This document shows, one piece after another, positions 1 to 64,000 of a stretch of DNA of 64,000 nt (position 1 is the first letter of the stretch; each line of letters begins with the position of its first letter). The stretch lies in contig OZ024743.1 in the NCBI GenBank assembly GCA_964016885.1, positions 111,662,001 through 111,726,000 on the forward strand. The letters run 5' to 3'. Position numbers and translations under genes: made by a program. The notes beneath the pieces were generated by a model. That model was given only the letters and a program-made list of their open reading frames with translations. It was not told the DNA's origin and searched no databases. This DNA comes from Eledone cirrhosa (taxonomy: Eukaryota).

Positions 1-597
1 AAATATTAAATTGCCCCCCACTCTGCCTCTATATATAATTATATGGGTGTGTGTATTGATTCGTATATGCTCCCCCCCCCCCTCTGCTGAAACCTATATT
101 TTCTCTCTTCCCTTGCTGTTATCCTCTCTCTCTCTCTCCCCCTTCTCTCTCTCCTTCTCCCTCTTACTTTTGCTCAACCCCTCTGCTAATCACCCGCTCT
201 CGGCTAGCCTCTTCCTCGCACTTTCACTCACTCACTCTCTGCTACTCACCCTCTCTCTCACTTCCTCCATCGCCCAACACCGTACGCGGTCTTTCCTCTC
301 GCTCACACCCGCACGGTCAAACGTAGTCTTTTTTTCCTCGTCAAAATTCGGCCGTTGTTATGTTCAAAATGAATTATTGACTTGATTTTTTTCTTTTTTT
401 CCTCTCTTTACGTTGCCTCACCCATCATGTCTGTTTATATGTCGTTCTCTTTCTCCATCCACTTCTTTATATTCCAATAACTTACTTCAGATATTGTTTC
501 GCCCTAGGCTGGGGTATCTTGTCTGTAACGCGAAGTAACGCCTATGACGCCTAGTAGACAGCTGATGATAGATACTCTTAACTTCTAATTTCTATCT

Positions 598-637
<40 letters not shown>

Positions 638-639
638 TC

Positions 640-835
640 ACATAATGATTGTAAAGAGTTGGGGCGCCTAATGGCAGAGCTCTTGTCCTCTTGTCGTTCC
701 GACAGTTGCTTCTTGTCTGGATCTAACTGTCGAAATGGCAAGAGCTCAGTCGTCGCCCCCGACACTTTCTAATATAGTATCAAGTACTCTGTTGAATAAT
801 GGTCTCACTAGTTTGACACTGGTTTAATCGTGATA
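640..835. mobile_element. Diverged member of the palindromic HHR-bearing repeat family seen at 52430-53462, 56340-56531 and 59160-59352
   Basis: Imperfect inverted repeat (gagctcttgtc..cgacagtt / aactgtcg..gcaagagctc) followed by gtatcaagtactctgttgaataatggtc, which resembles gtatggaatactctggtgcgttatggtcc at ~59294; flanked by (TA)n/(TG)n. Confidence 0.5.
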
Positions 836-1683
836 TATGTGTGTATATGTGTATATGTGTATGTGTGTGTACGTAATGAGAGTGCGTGCGTGTGTATTAG
901 TATGCGTCTGTCTGCATATGTGCATATTATGATATCATTATACCACATTTTAGGTTTTACACATGTATTGAGTTCATTATTTAGTCAATGTTCCTTGTAT
1001 TTATGCAGATAACCATACTTAATTTTAATTATATACATAGAGTGAAAGAAAGAGTGGGAGAGAGATTGAGAGAAAGAGAGTAAATAAATGTGTTTCTTTT
1101 AACGTTTTACTCTCACTTCTTATAAATATATTTTGTTTTACATAATACAAAATGTTTGATCGTTTGATGTTTGCAAAGCCGAAACATTTTATTATAGAAA
1201 TTCTAGAATATATGTGTATATTTTATTAATGCTACAAAAAAATTACACCAACAAAAAAGAAACAAACAAGCTTTGGAAGAAAAATGTATTTCATTTCATA
1301 TCTTAATGCTATATATGAAAGGATAGGAAAATATAAGCAGTTAAAATATTTCACTTACTTATTGGAACTCAATGTTGTCTAATGAAATAGCTTGAAAACA
1401 TGATGGACAGCAATGTACTTTTTTCCCCTTCTCGTTCTTTTTACATTCACCATTAAAAATTTCAGTTATTTAATTTTAATCTAAGGTTAGAGTTTTCATT
1501 TTATTTCATGTTGTTTGTTTAGGTTTCTTACATAAGTATGTACATATGTACACAAACACAAACACATACGCCAGCCCACACAAACACCCATATATATGAT
1601 ACATACATGTATGTATATTTAGATTCATATTTACATAATATATATATATAAACTCACATACACACACGCATATATATAATGTA

Positions 1684-1717
1684 TATATATATATATATAT
1701 ATATATAGATAGAGAGA

Positions 1718-1794
<77 letters not shown>
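1684..1794. repeat. (TA)n(GA)n microsatellite
   Basis: Directly visible. Confidence 0.95.
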
Positions 1795-1795
<1 letters not shown>

Positions 1796-2766
1796 TTTAT
1801 GCTATAGGCATATGTATATGTACATGAATGTATACATATATATGTATATATACATATATGTATATATATGTGTGTGTTTGTGTGTATGAATGGCGTGCTG
1901 TGTGTCTAATATGCTATTTGTCTAATACGCATACACATGACGTAGTATGACTAAATATCATTGACTATAGAGCAAAGCATTTACTCGTAAGTTCTGCAAA
2001 GCTTCCTCTCCCTCTCTCTGTGGTTGTACAATGTCGACTTCACTCTTACGACAGTAAACAACATTCGAATCTATTCAAGTTGTTCTTTGGTTCGCTGTTC
2101 AGAAAAGGTTATATGGTTTAAACAGATATTTTATTCACCTAGCATGGAGATTGCATATGTGTATTTAAATCATGTAAGCCTGAAATATTTTCAATAAAAT
2201 AGCAGTCCAATACTAGATTTGGATCATCTTCCTTTTTGATCTCCAGGGCTCAATCCTGTATAAAATACCCAAGACACTCCGTGTAAGAGGACGGCATGTC
2301 TACGATGAGGAGATAGGAATCCTAGTTGACCTATTAAAAATGTGAAAATATAAACAAATTATATATATAGACGCCTTTCAATCTCTGTATTTTTATACCA
2401 AGTACCAATAAATCTCCTTGTATGCAAATGCGCCATATTATACGATGTTTTAATAAGTTATTCTGAAATAAGCCCTCTATCGTTTCGCGGGTCCAGAGTA
2501 GAGAATCATGATTAAGCGGCAACAATCAACGTAATTCACTTGAGCTGTTCTAAACTTCGTTTTACATTATTGGCAAAACGATATATTCAATCACATGAAC
2601 AATATAAACCATACTTTTGCACACATACGGACTTATTAACAATGAAAACACACACACACACATAGACATACCCACAAATATATACGTACACATATTCATA
2701 TACACGCATACATATATATACATATATATACGTTACGTGTAGAGAGAGAAAGAGTGAGTGAAAGAG

Positions 2767-2803
<37 letters not shown>

Positions 2804-3703
2804 TGACCCCACTAGGGATATACATATGAATGTGCATATTGTATATTGAATAATATAAGGAATGTTTATAAAAAAACATTTGAACCGCATTCACTATGAA
2901 GCTTTAAGCTTGTAACGATCATTTTACACTCAGACTGTAGCTCATAAACATAGGCTGAAATCTATAATATTCAAGCTTACATTAGCCTCAACAAAAACGT
3001 GGAGATAGATATGTTGTCTAGATAAACGCTAAAAGCGAGAGACTCGTCGGTTACTTCCCCCTGTAAACAAGATCCTTACTGCTTCAAACACTCTATTCAC
3101 CGTCAATAAACTACTCATATATACACCATATGCATATATATAGAACCAATCACCGAAAGCTATATACGTACGTAAGGCCCTCGGAAAAAGAAGCCAACTA
3201 TAAATAAACCAAACTCGTAAAAATCACGTTCAGAAAAACTGAGCCAATCATGAACAGAATGTCTATAGAGCTAAGACATATTACATACATATCAGTCCCT
3301 CTCCAATTCTGAATATGAGTATGAGGAAGACGGACTTTTTCAAGCTACAGCCATTAAATTTCTGTATAAGAATAGATATTAGACAATATCCATTATTACC
3401 AATGTATTTTTTTCGTTTTTCTCCCTTTCTTTCTCTCTCTCTCAGTTCTTAACATTGTTCTAACCCTCCATGCCTTTATCTCAGTAATTTACGATTTACT
3501 GCCGGCCTGGTTAGTCATTCTCTCCGTGTATCTCTCCTATTAATATTAGTTCAAGAGGTATTGCTGTAACTAACGTGTATTAATTTAAATCATTTCTTAA
3601 TTTCTCCCAACGTTTCCTACCCATATATTTGTCTTGCATTCGATTGTAGCAAATGTCTTGTCCCATATCGATATGTAGATATTTGTTCTTGTTTGGTCTT
3701 GAT

Positions 3704-3877
<174 letters not shown>

Positions 3878-4139
3878 TCTCCTACACATGCATTTGTGTT
3901 GCTTTCGATTGTAACAATATTCCTATCCCATAACGGTATGTAAATATTTCTTCTTGTTTTGCTTTGTGTATTTTTGTCAAACGTCCATTGTATTTTCAAC
4001 CTGAATCCATTGAAAGTTCCATGGATTCTATTGATGCAGTGGTGGTGAATAGTCTTGCAAAGAATACTAGACTATAATGGACAGCAATTATCCATGTGCT
4101 TGTCTAGTCCGGGTTTTCTGTTGCCAATATTTTTCAAAA

Positions 4140-4235
<96 letters not shown>

Positions 4236-5439
4236 GTATATATATATTTATTTATATATAATGAAAATGGTGGTAATTGTGATGGTAATATTAATATTCA
4301 ATCGGAGTATAAGTACCAATTCTTGTTATGCCACGATGCTTGTTTTACTATTGTTAGTGTAATATATCTTATGTAGAATAGAATAAATATGGTCATGGCT
4401 AAACATACTCAAAATAACTTTGAATAAATTCTCATAAATTTGCATTGGCAATATTGACGAAACGAATATATGACTTGCTCTTGTTGATCACCGAGCGATC
4501 GTTGATCATTAGGTGTTTGTGCGTCTCGCACAAAGTCTGCGAATGCCATCACGTTTTTTGTATGCATGTAGGATTATAACTGTCAATGTGCCTTTTCTTC
4601 CTTTTTAAACCCTATAAGGCTTGTGAGTTGAGAATACTGTTACTATTAATTTTAATATACCAAGCTATTGAGTAGTGTCTTCTACGTGATTAGATTTCGT
4701 GGAGATTTATGTTTAAATAATACATGCTCTTGATATCCATTCACATGTATGTATGTGTTTCACATACTTTTTACATTCACTTCCATATATTTAAACATAC
4801 AGTTTATAGAGAATTATGATCATAGCGTGTACACATATATACATACTGTTTTTTTATAATGGCAGACATCCAAATAATTATCGTTAGTCTTTTTTGTTAA
4901 TAATATCTCAACAAGTTTCCTAAATGTATTAATACAAACGCAACGATATTAAGTAGATTGAAAATATAGATTTATTAAAGGATTTGTTAAAGATTTACGA
5001 AAAAACGAAAAAACAAAAAGAAAAATAGCTACTTCGGATATATCTAAAATTTAAAAACAATTATCAATGCTGTTTATTGCTAACAATTTCTGGCTTTGTG
5101 CCATTGTGCCATTGTGACAAATTATTATTGTCCATTATTTCAAGCGCATTTCTACGTTGTTTCACTATCAGATAAAATTACCTCGAAATCTACTTCACAT
5201 CATAACAGACATAAAAGAAAGAGCCTTTACTTAGTATAACTGGAGATACAGTATGCTTGAAAAGAAAAAGGCTATAAGCTCATGGCGGGAATCATTTTGA
5301 CATTGAGGGTGACTGAAATGTAAAATCGTTAATTGCCATTTGAAAGATTTTGTGGAAGAGGAGAACAGAATCAGGGAGTATTTGTCACTTTTTTTTTAAA
5401 TTGTATATTTTTGTGGTAAGTGTACTATTCCTGCTCACC

Positions 5440-5615
5440 CCATACATTCAGTTACAGCCCTTTATAATTCCTGTTAAAATCTAGCCGAGCGGAAATTTGC
5501 CGTTCATCTTTACGGTGTTGGTAGAATAAACTACCACTAACCAATTGACCTCGATTTAATCGACTTTCCCCTCCCCAAAAGTGCTGGGTTGATGCCTATA
5601 AAAAAACCATTATAA
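5440..5615 (+). mobile_element. Old long-form copy of SINE family 1, tail-to-tail with a young copy
   Basis: Degenerate match (tttgccgttcatctttacgg...taccac...cgatttaatcgactttcccctccccaaaagtgctgggttgatgcc) ending at an ATT/TAA tract. Confidence 0.6.
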
Positions 5616-5810
5616 TAATAATAATTGTTTCTACTTTAGGCACAAGGCCAGCAATTACCCAGTGCATTACTGGTACTTTATTTTATCGACCCCGTAAGGA
5701 TGAAAGGCAAAGTCAACCTCGGCGGGATTTGAACTCAGATCGTAAAGGGACGTAACTATGCTGGAAAGCATGGCGTCCGACCCTCTACCGATACTGCCAA
5801 TCCACCGCCC
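5611..5810 (-). mobile_element. tRNA-derived SINE family 1, full-length young copy
   Basis: Minus strand reads GGGCGGTGGATTGGCAGTATCGG (A-box-like), GAGTTCAAATCCC (B-box), GGGGTCGATAAAATAAAGTACCAG core, then GGCCTTGTGCCTAAAGTAGAAACA(ATT)n; near-identical copies throughout the window. Confidence 0.9.
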
Positions 5811-8800
5811 TATTATTATTTCCGTTCGTTTGTTGATTCGAATTGCAGATCGCCCATGTATGTTTGTTGATATTCTATTGTTATCGAACCTGTTTTGTTT
5901 AAAAATTTGATATTATTTTATACTTAGACTAAACTGTATCTTCTGGAACCCGATAGTTTTTCTCCATCTGTAGCTTTTGTGGGGGAAAACCTGCGTTAGT
6001 TTGCCAAACACCTAATTGTTTAGTTTATACTTTGGGTTGTTGCTTTTTTTTTTTATAAGACGAGAAACGACAAAGATTCCTCCGCTATATTCAATAGTGG
6101 TCTTTCAGAAAAGGAGAACAACTGGCTATCCAGCACCATCAATACTGTCACCACTACCAGCAAGGCAACAAAGAAAAACACCACTAACAGTACCGCCAAC
6201 AACAATAACAACAACCGTTACAGTATAACAACAGTAACAGTACCAACAACAAAAAACGGCTGGTTGTCTAGAGGATTGAACAGCAAAAAGTTCAAAGAAT
6301 GCCTGCAGCAGTGGCAGAAAACAACACCAGCAACATATCTGAACGGGAAAATTACGAGGCGAACTTCTCGCCTTTAAAAATATAACACCCCTTCACAATA
6401 ACAACTAAGTAAACTAAACACATCAAAGTACATCTCTAACATGAACGCTGTCATAACCACTACCATGGCCACCACCAGCCACACCACCACCACCATAACC
6501 ACAACAACCAGCTCCACAACACAACAAAAATGTTACAGAAAAAATATAACCGTAACACAGACAACAACGAAAACACAAATGGCAAGAAGAAATAGAAAAC
6601 GACAATAAAACCAGCAACAAAAACAACATTGACAACACAATATATTTGCAGCAAAGTCTGCAAAGGCAACTAAACTGTTCCTCATGAACATTAAAGAAAT
6701 GGGACCTGCATGATCCAAGTGGCGAAACTATTAAAAGTAGAAAAATAATTGACTGACGTAGATTCCAACATTCCGAAGCGCTGGTACAAAATTCCCCCAA
6801 AATAGAGTTACAAATGCATGTCGGTAAATTCAAAACGGCCGTAGCCTGTATATGTAGACAGGTGTTGAAAGTGCACTGAAAGAGGTAATGCTCAATATTC
6901 AGCAGTTTGCGAGTGCCACGTATTATGCGAGCTTTTCAGTGCTCTTTAAAAGTGAAGCTCTAGCCGTGAAACACTCCCTGTTACACCCTTCCAACGATAA
7001 GCATATCCTCTACCCAATTCATTTAGGAGTACGTACGGTAGGTGTCATCGTGTCAGGGATTCCCCCGGATGTTCTAGAAAGAAGTGATTACCTTCCTCGT
7101 ATTGAAAAGAACCAGACGAGAAAATTAGTTATGGTTATGTGTAGAATTACTACCCCACTTCAAGCCAGATGATCAGATAGCACCTATAAGATCCTAAAAC
7201 TTTATCGCTTCTAGGTGTTGACCTATGGATTCTGGTTGAAAGCAAATGACCTCGCTGCCATCTGTCTGAGCAAATTAGTCACTTGCGAGGGCTTTCTATC
7301 CAAGGTACTCAGAAACCATTTACAGCCAACGCCAGAACTCCAAAGACCACAACAAAGACAACACCAACAGAGACAAACAATGACAGTGACACCATCCTCG
7401 ATTACAGCAGCAAAATAAACAAATGCAACACCAACAACACCACCAAAAGTGCCAGCAGAAGCAAAAGCACAAGCAAAGGCAACGTAAAAAATACCCAGGG
7501 GTCTCCCAAGGAACCTGTCACTCTTTCCCTCTTTCCATCAGCCTGCTCTAAACACAGACACGCTCACAAACACACACAAACTCTCACCCATATCAGAGAC
7601 AGGATCCGCAGAGACTGGTACCTCTTCATTTAGAACTGAAGAAGAGGTGGGGACTACCAACAAAACAAAAACCCAAACAAACAAAAATGCACACAAACAA
7701 TATCATCTTTCCTCATCCAACAAACATACACACACATCAGAAAGAACAACACAAAACTCACCAAAACCACAAATTTCAGAGAAACCACCACGAAAAACTC
7801 TAACACTAATACAACCACAATTACTCACAAAAATACACAACAGGAACAGCAGCACAAAACTCAGGAGAAACACTAATATCAACATGATAACTAAAAACTG
7901 CAGTGTCAGTACCAACACTATTGACAACAACACCAGCAACACAAGCAGCACACAAATCAACACAACATGCAGCAGCAAGAATAAAAACATACAGCGTGAA
8001 AAACACCAGAGAATCCTGCAAACGAAGCTCTCCCTCTCTTTGTCGCTTTCCCTGTCTCTCTGTCTTCTCTAAACAACAACTCACTCATAGACACCCACAC
8101 AAACAAAACTACCCTCTCACTAACATCCGAGACAGATTTCACAGAGATCGAGACCTTCATAACTCTTGTTGACAATGAAGGAGATTCTCCAAAACCAAAT
8201 AAATACAAAACGAAATCCCCTTGCTTCACACCAACAAACACACCAGAAAACGCAGTAACGGCTACCACAATGAATACAGACACAGCTACAACACCAAACG
8301 CTTCCACCAACTACATCACAAGCACTACCCACCAAACGAAAACACTCACAAAAGCAATCAACCACACACATAGCAAACTTCATGCTAGTGAGGTGGGCCA
8401 ACGAAGAAATGATGACTCTCATAGCACAAAATAAATCAGAGATTTTCGGCACCACCATTTTTGAAGTGCCTGACACGCTAATAATGGTGCGAATGTCGAT
8501 GGACGCCAACAAGAATATTAGGTAGGGCTTCCATGAAAACTTGAGAACTAGTAATATATAAGCCACGAGTAGGCTTTTAAAGACACACACCAGACACACA
8601 CACAAACCAAAGCCCACCTTATATGGAGGTTAAACTGCTAGACAAGCGAGTCTCTTAAAAGGCAACACATTCCTAGAAAGGATTCCAGACCTTTCTTTGA
8701 AAGTATTGCTTTTAATGTTAGCGGGGGATTAGAATGACATATTGGAGCCATGCCAGTATTGAGTTAGTGTAGCCCACAGAAATGGTCCGGATCAGGCAAG

Positions 8801-9848
8801 TTCTGATTAGATTTGTGTGGACCTGAACCAACTATATATTGTTACGGGATCGAATATAGATACGTTTTTTCATTGGGTGAGTAGATAGGGAAAGCATAGG
8901 GTGTCCACAATTCCAAACGAACGCCTATTCATGTCACAAATCCATGATCCGCATGGTCGACCTAGAACCGGGGACATTCTTACGAGCAGCTTATGGCTTT
9001 ATACACGGCGCGTAAAGCTAAGAAAGACCTATTCAACACTAGCTAAACGTAGATTGACATGGAATATCGTCAATAGTCCCTGGGATGCCCTAAATAGAGA
9101 GATTCAAGTTGAATCAATAGCCTTTAGTAAAGTAGTAGCAATAGAATAAAGAAAGTAATAGATAAGGATAGTATAGCTTTTCTACGCTTTCAAGTGGTAG
9201 CCTATTCAGAGCAAAATGTGTGATATGTATGCTCGAATTAGATACGACACCCAGATTAGCACTTGGTTACTGGAAGTTAACTATGTCGTTTCTGGCACGT
9301 AGAACTTGCAGGGACCAGATCAACAATTTAGTCAAGCAAACTTTGTCAGGACTTTGTCATCAACGACTGGTGGTGTGGGGCTCTCTGAAGAGAGAAAGTA
9401 ATTTCGATTGTTTTTAGCAAAAAAGTAGTGCTAGCGAAAATAGATAGGAAAAGGATCTGGTAGCTAGACTAGTAGAGGCGAGTAGATGGCATTGCAACCG
9501 ACAGGCTAGCAGCGATAATATCATTAGACCATTTCTTCAACGTTGCATTGTCAGAGCTAAGGAGCCTGCCCTATGAAACGTGGGAAAAAAGCTAATCCTT
9601 AAGTCCCAGTTTCAAAGTTGCAACGTGGTAAATGAACCACAAATCGCTGCGAAAAGCATTGAACAACAGCCATTATTCGTAAGGCACTGACCAAGTGTAC
9701 GAGCCGCACAGTTGGGACAGTCTGCCATACGAGTTTTACTTAGATACTAGATCACCCATGACCCTTTGGGTCACGTTCACTTCAAAATATTTTTAAATAA
9801 TTAAAATATACACAGACATGTATATAATGTGAAATGAAACTGGAAGGC

Positions 9849-9883
<35 letters not shown>

Positions 9884-10014
9884 GATAAATCTACCAAGAG
9901 TTTACGGTAGTGTCCAATCCGTATGAAGAACTCAATGTATTCCGGATATCATGGAAAGAAGAAATGTAATGAAAAATCACTTTCGGTGAAAGATAAACGG
10001 TATACAGAGTCAAG

Positions 10015-10422
10015 ATAAAATATTAAACAAATAATGAATAAACAATTCCTTATATTAAACAAAAAAAAGTTCATTATTTAACGATCGTTTCTAGGATATA
10101 TATGTGTGTTAGAGTTGGCATGCATATTCAACAGATCTATGTACAAAATTATACAAAATTATACAAACTATCAAGATTAAATATACATACCAACACATAT
10201 ATACGCCGTCTTCAGAAATAATTTATTATTTCTGAAGACGGCGTATATATGTGTTGGTATGTATATTTAATCTTGATAGTTTGTATAATTTTGTATAATT
10301 TTGTACATAGATCTGTTGAATATGCATGCCAACTCTAACACACATATATATCCTAGAAACGATCGTTAAATAATGAACTTTTTTTGTTTAATATAAGGAA
10401 TTGTTTATTCATTATTTGTTTA

Positions 10423-10431
<9 letters not shown>
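10015..10431. repeat. Near-perfect palindrome (~208 bp arms, 2-nt spacer) carrying an HHR-like motif in each arm
   Basis: 10015-10222 is the reverse complement of 10225-10431 apart from an A8/T7 indel. Confidence 0.95.
10221..10377 (+). ncRNA. Type I hammerhead-like motif with long stem II
   Basis: TTTATTATTT-CTGAAGA-(~115 nt)-GAAAC-GATC-GT-T-AAATAATGAA: 10-bp stem I and palindromic stem III; stem II base is non-canonical. Confidence 0.6.
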
Positions 10432-10500
<69 letters not shown>

Positions 10501-10812
10501 CGTGTGTGTATGTGTATATATATATGTGTGTGCTTGTATACATATATATATGCATGTGTGTGTATATATATATATATATAGTATGGTCCATCTGGTTCCT
10601 TACAACAATTCCTTCGTTATATATATATATATGTGTGGGTGTCTGTGATCTATATACCCCCTTCATAGTCACGCGCACACATATATATACACACTCACAT
10701 ATATATATTCACAACACCACCAGCTCTCTCTCTCTTCCCTTCTTCTTCTCTGTCTCCACTCTATGTCTCTCTTTCAATCTACTCTGTTACAACCACTATC
10801 TCTTTCTCTATA

Positions 10813-10877
<65 letters not shown>

Positions 10878-12384
10878 ATGAAGGTATCCAGAAAACCCTA
10901 TATCTCGGGAACCCTTGATTTGATTTACGCGAAACTTGTTTTATTCCATTTGTATTCTTATTTCAGAGCATCTTCCTTTCAAAGTATTTTCCCATCATGC
11001 ACCCTTTTGACTGTATTACATTACAGGCAAACAAGCAATCACAGAGATTTAGTAATATATAGTTAGATGCCAAATTTGTTCTCCGATCTACTCAAAACTG
11101 TTTGCTACAACTGACAGGAGAACGGGGTCATTCCTATTTCTATGAATGGAGGCCCTGTAATGGTGATGCGGAAAGACGAGAACAGTGGGGACGTATTTGA
11201 TAATTTCTGCTAAACGCAGACCTTAGGAAATTGGTCAAGAAGATAGCTACGGCGTTGGCACTTGTGGTTGAGAGACTATAATGGAACTTCAGATGTGTGC
11301 AATCCCAGCCAGGTCCATATACGACTATCTAACCTCATGCTAACCTCATGCGATATTTCATCTGGTGGTTAAGGATGAATCTGGCTGATAGATCAATTTG
11401 AACAAATCGAAACCTTTTGATATGTTCGTCCATCATTACCTGGAAGCTTCAGTGCAGATCCCTGCGATGAATAGCAGTATCTGCTTGGTGGTCAAAATAT
11501 GGGGCCACTTATATGAACCATTCCAGTTCACAATCTCGGTCCATCATATGTGCTCTCTCTCCTCCCTTCTGTACATATTGACTGTCGAGCCAGTACTGCG
11601 GACATCAGGTCTGTTACAGTGCATCATGCTCGACCAGGGACGTGGAAGGACTGCGGCGAAAGTTCTGAAACCAATTTGCTCGGCAACTTATTTGAGGAAT
11701 ATTAAATGTTGAAAGGAGCAGAGTGTGTGACTTTGCACCTTGAAATCTAGAGAAGCAAATATATGCCTTTCAACTGCGTCGTCGGATGCTCGGCGGACGG
11801 TTGCTTGGGGCCCGGGTTGGGCCAGACCTCCAAGTGCATGAGAACTGGAACGAGATAACAAGTAATTGCCCATTCTCAGTTAGAAATGTGTATAGAGAAA
11901 GCTATTCCTGAAAGGTCGGTGGTGCTAGTAAACATCTATACCACGTCTGATATCTATTAACTCCAGACCATCATGTCATTCCTCAGTTCACACCCTACCA
12001 AATTTGAACTCTTGGGCTTAAATGTCTCGTGAAAGGGACAGGTTCTATTTGTAAAGTGATCTATACGCTGTCATAGGCACCCATTACAAGGGGGACTGGG
12101 AAGCGGAGGCTGATGGAGTAACATACTTTGAGGCTCTGGCCACTCCAGAAATTCCTAATCGGTGGACAGGTTTGTTTGCCATTTGTGTGTCATGTCTTTC
12201 CGAAGCATCTTAGTGCTACCGGGAGAGGAGGGCACTGCAAGTTCGAGGTAAACTCTACAAGCAGGGATGTTCAGTCAAATAGACCTGTTTGCGGTGCAAG
12301 CAGAGCGTCAAAACCGTTCTGCATGCACACATCCAGTGTCCGTGCATTAATAATTTGTGTAGTTTTGTTAAACAGCCATGTTCA

Positions 12385-15300
12385 CGTTGGTGAACCTGGA
12401 CGTGAACAATAACGATGGTGATGCCTTTAGACTGGTGGCTGTCTATGCCCCTACTGGGGCAGGACGGCCGGACTTCTTTAGACGCCTGGAAGCATTTCTG
12501 TGTACGTCTCGCCCTTTACTGTTAGCGGGGATTGGAACGACATCATCTTAGACGCACGCAGGGACTGTGTGGGAGTATCCGATAGGACCGGGAGAAGGGG
12601 GTGCAAAAGCCTCAAGAACCTGATCAGCCAGTTCCAACTGTCTGACAGGTATCGACAAAATTTCCCTAATGCGCCAGTGTGGACCTGGACTAACCGCATA
12701 GAGTCATCTAGATCGTATATAGACAGGATATTCATTAGGAAAATAGACAGAAATAGTGTAAGCTGTCCACGTTTTGAAACGGTCGCCTATTCAGATCACA
12801 AGATTGTGATCTGTATGGTCGACCTAGATAAGGCGCGTAGGTTAGGACCTGGTTACAAGAAGCTAAACATGTCATTTCCGGCACGTAAGGCTTACAGGGA
12901 CCGGGTCAACGACAGATGGTGGGGTCTCTCAAAAGAGAGATTAGAGTAATGTCGATAGAGTTTAGCAAAGATGTAGCGTTATAGAAAAATAGAAAGGAGG
13001 GGGAGTTGATAGATAAGTTAGATGAGGCTATTGGTAGTGGCATTGCAACTGACGTGCTAGCGGGGAGAATGGCATTATACCATTTCTTCAATGCGAAACA
13101 CGAAGGTTGCATTGTCAGAGCTAAGGTGCGTGCTCTGAGAAACGAGGGAACCAAAGCTGTTCGATGGGCCCGCGTGGCAGAGGCGCAGCGTGGTAATAAA
13201 ACCACGATTCGGTCTTTGACCGACCGAGACGGACACGAGCTGAGCGATTCCAAGCGGATGTCTGAGGTCTTTCGACAACATTTTGCTCGGTTGTTCGGAG
13301 GAAGTGGCGGGTCAGAGATGGTGGCGGACTTCAGTCCCTACCTTGATGGCTTGCCGCAACTCTCGACGGCTGAGCTGGGCGCTGCGAAAGCCAATTACGT
13401 CAGCCGAGATTCAGGATGCCCTTGTCGGCTGCATGAGGAGCAAGTCACCCGGTTAGGATGGTCTGCCCTACTAGATTACGTAAATATGCCAGATTTGTTC
13501 TCCAATCTCCTCGAAGCCCTCTACTGCAAATGGCAGCAAAACGGGAATATTCCCAGTTCTGTGAGCTGGGGCGTAGTGACGCTGATAAGGAAAGACGAGA
13601 ACAAGAGGGACACATTAGACAATTTCAAACCCATAACTCTGCTCAACACAGAGTTTAAGATTTTGGCCAGGGTGTTAGCGAAGAGGTTGGCGCTTGTCGT
13701 CGGGGATTTGTTTGGGGAGGCGCAAACTTGCGCAATCCCAACCAGGTCCATACACGATAATCTCCACCTAATACGATACCTCATAGAGAGGGTAGGGTGT
13801 AAACCTGGCTTCGGTGGGTCTCTGTTAAATTTAGATCAATCGAAAGCATTCGATAGTTTCGACCATCGGTACCTGGAGGCTGTCCTTAAGGCGGCTGGCT
13901 TTGGCCCCGTCTTCAGCAGCTGGATCGCTGCAATGCACAGCGGCACCTGGAGAGGCAAGTTCATGCCGTCCAACAGCGTCGTTAGGCGCTGGACGGACCG
14001 GTAAATTTGCTAGGATTTGGTTCGGGCCAGACCTCCAGGTGGATAAGAATCGGGACGAGGTGATGGGCAGGGTAGCCAGTCTCACTCAGAAATGGTCTAG
14101 GATGAAGCTATCACTGAAAGGTCGGGCGGAGGTGGCGACGCGTACATCGCGTCCGTCATCTACTACCGTCTGACCGTCGTCCCTTGCCCCCGTTCGCGCC
14201 TCGCCATCTTGGAGCAGCTCCTCTTCAAATACTTGTGGAGGGGTCAGGTTCCGCTGGAGAGGCGGTCCATCTGCTGCCAGCACCCTCTACGTGGAGGGCT
14301 GGGCTTGCCGTGGCTAATGATGCGCAGGCACGCGCTGTGGCTGCGGCATCTCCAGATATCTGCCTAAATGGTGAACAGGTGTGGTCGCCGTTTGTCAGAC
14401 GGGCCTTTTCGCAGCTCGTTTCTTTGACTGAGCTGCAGTCCTGGGGCAAGAAGAGACCGACACTGGGTGACTGACATCTGGAATCATGCCAGGCACTCAC
14501 TGCCCTCTACCAGGCGTTTAATGCGGTCAGTGGAACTTCCACTCTCGAGTTCTATAGAGGATTAGTGGTGGGCAAGTGCGACGACGCACTCGGAGAGGCT
14601 CTGGGAGTCAACGAAGTCGAACTAACCAGTCTGTACCGGAGGACTTTCGAGCCGGGGACGATGGATAATTTCCAAAAATCCCTCGCTTGGCAGTGCCACC
14701 GGGAGGCACTGCCGTTTCGAGATAAACTCTACAGGCACGGAAGTCAGTCGGACCAGCCCGAGATGCGCGCAGAGCGACGAAACCGTTCTGCACGCACTCG
14801 TCCAGTGTCCGTGCATTACTGACTTGTGGAGTTATGTCAAACAGCTACTGTCGCGTGTGGAACGAATCCGGCTATCGGCCGATTCCATAGTGAAGATCGA
14901 CCCGCCGCCTTCTTTTGGCCAGGAAGAGCAGGCAATTTTCCTCTTTCTGGTGGCAGTAACGAAAAAGGTTGTATGGTGGACGAGGTTGAAAGGACTGAAG
15001 ACAGACACTTTTATCTTCGGCCAATCCCTCATCAACCTTTTCAAGTTTCACTTGGAAAGCAAGGTGAGGGTGGTGAGAGAAGTGCTGCCCCCCCCCCCAG
15101 TACATTTGCTGAAAGGTGGGTGAATGTGGCGAGAATGGCCCGTGTGAGTGGGCCTACTCTGGTCATGCGGCTGTAGGTAGTTAAATTTGAGGAGGAGAGG
15201 GGTGCCCTTCCAGGGTGCCCTCTAAGCGTCGGGTCGTTCAGGATTGGTGGGGTACCTGAACGAACCCTATGTGGTTATGCCCCCTATTGGGGAATCTTTT

Positions 15301-15458
15301 CTTGTAATTTTATTGTTATTTGTTATTGTTATTTTTTGTTTACTCGATTTTTCTGTAAAATCAAGCTGTCCCAGTCTTTTGTATTGTCCCCTATATGTCG
15401 GCCCTTGTGGCCAATACATGAAATCATTATTAATATTATTATTATTATTATTATTATT
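12385..15458 (+). pseudogene. Tx1-like LINE copy B: 5'-truncated ORF2 plus 3'UTR and (ATT)n tail, close relative of copy C
   Basis: Colinear with 17882-21297; frameshifts and stops; ~315 bp deletion at ~13940 removes YADD; ends ggcccttgtggccaatacatgaaatc(att)n. Confidence 0.95.
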
Positions 15459-15669
15459 GACGAAAGTGGATGTACGTTTTTTGAAGCTCCGTGAGTAAGC
15501 AATTTTTTGAGGATTAATTGTAGAGAATTGTTTATTTTTTGTACCGCTGAAGCATTATAAGACATTAATTTGTATCCTGTGAAGGAATAACTCATAATAT
15601 TTGGGCCTTTTGGCCCAAATATTTGAACTTTATTTTGAAAAAAAATAATAATTTTTTTCTCAAAAAAAC

Positions 15670-17580
15670 ATGGCGGAGCCACGCCCCCTAAAGGCGGGTC
15701 TGCTGTCGTGCAACGGCGACTTGAGCGTTGAGAGGAGAGGTGAGGCGAGGAGCGCCACCAGCACGAATGTGAGCAGCGACAGTGCCAGCACCAACGGGCC
15801 GAGCGGCGCGGAAGGTGGTAACAGCGACAACACCAACACCAACAAGCCGAACAGCGCAGAAGGTGGTAATAACGAGAGCACCAACAAAACGAACAGCACA
15901 GAGAGTAATAGTAGCGACAGCAACAGCACCAACAAGGCCAACAGCACAGAGGGTAACCACGACACAGGGGAGAACAACAACAGCAATAGCAGCAGCAACA
16001 CCAACAAGAACAACAACAGTGACAACACCAACAAGAACACTTTCGCTGCTGTGGCAGCGGCTAAAAGGAGACCATGCTACAGCATCGACTTAACCAACAG
16101 AGAGGAAAAGTTGGCCCAGGCCTGGAAAATCATAAATCAAGAGCAGACCTGGGCAAACTTAACTGTCCCGGCAGAAGCCATTGAGGCAGTGGAAAAAAGA
16201 ACGGTGCATTTCAGATGCATCTCAGTAGAGACAAAGAGGGCAGCGATAATCGCCCAAGCTGACATAGAAGCCGCACTGAAATACATCAGAGAGGACACAG
16301 ACTTCATAGAGAGGGGCAGGCAATACGGCACCGTTTCGGTGCTGTTCAAGTCTGAAGCCCTCGCTGTGAAGCATTCAATGACCCCTTGCAAAACCAGCAA
16401 GGTCATAATGTATCCCTCCCACATGGGAAAACGAATAGCACGTGTGCGCATTCCCAGGATTCCACCAGGACTTGATATGTGGTGGCTCCTGGGTTGCGTA
16501 ATCGTGGAAGGAACGGATACAGTCCCGGTAGAGGCAACGAGAACTGCCAGGGACGACTGGTCCGGGGTTGATCTGGAGATACTGCTCCAAATCAGACCCG
16601 AAAACGTAAAAACAATCCCGGACCACATCCGCCTCCAAAACGGGAGGGTGTTGCATATAATGACTGAGGGCAAAAGGCCGCATTGTTTCCTTTGTGGGGA
16701 AACGACACACTTGCGAGCCTTCTGCCCTCAACTGCCGAAAAGCGCAAGGGGTCGAAAGATTCCACTGCTGGCGACGCCGGGACAAGGACCAACAGCAACA
16801 CCGTCAACAATGGAACCACCAAAATTGCACACCCAGGGGGGAAACGAGGAAAGCTCTCCCATTCCCCCTCCCCCCCAAAATACACACACGAACAAGAACA
16901 TAAACACTCACTCAGACACAAACACGCTCACAGCCACAGACCCCTCATCCTCCAGCAGTGAAGATGAGGGAAAACCAAAGTCCCCCAAAATACAAAAAAC
17001 AAAACACAAAAAAAAAAAAAATCCACAAAGCACAAACACCCCCACAAAAAAAAATATACACACCACCCACACAAACATTTTCCCCACAGCATCACCAACA
17101 CAACCACCAAAATCCCCCAAACGCAAACAAGCTAAACAGACACAAGAACAAATAGACACACAAACATCAGAAACTACAGACACCCCACCCACAACAAACG
17201 CAGACACAATAGAAACAACACTAACAAAGCTATCACCACCACAATCACACGAACAAATAAAACCCGAGCAACAAAACATTAAAAACTTCGTGCTTGCCAG
17301 AAGGGCCAACAAGGAATTGATGGCCCATGTAGCACGAAGCACAAACATCGAAAAAGACGGGGAAACATTTGAAGCGAGCACATTTCGCGTACCAGATAAT
17401 TTGCTTCTGATGCGAATGTCGCTCGCTTCATACAAAGAAATTCGAAAGAGCTTTCCTCGGGATGTGGGAACCCCGAACGTAAAACCCACGTCAAGACTAT
17501 TAAAGGGGTTCCCAAAAGAAACCCCACAAACCATGGAGGTCGAACCACCCGACCTTCACAAGACCCCGGAAGGTAAGTAA
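15670..17580 (+). CDS. LINE ORF1p, gag-like nucleic-acid-binding protein (636 aa)
   Basis: Open ORF upstream of the RT ORF; Asn/Ser/Thr-rich N-terminus, TFAAVAAA motif, globular core, CX2CX4HX4C knuckle CFLCGETTHLRAFC, Thr/Pro/Lys-rich linker, small C-terminal domain. Confidence 0.9.
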   Translation: MAEPRPLKAGLLSCNGDLSVERRGEARSATSTNVSSDSASTNGPSGAEGGNSDNTNTNKPNSAEGGNNESTNKTNSTESNSSDSNSTNKANSTEGNHDTGENNNSNSSSNTNKNNNSDNTNKNTFAAVAAAKRRPCYSIDLTNREEKLAQAWKIINQEQTWANLTVPAEAIEAVEKRTVHFRCISVETKRAAIIAQADIEAALKYIREDTDFIERGRQYGTVSVLFKSEALAVKHSMTPCKTSKVIMYPSHMGKRIARVRIPRIPPGLDMWWLLGCVIVEGTDTVPVEATRTARDDWSGVDLEILLQIRPENVKTIPDHIRLQNGRVLHIMTEGKRPHCFLCGETTHLRAFCPQLPKSARGRKIPLLATPGQGPTATPSTMEPPKLHTQGGNEESSPIPPPPQNTHTNKNINTHSDTNTLTATDPSSSSSEDEGKPKSPKIQKTKHKKKKNPQSTNTPTKKNIHTTHTNIFPTASPTQPPKSPKRKQAKQTQEQIDTQTSETTDTPPTTNADTIETTLTKLSPPQSHEQIKPEQQNIKNFVLARRANKELMAHVARSTNIEKDGETFEASTFRVPDNLLLMRMSLASYKEIRKSFPRDVGTPNVKPTSRLLKGFPKETPQTMEVEPPDLHKTPEGK

Positions 17581-17609
17581 ACCTTTCCTCTCCCATTCAT
17601 CCTGCCAGC

Positions 17610-20600
17610 ATGGCCATAAGAGTAGGAAGTTTAAATGTTCGTGGCCTGGGGTCGCCCTGGAAGCAAGGTCACTTGCTCAACGACCTCAGGTCACTAGGAA
17701 TGGATGTAATTGCCATCAGCGAGACCAGAATTTCCGACACACGCGCACTGGCGCCGATTTTCGACGATTATCAGATCTTTGCATCTGTTAGTCGGCCGGG
17801 AATGGGAGGTGGAGTGGCTGTGCTGTTTAGGAAATGTCTGGATCTCGAGGTAAGGTCAATCTTCCGGGATCCTGACGGAAAGTTGGTGGTCCTGGACGTG
17901 AGCAATAGCGAAGGTGGTGCCTTTAGACTGGTGGCCGTCTACGCCCCTACTGGGGCCGGTCGGCCGGACTTCTTTAGGCGCCTGGAAAACTTTCTGCTTA
18001 CGTCTCGCCCTTTACTGTTAATAGGGGATTGGAATGGCATCTTAGAAGCACGCTGGGATTGTGTGGGAGTATCTGATAGGAGCGGGGGGTGCAAAAGCCT
18101 CAAGTACCTGATCAGCCAGTTTCAACTGTCTGACAGGTACCGACTAGATTTCCCTAATGCGCCAGTATGGACCTGGACCAATCGCATAGGGTCATCTAGA
18201 TCGTACATAGATAGGATTTTCATTAGGAAAAGAGATAGAAATAGTGTAGGATGTCCACATTTTAAAACGGTTGCCTATTCAGATCACAAGCTTGTGATCT
18301 GTATGGTCGACCTAGATAAGACACGTAGGTTAGGACCTAGCTACTGGAAGCTAAACATGTCGTTTCCGGCACGTAAAGCTTACAGGGACCGGGTCAACAA
18401 CTTAGTTAAGCAAAAGTTGACAGGGGGGGTTGTCAAAAACAGGTGGTGGGGGGCACTCAAAAGAGAGATTAGAGCAACCTCGATAGGATTTAGCAAAGAA
18501 GTAGCAATAGAGAAAAATAGAAAGGAGGAGGGGCTGATAGCTAAGTTAGACGAGGCTATTTGTAGTGGCATTGCAACAGACGTGCTAGCGGCGAGAATGG
18601 CACTAGACCATTTCTTCAATGCGAAACACGAAGGTTGCATTGTCAGAGCTAAGGCGCGTGCTCTGAGGAACGAGGGAACCAAAGCTGCCCGATGGGCTCG
18701 CTTTGCAGAGACGCAGCGTGGAAATAAAACCACAATTCGGTCTTTGACGGATCGAGATGGACACGAACTGAGCGATTCCAAGCAGATGTGTGAGGCCTTT
18801 CGCCAGCACTTTGCTCGATTGTTCGGGAGGATGGGTGAGTCGGAGACGGCGGCGGACTTCAGTCCCTACCTCGACGGCTTGCCACGCCTCTCGACGGCCG
18901 ACGCTGAGCGCTGCGAAGAGCCGATAACATCAGCCGAAATTCAGGACGCCCTTGTCGGCTGCTCGAGTCGCAAGTCACCCGGTTTGGATGGTCTGCCCTA
19001 CGAGCTTTACGTAAATATGCCAGACTTGTTCTCCGATCTCCTCGAAGCGCTCTACTGCAACTGGCAGCAGAACGGGAGCATTCCCAGTTCTGTGAGCCGT
19101 GGCGTAGTGACGCTGATAAGGAAAGACGAGAACAAGAGGGACACACTAGATAATTTCAGGCCCATAACCCTGCTCAACACAGAGTTTAAGATTTTGGCCA
19201 AGGTGTTAGCGAAAAGGTTGGCGCTTGTCGTCAAAGATTTGGTTGGGGAGGCGCAAACTTGCGCAATCCCGACCAGGTCCATACACGACAACCTCCACCT
19301 CATGCGATACATCATAGAGAGGGTTGGGTGCAAACCTGGCTTCGGTGGGGCTCTGATCAATTTAGATCAATCGAAAGCATTCGATAGGGTCGACCATCGG
19401 TACTTGGAGGCTGTCCTCGAGGCGGCTGGCTTCGGCCCCGTCTTCAGAAGCTGGATCGCTGCAATGTACAGCGGCATCCGCTCGGTGGTCAAAGTTAATG
19501 GCCACCTCTCGGAACCGTTTCAGATCTCTCGATCGGTCCGTCAAGGGTGCCCTCTCTCCTCACTTCTGTACGTATTGACTCTTGAGCCTCTACTGCGGAA
19601 GCTGGAGTTGTTGCAGGGCATCCCGCTCGAACCGGGACGTAGAAAGGCTGCGTCCGCTTATGCGGACGACATCACCGTGATGGTGTCGGACACCTCGGAA
19701 ATCGAGGTGATCCGCACCCATTTGGAGGAATATGAAAGGTTGACGGGAGCAAAACTTAACCCGGAAAAGTCGGTGGGCTTGCAGCTCGGCACCTGGAGAG
19801 GCAAGTCCATGCCGTCCAACAGCGTCGTTGGGCGCTGGACAGACGGACCGGTAAAGTTGCTCGGGGTTTGGTTCGGACCAGACCTCCAGGTGGATAAGAA
19901 TTGGGACGAGGTGACGAGCAGGATAGCCAACCTCACCCAGAAATGGGCTGAGAGAAAGCTATCACTGAAAGGGCGGGCGGAGGTGGCGAACGCGTACATC
20001 GCCTCCGTCATCTACTACCGCCTGACCGTCGTGCCTTGCCCCCGTCCACGCCTCGCCAATTTGGAACGGCTCCTTTTCAAATTTTTGTGGAGGGGACGGG
20101 TCCCGTTGGTGAGGCGGTCCATCTGCTGCCAGCACCCTCTTCGTGGAGGGCTGGGCATGCCGTGGCTAATGATGCGCAGACATGCGCTGAGGCTGCGACA
20201 TCTCCAGATATTTTGCCTAAACGGTGAACAGGTGTGGTCGCCGTTTGTTAGACGGGCCTTTCCGCAGCTCATCTCTTTGACTGAGCTGCAGTCCTGGGTC
20301 AAGAAGAGACCGAGACTGGGCGACTGGCATCTGGAATGTTGCCAGGCGCTCACTGCACTCTGCAAGGTGGGCAATGCGGTCAGTGGAACTTCCACTCAAG
20401 ATTTCTATAGAGGATTAGTGGAGGGCAAGTGCGATGACGTACTAGGAGAGGCTCTGGGCGTCAACGAAGTAGAACTGACCAGTATGTTCCGGAGGACTTT
20501 CGAGCCGGGGACGATGGATAACTTCCAGAAATCCCTCGCTTGGCAGTGCTACCGGGGGGCGCTGCCGGTTCGGGATAAACTCTACAGGCACGGAAGTGCT

Positions 20601-21029
20601 GTCAGACGAACCTGCCCGAGATGCGCGCAGAGCGACGAAACCGTTCTGCACGCACTCGTCCAGTGTCCGTGCATTGCTGACTTGTGGGGTTATGTCGAAC
20701 AGCTATTGTCGCGTGTAGAACGGATCCGGCTATCGTCCGAGTCCATAGTGAAGATTGACCCGCCGCCTTCTTTTGGTCAGGAAGGGCAGGCAATTTTCCT
20801 CTGCCTGGTGGCAGTAGCGAAAGAGGTTGCATGGTGGACCAGGTTGAAAGGACTGAAGACAGACACTTTTCTCTTCGGCCAATCCCTCATCAACTTCTTC
20901 AAGTTTCACTTGGAAAGGAAGGTGAGGGTGGAGAGAGAAGTGCTGCCCCCCAGTACATTTACTGAAAGGTGGGTGAATGTGGCGAGAATGGCCCGCGTGA
21001 GTGGGCCTACTCTGATCATGCGCCTGTAG
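17610..21029 (+). CDS. LINE ORF2p: APE endonuclease, reverse transcriptase and C-terminal CCHC (1139 aa)
   Basis: APE motifs SLNVRGL, SETR, VYAP, GDWN, SYIDRIF, SDHK; YWKLN; RT motifs KSPGLDGLP, NFRPITLLN, LDQSKAFDRVDH, VRQGCPLS, YADD (19659-19670); GGLG; CPRCX8HX4C. DQ.KAFDRVDH is typical of the Tx1 group. Confidence 0.97.
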   Translation: MAIRVGSLNVRGLGSPWKQGHLLNDLRSLGMDVIAISETRISDTRALAPIFDDYQIFASVSRPGMGGGVAVLFRKCLDLEVRSIFRDPDGKLVVLDVSNSEGGAFRLVAVYAPTGAGRPDFFRRLENFLLTSRPLLLIGDWNGILEARWDCVGVSDRSGGCKSLKYLISQFQLSDRYRLDFPNAPVWTWTNRIGSSRSYIDRIFIRKRDRNSVGCPHFKTVAYSDHKLVICMVDLDKTRRLGPSYWKLNMSFPARKAYRDRVNNLVKQKLTGGVVKNRWWGALKREIRATSIGFSKEVAIEKNRKEEGLIAKLDEAICSGIATDVLAARMALDHFFNAKHEGCIVRAKARALRNEGTKAARWARFAETQRGNKTTIRSLTDRDGHELSDSKQMCEAFRQHFARLFGRMGESETAADFSPYLDGLPRLSTADAERCEEPITSAEIQDALVGCSSRKSPGLDGLPYELYVNMPDLFSDLLEALYCNWQQNGSIPSSVSRGVVTLIRKDENKRDTLDNFRPITLLNTEFKILAKVLAKRLALVVKDLVGEAQTCAIPTRSIHDNLHLMRYIIERVGCKPGFGGALINLDQSKAFDRVDHRYLEAVLEAAGFGPVFRSWIAAMYSGIRSVVKVNGHLSEPFQISRSVRQGCPLSSLLYVLTLEPLLRKLELLQGIPLEPGRRKAASAYADDITVMVSDTSEIEVIRTHLEEYERLTGAKLNPEKSVGLQLGTWRGKSMPSNSVVGRWTDGPVKLLGVWFGPDLQVDKNWDEVTSRIANLTQKWAERKLSLKGRAEVANAYIASVIYYRLTVVPCPRPRLANLERLLFKFLWRGRVPLVRRSICCQHPLRGGLGMPWLMMRRHALRLRHLQIFCLNGEQVWSPFVRRAFPQLISLTELQSWVKKRPRLGDWHLECCQALTALCKVGNAVSGTSTQDFYRGLVEGKCDDVLGEALGVNEVELTSMFRRTFEPGTMDNFQKSLAWQCYRGALPVRDKLYRHGSAVRRTCPRCAQSDETVLHALVQCPCIADLWGYVEQLLSRVERIRLSSESIVKIDPPPSFGQEGQAIFLCLVAVAKEVAWWTRLKGLKTDTFLFGQSLINFFKFHLERKVRVEREVLPPSTFTERWVNVARMARVSGPTLIMRL

Positions 21030-21297
21030 GCTGGTGAATTCGAGAAGGAGAGGGGTGCCCTTCCCGGGTGCCCTAGGAGCGTCGGGTGGCTCAGGACTGG
21101 TGGGGTGCTTGAGTTAACCCTGGGTGGTGATCCCTCTTATTGGGGAACTTTCATTGTTGTATTTTTATTGTTATTTTGTTTTTTTGTTATTTATACTTAC
21201 TCGATCTCTATGTAAACCCCCACTGTCCCTGTCTATTGTGTTGTCCCCTATATGTCGGCCCTTGTGGCCAATAAATGAAATCATTATTATTATTATT

Positions 21298-21370
21298 AGT
21301 AGTAGTAGTAGTAGTAGTAGGGGGTGGGTAATAGCAGCAGTAGTAGTAATAGTAGTAATTGTAGTATCAT

Positions 21371-21408
<38 letters not shown>

Positions 21409-21448
21409 TTACTACTACTACTATTACTACTACTACTACTACTACTAC
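21298..21448. repeat. (AGT)n / (ACT)n microsatellite abutting the LINE tail
   Basis: Directly visible; the two halves are mutually complementary. Confidence 0.9.
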
Positions 21449-24103
21449 AAGCGTTAATTAAAACCAAAATATATAATACATATATTCATATGTATATGCG
21501 TCTGTTGAAGGGTTATATGCGTTTGTTTCTAACCATACACATTTTATAGGAAAATATATTACTAGTTATAGACATGATAAGACAAACTGTCTCCTGTCTT
21601 TTAAGCAACATCATATCCGGGTTGGACAGTTGAGTTGGAATTCGTTTAAGATTATAATATGTAATAGAATTATTACTTTGTATACATCTAATTAAATATT
21701 TGTGAATATAGCTTATTGCGCCCATTAAACAAAGTTTTGTATCTATGATTATGAAAAATTTCTAAAGGAATGTGATTTCGAAGCGGAGTTAAATATGTTA
21801 ACGCACCTGCAGCTATATGATGATGTTATTCGGATACATAAAAGAATTATTGTGTATGAGACAATAGAAATGACTCGAGGTCAGTATCCAAGGGATTTTC
21901 GCCGAAGAATTATTACGTTGATGTTGTTTACCTCGTTCGTGACGCATTCTTTGTCTGTGACGTATGTCAAATTTGATTGCACTCTCAACTATTGTTTTCT
22001 ATCTTGTCTACAACAATACTTGCCGATGGGGACATTGTCATTTATATGGTCACTTTGAGACTGATATCGCATCGGTTCTTTTTATTAATAAGCCGTGCAG
22101 AGCGTGGGGGAATTAAGAGCCAATCTATGTGGATACGCTGAAGGCTTGACACGACTCAGACTCATTGACACCATAATCGATCACAGAGCCTCTGGAAAGT
22201 GCTGTGTACATATCGATGGTACAATCATTGACCTTCTGTACAAGAAAGCTATTAAATAAGCACTTACATTTCTCCCTGGCTGATTTATGAGCTGTCAACC
22301 ACGGTTATAAAACCTAATACTCGCCTCTCTTAATACATTCCCTTCTATATTATACAAGGGACAACGCATTGAATCCATCCTTACCCTCTCATGTCACTAG
22401 AACCCGATGTATAAAATACAAATTTCAGTTCATGAAAGGCGGAACCATTGCAAACATTTCCGGTCGAAAGAAATAAAACGACATCAAGAACCAGTTCAGC
22501 TTAGTCTTAAAGCTTAGCAGCAAAACGTGCCAGGCAGTATCTGCATAATTATATTAATCATGCGCCTTCTAAAGTAAGAGGAGGGATGGTGCGGATATAT
22601 GCATTCAGTAAATAGAATTAAACAAAGCTATAGCGCCTGGTTTGATGCGTATTATTGGTACAAAGACCGGCACTCGTTATGAGTAAAAACATTGCAGTTT
22701 TATTGTCTTGCAACCAATTTGTTATTAGTGATAAAGTACAAGCGGTGACTTCATAATGCTGAACTAAAACTATGTAGAGATTTGAAAGATACGTGAAAAC
22801 GAATAAAATGATGTCGAAAATTAACAAATTATCGACCAGGTACTGTAGTTGTCAAGTATATTAATAATGATAATAAATGTGCACCCCTCCAGAATATAAA
22901 ACCCTTTACATTTAACGCAACAGAAACAGCAGATTCAATCAGTTACTAGAGGGAATATCATGTCAGAACGGAGATTAAAGCTGATTACACTGTGTATGAA
23001 ATTCTCTAGAACACAGGGACATTTTAAAATTCAATTTCCACAACTTCAAGGAAAGGTTTAAAGAGCCTCTTGCAATTGTTATGGAATATGTTATGCGTCC
23101 ATATTGGTTAGAATTTAACGATATAGAAAAGTGTTCTGATAGTCTTTTCTAGATCTTTAATCTAATAATTCTAACGAATTTATATCAGTTGACAGAGCAA
23201 CGATTGTAAGATATTTCCATAACCAATTGCTCAATACAAAAGCACGTATTCAGGAAATAGTTATTGAAAAGTTATATTTACTCAAGCATCACATAGATTA
23301 AAGTAGATCCAATATTTGCATCTTAAATTTAATCAGTCCCTTCAAAGCTATTCAAAATGAATGCAGATCGATGGTTGCATACTTCGAAAGGGACATAATA
23401 TATAAAAGTATAAAGATGGACAAAGCTATACTCATATGCATATATTAAGCTTTCAATAAAATAGAAAGTTTTGTAATATGTCAATTGAAATTACAATGAA
23501 GGGATCAGAGATACCTTTGATCAGGCCCGTTAACCACGGCTTGAATGCGTGTTTTAGAATGTTCCAAATTTTACTAAGATGTTTTAATATTATTTTATTG
23601 AATTATACTTTGGGTATCTTCAAGAGATTATATCTCATGATATTATTCTATTAAATGTACCCATAAATATAATATAGTATTACGGTTTATTCACCACCTC
23701 GAGTTTAGTATTATAGTCTAAAAAAGTTCAATACATGAAATAAAAGTAGGTTCTCTATATTTACAACCAATCAGCTGCGATGATGTCTGAATATATATGA
23801 ATGAAACCATTTTGATGTCAGTTTTAACTATGTGGGAAATATGGGATACACGCTGTCAATATAAATAGATTAATGAGTTTCATGATTAAAAATTAAATAG
23901 CGAAGAGTAGACAATACTAAAACTACTAAACAAATATTAATTAAAATTTCAATTTTCTAGCAATGCGTAGGCACAACAGACAATTACGGTTTTTTTAAGC
24001 GAATCAGAGCCGTAGCAAATATTGGTGACCGGAATTATATCGCCAGTGTTGTAATGTATCTGGGTCAAAACAAAAAAATATTCAGCAAGTCGTTCCATCT
24101 ACA

Positions 24104-24296
24104 TAATAATTGTTTCTACTTTTGGCACAAGGCCAGTAATTATCACAGTATATTACTGATGCTTTATTTTATCGACCCCGTAAGAATGAAAGGCAAAGTT
24201 AACCTCCGCGGGATTTGAACTCAGAGCATAAAGGGACGTAACTCTTTGCTGCAAAGCATGGCGTCCAACCCTCTACCGATACTGCCAATCCACCGC
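24104..24296 (-). mobile_element. SINE family 1 copy
   Basis: Matches 5611-5810; a 3' fragment follows at ~24439-24535. Confidence 0.9.
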
Positions 24297-24582
24297 ATAA
24301 TAATATGAATAAAATTTAAACTTGGGGTGAGTTAAATTTACTTTAATTTTAAATTTCGCATTGTAGAGAACGCTGCAATCTCACTTGCATTGTAATCATA
24401 CAGGTAAAAATGTTTCTAACAGACGCCTCTAAAATTTGATAATTATTTCTACTTTTGGCACAAGGCCAGCAAATATCCAGTGTATTACTGGTACTTTATT
24501 TTATCGACCCCATAAGGATGAAAGGCAAAGTTAAGCTCTAAAATTTAATAATGTATTGAATCAAAGTTTACTATCATTACAC

Positions 24583-24613
<31 letters not shown>

Positions 24614-24614
24614 C

Positions 24615-24900
24615 TTTGGCCAAGTATTCGTGAGAGGGTCTTGAGGACAGGGTCATCAATCATACCCAGGAAACGCCGTATGTCAATACGGCGCTCTTCC
24701 TACTCTATCAAGAGTTTCGGGACCTGACATACAGCTTTGAATTCTTCATTGAACCAATGCGTTTTACTGCCCACTGCCCCCAACATTTATCAGCTGGAGC
24801 AAAAACTGCCGAGCTGAATAGTCTCCACCCCGTTTCTACTAGTAGTAGCAGCAGTAGCATCAGCTGGATCAGCAAAAGCAGCATTGTCTGAATTTTATAA
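24615..24900 (-). pseudogene. Possible distant Tx1-like ORF1 N-terminal fragment
   Basis: Minus-strand translation WFNEEFKAVCQVPKLLIE*EERRIDIRRF weakly resembles ORF1 WKIINQEQTWANLTVPAEAIEAVEKRTVHFR. Confidence 0.3.
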
Positions 24901-25074
24901 CTGGTTTTGTGATTTTGTATAAACCAGCATCGATTTATTTCTGTTGTAATTATATATGGTTGTTTCCTAATTTCTCAGCCTCTTGACAAATAAAAAAAAC
25001 ACATCTTTCTTTAAAAACTAAATAAGAATCATTATAGGAAAAATTGATATCCTTGTGTCTGAATGAGAAACCAT

Positions 25075-25272
25075 GTGGATTGGCAGTATCTGTAGAAGGT
25101 CGGACGACATGCTCTTGCAGCATAGAGTTACGCCGCTTTACGGTCTGAGTTCAAATCCCGCCGAGGTTAACTTTGCCTTTTATCCTTACGGGTCGATAAA
25201 ATGCCGGCAATTATTCCAGTAACGCACTGGTAAAGTGTCTGGCCTTGTGCCAACAAGAGAAACAATTATTAT
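25075..25272 (+). mobile_element. SINE family 1 copy (diverged)
   Basis: gtggattggcagtatc...gagttcaaatcccgccgagg...ggccttgtgccaacaagagaaacaattatt. Confidence 0.88.
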
Positions 25273-25947
25273 AACATCTACCTCAGTTCAGCAACAACTT
25301 ACAATAAGCAAACACTACAGCGCTAAATAAAGATGTGTTGTATAATACGAGTGCCGGATAAAAATTTAATACAATGAAAAATTCAGAGGCTGACCAAAAT
25401 ACACATAAAATGACAAAATAAGGTATATTTTTCGACATAGTCCTTAAAAAGAAACATTGCTGTTATTAATAAAAAGAATGAGGATAAAGATAGATTGAAG
25501 GGACGGACGGATTGTAATTGGAAAAAATGTCTTTAGATAAAAATAACAGGTCCATTCATGTTGACATCTCTTGCAAACTGTTGGTGCTGGCGTTTTGTGT
25601 ATGACTTATTTTTCGGAAAAATAGATGATGGAGCGCGTCTACCTAAAATGAAAAAAAAAACGTTTTGTAAAAAGAGCTATAACTGAGCACATGCGTAAGC
25701 ATGTGTGTGTGTGAGTGTGTGTTTGTATCTGTTTGTGTGTTATTATACGTCCGTACGAAGCTAAGAATAAATGTGTGTAAATGAGTGTGCGTGCATTTAA
25801 GTACGAAGCTATGATGAAAAGTATGTTAATATAAGGGTGAAGGGAAGAGTGGAGTGAGCATATATAGTCGGCCTGTAATAGTTGTTAGAAATGTTAATGA
25901 TCAAGAGAAAGCGATTGGAAGCTAAGCGTGTAATAATGGACAGGGTA

Positions 25948-26875
25948 TTAGAGAAATTGGGGAGGTGAGTTGAATCCAAGAGGGAAATAGGACCCAAGGC
26001 GGTGAATCAAACTTTGTTGAGTCCTGGTGTGGGGGGCCTCTGATCCATGATGTAAAATGACACCCAAGACTGAAACATGTAGGGAAGAATGACCAGAAGA
26101 ACAGAAATGACGGGCGACAGGAGTATCCAAACCGAGTTGTATGTCCCTCAAATGCTCAGCAAAACGGTCCGCCATACGGCGTCCCGTTTGTCCGGTATAT
26201 AAAAACCCACAAAGGGAACACCTGAGGGCATAGACAACGTGGGTCGATGTGCAGATGAACGAGTGGTGCATACGGAATGACCCGTTAGGGCCTGTAAGAG
26301 GGGTGAGAGTGCAAATGAAGGGACAAGTGTTGCAAAGGGAACGGGAACAAGGATGAGAACCGGGTGGAGTCGTGGGAGATGACGAGAAGTAACTGCGAAC
26401 CAGGAGGTCGCTGAAGTTGCGGGCGAGCTTAAAAGCAGTAATGGGTGGGTTTGGAAAAAAGCGAGAAGTGATGGGGGTCAGAAAAGGGGATGCGGAAGGA
26501 TCGGAGGATATGTCGCCGGAGTGGTAGGGGGTGGGTGGTAGGTGGGAGGGAAAGGAACGCGGGTGCTGGGAGGGTGGTGTGAAGTGAGAGGGCTGTGGAG
26601 GCAGTCTGTTTTACGGGCGCGGGTGAGAGCAGCTTGGATCAGAGTGGGGGGATATCCTCGCTGGATGAATCAGGAAGCCATGCGAAGAGAATGGGTTTCG
26701 AAATCGTCGTCCTGGCTACAGAGCCGACGAAGATGGAGGAATTGGGAGGAGGGTATGGAGTGTTTGGTGTGGCTTGGAAGGGAGGAGGTGAAGTAGCGGT
26801 AAGATTGGCAGTGTGTTGATTTAATGAAGATGGAAATAGAGAGGGTGTGGTTGGTATAAACGCAAACCACGGGCG
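25948..26875 (-). pseudogene. Penelope-like element 3' half: RT thumb, Zn-linker and GIY-YIG endonuclease (Neptune-type)
   Basis: SIPSSQFLHLRRLCSQDDDF; RGYP; PCSRSLCNTC; CTSTHVVYALRCSLCGFLYTGQTGRRMADRFAEHLRDI..PVARHF..H..GFN; frameshifted. Confidence 0.9.
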
Positions 26876-27117
26876 AGGATGGAGCGCCCAGCGTCGGAGA
26901 GTGGTAGGCCCTGGGGTATGATGACTACAGTGCAGGGACGTGTGGAAGTGAAAGAGTTGGAGGCGGAAGTGTTAAGATGGTTGGGCAAAGCGTGTACAGA
27001 TTCAGTGGTGAGGAGAGGAAAGGGGGTGGTAGGTGACATGATAGAGTGGTTAGGGTTGCAGGTGATATGAGTATGGGTGGTGATGGCAGGCGGGGACCGG
27101 AGAAAGTCGAGGAATCT

Positions 27118-27398
27118 AAAGTCTGTCTAGTCTTAAGCCAGAAGCCTGAACAGGCCGGTGCTTATCCAAGTTTCATGGCGTGAAGCGACTGAGAGTGCAA
27201 TACACCCCCACCGGACAGGACGCCAGTCTATCACTGAGTTAAATCCCCAGCTATTGCTGGTACTCATTTTCAGCTGAGTATTAGGGAGCAACGTGAAATA
27301 AAGTGTTTTGCTCAAGTAAAAAACACGAAACCCAGGAATCGAACCCACGACATTATGATCGTAAGATCAACACCCTTACCGCTAGGTCACGTGCCTCC
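27118..27398 (-). mobile_element. tRNA-derived SINE family 2 (CORE/V-domain-like body)
   Basis: TGACCTAGCGG A-box, GGTTCGATTCC B-box, CTTGAGCAAAACACTTTATTTCAC, GACTGGCGTCCTGTCC, tail GCTTCACGCCATGAAACTTGGATAAGC; second copy at 54724-54972. Confidence 0.85.
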
Positions 27399-27429
<31 letters not shown>

Positions 27430-27531
27430 GAGAAGAAAGAAGTATACTGCGTGGTTGCACATGGGTTACATATAAAAAAATTACTCCCTCGTCAGTGATT
27501 TGCCAACCATCATTGATATTTCATCGCATTA

Positions 27532-27713
27532 TGGATTGGCAGTATCGGTAGAAGGTCGGACGCCATGCTTTCAAGCATAGGGACGTCCCTTTACGATCTG
27601 AGTTCAAATCCCGCCGAGGTTGACTTTGCCTTTCTATCCTTACGGGGTCGATAAAATAAAGTACCAGTAATATACTGAGTAATTGCTGGCCTTGTGCCTA
27701 AAGTAGAAACAAT

Positions 27714-27716
<3 letters not shown>
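27532..27716 (+). mobile_element. SINE family 1 copy
   Basis: Near-identical to 32426-32612. Confidence 0.9.
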
Positions 27717-27768
<52 letters not shown>

Positions 27769-27957
27769 CCCCATGTATGCACTAAATGGCGGACGTATTA
27801 GAGTTTGGGTAGCTTCACTCAGGTATTTATCTAGCTGTGGAGGTGACATTGTTGAGATAATTGATAATTGTGAAAGTATAAAGCATAGCCAACTTTCAGC
27901 TTATTGTACATACAGACGGGAATTTTTCTAGTCTCATTTCACGAAGTAGACAATACA

Positions 27958-28146
27958 TAATTGTTTCTACTGTAGGCACAAGGCCAGCAATTACTCAGTA
28001 CATTACTGGTACTTTATTTTATCGACCCCGTAAGGATGAAAGGCAAAGTTAACCTCGGCGGGATTTGATCTCAGATTGTAAAGGGACGTAACTATGCTAG
28101 AAAGCATGGCGTCCAACCCTCTACCGATACTGCCAATTCACTGCCA
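27958..28146 (-). mobile_element. SINE family 1 copy with 16-bp TSD
   Basis: GTAGACAATACATAAT at 27946-27961 and 28148-28163. Confidence 0.93.
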
Positions 28147-28263
28147 TGTAGACAATACATAATATTTAATTTCAATATTCCAATCTACGAGAGACTTGCC
28201 CTGTCCTCTGATTTCAAATGCATTTTTAAAAATAATCGTGGTCATGATCGTGATCAATATCAC

Positions 28264-28283
28264 GATCGTCATCATCACCATGG

Positions 28284-28348
<65 letters not shown>

Positions 28349-28390
28349 GTCATCGTCAGTATCATCATCATCATCGTCATTATCATCATT
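28264..28390. repeat. (ATC)n microsatellite
   Basis: Directly visible. Confidence 0.95.
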
Positions 28391-28614
28391 AACGTCAGCA
28401 GGCATGTCATACTCACCGACACAAAGCGTATAGCAACGTAGCAAAGAAACATGGTGTCTAGAAGAAGAAGAAGAATATTTTTTTGTTCGGTTATATCAGG
28501 AAAAAAAGAGGGGCTGTCAAAACATGACACATGTCGCCCTTAGACATTTCTGTCATCTTGCAAATCACACTAATGAAGACATCGTTCCGTCTGTCAACAC
28601 CCCACACGTCGCAT

Positions 28615-28724
28615 TGTAGTACTAGCAGCAACAGCAGCAGCAGCAGCAGCAGCAGCGGTAGTAGTAGTAGTAGTAGTAGAAGATGCAGTATTGTTTGCTG
28701 TGGTGGTGGTAGTGGTAGTAGTAT

Positions 28725-28783
<59 letters not shown>

Positions 28784-30005
28784 TGGGCAGTAGAGTAATA
28801 GGTGCAATATTAGTCGTTGTGAGTGTGGTGGTAGTGGTGAGGTAATGATGCTGGTGGCGATAGTGATTTTGATGACTGTGGTGCTGAATCCTGATTTGAC
28901 TGGTAGTGATGTGGATGGTGTTGGGGGTGGATTTATGGTGGCTGTGGTGCTTGTGGTACTTGTGGTACTAGCAATGATGAGGAGGAGGTTAAAGACGATA
29001 GTGGACGTGGTGGTGGTGGTGGAGGTAGTGCTGGTGCTGTTGGTGGTGGAGGTGGTGCTGTTGCTGTCGCTGGTGGTGGTGGTGCTGGTGGTGGTGGTGC
29101 TGGTGCTGGTGATGCTGGTGCTGGTGTTGGTGGTGTTGGTGGTGTTGGTGGTGTTGGTGTTGGTGGTGCTGGTGTTGATGTTGGTGGTGCTGGTGTTAGT
29201 GCTGGTGTTGGTGATGTTGGTGTTGGTGGTGCTGGTGTTGGTGTTGGTGGTGCTGGTGCTGGAGATGCTGGGGCTGGCGGTGCTGGTGGTGCTGGTGTTG
29301 GTGGTGCTGGTGTTGGTGGTGCTGGTGTTGGTGTTGGTGGTGCTGGTGCTGGAGATGCTGGGGCTGGCGGTGCTGGTGGTGCTGGTGTTGGTGGTGCTGG
29401 TGTTGGTGGTGGTGGTGCTGGTGCTGGAGATACTGGTGCTGGTGTTGCTGGTACTGGTGCTGGTGGTGCTGGTGCTGGTGTTGCTGGTGGTGGTGCTGGT
29501 GATGCTGGTGATGCTGGTGCTGGCGGTGCTGGTGGTGCTGGTGTTGGTGTTGCTGGTGGTGATGCTGGTGATGCTGGTGATGCTGGTGCTGGCGGTGCTG
29601 GTGGTGCTGGTGGTGGCGATGCTGGTGTTGGTAGTGCTGGTGTTGGTGTTGGTGTTGGCAGTGCTGGTGGTGGCGGTGCTGGAGGTGGTGGTGGTGGTGC
29701 TGGTGGTGGCGGTGCTGGTGTTGGTGGTGGCGGTGCTGGTGTTTGTGGTGGTGGTGGTGGTGGCGGTGCTGGTGCTGGTGATGCTGGTGCTGGTACGGGT
29801 ACTGGTGGTGGCGGCAGTGGCGGTGGTGGTCGTGCTGCTGCTGGTGCTGGTGGTGGTGCTGATGGTGGTGGTGGTGGTGGTGGAAATAATGGAGGTGATA
29901 TTGTTGGTGGTGATGGTGTTGTAGATGATTTTTACGATGAAGGCGATGTTGCCGATGAAGATGAACATGACGAAAATATTGATGATGATAGTGATGCTGG
30001 TCATG
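28615..30005. repeat. Complex trinucleotide array: (AGC)n, (AGT)n, then degenerate (GGT/GCT/GTT)n
   Basis: Directly visible; explains the poly-Thr/Ser and poly-Val/Leu ORFs. Confidence 0.92.
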
Positions 30006-30299
30006 ATTATAACAATGGCGAGGATGTACTGTTAGTGTTAAGATTTAAACCTAACGAAGAAAGAATATATCGGTTTTGTTTAGCTAAAAGCAATGTAACT
30101 TTGATCGAGAAGACATATCATCAAAGACATTGATATCGTGACTATCTCTTCTGTTTTGAGGGTATATACAATGATAGTATACAATTCATCCGCCCCAATT
30201 TGATGACGGATAGGTGAGAATTTGGGGAATATAAAAGCGATGACAAGGATAATGCAACTAATATAGCTAAAATTAACTAGCCGAAAGTTAGTGGTTTAC

Positions 30300-30852
30300 C
30301 CGAATTGAGGAAATTAGCGGGTTGCATTATTTGTTCTGGCCGTGTATTTTCTAAGTTTACATCCCACTAAGGCCAACTATGTCTTCTGTGGTCGATAAAG
30401 TACCAGTCCGGTAGTGAGACTAATTTTACTGGCCTTGAAATTCAATTAGAAATCAATTCTAATTAGCGATACCCGTATTGTTACCTAATTTTTTTAAATT
30501 AATCTTGTTTGTATTTTAATACACGAATATATTGCCCTTCATAGCATTTATTTTATTATAATGAATTTATCAATTGTCTCTGTATTTGTTCATTAGTTGA
30601 AGTTGCTTAATGTTATACCATTATGCAAAGGTTACACGGTGATAGGTTGGTGATATGGATACTGTGTCGGAGAACATGTTTTGTAGCATAGTTACTCCCT
30701 TTATATTCTGAGTTTCAATCACGCTGATGTTGGCTTTACTTATCAATCTTATGGGGTCGATTGAATAAAGTATTATTAATGCACTGGATTGGGTATAATC
30801 GACTTTCCTCTTCACTTCAAATTGCTGCCTCGTTCCAAATGTAGAAATAATT
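30300..30852 (+). mobile_element. Two old degenerate SINE family 1 relatives (~30300-30450 and ~30640-30852)
   Basis: ggtcgataaagtaccag...actggccttg...agaaatca; ggggtcgattgaataaagta...aatcgactttcctc...ttgctgcctcgttccaaatgtagaaataatt. Confidence 0.65.
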
Positions 30853-31069
30853 ACTTAAATATTATAGTTGTCTATCAGCCTTCGTCGCATATGTATGTTT
30901 AAACTTGCGTGTTAAACAATTAAATTAGTTCCCTGGTTTATTTCCGTAAGCGTAACATTCGAGATTGATTAATAATATTATAAATACGCCATTTAGTAAG
31001 TGAATGAGGTCAATGATGTTATCTTTATTTTTCTGATATAATGTGTATTAGTATTTCTAAATATATTCC

Positions 31070-31430
31070 GATCACCGTTCCCTCTGGATGGGCCTGGCCT
31101 GCCACCGGGTATCAATATCGTCTCGCAAAACAAGACAGGATCCACCAGATATCCTATTCTCGCGGAATGCCAGCGATCCTGAATGTTACAGACTTCCTTC
31201 CTTGGTACGAAGAGTATAACACGATTTAGATTGTCAGAATGAGGTCCCCAGAATGCTTGACGGCCAGAGTTACTGTTTTGAAAAGCACTGCAATGTCAGC
31301 GAATTGATTTGCTTGAGATCTATCCTCTACTACGGGCATAATGTCTTTCAATGCCTTTTCGCATTCATTTTGTGGCCCCACATCTGACCGTCCCGATATA
31401 TCCATCTAAGGAATGACTGTTCCTGATCTT
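31070..31430 (-). pseudogene. Fourth Tx1-like ORF1 fragment
   Basis: Hand translation CEKALKDIMPV..QFADIAVLFKTVTLAVKHS..LYSSYQGRKSVTFRIAGIPRE*DIWWILSC aligns to ORF1 IEAALKYIRE..QYGTVSVLFKSEALAVKHS..MYPSHMGKRIARVRIPRIPPGLDMWWLLGC. Confidence 0.8.
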
Positions 31431-31887
31431 GTGTTTTACTGCTTAATTAAGTTGGTAGCGTGTGTCAAAAATCGTCTTTTTTTAATGTTAAGGGTGAATA
31501 ATTCAGCTGTGGCAACGAATGTATATCTGGAGTTGTTATTCATTTTCTTCTTGTTATTGTTGTTGCTAAAGGACAGTGGATTGGCAGTACAGCCCGCACA
31601 CACTACTGACACATATTCCTGTGATTACGTCCATGCATGCTTGTTTCACTTGAGCACACACACACACATACACTCCAACACACGCAAACATACGCAAACA
31701 TACGCACTATACATTGGTTACCTCCCTTCCTAAACATTTCTAACACCAAACATACCACTTGACAAATCATAGATAGGTGACTGAATTCGCACGTGAGAGT
31801 TTTTTTCTACCCAATTTTTTCTCCTTTTTCCCCGTTCTTTCCTCTCATCACCGTTTCCTTTCTATTTATATTCTATTTCTCACTCTC

Positions 31888-31925
31888 TCTTCTAATGAAA
31901 GACTAGTGTCCGAAACGTTAACACT
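31888..31925 (+). ncRNA. Degenerate minimal PLE-type hammerhead
   Basis: CTAATGA-AAGAC-TAGT-GTCC-GAAACGTTA; G5>A change and decayed stem I. Confidence 0.4.
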
Positions 31926-32044
31926 CTTCTTGCTCTTTCAAGAGTTAAACTATTATATTTCTTCCATGTACTGTGCCGTTCGTTTTGTAATTTTTGTAAT
32001 TTTTGTTTACCTTTTACACACTCGAACACGTACACTCACAAACA

Positions 32045-32101
<57 letters not shown>

Positions 32102-32134
32102 TGGAAAATGTGTGAGATCCTTGGAACAGTTAGG

Positions 32135-32677
32135 TATATTTGAAAAAAAGGAAAATAATGACTTCACTTGTAGTGTTAAAATATTTTTGATTTAATGTTA
32201 TAATATTATAATATTATGAGTTGGTAGATCCAGTAAGTTCTTTGTTAACTTCGGTGGGAAGAATTTTAGAGGTTCCTGGTTAACTTGGGTTTGGAGAACT
32301 TTCTCACAATCGTCTGTCTGTGGCGATTGTCAAACTGAGATCAGGTTGAACCCAAGTTAACGAGGAATTTCTAAAATTCTTCCCACTGAAGTTAACAAAG
32401 AACTTACTGGATCTACCAACTCATATGGATTGGCAGTATCGGTGGAGGGTCGGACGCCATGCTTTCCAGCAACGTTACGTCCCTTTACGATCTGAGTTCA
32501 AATCCCGCCGAGGTTGACTTTGCCTTTCATCCTTACGGGGTCGATAAAATAAAGTACCAGTAATGAACTGGGTAATTGCTGGCCTTGTGCCTAAAGTAGA
32601 AACAATTATTATAATATCATAACATTATATCAAAACTTTTTTAACACAACAATTGAAGTCATTATTTTCCTATTTTT

Positions 32678-32684
<7 letters not shown>
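32135..32684. repeat. Fold-back element (~155 bp imperfect arms) with its right arm split by a SINE
   Basis: 32135-32291 is complementary to 32350-32425 plus 32607-32684. Confidence 0.85.
32426..32612 (+). mobile_element. SINE family 1 copy
   Basis: Full body and tail ggccttgtgcctaaagtagaaacaattatt. Confidence 0.92.
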
Positions 32685-32763
<79 letters not shown>

Positions 32764-33032
32764 TACTCTTTTATTCTTCTATCTGTTCCAGCCATCCGAC
32801 TGAGGCCATGCTGGGCACCGCCCTTGAATATATATATATATATTTATTTACATGTATAGAGGGTTGGCTAACATCCATGAGCTTGGCTGGTCTCGATTGC
32901 GGCTGAAGCCAGATCAGTTAGAGACGGCCGTTTCTGACAGGATCACTGAAAGGGAGGTTTTGAGGACTATGTACCCCCCCCCCCCCCCCACTTCCAAACT
33001 TCTCAGGATTAAGTGTGTGAAGAAAATGAAAC

Positions 33033-33065
<33 letters not shown>

Positions 33066-33245
33066 GATATCCACGGAAAGTTGTGGGGTCCAGTCTGCAT
33101 GAAGAACTCAATGTAATCCATATGTTGAAAATGTTGTAGGTCAAAATAAATCCCGGAAAACAATAAAATATTAAAAGTAAAACAGAGTCGTGATATCAGT
33201 TAAAACAATGAAATAAAAAATCAAGTCATTAGAAATATACTTCAC

Positions 33246-33380
33246 TGCTTTACGATCGTTTCTAGGTGATGATAATACATCGAAACTATACTTCGATCTC
33301 GATCTATGTAAGGTTAGTTAAAAATATCAGATGAAGTGAATATTTACTTACATGCATATCACCAGCTGTTGTCAAAAGCA
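33246..33380 (-). ncRNA. Type I hammerhead-like motif, U3-A8 variant with long stem II
   Basis: TGCTT-TTGACAA-CAGC-TGGTGAT...ATCACC-TA-GAAAC-GATC-GT-A-AAGCA; same family as the 10015 palindrome, with a shared flank (~9910, ~33080, ~41610). Confidence 0.55.
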
Positions 33381-34279
33381 ATATATATATATATATAATA
33401 TATGTGCATGTCACAGTGGAAACTATATACGTATGAGGCAGGATCTATGTAGTGGTTTAAATTGCAGGAAACCTCTGTCTAATCAACATCTACTTTTAAA
33501 ACGGGCAAGAAACATAATGTACAATTATTCTAATCATAATGTATAATTATTGTAATATATATTATAACTGAAAAAACAAAAACAACTTGCATACTCCTGT
33601 TTAGCGTGTTGGGTCAATGTGATGTGTGCTGGGGGAAGATATGTAAAGAAACACCAATGAAAGCAAAAACAAAAACTAATAACATGTTGAAGATGAAATA
33701 AAGACGTTTGGTATTCTAAGGAAGTAAATAGTTCCATTATTTGTAGACTGAACAAAACATAAAGTTAATGAGATATACCCATTTTGCAGGTTATATACAC
33801 AGAAAACTATAAGATTGTATTATAGGCCTTTCGTTGAAACATATTGTAAACACCTCAAACAAAGAACTAAGATAATGAAAAAATGACCATAAACTGTTAT
33901 AGCAGTTCACACAAAAAAGAATAATTAAGTCAAATCTCGAACACGACAGAAAAGCCCCAGCAGAGATAAATATACCTCTGAATGTAAGGGAGAAATATTC
34001 AAATATTAACTACTCAACAATTAGAGTTATCTGGTATGTAAAATGAACACATGAATAAAATTCATAATAGCACATACCATGGGGATGATAAAAAAAGTTT
34101 TAGACGAAGAACTATAATAAAAACGCCAGGACATGATATATATAAGTCACGCAGAAAATAGCACTAAAAGACATTGCACGTATATGATGTTGAAGAAACG
34201 CAATACAATAAACATAAAGGAACAAAACCGTGCAAATTCTGGACGTTGTACTGGAAATATTTTTTAATAAATTCTTCCC

Positions 34280-35705
34280 AGGATAGGTGGCGTATTGGCA
34301 GTCTTTAGAAGGTGGGATTGCATTTTTCTGATATAAGGTCCGGCACTCTGACTTCCCTGAGTTCAAATCACACCGTGATAAGATTTGCCTTTAATCGATT
34401 AGAAGTCGATAACACATTTTACCAGCACCGTACCGGATCGATTCTGCCTTTCGCCCACCATCTCTGGATGAAAACCATTCTGTTCAGACATGGAGAGGTG
34501 ATGAGTTCTACCATGTTTAAATTGCCCAAGACATGCCCTATGTCAGCATCTCACCACCCCGATTCGATTTTCAGGAACTACATCACTTGTAACAGGAAAG
34601 TATAACCAGACTCCGTAACTTGTCCATAATGTTTCCAGTAGAGTGTAACGAAGATTCAGATAGTCGGGTTCCTTGAGACTTCAACCCCGCCATCATTATC
34701 ACCATCTCAACTACCACTATCACCATAACAATCATCATCATCACCACAACTAGAATGTTTAATTTATGCAATCAGATTGGTATGGTATGGTCCCGTAACT
34801 CCTCATACAGCATTTCTTGGGCATTTTAAGCCTCCAGGTCCGAGTGCAGGAGATTTCTTCCAGAGAGAGAAAGAATCGACCCCAGATTGACGATATTAAA
34901 ATTATAGCAATGCCTGAATTAGGCATAATGCTAGTAGACTAATATTTAAGTTTATGGACCTCGACCTCAGTAAGATTTCAACTGTGCATGTAAAGATCCA
35001 TATCAAAATTCGCAAAGCCTTCCACGTGAAATTCTACTGACTCCTTCAAAATACGTACAACAAAGAGTCTGAAAATGTGCTAAAGAACTCAGCGTATAAG
35101 AGAAATAGATAGTCAATTAAATTGCGCTAAATAATTCAATGAAAGTTATTTCAACGACGCCGTAAGAGCAAATGATTAACGTTGTGTTTGTTGGGAATTG
35201 AAATATGGACTTAAAATTAATTATTAAATACGTCACTGAATTTAGTCTGAAGCTCAACTGTTTCTAATTCTATCTGACACTGGCACAAGGCCAGCAATTT
35301 GGAGCAAGTCGAAAGAGACTACTTTATTACTATTTTGATTTATCGAATCCGGAATGATGAAAGGAACTATTAACATCGGTAGGATTTGAAGTTAGCATAT
35401 AAAAAGATGTGTGTGAATGACAAAAAGCATTATATCCATTGCTCTAACTATACTGAAACACATATGCCCTCGCACTAACTTCAATAATAATGGTTTCTAT
35501 ATTTAGCACAAGACCAGCTGTTATTGGGGAAGGTAAAAGGCGATTATATCGACGTAGATTGGAATTTTTTTTATTTTATCCATCTCGGAAGTTTGAAAGG
35601 CAAAGTTTATATTGGAGAGATTTGAGCTTAGAATATATAGAGAAGTGTTTGAATGCCATACCCCATTCTGTCCGAAACACTAACAACTCTGCTAACTCAC
35701 TGCCC
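34280..35705. mobile_element. Cluster of old degenerate SINE family 1 relatives (+ ~34280-34460; - ~35280-35460 and ~35490-35705)
   Basis: gagttcaaatcacacc..tttgcctttaatc; ggcacaaggccagcaattt..gatgaaagg..ggatttgaa; gcacaagaccagc..tgaaaggcaaagtt. Confidence 0.65.
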
Positions 35706-37222
35706 TTGCACTAACTTTAATATCAATAATCATAAATATAGCCTGATATATAGATCAAATATAAAAATAACATGGCTATGAAAACTACGCTCCTCATAAT
35801 TATGTGATTTTATCAAAGTTCTTTGTACTACACTTACGCCTCTGCAACTGTTAATGTACAACTGCTATTAATGTTGACTATGCCTCATCACTATCGATAG
35901 TTTTGTCATAACTGATATATCTGCCACTACCCAATCTCTATTTTCAGGTTCTTTCTACTACTACGAAATGTACCAACACAGCCACGCCTATTCTAGTGTA
36001 TGTTTCTACCCCAGGTTCTCAAATGACATGCAATGCATAAACAAATTATGTCCTCTCATACATTGATAAACCTGTAACAAGTTAAAGAACGGGGCTTAAA
36101 AATATGGCGTGTTGTAAATTTGCCAGCTTTATATATATATAGAATTTTGCAAATAATGCATTTACGAGAATTTGTTTATGCATATGGTGCGGAGTCAACG
36201 GGATCGTATTATGTAACAGTTGCACTAACACAGCATGATGTACCATGGAGTAATGTTCCTAAAATGCTTTAGTATTTGGTGCTCTCACATGATTACAGCT
36301 TAAAACACAACAGGTGTTTATGTATTTTCATTATCATAAGTATATACTACCATATAAGCCTCTATGCTGTGACACCCTATGTTAATGTCTGTGCTTGTAT
36401 ATGTATTTATATGTGTAATATATCAAATGTGCAAAGTAGAATAATCAGTGATCTGACCTCACATAGATATATGTATTAAGTGCAGATAATTAAATCTAAT
36501 TGTTTAAATGTCTGTTGAATTACCACCAGTTCAGGTATGTGTAAACAGAACTATAATCAAAGTCATTGACCATCCCGCTCTTTGCGATAAGGACACTATT
36601 TCTTGTGAATATAAAAAAAAAATGTATCTTATCCCTAGCAGGTCGATTTGTCATTTTAAAGATCCTAAATTGGTTCAATTGCAAAGGATATGGCAATGTT
36701 AATTTTTTTCTCTGGAGTTCAAAATCAATGGTTTTCCACACGGAACTGCCTCGCGAACAGTTCTGAATAACAGAATAGTTAGTAGACGATACTTAATATA
36801 CATATACATATATTATCCGCCTTTTGTTTGCAATAGCTCAACTTCGGATACATGACATGATATTAACTTACACATTTATTATATATACACATGCTGAGAA
36901 GCTGAAGAAAATATATAGATGAATATATGCAGTGTAAACAAGAACCGGTGAATGAATATGTGAATTTCTACGTCCGTTTCAGAACACTAATGTAAGTGAT
37001 ATATTATTTGTCGAGCTTCAAATACGTATTTCTAGCAGCGGATGAAGTTATATAGATAACGTGAATTGAACACCAAAAGGTTAAAAAATAGATTCGAAGT
37101 ATAATCATTGTTTTCAACGTATACTATACTTTATATGCTTGCTTGTCTACGTAATCAAAATGCAATTTGTTATGCACATTCGCATAGACATGATTATCTC
37201 TATCCTACATATATACAGATAT

Positions 37223-37371
<149 letters not shown>

Positions 37372-37533
37372 TATATGTATATATCTATATATATATAATA
37401 TATATATATATAAATTTTGAGTATGTGTTGGGTTGTTTACCGACACCTAAGTATGCAGGTAGGAGCACTCAACGAAGTGCGCATGCTGGTTTGTTCAGTC
37501 CGGAGCAATGTAAAGCAATAAGTGTAATTCAAA

Positions 37534-37588
37534 CATGTTATATATATTTCAGTGACAGTCCTTATTGGCTGTGACCTCATCAGGCCGT
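37534..37588 (-). ncRNA. Minimal hammerhead of the 52290 family; core intact, stem I decayed
   Basis: CTGATGA-GGTCACAGCC-AATAA-GGACTGTCACT-GAAA-TATATA-TA. Confidence 0.6.
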
Positions 37589-37700
37589 AAGAATTAAGGC
37601 AGGAAAACAAATGTAGTAATGGGTTCTACCCTGTTAATTCATCGATATGTCGAGCTCCTGGGGGTTTTGCGTTAGTCCTGAAAGGAACTGGAATCATACG

Positions 37701-37764
<64 letters not shown>

Positions 37765-37816
37765 CAAGTGTTGCACCAAGAAAAACACAGGCTCGAAGGA
37801 AAGTAGTCATTCGTTG

Positions 37817-37929
37817 GCTTTAACATATGTTTCTGTGTCTATTATAAATGACTACATATGCTGACTAAAATATATATATTGTTCAATCATATGCAACACT
37901 TAATTATTTATCACATGTCTTCAGAAAGC
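37817..37929 (-). ncRNA. Type I hammerhead with long stem II
   Basis: GCTTT-CTGAAGA-CA-TGTG...CACA-GAAAC-ATAT-GT-T-AAAGC. Confidence 0.65.
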
Positions 37930-38321
37930 TTATAATTATGCAATCAGATTGGTATGGTATGGTATGGTATGGTCCCGTAACTCCCGATAGTATTTTAGGG
38001 GCGCCGTATTGCATGTCTTAGAATTAGGATGTGCACTCTAACATTGCAATATACATACATGTATGTGAGGTTTGTATATAGTTTAATATACGATATGTTT
38101 CCCAATAAACATTTTAAAGCATTTAACTATGAATTGTAAAGGTGATAACTGACGACATCTACATTGTTCCACTAGAAGCAAGGGGAAGCAACCGGCTGAT
38201 GTTTTTGATTGTTGTTCGTTGTTAAGGTTACGTACACTTTCCTTGCTCCCTACGGGAACTCAAATTAGCAGTAAGTATATAGTTTTATTGCTTATATGGA
38301 TTGATTAGCCTCGTTTGCTTA

Positions 38322-38420
38322 CAGGGTATCCCAAAAAAATGTATACGTACTTCAATAGCATTCTAATAAACATTACCTGTACATGTAATCAAAGTGTGTA
38401 TACGTTTTAGGGGACACCGG
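38322..38420. mobile_element. Tc1/mariner-type MITE
   Basis: TA|CAGGGTATCCCAAAAAAATGTATAC...GTATACGTTTTAGGGGACACCGG|TA; imperfect TIRs with TA TSD. Confidence 0.75.
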
Positions 38421-38444
38421 TATATATAAACTGAAACAAAATTT

Positions 38445-38590
38445 CTTTTTGGGGTGATATAAATTAAATCGGTTTTACTTATATAGTTCCCTAACCATGT
38501 TTTCTGGAGTTCAAAACATTACATTAACCATTCAAAGACATTGAAATAATCAATACTGGAAGAATTACAATACCCTCATCAGGGTGGAAT
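38445..38590 (-). mobile_element. Dispersed repeat with degenerate long-stem-II hammerhead; inverted homologue at ~53812-53965
   Basis: CC-CTGATGA-GGGT...ACTCCA-GAAAAC-ATG-GTT-A-GG; shared ttctggagt(t/c)caaaa..tacattaaccattc..tggaaga(a/t)ttacaat. Confidence 0.55.
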
Positions 38591-38779
38591 TATTTGGAAG
38601 AGGAGATGTTGAATACGTTTCATACCTATGTCGTTGCCGGCTGCATTGTGTCCAACGTACTATGTCTCTAAATTATTTTATCAATATATCCCCCTCAATG
38701 TGTTATTACTACACGACAGACTTATATTAACGCTAGAAATAACAGCCCAGAGCGTATAAACCAGCTCAACATTGTTGGA

Positions 38780-39265
38780 GTAGTTAAATATATGAACATA
38801 TAAATATATATATTTCATCAATAAGAAATCACCCAGAGAACATCAAAATTGCTCCTGTAGAGTAAAGAGTGAATGCAAAACCAAAGCCATTGTATATGCG
38901 GCTAAAGTGACAACCATCAGCAACAACCAACCAGCCACCAGCGAACGATATGTGGGTATGACACATTCAAAACGCGTTATTATTCACATGTCGCATATTT
39001 CCGACATCCAGAAAAAAGATTCACAACAGATCTGGCTAGCAGAATATGGGATTTGAAAGAACAATATATCCAATATAAATTGGATTGGTCAATTTTGAAC
39101 CAATATAAAGAATATGCAAGAGGAACAAAAAGATGCACACTCTGCATAAGTGAAAAATATTGGATTTTACAGAACCTTAAATCACCAAAACCTGCCTAAA
39201 TACAAAAACAGAAATGTTCACCAGTTGCCCACACATGAAATCACACTTGCTTTCCAGCTCATATA
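38780..39265 (+). pseudogene. Penelope-like element GIY-YIG endonuclease remnant (second PLE lineage)
   Basis: CSCRVKSEC..IVYAAKVT..YVGMT/FKTRYYSH..F..TTDLASRIWDLKEQ..WSIL..CTLCISEKYWI/CLNTKTEMFTSCPH; frameshifted. Confidence 0.85.
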
Positions 39266-40499
39266 AACTTAACTCACTTTCAGATACTTATCCTCCATAA
39301 ACTCTTATTCTTCACTTACCTTAAATTATCCTCTTTACAGACTTCTCTTTCTGATTTACTTTCATTTTTAACTTTATTTTTAATTTTATTTTTATTTTTA
39401 CTTCACATCCACCAGTAACTCCACCAACCTACTGTTCGATTCACTTACCTAATATCTTCACATTCCACATTTTACTTCCCCATTTGTTTTCACTACCTGA
39501 CACCAAATGTCAATTGCGTTTTCCACTTCAGATATATTCTGTTGTTTCGCAGCCGATTTTATATTTCTACTCATTTATTCATACGACTGGTTTATAATCT
39601 GTATCTATGCGTGTGAGTGTGCATATGTGCGTATACGTTCTGTATATGTATACGAACGCCTCCTTATGTGTGCGTGCGTACGTATATATATGTGTGTGTA
39701 TGTGTGTTTTTATATCTATGTTTTTTATATATCTCTGTTTTTTACATACTTATTTATACGTGTGTGTGTATGCGGGTGAATGTATGTGTATGTATATGTG
39801 TATATGTATGCGTGTGTATGGGTGTGTGTATATATGTATTTATATATGTATAGTCGCGTACGTACGTGTGATTAGATATACATGTGGCGAAATATATATG
39901 TATACGTGCCTCGTGTGTATGTATGCACGCATGCATGCGCTTTTGTCTGTACGTATTTGTGTGTATAAATATTTATATATATATATGTGTGTGTGTACGT
40001 GCGTACCTATGTTTGTTTTCTTTTTTTTAGTGTTAATTGGTTACTTTCTCTTTGATTTAAAATGTTTTTTTCATTCTTATATATTGTTTCATGTTTATAC
40101 ATATATCGAGAATGACACTACTTTTTACTATTACACTCGCTTCCCTCTTTATTTTCCGCATATAAGTGACCAAGCGTGTGTGTATTTAATACCTGTATAT
40201 GGATGCGTGTTAACCATATTATCTTACACGTTCTTTTTCAACTCATATTATATACGTATTTGTGGTCACATATACAGAAATATACTTGCCCTCATATATG
40301 TACTTATGCACAGAGTTTCACCATAAACATGCATTTGTACATACACACATAGGTACATTTGTGAGTGTATATACATACACATATCCTAACTATATTTCCT
40401 TATTTTTTTTATATATCTCTTGCATTACTTTTATTTATATATTTTTTGTCCGTTAAACTCTTGCGTTTCTTGAGGAGACTTTTCAAATATTTATCGTAT

Positions 40500-41539
40500 T
40501 GCTATCGTCACCAACGTATACCTTCCTGCCAGATTGTTGAACGTATATACTTAGCTTATGCATATTAATGGCTGAGTAGCCCAATTTGCATATCGAGTGG
40601 GTTAATCGGCCGAAAACGATAAACGGAAAAAATGAAACCAAATATCATTTCCCACTCTTAGTACGGCTGTTACTTAAATATAAGTATGTACACGTACATA
40701 CATATATGTATACAGACATACAGTAGTATGTATATATATATATATATACATGCACACATATATATATGTACGTATGGATTCACCGAACATTTATTATAAT
40801 AAAGGTATAAGGTATACGTTGCTGACGATAGCTAATAAGCTTGAAACTAGTACAGCGTTCCTTTGTCAGTGTTGAACAAACGAGCAACGATGGTTGCTAG
40901 ACACTACGGCTTAATACGGGATGTTTGTTTACAAACACACCGAGCATTATAATAAATGTTCGGTGAATCCATACGTACATATATATATATATATGTGTGC
41001 ATGTATGTATATATGTATACATACTACTGAATGTCTGTATACATATATGTATGTACGTGTAAATACTTATATTTAAGTAACAGGCGTACTAAGAGTGGGA
41101 AATAAAATTTCGTTTTATTTTTTCCGTTTATCGTTTTCGGTGCACCCGGCCGATTAACCCACTCGATATGCACATTGGTCTACTCAGCCATTAATATGCA
41201 TAAGGTAAGTATATACGTTCAACAATCTGGCAGGGGGGTTGCTGACAATAGCTAATAAGCTTGAAACTAGTACAGCGTTCCTTTGTCAGTGTTGAACAAA
41301 CGAGCAGCGATGGTTGCTAGACACTACGGCTTAATACGTGATGTTTGTTTACAAACACACTGAGCATTATAATAAATGTTTGGTGAATTCATACGTGCAT
41401 ATATATATGTGTGCATGTATGTATATATATATACACACTACTGTACGTCTGTATACATATATGTATGTACGTATCCATACTTATATTTAAGTAACACCCG
41501 TACTAAGAGTGGGAAATGAAATTTCGTTTCATTTTTTCC

Positions 41540-41545
<6 letters not shown>
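40500..41545 (+). mobile_element. Non-coding retrozyme-like / PLE pseudo-LTR array: inverted partial unit plus tandem 420-bp units, each starting with an HHR
   Basis: 40821.. repeats at 41241..; 40500-40800 is the reverse complement of ~40946-41255; ends in (TA)n. Confidence 0.85.
40816..40858 (+). ncRNA. Minimal type I hammerhead (dimer type)
   Basis: ACGTTG-CTGACGA-T-AGCT-AATA-AGCT-T-GAAAC-TA-GT-A-CAGCGT; GUA site; second copy at 41237-41278 has G8>A. Confidence 0.75.
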
Positions 41546-41594
<49 letters not shown>

Positions 41595-41752
41595 GGTATC
41601 AACTGTAAGTTGTGGGGTCTATTCTGCATGAAAAACTCGATGTAATCCATATGTTGAAAATGTAGTAGCTAATATATATGTATATATATACATACATATA
41701 GGTATGTGTGTCTATACATATGAACACATGTATATATACATATACATATATA

Positions 41753-41798
<46 letters not shown>

Positions 41799-42532
41799 GA
41801 CACATACACACACACACACACAGATATATATATATAGAGAGATAGATAGATAGATAGATACATATATACATCTATATATCTAAAGTACATATATAGATAA
41901 ATATATTTACATATATATATATACATATATATACATATACATATACATATATATATATATATTTATACACACACATGCACAAATATCTACTCATATTCAT
42001 ATACGAATATGCATAAGTGTATACATACACATACTTATAACACATACATACTATACGCGCGGTACAGATCATATATAAACATATTTACTCTACCACATAC
42101 TGTACATATAGATATACACGCATACATACACCAATACATGAAAGTGTACACACAAAAGCATATGCATACCCTTACGTATTAACACAAGCTTATTCGTTTT
42201 ACACTCATTTATACCAGACACATTCATATACACACTTCACACACACGCATACAGACAAGCACTGGCAACTCATAGCTATCCATACGGGAACACGATCACA
42301 CAAAGACATACACCTACCACGTACATGCATACTCACATGCTCACACATATAGAGAGAAACATGTACAGACAGACATATGCACACAAACACACTTACACAT
42401 AGATATACACATATACGTATACGGAGGATACACATATAAACATCCACGTATTATATATGGACACACATACAAATACACATACAAATACACAGTAACACGC
42501 GCACACAGTAACGGATAAACACATACACACAA

Positions 42533-42586
<54 letters not shown>

Positions 42587-42699
42587 TTGTGCGTGTGTGT
42601 GTAAGTATGGATATGTATGCACGTATATGTGTGTATGTCTCTGTGTGTGTGTGTAAGTCTGGATATGTATGTACGTATATGTGTGTGTGTGTGTGTGTA

Positions 42700-42732
<33 letters not shown>

Positions 42733-42735
<3 letters not shown>

Positions 42736-42922
42736 TTGTTTCTACGTTAGGCACAAGGCCAGCAATAACCAGTGCATTACTGGTACTTTATTTTATCGAC
42801 CCCGTAAGGATGAAAGGCAAAGTTAACCTCGGCGGGATTTGAACTCACAATGGCAAGGGCCGTAACTCTATACGTCAAAGCATGGCGTCCGACCCTCTAC
42901 CAATACTGCCAATCCACCGCCC
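42733..42922 (-). mobile_element. SINE family 1 copy
   Basis: Full-length match; flanks share tatatattaat. Confidence 0.9.
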
Positions 42923-43038
42923 TTATATATATTAATATGTAAACACAGTAAACCCGTGTCTAAAATTACCAGGGTAGATTTCACCACAAATGTTATAATA
43001 CAGGGTATTGATATGAGTTATTAACTCTATATTTTATT

Positions 43039-43143
<105 letters not shown>

Positions 43144-43349
43144 GAATATATATATATACACACACACACACCCACACATATACGTACATACATATCCAGA
43201 CTTACACATTCACTTAGACACATACAAGTACAGTTTCCTGCAGAATCATAGGATGTGGTATTGGCTGTTGTGTGGATTTTAAATAACACAGTCACGTATT
43301 ACCTCGCAACTCTGATGTAATGACACCGGCACACTGGTAGTGACATGGA

Positions 43350-43737
43350 CGACAATGATGGTGGTGGTGGTGGTGGTGGTGGTGGTGGTGGTGGGTGGCT
43401 GGTGTGTGTGTATGGGGGGGGGGGGCTGGTGTTGTGGTGGTGGAGCTGGTGGTGGTGGTGGCGGTGTTGTTGTTGTTGTTGTTGATGGTGGTGGAGTGTT
43501 GCTGCTAGTGTTCGTGGTTGTGTTGTTGGTTTTGTTGGAGGTGGTGGTGGTGCTGTAGATGGTGGTGGTGGTGTTGTTGGTGGTGGAGGTGGTGGTGGTG
43601 GTGGTGTTGTTGTTGTTGTTGGTGGTGGTAGTGGTGGTGGAGTGTTGCTGCTGATGTTCGTGGTTGTGTTGTTGGTTGTGTTGGAGGTGGTGGTGGTGCT
43701 GGAGCTGGTGGTGGTGGTGTTACTGGTGGTGTTGTTG

Positions 43738-43769
<32 letters not shown>

Positions 43770-43895
43770 GTTGTTGTTGTTGGTGGTGGTGGTAATGGTG
43801 GTGGAGTGTTGCTGCTGATTTTCGCGATTGTGTTGTTGGTTGTGTTGGAGGTGGTGGTGGTGCTGGAGCTGGTGGTGGTGGTGTTACTGGTGGTG

Positions 43896-43927
<32 letters not shown>

Positions 43928-44068
43928 GGTGGTGGTGTTGTTGTTGTTGGTGGTGGTGGTAATGGTGGTGGAGTGTTGCTGCTGATTTTCGCGATTGTGT
44001 TGTTGGTTGTGTTGGAGGTGGTGGTGGTGCTGGAGCTGGTGGTGGTGGTGTTACTGGTGGTGTTGTTG

Positions 44069-44100
<32 letters not shown>

Positions 44101-45735
44101 GGTGTTGTTGTTGTTGGTGGTGGTGGTAGTGGTGGTGGAGTGTTGCTGCTGATGTTCGTGGTTGTGTTGTTGGTTGTGTTGGAGTTGGTGGTGGTGCTGC
44201 CGCTGTGGTGGTGGTGTTACTGGTGGTGTTGTTGGTGGTGGTGGAAGTGGTGGTGTTGTTGTTGTTGGTGGTGGTAGTGGTGGTGGAGCGTTGCTGCTGA
44301 TGTTGGTGGTTGTGTTGGTGGTTGTGTTGGAGGCGGTGCTGGTGGTGGTCTTGTTGGAGGTGGTGCTGGTGGTGGTGCTGGTTGTGGTGGTGTTACTGGT
44401 GGTGTTGGTGGTGGTGGTGGTGGTAGTGGTGTTGTTGTTGGTGGTAGTAGTGGTGGTGGAGTGTTGCTGCTGATGTTGGTGGCTGTGTTGTTGGGGTTGG
44501 AGGTGGTGGTGGTGGTGCTAGTGCTGATAGTGGTGGTGGAGTGTTGCTGCAGGTGTTGGTGGTGAGTTGTTGGTGTTGGTGTCGGTGGTGGTGGTTTTGC
44601 TGGAGGTGGTGGTGCTGGTGTTGGTGGTGTTGTTAGTGTTGGTGGTGTTGATGGTGCTGGTGGTGGTAGTGGTGGTGGTGTTGCTGGTGTTGGTGCTTGT
44701 GTTGTTGTTGGTAGTGGTGGTGGTGGTGGTTGTGGTGGTGGGAGAAGCAATGGTGGTGCGTGGTGGTGGTGGTGGTGGTGGTGGTGGAGGTGGTGATGTT
44801 GCTGGTGGTGAGAGGTGGTGGTTGTGGTTGTGGTGTTGTTGTTGGTGTTGTTGTTGGTGGTGGTGGTGTTACTGGTGCTGGTGATGGTGCTGGTGCTGGT
44901 GATGGCGGTGGTGCTCTTGATGGTGGTGGTGTTTCTGGTGCTGGTAGTGGTGGTAGTAGTGGTGGTGCTGCTGGTGGTGGGCTGGTGCTTGTGGTGTTGG
45001 TGTTGTTGGTAGAGGGATGATTGTGGTGGTAGTGGTAGTATTGGTGGCTTTGGTAAAAGGGTAATGGTGTAGTTGTTGTTGTTTGTGTTGGTGGTAGTAG
45101 TTGTAGTCGTGGTGGGGGATGGTAGTGTTGATAGTAGGGCGGTAGTAGTGCTGTTGCTGGTGGTGGTGGTGTTTGTAGTCGTGGTGGGAATGGCAGTGAT
45201 GATAGTAGGGGTGGTAGTAGTGCTGTTGCTGGTGGTGGTGGTGGTGTTGGGGATGACAGTGTTGATAGTAGTGGTGTTAGTGATGCTGTTATTGTGACTG
45301 TGTCTGTGGGCTTTGCAGCTCTTGTTTGCAGATGGTGTTGGTGAAGGTGGAGGTTTTGTTAACGGTGGCGACCGTGGTAGTGATGATGGTAGTGTTATTG
45401 TTATTGTTACTGTGTGTAGTGGTGGTGGGTGTGTGGCTGATGATTGTTGCACTGCTGATAGTGTTATTGTTGTTGTTCTTGTTGTTAGAAGTAGTGGCAT
45501 TGGTGATGCTGCTGCTGGTGCGGGTGTGGGTGATGGTATTATTATTTTTGGAGTCGAGGTGATGGTTGTGATGCTGGAAGTGGTGGTTCTTCCTGTCCTG
45601 GTGGTTTGATGATTTCGCTGGTTGAGGTGGCGATGTCGGTTGTTGTGGTGGGGGATGTTGATGATGGGCGCTTGTTGGGGGTACAGCACTGGTGTTGTTG
45701 TTGTTGGTTCTGGTGCTAGTGCTGGTGCTGGTAGA
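43350..45735. repeat. Degenerate (GGT/GTT)n array with a ~150-170 bp higher-order unit over 43487-44480
   Basis: ggtggtggagtgttgctgctga..ttcg..gttgtgttg recurs about seven times. Confidence 0.9.
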
Positions 45736-45836
45736 GATTGTTACATATAACCGCCAGGGATCGTGTACACGATATGACAGGGAATTATTCATCTAATCAA
45801 ATCCTACTACTACCTTACAACAGAGTGTAGATTAAA

Positions 45837-46025
45837 TAATTGTTTCTACGTTAGGCACAAGGCCAGCATTTCCCAGTGCATTACTGGTACTTTATTTTAT
45901 CGACCCCGTAAGGATGAAAGGCAAAGTCAACCTCGGCGGGATTTGAACTCAGATCGTAAAGGGACGTAACTATGCTGGAAAGCATGGCGACCGAGCCTCT
46001 ACCGATACTGCCAATCCACCACCCT
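45837..46025 (-). mobile_element. SINE family 1 copy with 15-bp TSD
   Basis: TGTAGATTAAATAAT at 45826-45840 and 46026-46040. Confidence 0.93.
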
Positions 46026-46149
46026 TGTAGATTAAATAATATCTTAGATATATACGTTTAAAAGGTCGTTTTACCTATGAAAACCTTCCAACTTAATTCT
46101 GCTCGATCAATGCTGAGCGGATGTTTTAACAATAAAATCCACTAGAGAA

Positions 46150-47060
46150 ACGATTTAAAATATAGACACAAGACCAGGATATTTTGAAAAATTTCAAATG
46201 TTATTAAAATCGACCTCAGAACTTGACTGGTACTTTATTTTATCTATCTCTGAACGATGAAAAGTAATGTTTTACTCGGCGGCATTTGATCTCAGAGCTT
46301 ATAAAGTCGTTACTAAATACCTCAAAACGTTTTGTCCGACATTCTAGGAAATCTGCCATCCAGAGCCTTCAAAATCTGCAAGAACAATGATTCCTGGTTT
46401 AGTCAAAAATTATAGCAATTCGTTGAGTGGGAAAATATGACTGACTATGTTGACCCATTGCTTTACTTGTTCTTTATTTTATGTGCCTCGAATGGGTGAA
46501 AGGGAAAGTTGTCCTTTGCAGCATTTGAACTCATAACGTAAAGAGCCGGAATAAATACCTTAAAACATTTTTCTAACAAGCTAACGAAACTGCTAGTCTA
46601 CCACCCTGCCAACAAACGTTAGGATAATACAATAAAAATGAGTGCAGACGAAGGATGATTTACAGTTCACTACTTTAAATTTGCAACGTAAAAATTCTTT
46701 AGATTAATCTACTCCTAGTCGTACTAAACTCAGCGAAGGATAATAAGGTTTTCAATTTGATGATGCTAATCTCGATGTTATATGGCAATTGAAACCAATA
46801 ACAATAGAATTATTGATTTATAACATAAGCACAATGCCGTGTATTGTTGGGGAATGAATAATCGATTAAATCGGCAGCAGTGCTAGACTCGTTCTTATAT
46901 TATCTATCCTGAAATTCAGAAAGGTACAGTTGACCTCGATAGGAATAGAACTCTGAACGTAAAAAAAAAAAAAAAAATGAAAAGTAGTGGAAACAAGGGA
47001 GCTAAATAACAATGGATTTTTCATAGCATTCTAGTGATTCTACTGACAACCACCACCCCT
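46150..47060 (-). mobile_element. Three old degenerate SINE family 1 relatives in the same orientation
   Basis: acacaagaccag..actggtactttattttatc (46166-46360); tctttattttatg..tgaaagggaaagttg..tttgaactc (46400-46605); gcacaatgcc..gaaaggtacagttgacctcg (46830-47060). Confidence 0.65.
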
Positions 47061-47169
47061 TAAATATATTCAGAACTCTTCTGGTTTGGTTCACAATTTA
47101 CTCGTCAATTCATTGAGGATTATCAACATACTCTGAAGGAGTGAAAAGATATGCTGCATTTTAGCTTTG

Positions 47170-47364
47170 CAGTCCTGTCAACTCTCCCTGCCCGACGGGG
47201 AGATCTCTCACCCACTTTGGAGTGGGTGAGAGATGTCTTCTTTTGGGAAAATGGTTATAGCTTTTATTATGTAAAATCTCCCCATTTTAACTCATTTCTC
47301 CCCGTTTTGTGGCACTGTTTTTCTTGGTACTCCTCGTTTGGGTTTTTAGAGTTTGGCAGGTCTG
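47170..47364. mobile_element. MITE-like element with an internal 14-bp perfect hairpin
   Basis: Imperfect TIRs CAGTCCTGTCAACTC / GAGTTTGGCAGGTCTG; hairpin ATCTCTCACCCACT-TTGG-AGTGGGTGAGAGAT at 47203-47234; no clear TSD. Confidence 0.55.
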
Positions 47365-47609
47365 GCTTACTTAAAATGGGAAAAATGTAGAAATATATAT
47401 AGGGTTAATTGATACCTTCACGTACGTTTTTAAGATAAATCAGTCCCACCGAAGCCCCTCCTGTAACAATATATATCATTTTTTTCTAAAATACATATTC
47501 CTTTCAGACACTCTAAAGCATATTTCTGTGACTAAAGATTTTCCAAACCAGCAGGCTTATTATATCGCTAGTTACCCCTATTTCATCGGAGTTAAACTTC
47601 GAAAAGAAC

Positions 47610-47812
47610 TTGTTTTTCCCGGACAGGCAGCTAGACTATCGCAGAGCTAACTTCCAACTAATGCTGGTACTGAATTTTAGTTGAATGTGCTGAAGCAACT
47701 TCCGAAGTATTTCACTCAAGAACACAACGCACGATCCAGTCCAGGAGTGAAGCAAGTAGGAAATTATGATGGTAGCACCATTCGCTTAACCACTAGGCCT
47801 TATACCTTCACA
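47610..47812 (-). mobile_element. Degenerate SINE family 2 copy
   Basis: ggacaggcagc..tgctggtactga..ctcaagaacacaacgc..ttaaccactaggcc; another relic at ~61530-61650. Confidence 0.6.
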
Positions 47813-50032
47813 TGTTTGTGTCTTATGGCTGATTGAATGCGATGAAGAGTCGCTGTAATCATGAAACTTAATGTATTTTTAGACGGAACACTGTAAAATA
47901 TATCCATCCCATTGGTATAAATTGAATAATGAAACAAAATTACTTTATATTAGAAAAACCACTTGGGGACTGACACAATATATATCTCCGGAAACAGCAA
48001 TGCTTCTTATCAAGTAATCAAGTAACAGGGTCCCTTTCAATACGAGAAAAGACATGCGATACTCGGGGTTGTATTCCTACTTTCTTCAATGTAGCAATAT
48101 TTTATGTCAAACCTGATAATGCTATCATTTGGCAAACTAACTCATCGATTTTTGGAATGTAGGTTTAATATACGTTGAGAGGAATGAGCCTCACAATATT
48201 TCAAATGCCCATGATTGTGTCACACAATCATGCCTCTCATGACATGATGAGTAGTTAGAGCCCCTTTGCATTTTATATCTCGATTTTCGCTTTTGTTATT
48301 CGCTTTTATATTTTGTTTAAATATTTTATAAATATATCCTCGTTTTTAATCAGCACCAGCATGTTTCCAATAGTGTAATGTAAATAAGGTTTAGAAATTG
48401 TTTAAAATTTAATAAACTGTGTCTTTACAAAATAATTCCGTAGGCATTAAAGGGGAGAATGAAAGATTACTAAGGAAAAGAATCATATCTTATTTCAGCC
48501 TTTTCTGAATAAGACATTATCATATTAAAAATAAATGTGTTAAATGCTTTGTGATATACATAGTGAAGACATTAAATAATATTTTTTGGTTTGTTGTTTG
48601 TCTTTTAATCCAATAGCAAATTGAATGGAAAAAGTTGATAATATTATGAAGACAATTACTTGATTTGAATTTCAAACTGTAAGCCCACATGGTTAAGTCG
48701 ATTTCTACCCCATTCCCTTTATTAATACATTCTTCATGCAACGAAGATATCAAGTTATCTGACCATTTTGGCATGACATTCACCACATTAAAAGACAGAG
48801 AAAAGAAAATTAAACGGTACAGAACAATTCAACATTTTTTCTCAACATCATTTACATTGTCATCAGATTGTCAACATAGCTTTACATATGCAAATGAGTG
48901 TACATAATCATATTGTAGAAGAATTATGAGAAAATAAAACAAAACATATAACGAAAAATATTAATTCTTAACTTTAATATATGCAAATAATTTAATAGTA
49001 ATTCACGATATTAATCCCACAACAACGACAGGTCCAGTATAATATTAGTATCTTCATACTTGATACAAGCAAAGTATTTTCATTTGAAAGGGGAAATTAA
49101 ATGTTGTGGCATTGAAGCCTTTTTTCACAAGCCTCAATACGTAAAGGAAAGGGTGATTAAAATAACTTCAGATAGTATTTGCTTGTGTATTCAGATACCC
49201 AAGTTCACACTATCTTGATTTCATTTTACAAATCTCATATGCTATATATTTCAGGCAAAGGTCGATGTTTATTCTATCACATGTCAACTACAATAACCTT
49301 CTCCGAGAACTGAAATAAAAACATTGATTAACGTCAGTGTGCATTTATGACAGCATTTCAAACGCAAGCCAGCAGTAAATTACATCTTGCTCAGCAGAAC
49401 TTGACAATTAGATGAAAATGTTTTATTTTTGACCTTATGAAAACAAATTGTATTTAAGGGAATTTGTATAAATATCAGTAACATTGATTAAAGGGGTAGT
49501 GCCAGTCTACATTGATTCATTGAAACTAAATATACTCTACTTCTGCTTCATTTTTCCCTGATAAAAAATTCAGCAGCTCAAGATTTTAAAATATATTTTA
49601 AAGAAATGTAACATTATGTAAGTGATGGTAGAAACATTTTCAAATGCTAATGAAAAGTGAGTTGCAAATTCAGGATGCATCATATTTATCGTTTTATTTG
49701 GTGCACGTAATTTCAAATAATTAGCCTTAATGAATTTCATTTCCCCTGGTATACTTACATATTTTTCGAACTTTATATTGTGTAATGGTAGCATCAGATA
49801 TATGGTTAACATGCAATGAAGGAGGTTAACATTAACTTTTATTTGCAAATAGCTTGGCGCATGCATTTGAACACGGTCAGCCATGCTGAATTTACACGTC
49901 GGCTAAGTGTCTTCTAGCGTAACCTGAGATAGATGAAAATATTCTCAGTTATATTACATTACACGTAATCAACGTATATAAATATACACACACTCTCTCC
50001 ACGCACACACACACATATATATATATCTATAT

Positions 50033-50716
50033 AAATGGAAAAGAATGAAATGAAATTTCATTTCTCACTCTTAGTACGGCTGATACTTAAATATAAGTAT
50101 GTATACGTGCATACATATATGTATACAGACGTACAGTAGTATGTATATATATGCATACATGCACTCATATATATATGTACGTATGGGTTTACCGAACATT
50201 TATTATAATGTTCGGTTTGTTTGTAAACAAACAGCCCGAATCAAGCCGTACAGTGTTCGGCAACCATCGTTGCCCTTTTGTTCAACACTGACAAAGGAAC
50301 AATGAACTAGTTCCAAGCTTATTAGCTATCGTCATCACCGTATACCTTCCTGTCAGATGATTGAACGTTTGAAAGTATATACTTTCCTTATGCATATTAA
50401 CGGCTGAGCAGCCTAATTGCCATATCGAGTGAGTTAGTCGGCCGGGCGTACCGAAAACGATGAATGGAAAAGAATGCAATGAAATTTCATTTCTCACTGT
50501 TAGTACGGCTGATACTTAAATATAAGTGTGTATACGTACATACATATATGTATACATACGTACAGTATTATGTATATATATACATACATGCACACATATA
50601 TATATATGTACGTATGGGTTTACCGAACATTTATTATAATGTTCGGTTTGTTTGTAAGCAAACAGCCCGAATTAAGCCGTACAGTGTTCGGCAACCATCA
50701 TTGCCCTTTTGTTCAA
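50033..50716 (-). mobile_element. Second locus of the 420-bp HHR repeat family (~1.6 tandem units), HHR decayed
   Basis: 50035.. repeats at 50464..; homologous to 40500-41545; core reads ATGACGA..GGAA; flanked by (TA)n. Confidence 0.85.
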
Positions 50717-50836
50717 TATTATATATATATAGTGTTGATGTGTGTTTATTTTCATAATTCCACACGAGGTGTACTAGCCTGCTTTTAAATTCCCTTTCTG
50801 GCATATTTTAGCAGTGATTTGGTTTACCGTGCTTGA

Positions 50837-50917
50837 GCTCTACTGATGAACGGTTCCAACCGTGACTAACCCCACTGAAAAGTTTCGTGAAATAGTCTTT
50901 TTAAGACTATATAGAGC
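50837..50917 (+). ncRNA. Complete monomeric type I hammerhead ribozyme
   Basis: GCTCTA-CTGATGA-ACGG...TCGT-GAAA-TAGTCTT-TTT-AAGACTA-T-A-TAGAGC: 6-bp stem I, 8-bp stem III, intact core, AUA site. Confidence 0.8.
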
Positions 50918-51417
50918 ATTTGTAGTTTTTCCAAATTGAAAGATAAATATTTAACCTTAATTTTATTCTGAGTTAAGACTCTATTGGTTTTTTCCCTGGA
51001 TTTCACAAAATCTATGGATAAAATTTTTGTCTTGACTTTTTTGTTTTTAATTGAGTTTGAATTATTTTCCCATATCTTACGTTAAATAGTTTCTATCTTG
51101 ACGTTATAGTCACTTATATATTATGAAATACTGTTGGCTTCTTGCTCACATTAATTTCTCTATTTTCATTTATATATATAGGAAAAGGCTCAACCTGTTT
51201 CGACTACCCTAAGTATTGAGTACTCTGGTGTGTTATGGTCCATATGGTTCCTTACCCCACTTCCTTCATTATATATATATATATGAAAAAATGGCGGGCT
51301 GCGTGGTTGCAAATGGGTTACATATGAATAAAATTAATCCTTCATCAGTGATCTTCCAGCCTTTAAAGCGATGAAATACCAATGAAGGCGGGAAGATCAC
51401 TGATGAAGGACTCATTT

Positions 51418-51525
<108 letters not shown>

Positions 51526-51639
51526 TACTTGTCACTCGTTGGTTACTTATTCCTTATTCTATCTGTGTGAGTCCGGTCTATCTTATTACTTTAGTACATG
51601 TGTGACTCTATATGTCTCTCTATTGCCATTAGTTAATAA

Positions 51640-52148
51640 TAATTAGGAGGTTGCTGCTATTCCACTTGTATATTCTATTTAGTTTTCGTCGGACTTCGTT
51701 TATGTCTGCCGCTTTAATCATTTGCCGGAACATTGTGTCTGTTCTGTATTGGATGTAATTCTTATTTCAATTTTCTCCATTAATCTCCAATGTTCCATTC
51801 TGACATGTACTAATGAGATTTTCTCGGCAGTGTTCTTTAAATCTTTAGACTATGCTACGGTCCGTCTGACCTGTTTGTCATGTTTCTAACCCTACATTGT
51901 CCCTCTGTGCATCTTCTGTTATATATTACGTTCCTAGTTTTACTGTTAATCTGTAGGCTTAGACTGCACACTATATATGTTCTATCAGTGCAGAGGCTTT
52001 TCTGAAAAATGTACGTTCTGCTAATCAGGGCATCGATGGGAATACCTGTTTTCTCTACTATCTTAATATTTAATTTTAATTTCTCTAGAGCCCTTCTAAA
52101 TAGGTATGCTAGTTCGCCTCTGGGGGTATCATTGACAAACATTACAGT
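51640..52148 (-). pseudogene. Penelope-like element Zn-linker and GIY-YIG remnant (third lineage; same family as 62840-63130)
   Basis: VMFVNDTPRGELAYLFRRALEKLKLNIKIVEKTG..C..C..RNVIY..C/YDGQTDRS..RFKEH../DTMFRQMIKAADI..LNR..W. Confidence 0.8.
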
Positions 52149-52289
52149 CTGACACACACACACATACATATAGATATATTTCAGTTCCTCAGTGAAATAA
52201 CAACCCAACCAGGAACTGGGCATATCAGAGTATTGACAAAATTATACACCTCAACAACATATGTACTTGTCTATACCACACTAATTCGG

Positions 52290-52344
52290 ACTGCCTGAAG
52301 AGGTCACAGCCAAAGATGGCTGTCATTGAAATATATATAGCAGT
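52290..52344 (+). ncRNA. Minimal type I hammerhead (dimer type), all three stems present
   Basis: ACTGC-CTGAAGA-GGTCACAGCCA-AAGA-TGGCTGTCATT-GAAA-TATATA-TA-GCAGT, followed by AATAAA. Confidence 0.78.
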
Positions 52345-52389
52345 AATAAACGAAGCTAAATTTTAAACATTTGACTTTTTATTTAACTT

Positions 52390-52429
<40 letters not shown>

Positions 52430-52505
52430 CGAAGGAAATGTGGTAAAGAACCAGGTGGACCATAACGCACCAAAGTACTCAATACTTAGGGTAGTAGAGT
52501 GGGTA

Positions 52506-53457
52506 ATAGGAACAAGTAAGATCCCGACGGCTGAGCTCAAGCCGTTTCGACGGCTAATTCTGGACTGAATGAAAATTTATTCAGGTATTTAAATAGCCGA
52601 GCTTATCAAGGGGTAATTCCATATATGGTCAAAGAGATAATCACCAGGATTGGTCACATCACAAGTTAGTAGTAAATCTGTGATGGCAAATTGGTGGGGG
52701 AAGGGGTAGCTGAACCAGCCGGTAGGAGAAAAAGGGAGATGGGGTGGAGTAGACCCATTGATGCGTTGGTAGGGCCGGCTACAGCAGGGTGTGAGGTCAA
52801 AGAAGATACTGGGGAGGGGGATGGGGAGGAAGTCAAAACAGTAAGTAAAACAAAGAAGGGTAAAACTATAAAAAGTACTGAGAGAGAAAAGAAAAAATAA
52901 GCAGTCTCGTTACTAAGACTTAAGTCTCTCGCTATTGCTAGGCTAAAATAATACATAAATAAATAAATAAACAAATAAGTGAATATTCACTTATTTGTTT
53001 ATTTACTTATTTATGTATTTTTTTAGCCTAGCAATAGCGAGAGACTTAAGTCTTAGTAACCAGACTTTCTTTTTTTTGTTTCTCTCTCAGTACTTTTTAT
53101 AGTTTTACCCTTCTTGGTTTTACTTACCGTTTCGACTTACTCCCCATCCCCCTCCACAGTATCTGCTTTGACCTCACACCCAGCTGTAGCCGGCCCTACC
53201 AACGCATGAATGAGTCTACTCCACCCCCTCTCCCTTTTTCTCCTACCGGCAGGTTCAGCTACCCCTTCCCCCACCAATTTGCCATCACAGATTGACTACT
53301 AACTTGTGATGTTACCAATCCTGGTGATTATCTCTTTGACCATATATGGAATTACCCCTTGATAAGCTCGGCTATTTAAATACCTGCTTAAATTTTCATT
53401 CAGTCCAAAATTAGCCGTCGAAACGGCTTGAGCTCAGCCGTCGGGGTCTTACTTGTT

Positions 53458-53462
<5 letters not shown>
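52506..53462. repeat. Spacerless palindrome with ~479 bp arms and one U3-A8 hammerhead per arm
   Basis: Centre GTGAAT|ATTCAC at 52984/52985; arms differ by scattered substitutions; element runs 52428-53462 between (TA)n tracts. Confidence 0.95.
53354..53447 (+). ncRNA. Type I hammerhead, U3-A8 variant, GUC site
   Basis: ACCCC-TTGATAA-G-CT-CGGCTA...TAGCCG-T-C-GAAA-CGGCT-TGAGCTC-AGCCG-T-C-GGGGT; mirror copy at 52521-52614 (-); relative at 59178-59256. Confidence 0.75.
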
Positions 53463-53497
<35 letters not shown>

Positions 53498-53709
53498 TAT
53501 ATAAGGGATAACAAAATATCATTATAGGTAATCCAGTTAGAGGTTGTTAATACTTCTTATTATGGATAGTTTTAGCGTACGGGCACTGCTTATAGTGTTC
53601 AGCAATCTTTAAACACCTTTATCAGTCAAACAATTGTTAGACTCTAAATCAATCCCCTTTTTTGTACGTTTGACTACTTTTTCAATTTTATATAAATATA
53701 TATATATGC

Positions 53710-53784
<75 letters not shown>

Positions 53785-54723
53785 CTTGTCTCTAATATTT
53801 GACAAGTCTTCTCCCCTCAATGAAGAGAATTGTAAATCTTCCAATATTGGTTCATCCAATTTCTTGGAATGGTTAATGTATATTTTGGACTCCAGAACAT
53901 ATTTTTGAGGAACTCTATAAGTAAACCCAACTTATGCTTGTCGGTCTAGCCGATAACCCTCAAAAACAGATATTGGCTTAAATTTTAATATATTTTGCTG
54001 TTTCTCTGTGTAGATCATTTAATAATATATCTTATCCTTTCATTGAGATGTCTAAGTATTAGAGATAAGTAACGTCATATATATATATATGTTTATATAT
54101 ATATATCCTTTTGTATGTGAGTGTGTATATATATATTTCGTGTGATTACGTACGTATGTGGGTTTAATAAATTCCCTAGATGTCGTTCTATGGTTAGATA
54201 TATCTATGCCTTTTATATAAGCTGCAAATATGCCAATGTCATAATAAATGTGTATAAACATATATGTTGATCTCGTAATCACCAAAAATAACAGTTACTT
54301 TACGAAACCTATCAATATTATAATAACATCTTTCAAATGTCACTATAGTAATGGAATAAACTACACATAGTACAGGTAGACTATGTAATCGACATAGAAA
54401 CTTTGTCTTCAGTTTGTTTAATGTATTGATTGTCTATAATACACTATACTGACAAGCCATTTTTTTTCAGAACCATGCGCAGATTTTCGGGTTCAACGGC
54501 ACGGTCTCCCTGACCGTAATTAATAAATTAAAATAATCAGGAGGAACAGCTGCGAGATGTGTAGGAGCAATAACTTACATGTTTTCTATGAACACGTACA
54601 GAATATGATCTGACCAACACAGTGGATGCACCTCGCCTTATATTTAATTACATACCATTTCACCAGTTATCAGAAGAAGTAAACAATCTGTCAATTTCAT
54701 CCTGGTTATATGTAATATGTTAA

Positions 54724-54972
54724 GGAACGTAGCCTAGTGGGATGTGTGTTGGACTTATGATAGTAATCTTGTGGGTTCGATTCCTGGCCTGGATTGCGTG
54801 TTGTGTTCTTGAGCAAAACATTTCATTTCACATTGCTCCAGTATACTCCGCTGAAAATGAGTACCAGCAATAGCTGGGAGTTTAACCCTGTGATTGGCTG
54901 GCGTCCTGTCCAGTGGGGGGAGTCTTGTTCTCTCAGTAGCTTCACGCCATGAAACTTGGATAAGCACTGCCT
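54724..54972 (+). mobile_element. SINE family 2 copy
   Basis: TAGCCTAGTGG A-box, GGTTCGATTCC B-box; colinear with 27118-27398. Confidence 0.85.
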
Positions 54973-56239
54973 CAACGCGCTGCGTGCAGCGCACGAGTGT
55001 GTTCATGCATATGTAGTAATAACTTTTGGTACCAACTACAGACTTAATGTGTTGAATTTCAATAGGAACTGACATGTTTTTATATCATCAATCACTGATC
55101 AGATCATTTTCAATTCATCATTCTCTAAAATGGAACTTAACTTTATTTTCTCGTTACAAAGTATTTGTGTTTACCGTGTTTGTACCACAATTTCTGTATG
55201 TTGCTTACATTCAGAGTGCTGGTGTATATTGTACAAGAGAAAAAAAAAATGTTAATAATAATGTCATTAATGCTGTTTGCTTATGATTTAATGGAACCCT
55301 TGTTACTTTAGTTATCTCCGATTTAATAATATTCATATACGAACATACGATACGGTTTCTATAGCTTCATCTCGTATATGTATATATGATAATATATGAA
55401 TGTGAATCATTTAAAATTCAAAAGCGTCGTTTGTTTAACAAAGGTTCTATTAGGATGTATGTTCATACTTTATCATATATATTAAAAGGTTTGCATACTC
55501 ACTAATTTTAATTAAAATATGGTTCTATAGGCAATCCTTAACAAATATATATTCAGAAAGTTAAAAATGTAGCTAATAATGAGCAGATATCTTTTATAAT
55601 TTTGTAGGTTTCAATTCGGAAGCGTAGAAGAGCTATGTCATATTTCGTATTCAAATTCTTTAATTATTTGTTTGTATCCTGTTTATTAAATATGTTTCTG
55701 AGTTCAGGAAATTATACAGTAAATTACAGAAATTCAATTTCTATTCTCGGTAATGTCTTTAAAGTTAGATGTGTCTTTGTTGTGCGAATACCCAAAGAGA
55801 CGAAATCCCTATGGCAATGAAAATGTATAGTTATAACATGAATAATAAACATCACCTGTCAGTAGTGTCAGGGCATTCATCAAAGCAATTGAATAATAGA
55901 TATCTTCGTTTTCGAACACAGAAGAATGTTTTGTTTGATGGGGACGGTTATTTCGTATTTCTTATGAGATATGATCCTTCTTTAAAGACGGATAGTTTTT
56001 GCTTATTCACCTCAACGGAATCTAAATTTATTTAAAACTGCATCAATCTCTTTTTAGAATGTTCACATCGCTAAATATATTTACATCTCATTTTTCAGCT
56101 CAAGTAAATATATCAATATAAACAACCGCTATATATGTAATACTGTTTATCCTACTACACGTACAGTGCCGCCCTATAAGTAAATGACCGTTGTTATTTC
56201 TATACCACCAGATGGAATATATGTGTGCGTATATATATA

Positions 56240-56531
<292 letters not shown>

Positions 56532-56763
56532 ATGTATATTTTTTTTTCTTCTTTCTTTCTTTATTTCTTCTTTTTTCTCTTTGACGGGGAGGTAGTAGCA
56601 CATTACAAGCTTTCGCCCCCTCACCAGATGGTCATAAGTAGACCGAATAGCCAACACTTGAGGGCGACCGACTGAGTTAGAAGATGCTAGGTGGTGTCGT
56701 CCTCTTGTCTATGATTTTCAGCCCCATGGATTTTATCTGTTATATTTCTTTGTTATATTTCGA

Positions 56764-56828
56764 ATAGCTGATGTTATCACCAGATTCATACCGAACCCGG
56801 TCATTGAAATGATCATAGTATAATAAAC
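56764..56828 (+). ncRNA. Decayed minimal hammerhead
   Basis: ATAG-CTGATGT...GGTCATT-GAAA-TGATCA-TA-GTAT-AATAAA. Confidence 0.4.
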
Positions 56829-57014
56829 ATTTCAAGGATTTACACCAGTCCAGCCTCCTGTCATATTATTATAATAATTAACTCTGTACTCGCACCATCA
56901 ACTACACAAAAGAAGACGGGTGAGCTGCATTACGTTGAGTACTCTCCATAATATTACATCGAGATTGATCATATGGAATGACCAATTCAATCCATGGGTG
57001 AACCAACAAACCTA

Positions 57015-57071
<57 letters not shown>

Positions 57072-57079
<8 letters not shown>

Positions 57080-57168
57080 TAACCGATTAAAGTTTAAGCA
57101 AAGAATCTCTGCTTTCACCGGTAAAGGCTGCGATTCTTTGCTTAAACTTTAATCTGTTATTTTAATAA
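57072..57168. repeat. Hairpin with ~35-bp arms next to (TA)n
   Basis: tattaaaataaccgattaaagtttaagcaaagaatc / gattctttgcttaaactttaatctgttatttaata. Confidence 0.8.
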
Positions 57169-57263
57169 ATATTTGCTCTAGGGTTCTTATATATTTGATA
57201 TATATTTAGCCTTATCGACCACTCTTTCCATTTTAGTCCTCACATTTATTATTATATTATTAT

Positions 57264-57299
<36 letters not shown>

Positions 57300-57305
57300 T
57301 ATACT

Positions 57306-57349
57306 ATACATACAATTCATGTATGCATCGCTATTTCAGAGCACCAATC

Positions 57350-57413
<64 letters not shown>

Positions 57414-57890
57414 GATTGGTGCTCTGAAATAGCGATGCATACATGAATTGTATGTATTTTGCCGAAAAAAGAAGTAAGTGACATATTCACTACTTTAAAA
57501 ATGATAGCGCTAGGTCTTCAAAATGTTTTTAATTAAGCATACGGTATATTGCCAAATATACTATACATACATTCATGTATACATCGCTATTTCAGAGCAC
57601 CAGTCCTAATACCTAATTGTTGCTTGACCGGCAATCGCTCTGTATAATCAGCTTCTGATTATTACTGGAATTCTATAAGAATCTAGCCTCTATAATTTTT
57701 CTGCAAGGGCGGGGAGCACGTTGCTCTGAGGATCACCAACAGCATGCAACAGAATAATGTGTTAGCTTCTTTCCCTTCTTTTGCCGAAAAAAGAAGAAAG
57801 TGACATAGTCGCTACTTTAAAAATAATAGCGCAATGTCTTCAAAATGTTTTTAATTAAACATACGGTATATTGCCATACATTCATTTATA
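57306..57890. mobile_element. PLE-like arrangement: 48-bp inverted arms around (TA)n plus a ~322-bp direct repeat
   Basis: 57306-57353 vs 57409-57457; 57458-57555 repeats at 57780-57876. Confidence 0.7.
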
Positions 57891-57893
57891 TAT

Positions 57894-57954
<61 letters not shown>

Positions 57955-59159
57955 TATATACATTACCTTATTGAAAATAGATTCTGTCTTGCAATCCACA
58001 ATTTCTAAGAGATGGCTTTGGAGATTTTCCCTACCAGTTTTGTACATTTGTGGTCCCTGGCGAGTTACATAACAATATTATACATTGTAATTTCCCACAG
58101 TTGCAATTGCAAATTACCATTTCAACCTGTATAGTAACAAAGAAAAATTGCAATTCACATAGTTTTGTCTTTGTTGAATATTCTTTTCCTATTGTTTGTC
58201 ATGGTTATGTTATTAACCATAAGAACATGTTAGAATATACTTCAGATTGATTTGACGTTTATATTTAAAGGACATAAACAATGTTAGGAAGAATCAATCC
58301 TGTCGGAGCTTGTCCATTGACTGACAGTTGGCCCTCGGCCCAGATGTCACTATTTGTTGAGAATTGGCAGGAAATTATATCTCTGAGAGCATAACTGTTT
58401 ACTACTCATAGAGCTATGATATAAATTGCCTTCATGTAAACTTATAGAGTTGGATTCCTTACATCACAACTTGGTGTGTTATACTATCTTAATTGGTGTG
58501 TTATATAGCATAATTGTATACATCAAAGTAATGGTGGGGAATACATGAATGTATGTTATTATGTAAAGAACACTGGTTGTATAAAGCAATGAACAGACTT
58601 GTTCATGCAACTAATATAGATATTTTCTTTTTTTTTTGTATATATATGTATCTATATATAACTAACTGGAATGACTGCATTGATATTCAGCTGAAACTCA
58701 TCTTGTGAATTGTTATTTGCCTATATAAGGACTCTGGCAAGAGGATATACATAAATATAGATAATCAGTACCCCCACCCTAGTAATTTCTATATAGCATT
58801 GGCTGAAAACTCAATACCAGCTAAAAATATAGCAGCTGTTTTAGACTCTATTTTTTTTTATTATTTTTTATTATTTAAATTTTTCATATTATTGTTATTT
58901 TTATTTATTATCTATTATTTTTTTTATTTTTTAATAACTTTCCACTCTCAGATTCCTCCAGAATTCTTTTTTCGCCGGCTTTCTAACTAGCCTAATTTCT
59001 TCCACACTCCCTAGAATTTGTTGTATAGAATTCCCTTCCAAAGCTTGACCGGTTCCACCCACTCCCTCATTGTTCTACAGGCAATTTCAGCCACCACCAC
59101 CATGAAAGATTTAATTGTGTTTACAAGAAATTTTGACCAATCATTTTGACAACTACAAT

Positions 59160-59352
59160 CTTCCCATATAAGGAATTACCCCTTGAAATGTTCGGCTAAA
59201 AATCTAATTTAGTCTAGATATAGCCGTCGAAACGGCTTGAGCTCTGCCGTCGGGGTCATCAACATTTTCCTATTACACACTCTACTACCCTAGGTATGGA
59301 ATACTCTGGTGCGTTATGGTCCACCTGGTTCCTTACCACAAATCCTTCGTTA
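59160..59352 (+). mobile_element. Non-palindromic member of the 52428-53462 family with HHR (A9>U)
   Basis: ACCCC-TTGAAAT-GTTCGGCTA..TAGCCGTC-GAAACGGC..GCCGTC-GGGGT; ends at (TA)n; further terminal fragments at 51195-51270 and 10581-10620. Confidence 0.8.
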
Positions 59353-59584
59353 TATATATATACATATATATGTGTGTGCGTGCGTATGTATGTGTGCGTG
59401 GATCATGCATGTAAATTCACATGTCAGAGGAGCTGTCGATGAAGACTAGGGCTTCGATCGCCTTAATAGCATCCGAGACGATCGATATTGAAACAATTGT
59501 AATATACAAATAAAGTTTCTACACAAGCTGCAAATCTGACTTGTTTCATACATGGCATTCGTGCTAAGAGATGCGGCACGGTTT

Positions 59585-60346
59585 TTCTCTGAAGTCACAC
59601 ACAATTCTCTGTTTTGTGGCTTAGGTGATATAAATTAAAGTTTTGCCACCCGTCTCTTACTCAACTGGACAGGGTTTGGCTTATGTCAGATGCAGTGACC
59701 CCGGATGAATCAGCAGTATAGGTGGGAGGGGTCGGAACTGCCAGAGTCCATCTCAACAGCCGATGAAAATGGAGTTCTCTGCCCTTGGTTTGTCTTTTAT
59801 GTTTTTTATATAATTTTCTACGGTTTCTCTTTAAAAAATTGTTTTTCGTTTTGTTTAGTTTCCCTTCATTCTCTTATCCTCTCTTTGTTAATTTTCTTAA
59901 GTTTATCTACTGATGTGCCGAACGTGATTAACTCTTCTCCACCTCATTCCCCACTATTTATTGCAATGATTTACATTTTTAATACGGTATCTTACGTTCT
60001 TCACTTCCGTTTTTTTTCAATTTTTTCTTTGTTTCATTCAGGTCTTTCATGCTTTGAGAGGCACCAGACTGTGTTCCCTACATCACATAAAACTCTGTGT
60101 TTTGTAACTTAATTGCTATGAATAAATGTTTAGTCTATTCCCTCTTACTCCACTGGACAGCGTTTGGATTATCTCTGGCACTATGGCCCTAGATGGACCA
60201 GCAGTACCGTTGGTAAGGATCGAAACTCTCAAAGTTTATCTCAAAAGCCGCTTAACATGGAGTTCTGTGTCCTTCGTTTGTATTTATATTGTTTAAATCA
60301 TTTTTTAAGGTTTCCCCTTAAAAGAATTGGTTTCCGTTTTGTTTCC
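59585..60346 (+). repeat. Diverged direct repeat (~270 bp homologous blocks, ~490 bp period)
   Basis: ctcttactc(a/c)actggacag(g/c)gtttgg..cagcagta..atctcaa(c/a)agccg..atggagttct recurs. Confidence 0.75.
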
Positions 60347-60404
60347 GTTCGTTATATATTAATATATATATGTAGATATATATATATATATATGTATATA
60401 CATG

Positions 60405-60530
<126 letters not shown>

Positions 60531-61043
60531 CATACATATGCACACACAGTCACGCACGCACGCACATGTGCTGAGATATTGGCTCGCCCGCGCGCGCTTA
60601 CTCATAACCATTACCTACCATTATCCACCTAAAACTACCCATCTGTTGACCGTTAATCCTATGATTAATTCTACCAATCGACTAACACCCCACCCCACGT
60701 ACACACCGGTTTCCCTTTCTACCTGAGCATGGAACCTCGTTCTTCCCCCAAATCTCACATTCACATACACACACACACGTAGACCTACACCCATACACGA
60801 ACACCACATTCAGCCCACCGCGCTCGTACTGTTTCTTGTTCTCTGTTCATTTATTCAACTATATATATATATATATATCTTGTTCGTTTCTATGGTTGTG
60901 CGGATGACGGTTTAACCATCGTCTCAGTGTGTTTGGCCTTTAACGTATGTTGTATCTCTGGTTCGTCAGAATTATTGAGCGCTTGCCACACATCTCGGAA
61001 TTTGTATTTCGCTAATTCCAAAGCCGAAATACGATTCTCGCTA

Positions 61044-61139
<96 letters not shown>

Positions 61140-61149
61140 CTATATATAT

Positions 61150-61308
61150 ATATAAGCAAAAGGGATATTTAATTTGTTAATTTGTTGGTAATTCAACAAA
61201 TATATATGTTTATAACTGATTCAAAGCACTCGACAAGTTTTCTGGAGTATAATATCAATGATATTAATTAAATTAAATACCAACAAATTAAATATCCCTT
61301 TTGCTTAT
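61150..61308. repeat. Small fold-back element next to (TA)n
   Basis: tataagcaaaagggatatttaatttgtt / aacaaattaaatatcccttttgcttata. Confidence 0.8.
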
Positions 61309-61421
61309 AAATAGCGCCTTTAATGTTGAGAACTTTAACTATAACTGATTGCAAAAATTAATAATGGAATTCTTTAGGATTTATATATATAAATATAGAT
61401 ATATGTATGTGTGTGTGTGTG

Positions 61422-61521
<100 letters not shown>

Positions 61522-61816
61522 GTTAATCAGCACACGGCCACGTGGTAGCCAGTTAAATTCCCTGCCCTGACCTAAAGTAGTATACTGAAGCAAGTTGCAT
61601 TATTTCACGTTATTCCACTTCACTCTGCTGGTAAAATGTGTTACACCAGTAATTGAAGGACCAATCTTTTTACACATTATATAATGCTGGATCACCCTGA
61701 CAAATCACTTGGTGTTGCTGACGTCTGTGAAATGATCGGAAACTTATAAGTTAATTTCAAGTTTGAACCAACAGGAACAAGCAGAGGTCCAACAAATATA
61801 CACATACACAGACACA

Positions 61817-61950
<134 letters not shown>

Positions 61951-62408
61951 GAGAAAGAAAGAATATAAGACGAAAGGAGATAGAGAATGAGACAGAACGA
62001 AACAGACAGGCAGACTAAAAGGGATGTGAGGAAGATGTGGCTTCGGTGATTACATAGGAACACTTTCTAGAATGACGGACGGCCCGAAGATCAGATTTAA
62101 AGTATTGATATTAGAGAAAACAGAAAGTACGTAAATTTGTTAATTCAGGAAACCAAAGACGCCAGAAAAAAAAGTCATAATAAAAAGAAACGATTTTTAA
62201 AATACATTAGATTATTTGACAAATGCATTATTTATTTAAGGATGAAAATCATTCTAAATGCATTTATTTAAATTTCTTAATGTAAATGTTATATTTTCTG
62301 AATAAAAATGTTAAATAAGTGTCACTTAAGTGTATGTGTTTGTGTTACTATTCTAGACATAGAATATGTTCGATCGTTGAAAATGTCCGTTTTACAAGCG
62401 GTATATAT

Positions 62409-62472
<64 letters not shown>

Positions 62473-62623
62473 TTTTATTCAAAATGTAAATAAATGAAAA
62501 ATATTCTCATAATCAAAATATATATTTTATTATACATATTTCAAAGGTACATACTGTTGAGTGCTTCTAATCTATTATAATATTGTATTCGTTGAGCAAT
62601 CAACGAACCATATTAATCTTTGG

Positions 62624-62669
<46 letters not shown>

Positions 62670-62839
62670 CTGTTACCACAATACTAGTTTGTATTTATTT
62701 TTCTTAATTTATTCTTAAATTGAGTCTAGCAAACCGTATGATCAGGGAGAGGAAGTAGGAAAGTCTGTAGTTACTAGCAATTTTAACTCCACAGACTGGC
62801 CGCGTTGGTTCCCAAACGAGAAAAATGGTAAATAATGAT

Positions 62840-63130
62840 ACATATGGGACCTGCTCCTTGTATAGGAGCAAATTTTGGAATAGAATAGAAAGAACTAGGA
62901 ATAAAGTGAATAGAATAAACTCATAGTATGATAGCAATACATACCAGAGTGTAATGTTCATCGATACAACCCCTAGAGGTGAATTAGCTTACAGATTTAG
63001 AAGGGCCCTAGATAAACATAAATTCAATATTAAGATAGTAGAAAGACCAGGTACCTCCATAAAAACACTTATTAGCAATACATACCCTTTTCAAAGACCT
63101 CCCTGTATAGATACGAAATGTATAATAGAA
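62840..63130 (+). pseudogene. Penelope-like element ORF remnant (post-RT linker)
   Basis: LYRSKFWNRIER..*YDSNTYQSVMFIDTTPRGELAYRFRRALDKHKFNIKIVERPG..YPF..C..KC; homologous to 51855-52148. Confidence 0.8.
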
Positions 63131-63365
63131 AACATGAATGGAACAGCAACATCACAACTTACAATTAAGGACAAAATGAAAACACACACACATAGAACAA
63201 ACAACCAACCAGTAACATGTAAATAAACAAATAAATAAACAAATATAAACACACACAGACACCCGGGTGTAACACATGGGCAAACTAAGCTCACAGCACA
63301 CACAAAAACAAGATGGCGTAGGACAGAACAAAGGAGAGGCACACAAACAAATAAAATAATCCCCA

Positions 63366-63408
63366 GTCACTGAAGAGGTCACAGAATGTGTGACGAAAGA
63401 ACTTTGAC
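63366..63408 (+). ncRNA. Minimal hammerhead downstream of the PLE remnant
   Basis: GTCA-CTGAAGA-G-GTCACA-GAATG-TGTGAC-GAAA-GAAC-TT-TGAC. Confidence 0.6.
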
Positions 63409-63859
63409 AATATATGAACAATCGTTTGGTTGTGGAACCAACCAACCAACCAACCGGAAATTTATGAATTCCTAAATTTATAAATTTATAAATTTAATTT
63501 ATAATAAATTGAAGTGAAGCACCTGGTGCGGGTGTTTCTTATTGGCAACATGACCCTCCCAAAGCATAACAATATATATATATATATATATATATATGTT
63601 CGTTTTTCCTTTTTGTTCAGTTATTTGCGACTCGGAAAAATCTTTTTCCTGGAGCTAATTTAGACTATTTTGAGTTTCTAACTCAAACATGCTTTTGATA
63701 TATAGGCCAGCAATTACCCAGCAAATATATATTTATATATATATATATATATAAAATGATTTCATTGTTGACATTTGACGCTGCAAAGTAACGAAAATAC
63801 AGTTCTTATTATGACTAAGGGTTTGTTTTTAAATGTTTCCGGGATATTAATCGTATTTC

Positions 63860-64000
63860 AGGGCGGTGGATTGGCAGTATCGGCATGTATCGCCATGCTT
63901 TGACGCATAGAGTTACGGCCATTGACATTCTGAGTTCAAATCCCGCCGAGGTTAACTTTGCCTTTCATCCTCGATGATAAAATAAAGTACCAGTAATGTA
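63860..64000 (+). mobile_element. SINE family 1 copy, truncated by the window end
   Basis: gggcggtggattggcagtatcgg..gagttcaaatcccgccgagg..ataaaataaagtaccag. Confidence 0.88.

What the first reader, a model, noticed from the sequence alone, without database searches (positions are those of the whole stretch)
21245..21297. Shared 3' recognition module links the intact Tx1-like LINE to the dominant SINE family
Seen: the LINE ends GGCC-CTTGT-GGCC-AATAAATGAAATC-(ATT)n (21257-21297; also 15400-15458). The SINE ends GGC-CTTGT-GCC-TAAAGTAGAAACA-(ATT)n (e.g. 32581-32610). Both have a GC stem, the identical CTTGT loop, a 13-nt spacer with GAAA at offset 8, and the same tail unit. Known: shared stem-loop plus short-repeat 3' ends define stringent SINE-LINE pairs for L2, CR1 and RTE (e.g. 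eel UnaL2/UnaSINE1), whereas mammalian L1 is relaxed and poly(A)-dependent. Inference: a stringent-type partnership in the L1/Tx1 clade, naming the likely motor of a very abundant SINE. The true partner may be a sister Tx1 family with a closer tail.
Basis: partly seen in the sequence, partly recalled or inferred. Interest (0 to 1): 0.85.

Follow-up and report, generated by a model that had tools for sequence, protein, structure and literature searches.

The report
ATT-targeting Tx1 LINE drives dominant SINE
A recently copied LINE retrotransposon lineage that inserts into ATT repeats ends in the same short hairpin-shaped sequence as a SINE with over 240,000 copies and leaves similar insertion marks, so it is likely the enzyme source that spreads this SINE, a pairing not yet tested in cells.

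Summary
The motifs are present at the stated coordinates. The LINE (15459-21282) is intact, very young and L1-group (Tx1-like); 19 of 19 readable full-length copies sit inside (ATT)n arrays. The shared (ATT)n is mostly target DNA, not a tail, and a CR1 family ends in it too, so that argument fails. Stronger links exist. Sister Tx1 families keep a covarying stem, YYWGT loop, AATAAA and GAAA. Three of them match the SINE end at 16-17 of 24 bases without gaps; the window's family matches only 12-14. SINE insertions start at ATTA, with duplications clustering at 16-22 bp, much like Tx1. CR1 leaves no such duplication; Dong and RTE use other repeats. Against: SINE sites are looser than LINE sites; TATC-targeting Tx1s share the hairpin; a Dong/R4 3' UTR holds an internal, closer look-alike; the hairpin is weak; nothing is tested experimentally. 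Precedents: stringent L1 pairs in maize and algae, and crocodilian Tx1-Mar/SINEU inferred from targets alone. I found no shared Tx1-SINE 3' hairpin in nine paper searches. The scan earlier noted a hairpin-ended Tx1-like LINE in another genome. Tx1 drive through this module: about 0.6.

The parts
15459..21282 (+). Full-length young Tx1-like LINE (family A)
   Evidence: 20 fetched copies align to it at 98.9-99.8%, 19 from base 1; 3015 first-look candidates for the 3' 391 nt
15670..17580 (+). ORF1, 636 aa, with a CX2CX4HX4C knuckle
   Evidence: no Pfam hit
17610..21029 (+). ORF2, 1139 aa: APE endonuclease, reverse transcriptase, zinc finger
   Evidence: Pfam PF03372, PF00078, PF13966; best solved relative human L1 ORF2p, E 2.6e-57
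21257..21282 (+). LINE 3' module: 4-bp stem, CTTGT loop, AATAAA, GAAATC
   Evidence: kept across sister families
21283..21297 (+). (ATT)5 right of the LINE, mostly target-site DNA
   Evidence: (ATT)n also lies left of 19 of 19 readable full-length copies
15426..15458 (+). (ATT)n array behind the older copy, into which the intact LINE inserted
12386..15425 (+). Older, internally deleted copy of the same lineage (87-88% identical) with its own 3' module at 15400-15425
32426..32604 (+).
5626..5802 (-). SINE copy of the youngest type; 1304 exact copies in the genome
45831..46018 (-). SINE copy with a 15-bp target duplication starting ATTAT
27957..28140 (-). SINE copy with a duplication of about 16 bp starting ATTAT
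27530..27716 (+). SINE copy
24103..24292 (-). SINE copy
42728..42916 (-). SINE copy with a 13-bp duplication
25072..25274 (+). Older SINE copy

Best explanation
The ATT-targeting Tx1-like LINE lineage (this family or a sister) likely mobilises the SINE: its ORF2 protein is predicted to recognise a short 3' hairpin with a CUUGU loop and a GAAA at fixed spacing, which the SINE carries, and would then insert the SINE at ATTA sites with duplications like its own. Shown: intact APE-RT ORF2; LINE copies inside (ATT)n arrays; the module kept across Tx1 families; SINE junctions at ATTA with duplications clustering at 16-22 bp. Inferred: ORF2p binds the hairpin; the endonuclease nicks the strand opposite RTTAW; a short AUUA read-through end of the RNA pairs with the nicked DNA; reverse transcription starts at the last base of GAAANN. 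Also inferred: AATAAA serves only the Pol II LINE transcript, so the Pol III SINE kept the spacing and lost the signal. The LINE's longer (AUU)n read-through would confine it to arrays, while the SINE can use any ATTA.
For: (1) Module kept across Tx1 families whose ORF2 C-termini are 47-92% identical to the window's. On 15 hand-picked rows, 85% of cells pair and 0 of 500 shuffles reach the covariation score (not a probability, rows are related). The SINE differs from Tx1 in the inner 11 bases by one C-G to G-C flip. (2) Terminal match of 16-17/24 for families C, D, E, against 3 for CR1, 6-7 for two Dong families and 7-8 for two RTE families; the null is in the observation check. (3) First 30 of 1304 identical SINE copies: junction ATTAT 22, ATTAA 5, GTTAW 3; exact duplication of at least 10 bp in 18 of 30 (control 2 of 870), 12 of them 16-22 bp. 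Random sample: 28 of 50, median 15 (control 12.6%). (4) Tx1 marks: tandem spacers 15-27 nt with mode 18, apart from three longer rows of 42-54 (17 rows, some duplicate loci); duplications in 10 of 13 truncated TATC-group copies, three in non-repeat DNA at 16, 19 and 20 bp, starting right after the last base. (5) CR1: 14 of 17 truncated copies show no duplication; Dong-A: all 25 run into (CATA)n-type repeats. (6) A SINE word lies within 100 nt behind 9 of 90 Tx1 ends, 0 of 30 CR1, 0 of 25 Dong-A and 63 of 5000 random windows. (7) Both are young: 1304 identical SINE copies and at least 40 identical LINE ends.
Against: SINE sites are looser than LINE sites: 1 of 30 young SINEs is followed by three or more ATT units, while 29 of 30 family A ends are. 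TATC-targeting Tx1 families carry the same hairpin, yet 0 of 115 SINE ends are followed by TATC. The window's own family matches only 12-14/24. Hairpin folding is unremarkable (z 0.11 to -1.3), and the 68-nt SINE end prefers another fold. Dong-A holds an internal 24-mer that matches some old SINE ends at up to 20/24. Truncated ATT-group copies gave no clean duplication in unique DNA (2, 7). CR1 is equally young. No LINE with the SINE's exact stem was found.
Confidence: 0.6

Rival explanations
1. Tx1 is the motor, but recognition is relaxed: only endonuclease preference and AUU pairing matter, and the shared hairpin is a relic or serves transcript processing.
For: Weak folding; only 12-14/24 match to the most active family; hairpin shared with TATC-group Tx1s that do not appear to place SINEs; crocodilian SINEU is assigned to Tx1 with no shared 3' end.
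Against: Stem covariation and fixed loop-to-GAAA spacing; the SINE's 11 hairpin bases are 91-99% kept in 88 tails anchored outside the hairpin, while several spacer bases vary.
Confidence: 0.13
2. The SINE end comes from, or is read by, a Dong/R4 element; the likeness to Tx1 is convergent or a later switch of partner.
For: Dong-A's 3' UTR holds a SINE-like 24-mer 50 nt before its end: 17.2 bits, 0 of 3000 shuffles, identical in 25 of 25 copies. A diverged Dong relative keeps its distal half. Dong-R4 is the most active LINE group in Octopus vulgaris (PMC13282606).
Against: The motif is internal and its GGC/GCC stem is broken; the diverged relative has lost the CTTGT loop. Dong-A runs into (CATA)n and other Dong families into (AAT)n, while 94 of 115 SINE ends run into ATTA, 1 into ATAA and 3 into AATA. 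The old SINE copies that match best were picked by eye for that likeness.
Confidence: 0.12
3. A low-copy LINE family that I did not sample ends in the SINE's exact tail and is the true partner.
For: Only about 1 Mb of random DNA (0.03% of the genome) plus hit flanks was surveyed; the looser SINE target hints at another enzyme.
Against: SINE stem plus AATAAA: 4 hits, all SINEs. SINE tail with three upstream bases excluded: 434 hits, 20 fetched, all SINE copies or tail fragments by eye. The exclusion test misses a LINE that shares any of those three bases.
Confidence: 0.1
4. The young CR1 family that ends in (ATT)n mobilises the SINE through the repeat alone.
For: Same repeat unit; young; CORE-SINEs often pair with CR1/L2.
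Against: 3/24 terminal match and a different hairpin; no duplication in 14 of 17 truncated copies, two hits in (TA)n and one 40-nt repeat of uncertain origin.
Confidence: 0.05

Closest known systems
Crocodilian Tx1-Mar / SINEU (Kojima 2015, PMC4494074; passages)
   Same: A Tx1 group assigned as SINE motor by shared target and age; SINEU-1 and -2 also show weaker target preference than the LINE; 16-bp duplication for SINEU-3.
   Different: SINEU ends in poly(A), has snRNA heads and no LINE sharing its 3' end; here the head looks tRNA-like, a 3' hairpin module is shared and the target is a microsatellite.
Maize LINE1-1_ZM / ZmSINE2,3 and Chlamydomonas L1-1_CR / SINEX-3 (Ohshima 2012, PMC3472496; first third of text)
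   Same: L1-clade LINEs sharing a 3' hairpin with SINEs, with variable stem and conserved loop.
   Different: Plant and algal lineages, about 50-80 nt of shared sequence; here an animal Tx1-like lineage, only about 24 nt, and target-specific.
Kibi, Koshi and crocodilian microsatellite-targeting Tx1 families (described in PMC4494074; the 2004 source paper not read)
   Same: Tx1 elements inserting into microsatellites.
   Different: Targets listed there are (TC)n, (TTC)n, (TTCC)n and (TTTC)n; here (ATT)n and (TATC)n.
Zebrafish ZfL2-1/ZfL2-2 stringent 3' stem-loop recognition (PMC4176376; passages)
   Same: Loop-specific, stem-tolerant recognition fits the pattern of variation seen here.
   Different: Shown experimentally for the L2 clade; untested here.
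Octopus OR1/OR2 CORE-SINEs (named in PMC4824008 and PMC4758252; passages)
   Same: Possibly this SINE; the octopus host is my inference from recalled repeat sequence and genome make-up.
   Different: No sequence comparison was possible; no partner LINE for them appears in Ohshima's table of pairs.

Membership tests
L1 group non-LTR retrotransposon | ORF1 plus ORF2 with APE, RT and C-terminal zinc finger, closest to L1 | tested here: met
   (human L1 ORF2p E 2.6e-57; R2 proteins E 1e-22 or weaker)
Tx1 clade | RT phylogeny with named Tx1 elements | not testable with these tools
   No named Tx1 among 97 hits, cluster members or atlas clusters
Tx1 clade | Target-specific insertion into a repeat by an APE-type element | tested here: met
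   19 of 19 readable full-length copies in (ATT)n; TATC group; feature as stated
Tx1 clade | CCHC knuckle in ORF1 (feature recalled, from no call) | tested here: met
   CFLCGETTHLRAFC
Stringent SINE-LINE pair | Shared 3'-terminal sequence beyond chance | tested here: met
   16-17/24 for sister families C, D, E; 12-14 for families A, B
Stringent SINE-LINE pair | Conserved 3' stem-loop with compensatory changes | tested here: met
   folding energy unremarkable
Stringent SINE-LINE pair | Shared element-encoded terminal repeat | tested here: not met
   ATT is mostly target DNA: duplications start right at the junction, and G appears on both copies at GTTA sites
Stringent SINE-LINE pair | Matching target and duplication profile | tested here: inconclusive
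   Same ATTA start and similar lengths, but the SINE target is looser
Stringent SINE-LINE pair | Hairpin required for mobilisation and bound by ORF2p | not testable with these tools
   Needs cell or binding assays
tRNA-derived SINE | [quoted passage not shown] | tested here: inconclusive
   Box-like words by eye (consensus recalled); Rfam gave no tRNA match
CORE-SINE OR1/OR2 | CORE domain and identity to published consensus | not testable with these tools
   No SINE library on hand

The most novel reading that the evidence does not exclude
An animal L1-group (Tx1) lineage uses stringent 3' hairpin recognition, and target choice is split between the endonuclease and RNA-DNA pairing. The LINE is confined to (ATT)n arrays while its SINE, carrying the same hairpin but only a short AUUA end, inserts at any ATTA and outnumbers it about twelvefold. 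The SINE end may also be a mosaic linked to a Dong/R4 3' UTR.
Probability: 0.35. Interest if true: 0.75.

Novelty: new variant of a known kind. Interest (0 to 1): 0.56.

Why it matters
It names a testable, intact and young motor for a SINE with at least 243,665 copies in a 3-Gb genome. It would extend stringent 3' recognition in the L1 group from plants and algae to an animal Tx1-like lineage, which bears on whether relaxed poly(A) recognition by mammalian L1 is derived. A 24-nt signal plus a microsatellite-targeting enzyme is a compact system for asking how RNA and endonuclease share target choice.

Tried and rejected
(ATT)n as a shared tail: rejected. Folding energy as proof of the hairpin: no support. 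CR1 and RTE as partners: ends and marks differ. A Tx1 family with the SINE's own stem: none found. The RVT_1 genome search returned almost only CR1 among its 30 loci and did not list other clades. A DNA search with the SINE returned nothing because common words are skipped; an exact pattern worked. Rfam gave only chance matches. Sequencing runs: no RNA holder listed, so no reads were laid. Naming the clade from protein hits failed. Earlier findings by place and by sequence were empty. Duplication length for ATT-group Tx1 cannot be read exactly inside pure arrays.

Full report
OBSERVATION. The LINE ends GGCC-CTTGT-GGCC, 13 bases, ATT repeats at 21257-21297, and an older copy does so at 15400 with one change. 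The SINE at 32581 ends GGC-CTTGT-GCC, 13 bases, ATTATTAT. A relaxed regex finds 12 such hairpins in the window, 2 LINE ends and 10 SINE-type.

THE LINE. It spans 15459-21282 with ORF1 (636 aa, CCHC knuckle, no Pfam hit) and ORF2 (1139 aa; APE, RT, zinc finger). Its best solved relative is human L1 ORF2p. No tool named it Tx1, so that label rests on the L1-group protein, the target specificity and a recalled ORF1 feature. The host genome is 3.0 Gb; that it is an octopus is my inference, untested. The family is very young: 40 scored of 3015 candidates were about 100% identical. I fetched 20 of the 30 loci in full, leaving out the window's copy, six tandem loci and three more. Nineteen have a readable left flank and all 19 end in (ATT)n; one has an N gap. 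Six of 30 loci are followed directly by another copy. So the element inserts into (ATT)n arrays, including those behind its own copies. The longest flank shared on both sides has mode 18 (6 of 19; range 9-35), an upper bound on the duplication.

THE SINE. About 180-210 bases, with box-like words in the head by eye (Rfam found no tRNA). Its tail pattern occurs 243,665 times against 20,757 for the Tx1 tail pattern, and one 177-base form has 1304 exact copies. In the first 30 of these, the junction reads ATTAT 22, ATTAA 5, GTTAW 3. Twenty have an exact duplication of at least 7 bp, 18 of at least 10 (control 2 of 870), 12 of 16-22; ten have none by this strict test, and some lengths run 1-3 bases into the SINE head. 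Where the site starts with G, both copies carry G, so the ATT belongs to the target. In 1 Mb of evenly spaced stretches plus the window, 28 of 50 full copies have duplications (median 15; control 12.6%), 25 of them starting at the junction.

IS THE SHARED MODULE REAL? Sister families with ORF2 C-termini 47-92% identical keep stem, YYWGT loop, AATAAA and mostly GAAA while the rest of the UTR diverges. Stems include GGCC/GGCC, AACC/GGTT, GCC/GGC, TGCC/GGCA and TGCC/GGTA. On 15 rows that I picked (12 Tx1, 3 SINE), 85% of cells pair, 3 of 4 pairs change on both sides, and 0 of 500 shuffles match the covariation score; the tool warns this is not a probability, and the SINE's C-G to G-C flip is one event. 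In families B, C and D the loop-to-GAAA distance (10) and the GAAA-to-target distance (2) equal the SINE's; in the window's family A the first is 11. Terminal identity to the SINE's commonest letters, out of 24: A 12 (14 shifted), B 14, C 16, D 17, E 16, F 12; CR1 3; Dong 7 and 6; RTE 8 and 7. Of 1282 ATTATT-anchored 24-mers, 6 reach 15, all truncated SINE tails by eye. Folding gives no support: z 0.11 to -1.3, and the 68-base SINE end folds differently.

OTHER CANDIDATE MOTORS. A young CR1 family also ends in (ATT)n, with another hairpin; 14 of 17 truncated copies show no duplication, 2 hits lie in (TA)n and one is a 40-base repeat of uncertain origin. RTE families end in (GAT)n or (CAT)n; Dong families run into (CATA)n or (AAT)n. 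Of 115 distinct SINE ends, 94 run into ATTA, 3 AATA, 1 ATAA, 0 TATC. TATC-targeting Tx1 copies show duplications in 10 of the 13 truncated copies tested (of 20 fetched), three in non-repeat DNA at 16, 19 and 20 bp, starting right after the last base as in the SINE. A SINE word lies within 100 bases behind 5 of 60 family A and 4 of 30 family C ends, 0 of 30 CR1, 0 of 25 Dong-A, and in 63 of 5000 random windows. Two pattern tests for a LINE with the SINE's own stem found none: 4 of 4 hits were SINEs, and 20 fetched of 434 were SINE copies or tail fragments by eye. Neither excludes a rare family.

RESULTS AGAINST. (a) The SINE target is looser: 1 of 30 young copies has three or more ATT units, near the 5% background, against 29 of 30 family A ends. 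(b) TATC-group Tx1s share the hairpin but do not seem to place SINEs at TATC. (c) Dong-A carries an internal SINE-like 24-mer 50 bases before its end (17.2 bits, 0 of 3000 shuffles), identical in 25 of 25 copies. It matches hand-picked old SINE ends at 16-20 of 24, against 15-18 for Tx1 C/D. Its stem is broken, it sits in the loop of a long hairpin, and a diverged relative keeps the distal half but not CTTGT. The direction of any transfer is unknown. (d) Nine truncated ATT-group copies gave no clean duplication in unique DNA. (e) Age does not separate Tx1 from CR1.

MECHANISM. Most likely (0.6) the ATT-group Tx1 ORF2p binds the hairpin-GAAA module, nicks opposite RTTAW, primes on a short AUUA read-through and makes a duplication of about 16-22 bp. 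Binding, nicking and pairing are inferred. Points (a) and (b) would both follow if RNA-DNA pairing at the 3' end helps choose the site; that is a hypothesis. Rivals: relaxed Tx1 drive 0.13, Dong 0.12, unseen LINE 0.10, CR1 0.05.

COMPARISON WITH WHAT IS KNOWN. Ohshima 2012 (PMC3472496, first third read) reports stringent L1-clade pairs in maize and Chlamydomonas. Ohshima 2013 (PMC3747384, passages and Table 1) lists no Tx1 or mollusc pair. Kojima 2015 (PMC4494074, passages) assigns crocodilian SINEU to Tx1-Mar from targets and age, found no LINE sharing the SINEU-1 3' end, and lists (TC)n, (TTC)n, (TTCC)n and (TTTC)n targets. Passage searches in Kojima 2018 (PMC5786205) and the bivalve SINE study (PMC11481361) found no mention of Tx1. 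Octopus papers (PMC13282606, PMC8967140; passages) report abundant SINEs and active Dong-R4, CR1 and L1-Tx1, and the passages seen name no partner. PMC4176376 (passages) shows loop-specific recognition in L2. PMC4824008, PMC4758252 and PMC4640811 were seen as passages. Nine searches showed no Tx1-SINE pair with a shared 3' hairpin. Repbase, SINEBase, the 1994 and 2004 source papers and all supplements were not seen and may hold such a case or these targets. One earlier scan note describes a hairpin-ended L1/Tx1-like LINE in another genome (untested).

VERDICT. A real feature and a well-supported but unproven partnership; a new variant of a known kind. Interest 0.56.

Noticed in passing
L330-L349 (G000 C1), L096, L129, L173, L184, L196: A second Tx1 group with the same 3' hairpin inserts into (TATC)n repeats and piles up in nested clusters.
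   Followed up: partly
L091:5493-5596 minus, L241-L265, L370: A Dong/R4 family targeting (CATA)n holds a SINE-like 24-mer inside a long 3' UTR hairpin (z -3.6).
   Followed up: partly
L112, L004, L006, L026: Dong families ending in (AAT)n insert in the opposite orientation into the same arrays that lie behind Tx1 ends, so two clades use opposite strands of one microsatellite.
   Followed up: partly
L091:2143-6800 plus: A repeated element, partly in tandem units of about 145 bases, ends in a sequence like the 3' end of an RTE family (15 versus 5 matches in 1 Mb); it may be a second SINE-LINE pair or another RTE family.
   Followed up: no
window 25948-26610 minus: 220-aa frame resembling a Penelope-type GIY-YIG C-terminus by recall; no Pfam hit.
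   Followed up: no
window 8815-9593 and 11067-12387 plus: Decayed fragments of older Tx1-like copies (63-74% identical) upstream, forming a nested LINE cluster.
   Followed up: no
G000:C1:126428886-126429317: At least 12 head-to-tail copies, 37 bases apart, of a SINE tail variant.
   Followed up: no
L141-L170: Family A is rarely 5'-truncated: 28 of 30 copies extend beyond 1.5 kb.
   Followed up: no
window 10062-10385, 40610-41140, 52506-53462: Long inverted repeats (161-392 nt arms, close together), possibly MITE-like.
   Followed up: no

Follow-up and report, generated by a model that had tools for sequence, protein, structure and literature searches.

A spacerless palindrome between two (TA)n runs

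The 64-kb stretch analyzed here (the window) is AT-rich, microsatellite-dense eukaryotic DNA. Its self-alignment gives an inverted repeat of 957 bp at 52506-53462 with 94.8% self-identity, in agreement with the spacerless palindrome described in the first-pass annotation: the center lies between 52984 and 52985, the spacer is zero, and the innermost arm is perfect over 21 bp. Between the arms, of 479 and 478 nt, there are 22 substitutions (7 transitions and 15 transversions) and 2 indel events (3 gap columns). A 78-nt extension at 52428-52505 is unique to the left arm and is without an inverted partner. The features of the locus, named as parts of the putative element, are:

52395-52428, no strand: left (TA)n target run, 17 units
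52428-52505, minus strand: 78-nt tail, the 3′ end of the element from end site B (52506) to end site A (52428), on one arm only
52506-52984, minus strand: left arm, the noncoding 3′ region of a 5′-truncated element; sense is the minus strand
52521-52614, minus strand: left type I hammerhead motif, with U3 at 52609, C17 at 52526, a C·A mismatch in stem I, and the extra loop II helix intact
52964-53005, no strand: spacerless head-to-head junction, with perfect 21-bp arms around a self-complementary hexamer (52982-52987)
52985-53462, plus strand: right arm, an inverted copy of the left-arm region that stops at site B; sense is the plus strand
53354-53447, plus strand: right type I hammerhead motif, with U3-A8 and a predicted cut after C17 (53442)
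53413-53428, plus strand: competing 6-bp hairpin between the stem II 3′ strand and the stem III 5′ strand, with G12-A14 in its tetraloop
53460-53503, no strand: right (TA)n run, 22 units

The outward direction of the two hammerhead motifs follows from the arms themselves, each of which is a sense copy of the end of the element.

Six family copies share one end

The palindrome (52428-53462) is one of six family loci in the window, the others being:

58845-59351, plus strand: copy with tail and with hammerhead core UUGAAAU at 59183; its upstream score of 101 is reached by 0 of 288 random windows
56339-56531, no strand: copy with tail and short head-to-head arms (56417-56531), truncated inside stem II, with a 9-nt spacer in one arm and an inverted arm that stops at site B
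51179-51270, no strand: inverted piece (internally deleted, ending at site B) joined to a tail-only sense piece, the two being non-overlapping
637-833, no strand: diverged copy with degenerate inverted arms, the inverted arm ending about 50 nt inside the 3′ end and not at site B
10582-10618, plus strand: solo 37-nt tail piece (33/37 identical) between two TA runs

All six loci, with copy lengths of 37 to 557 nt, have the same 3′ end (site A), and the tail at 52428-52505 is identical to that of the 59-kb copy at 70 of 78 positions. Site A adjoins a clear TA run at five of the loci and a degenerate one at the 640 copy, while only 4.2% of unmasked window positions are equally near a TA run. An inverted piece is present at four of the six loci and absent from two, which supports the earlier description of a repeat family whose insertions frequently include an inverted arm that differs in length between loci. 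Site B, which lies 78 nt inside site A, is the terminus of the inverted arm at three of the four inverted loci, and three of the four have a 78-nt tail on one end only. The relatives noted previously at 56340 and 640, with the fixed end and shorter arms, are both recovered (arms 50/58 and 44/68 identical, respectively; 13 of 1,648 random adjacent windows score as well as the latter), and the copies at 51179-51270 and 10582-10618 add two more. The inverted piece at 51.2 kb, which matches at 15 of 17 positions (2 of 3,000 random windows score equally), takes in GAAA, a portion of stem III, and site B, whereas its sense piece is confined to the tail. For the 59-kb copy, a search for an inverted partner gave none (scores of 38 to 45; the 95th percentile of the null is 44.6).

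Six-frame translation of the element gives no long open reading frame (ORF) and matches only the element's own copies, none of 10 full-length PLE-type proteins matches it by tblastn, and reverse transcriptase (RT) or GIY-YIG coding sequence is attached to none of the six copies. No tandem array of the element was found within the window. Short family motifs are absent from the consensus set of PMC8557442, save one chance 11-mer in unrelated sequence, as are motifs of the neighboring families; an exact 24-nt family motif has no match in prokaryotic genomes, as expected. A sigma-70 scan was also run, and is meaningless for eukaryotic DNA.

The hammerhead motif

In the right arm (plus strand), a 5-bp stem I (53354-58/53443-47) is followed by core UUGAUAA (53359-65) with a U3-A8 pair, by G10.1-C11.1, and then, across a 2x1 loop, by a 6-bp stem II helix with a 37-nt loop; GAAA follows with G12 at 53420, and a 6-bp stem III with a 7-nt loop leads to the GUC site with C17 at 53442. 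The left-arm motif (minus strand; N3 52609, C17 52526) differs by one C·A mismatch in stem I, and a strict descriptor scan therefore catches only one of the two arms. Both 52-kb arms have all elements of a type I core (N3-UGA-N7-N8-A9, GAAA, U16.1-H17, and a Watson-Crick 3-8 pair) as well as the three-helix architecture with G10.1-C11.1, at 5, 1+6, and 6 bp in the right arm and with the stem I mismatch in the left. The proposal of outward-reading GUC hammerheads with U3-A8 in each arm thus stands for the core and the 6-bp stem III, with the reservation of the left stem I. It applies less well to the 59-kb copy, where recurrence of U3 and A8 had been noted near 59178: both bases are present (N3 59183), but core UUGAAAU is without A9, having U at position 9, and stem III contains a U·U mismatch. 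Nor is fixation of U3-A8 in the family, as had been suggested, supported: only two of the six loci reach the core, one of them without A9, and the other four end short of it.

A descriptor scan of the window returned four hammerhead motifs, comprising the 52-kb U3-A8 motif and three with C3-G8 cores. Shuffled versions of the 64 kb gave a mean of 0.45 matches (40 shuffles), and a match as strong as the 52-kb hammerhead arose in 1 of the 40. The 19-nt GAAA/stem III motif occurs five times at ≤3 mismatches, compared with 0.00 expected. Rfam gave no match at gathering score over the whole window and no hammerhead family among 94 matches for 50000-60000 at E ≤ 10, a weak negative because the canonical-core motifs at 50843 and 52295 are equally missed; miRNA matches below the Rfam gathering score were set aside, their targets being AT-rich hairpins.

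Stems I, II, and III are identical at 31 of 32 positions between the 52- and 59-kb copies, and this near invariance leaves no covariation to be drawn from the two independent full motifs. Between the same copies, conservation of the tail (70/78, as above) and of the hammerhead outside loop II (53/57) exceeds that of the upstream sequence (229 of 296 aligned columns), with a Fisher p of 0.006 for hammerhead conservation vs upstream sequence. The predicted cut site at C17 is 98 nt from site A and 20 nt from site B.

The U3-A8 core is uncommon and already described, and it adds little as a ribozyme variant. A literal literature search for U3-A8 with hammerhead matched PMC4209133 alone, in which Cervera and de la Pena (2014) report about 1,300 such motifs in Penelope-like elements (PLEs) of Schistosoma mansoni; the earlier term "rare" was therefore too strong. 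U3-A8 is also reported in several natural hammerheads by Perreault et al. (2011), who cite in vitro activity (PMC3088659). The mildly unusual features of the 52-kb copy are its 6-bp stem III, its long loop II, and its 78-nt tail.

A probable Penelope-like element

We assign a probability of roughly 0.8 to the reading that the 52-kb locus is a single, now nonautonomous insertion derived from an endonuclease-bearing PLE, of which it retains the 3′ end (the pseudo-LTR region). We infer this identity from anatomy alone, with no linked ORF. The family has traits described for PLEs, including a fixed 3′ end with 5′-truncated copies, a head-to-head inverted copy, a one-sided tail, and a type I hammerhead near the 3′ end, and PLE anatomy would account together for the palindromic arrangement, the single fixed end, and the TA sequences on either side. 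The points that fit less well are the length of the tail (78 nt vs the usual 30 to 40 nt), the 6-bp stem III, and the lack of an extra base between positions 9 and 10.1. The element probably belongs to a TA-targeting clade such as Neptune; the family does target (TA)n, a trait common to several clades, and the CX2-5CxxC linker was seen only in an unlinked remnant at 26 kb and not in the family copies.

That remnant (25948-26870, minus strand), a sign of PLE activity within the window, is of the RT-CX2-5CxxC-GIY-YIG type, is frameshifted and 5′-truncated, and matches the C-terminal part of proteins of roughly 750 to 950 aa. Its relatives contain GIY-YIG in 7 of 7 scanned, RVT_1 in 6 of 7, and the CX2-5CxxC linker in 10 of 10; a full HMMER search gave 4,006 matches and word-index protein searches gave none. 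It has no DNA or protein link to the hammerhead family. A second palindrome in the window, at 10018-10428, has 99% identical arms, each with an outward-reading C3-G8 hammerhead-like motif, a 137-nt one-sided tail, and TA ends, and the architecture is therefore independent of U3-A8.

Craig et al. (2021) describe an inverted, 5′-truncated copy at the PLE 5′ end, a 30- to 40-bp tail often on one end, hammerheads near PLE 3′ ends, and (TA)n targets (PMC8557442), and Arkhipova et al. (2013) describe inverted repeats that meet head to head, the junction being palindromic (PMC3846280). The 52-kb family resembles the endonuclease-bearing PLEs of these reports (Penelope/Poseidon, Neptune, Nematis, Hydra, and Naiad) in its head-to-head 5′-truncated copy, palindromic junction, one-end tail, 3′-near hammerhead, (TA)n target, and many short truncated copies, and differs from them in having no ORF in the copies seen and in the longer tail. 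Naiads, described as without canonical hammerheads, fit least.

As a ribozyme, the motif is closest in form to those of S. mansoni Cercyon Sm3/Sm4 as described in PMC4209133, being type I with a U3-A8 core beginning UUGA, a 4- to 5-bp stem I, a long stem II closed by G-C, a palindromic stem III, and pairs on opposite strands; such pairs are reported there at distances of 100 to 700 bp, the stem III regions being palindromic and in vitro activity low. It differs from Cercyon in its 6-bp stem III with a 7-nt loop (Cercyon has none), its 37-nt loop II, and the absence of an extra base after A9. Fig. S3 of the same paper places 54 of 56 metazoan representatives in the type with an extra base between 9 and 10.1 and a shorter stem III. 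The fungal and protist hammerheads with a large helix III in that paper are alike in having a stem III stable enough for monomer folding, although they apparently belong to endonuclease-less telomeric PLEs with C3-G8 cores, whereas the 52-kb copy sits in (TA)n. Poseidon PAc of Anolis carolinensis (PMC11167929) also has, downstream of its hammerhead, two end points between which a tail lies, and an AT-rich target; in contrast to the 52-kb copy, it has a C3-G8 core and an ORF start inside the ribozyme, of which none is evident here. Non-LTR retrozymes (PMC7229834; bioRxiv 10.64898/2026.07.22.740005) are likewise noncoding, PLE-related, and equipped with type I hammerheads, but these are direct tandem repeats yielding circular RNA, whereas an inverted pair such as that at 52 kb cannot release unit-length RNA from one strand.

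A proposed route of integration

A plausible route begins with an RT/GIY-YIG protein of the element, supplied in trans, that would nick a (TA)n run on both strands. Reverse transcription of the element RNA would then be primed from either nick, in one case at site A and in the other at site B, these being 98 and 20 nt downstream of the ribozyme cut site, respectively. Both cDNAs would stop early in the U-rich upstream region and their ends would be joined end to end, here perhaps at the self-complementary hexamer, giving a head-to-head palindrome in which the A-to-B tail is one-sided. The hammerhead of the parent element most likely cuts tandem transcripts to size, at a slow rate and assisted by a protein or partner, and the 52-kb hammerhead would be a passenger, silenced by arm-to-arm pairing in any read-through transcript. 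Frangieh et al. (2024) report a PLE protein that nicks both strands and extends them, and two RT start sites that bound the tail; ribozyme cleavage requires this protein, the cleavage itself being dispensable for insertion in vitro (PMC11167929); where that paper describes the two start sites, it does not link them to inverted copies.

We lean, narrowly, toward this use of two cDNAs. The fixed site B and the non-overlapping arms at 51.2 kb favor two separately primed cDNAs over a fold-back, and because the inverted piece at 51.2 kb holds sequence absent from the sense piece, copy-back of one cDNA would be insufficient without a later deletion. Points that sit uneasily with it are the zero spacer at 52 kb, the 640 copy that does not end at site B, and the possibility of just such a later deletion at 51.2 kb.

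The principal alternative for the mechanism is self-priming, in which one nucleic acid strand loops onto itself through a short self-complementary stretch and copying then proceeds back to site B. This would account for the zero spacer and the perfect 21-bp center, as well as for the 2-nt spacer of the 10018 palindrome, and priming of this kind by the antisense strand has been suggested for PLE junction palindromes (Arkhipova et al. 2013; PMC3846280). It accounts less readily for the non-overlapping arms at 51.2 kb and the 9-nt spacer in one arm at 56.47 kb, and the fixed stop at site B would need an extra rule, which a second RT start site supplies (PMC11167929). We therefore consider self-priming rather unlikely here, and the fold-back insertion proposed in the first-pass annotation is probably the wrong mechanism, as arms end at a fixed internal site and those at 51.2 kb do not overlap.

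Under the two-cDNA route, the six copies and two sharp end sites translate into a countable prediction, namely that inverted copies should have one arm at site A and the other at site B, at any length. The value of the locus is as a clean record of PLE integration, the origin of tandem and inverted structures being listed as open in PMC8557442.

Is the hammerhead functional?

The motif could also be the remains of a dead hammerhead, in which an ancestral 8-nt core (CUGANGAH) lost G8 and C3 changed to U, leaving a family pattern of UUGA-N-A-N in which U3-A8 is fortuitous, a matter of register. The two cores that survive have 7 nt each, and the positions at which they disagree, 7 and 9, are the two free positions of the PLE consensus with one base missing; in the U3-A8 register the 59-kb copy is without A9. 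Published U3-A8 PLE cores are 8 nt, with both U3-A8 examples among the 56 representatives having the extra base (PMC4209133), and the competing hairpin and the isolated G10.1-C11.1 pair also point toward decay. Against this, the 52-kb core has every canonical position and a valid U3-A8 pair, 7-nt cores are present in 2 of the 56 representatives (PMC4209133), loss of one A from an A-run accounts for the 59-kb copy, the stems are all but one position identical between copies, and U3-A8 ribozymes are active in vitro (PMC3088659). On balance we find a dead hammerhead doubtful.

The competing structure has its origin in a heptamer present twice, once on the 3′ side of stem II and again on the 3′ side of stem III, and a rival hairpin able to trap GAAA in its loop is the consequence. 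This hairpin is in the minimum free energy (MFE) fold of both arms, with pair probabilities of 0.54 (right), 0.16 (left), and 0.07 (59-kb copy). The hammerhead fold, with the core forced open, has a share of the ensemble of about 1.5% in the right arm, 0.04% in the left, and 6% in the 59-kb copy, percentages that are lower bounds in kind because nearest-neighbor energies omit tertiary contacts. A compensatory change in the rival hairpin of the 56-kb copy is only apparent, both changes being CpG-type transitions. Pairing of the stem III palindrome between two copies is predicted at −32.1 kcal/mol, compared with −7.8 kcal/mol per monomer hairpin, in agreement with the use of dimers in other PLE ribozymes. 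Lunse et al. (2017) reportedly treats PLE hammerhead dimers and may already include such variants.

We put measurable cleavage of an RNA spanning 53345-53455 at slightly below even odds. A fuller reading, for a PLE family with a monomer-competent U3-A8 hammerhead and a built-in switch, in which the rival hairpin hides GAAA until a protein or partner RNA refolds it, and with TA-site insertions recording two cDNAs from two RT start sites on opposite nicks, seems improbable in its entirety. If the switch and two-cDNA reading were true, the head-to-head PLE structure, long without an explanation, would be connected to the two RT start sites described in vitro in 2024, in a form countable genome-wide. 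The long stem III with its rival hairpin offers a handy test of monomer cleavage by an animal PLE hammerhead.

Arm-to-arm pairing

Read-through RNA of the locus is computed to form 453 arm-to-arm pairs with an MFE of −839.7 kcal/mol, and the predicted fold pairs 91 of the 94 ribozyme bases with the other arm. Cleavage and long double-stranded RNA (dsRNA) would thus be mutually exclusive. The ribozyme is predicted to be clear of the opposite arm in transcripts beginning at 52640 or later; among eight transcript starts folded, none formed all three hammerhead stems in its MFE structure.

These pairs raise the question of whether this is a hairpin-RNA locus retained by the host, kept for long dsRNA that would feed ADAR or siRNA silencing of the family. 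Besides the extent and stability of the pairing, such a role has a parallel in transgenic Drosophila, where siRNAs map to inverted Penelope regions (Evgen'ev 2013; PMC3681739). The arms have 22 uncompensated substitutions along their length without A-to-G bias, and an ADAR imprint between the arms was sought and not seen (1 A/G and 2 G/A among the 22). Signs of a host gene are absent, with none of 78 stop-free stretches (≥55 aa; low-complexity stretches and 43.0-46.1 kb left out) matching Pfam across 30.2-64 kb. We regard host retention as very unlikely. Of the earlier suggestion that transcripts would form long dsRNA as ADAR substrates, the pairing holds in principle, but the arms have no A-to-G excess and the ribozyme would be buried. 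Transcribed palindromes, if any, would be a source of dsRNA, as already reported for Penelope.

Spacerless palindromes are a known artefact of long-read sequencing. The form of the locus would fit a fold-back read or an amplification chimera, as might the excess of arm transversions over transitions (15 to 7, vs 121 to 190 in LINE pairs; p = 0.012), although SINE-like pairs have the same excess (18 to 10; p = 1.0). The arms, however, differ by 22 substitutions and only 2 indel events, and the inverted arm stops at a site common to two other loci and then passes into unique flank; as already argued from the arm mismatches in the first-pass annotation, a sequencing or assembly artefact is extremely improbable. 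A foldback DNA transposon or MITE with long terminal inverted repeats, as the long inverted arms and TA flanks might suggest, is scarcely credible given the asymmetric ends (with the 78-nt tail) and lack of symmetrical fixed termini, arms whose length, up to 478 nt, varies on the inner side (with two of six copies having no inverted arm), and the hammerheads in the arms.

Neighboring elements in the window

Several other hammerhead-like motifs in the window have C3-G8 cores. The palindrome at 10018-10428, part of a region spanning 9881-10428, appears young; its motifs (N3 10232, plus strand; 10215, minus strand) combine a stem II of great length (fold z = −5.2) with a stem III of 2 bp and a palindromic tetraloop, and have two extra bases ahead of GAAA. 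A type I motif at 50837-50917 (plus strand), with the canonical C3-G8 core, has 6 bp in stem I and 8 bp in stem III, a UA site at 50911, and a fold z of −2.75; no further copy is present in the window. A separate family of PLE-type minimal hammerheads with C3-G8 cores is present at 52290-52344 (plus), 37536-37596 (minus), and 63366-63408 (plus), and the motif at 52295 ends at the TA run in which the 52-kb palindrome has its left end. Two related, decayed coding stretches, at 51858-52160 (minus) and 62927-63150 (plus), have no Pfam match and presumably resemble a PLE thumb and the start of a cysteine-rich endonuclease (Hydra- or Naiad-like); the 52295 hammerhead is opposite in strand to the 51858-52160 stretch, as expected of an inverted pLTR.

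A small TA-ended family at 51299-51420 and 27447-27531 includes a head-to-head palindrome (51328-51420) and has the first half of a hammerhead core without a downstream GAAA. Inverted structures with one end at a TA run are also seen at 32140-32680, 40497-41542, 50031-50716, 57075-57164, and 61155-61305, that at 32 kb being interrupted by a later 190-bp repeat. At 57300-57608, a 47-nt unit is present three times, and two perfect inverted copies face each other across a (TA)29 run.

An apparently intact two-ORF LINE occupies 15652-21289 (plus strand), with ORF1 of 642 aa and ORF2 of 1,150 aa containing endonuclease, RT, and zf-RVT (domains RVT_1, endonuclease, and zf-RVT at 17577-21029; 91 matches in the LINE ORF search), and older decayed relatives lie in tandem ahead of it at 12386-15432 and 8815-12387. 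ARAGORN gave no tRNA in the 64-kb window. A SINE-like repeat of about 190 bp, with no tRNA call, is present in at least nine copies in both orientations:

5610-5820, 24103-24311, 25072-25278, 27532-27716, 27954-28140, 32426-32622, 42733-42937, 45868-46018, 63844-64000, both strands: SINE-like copies

Long degenerate (TGG)n arrays at 29007-29883 and 43359-45250 give rise to low-complexity open frames.
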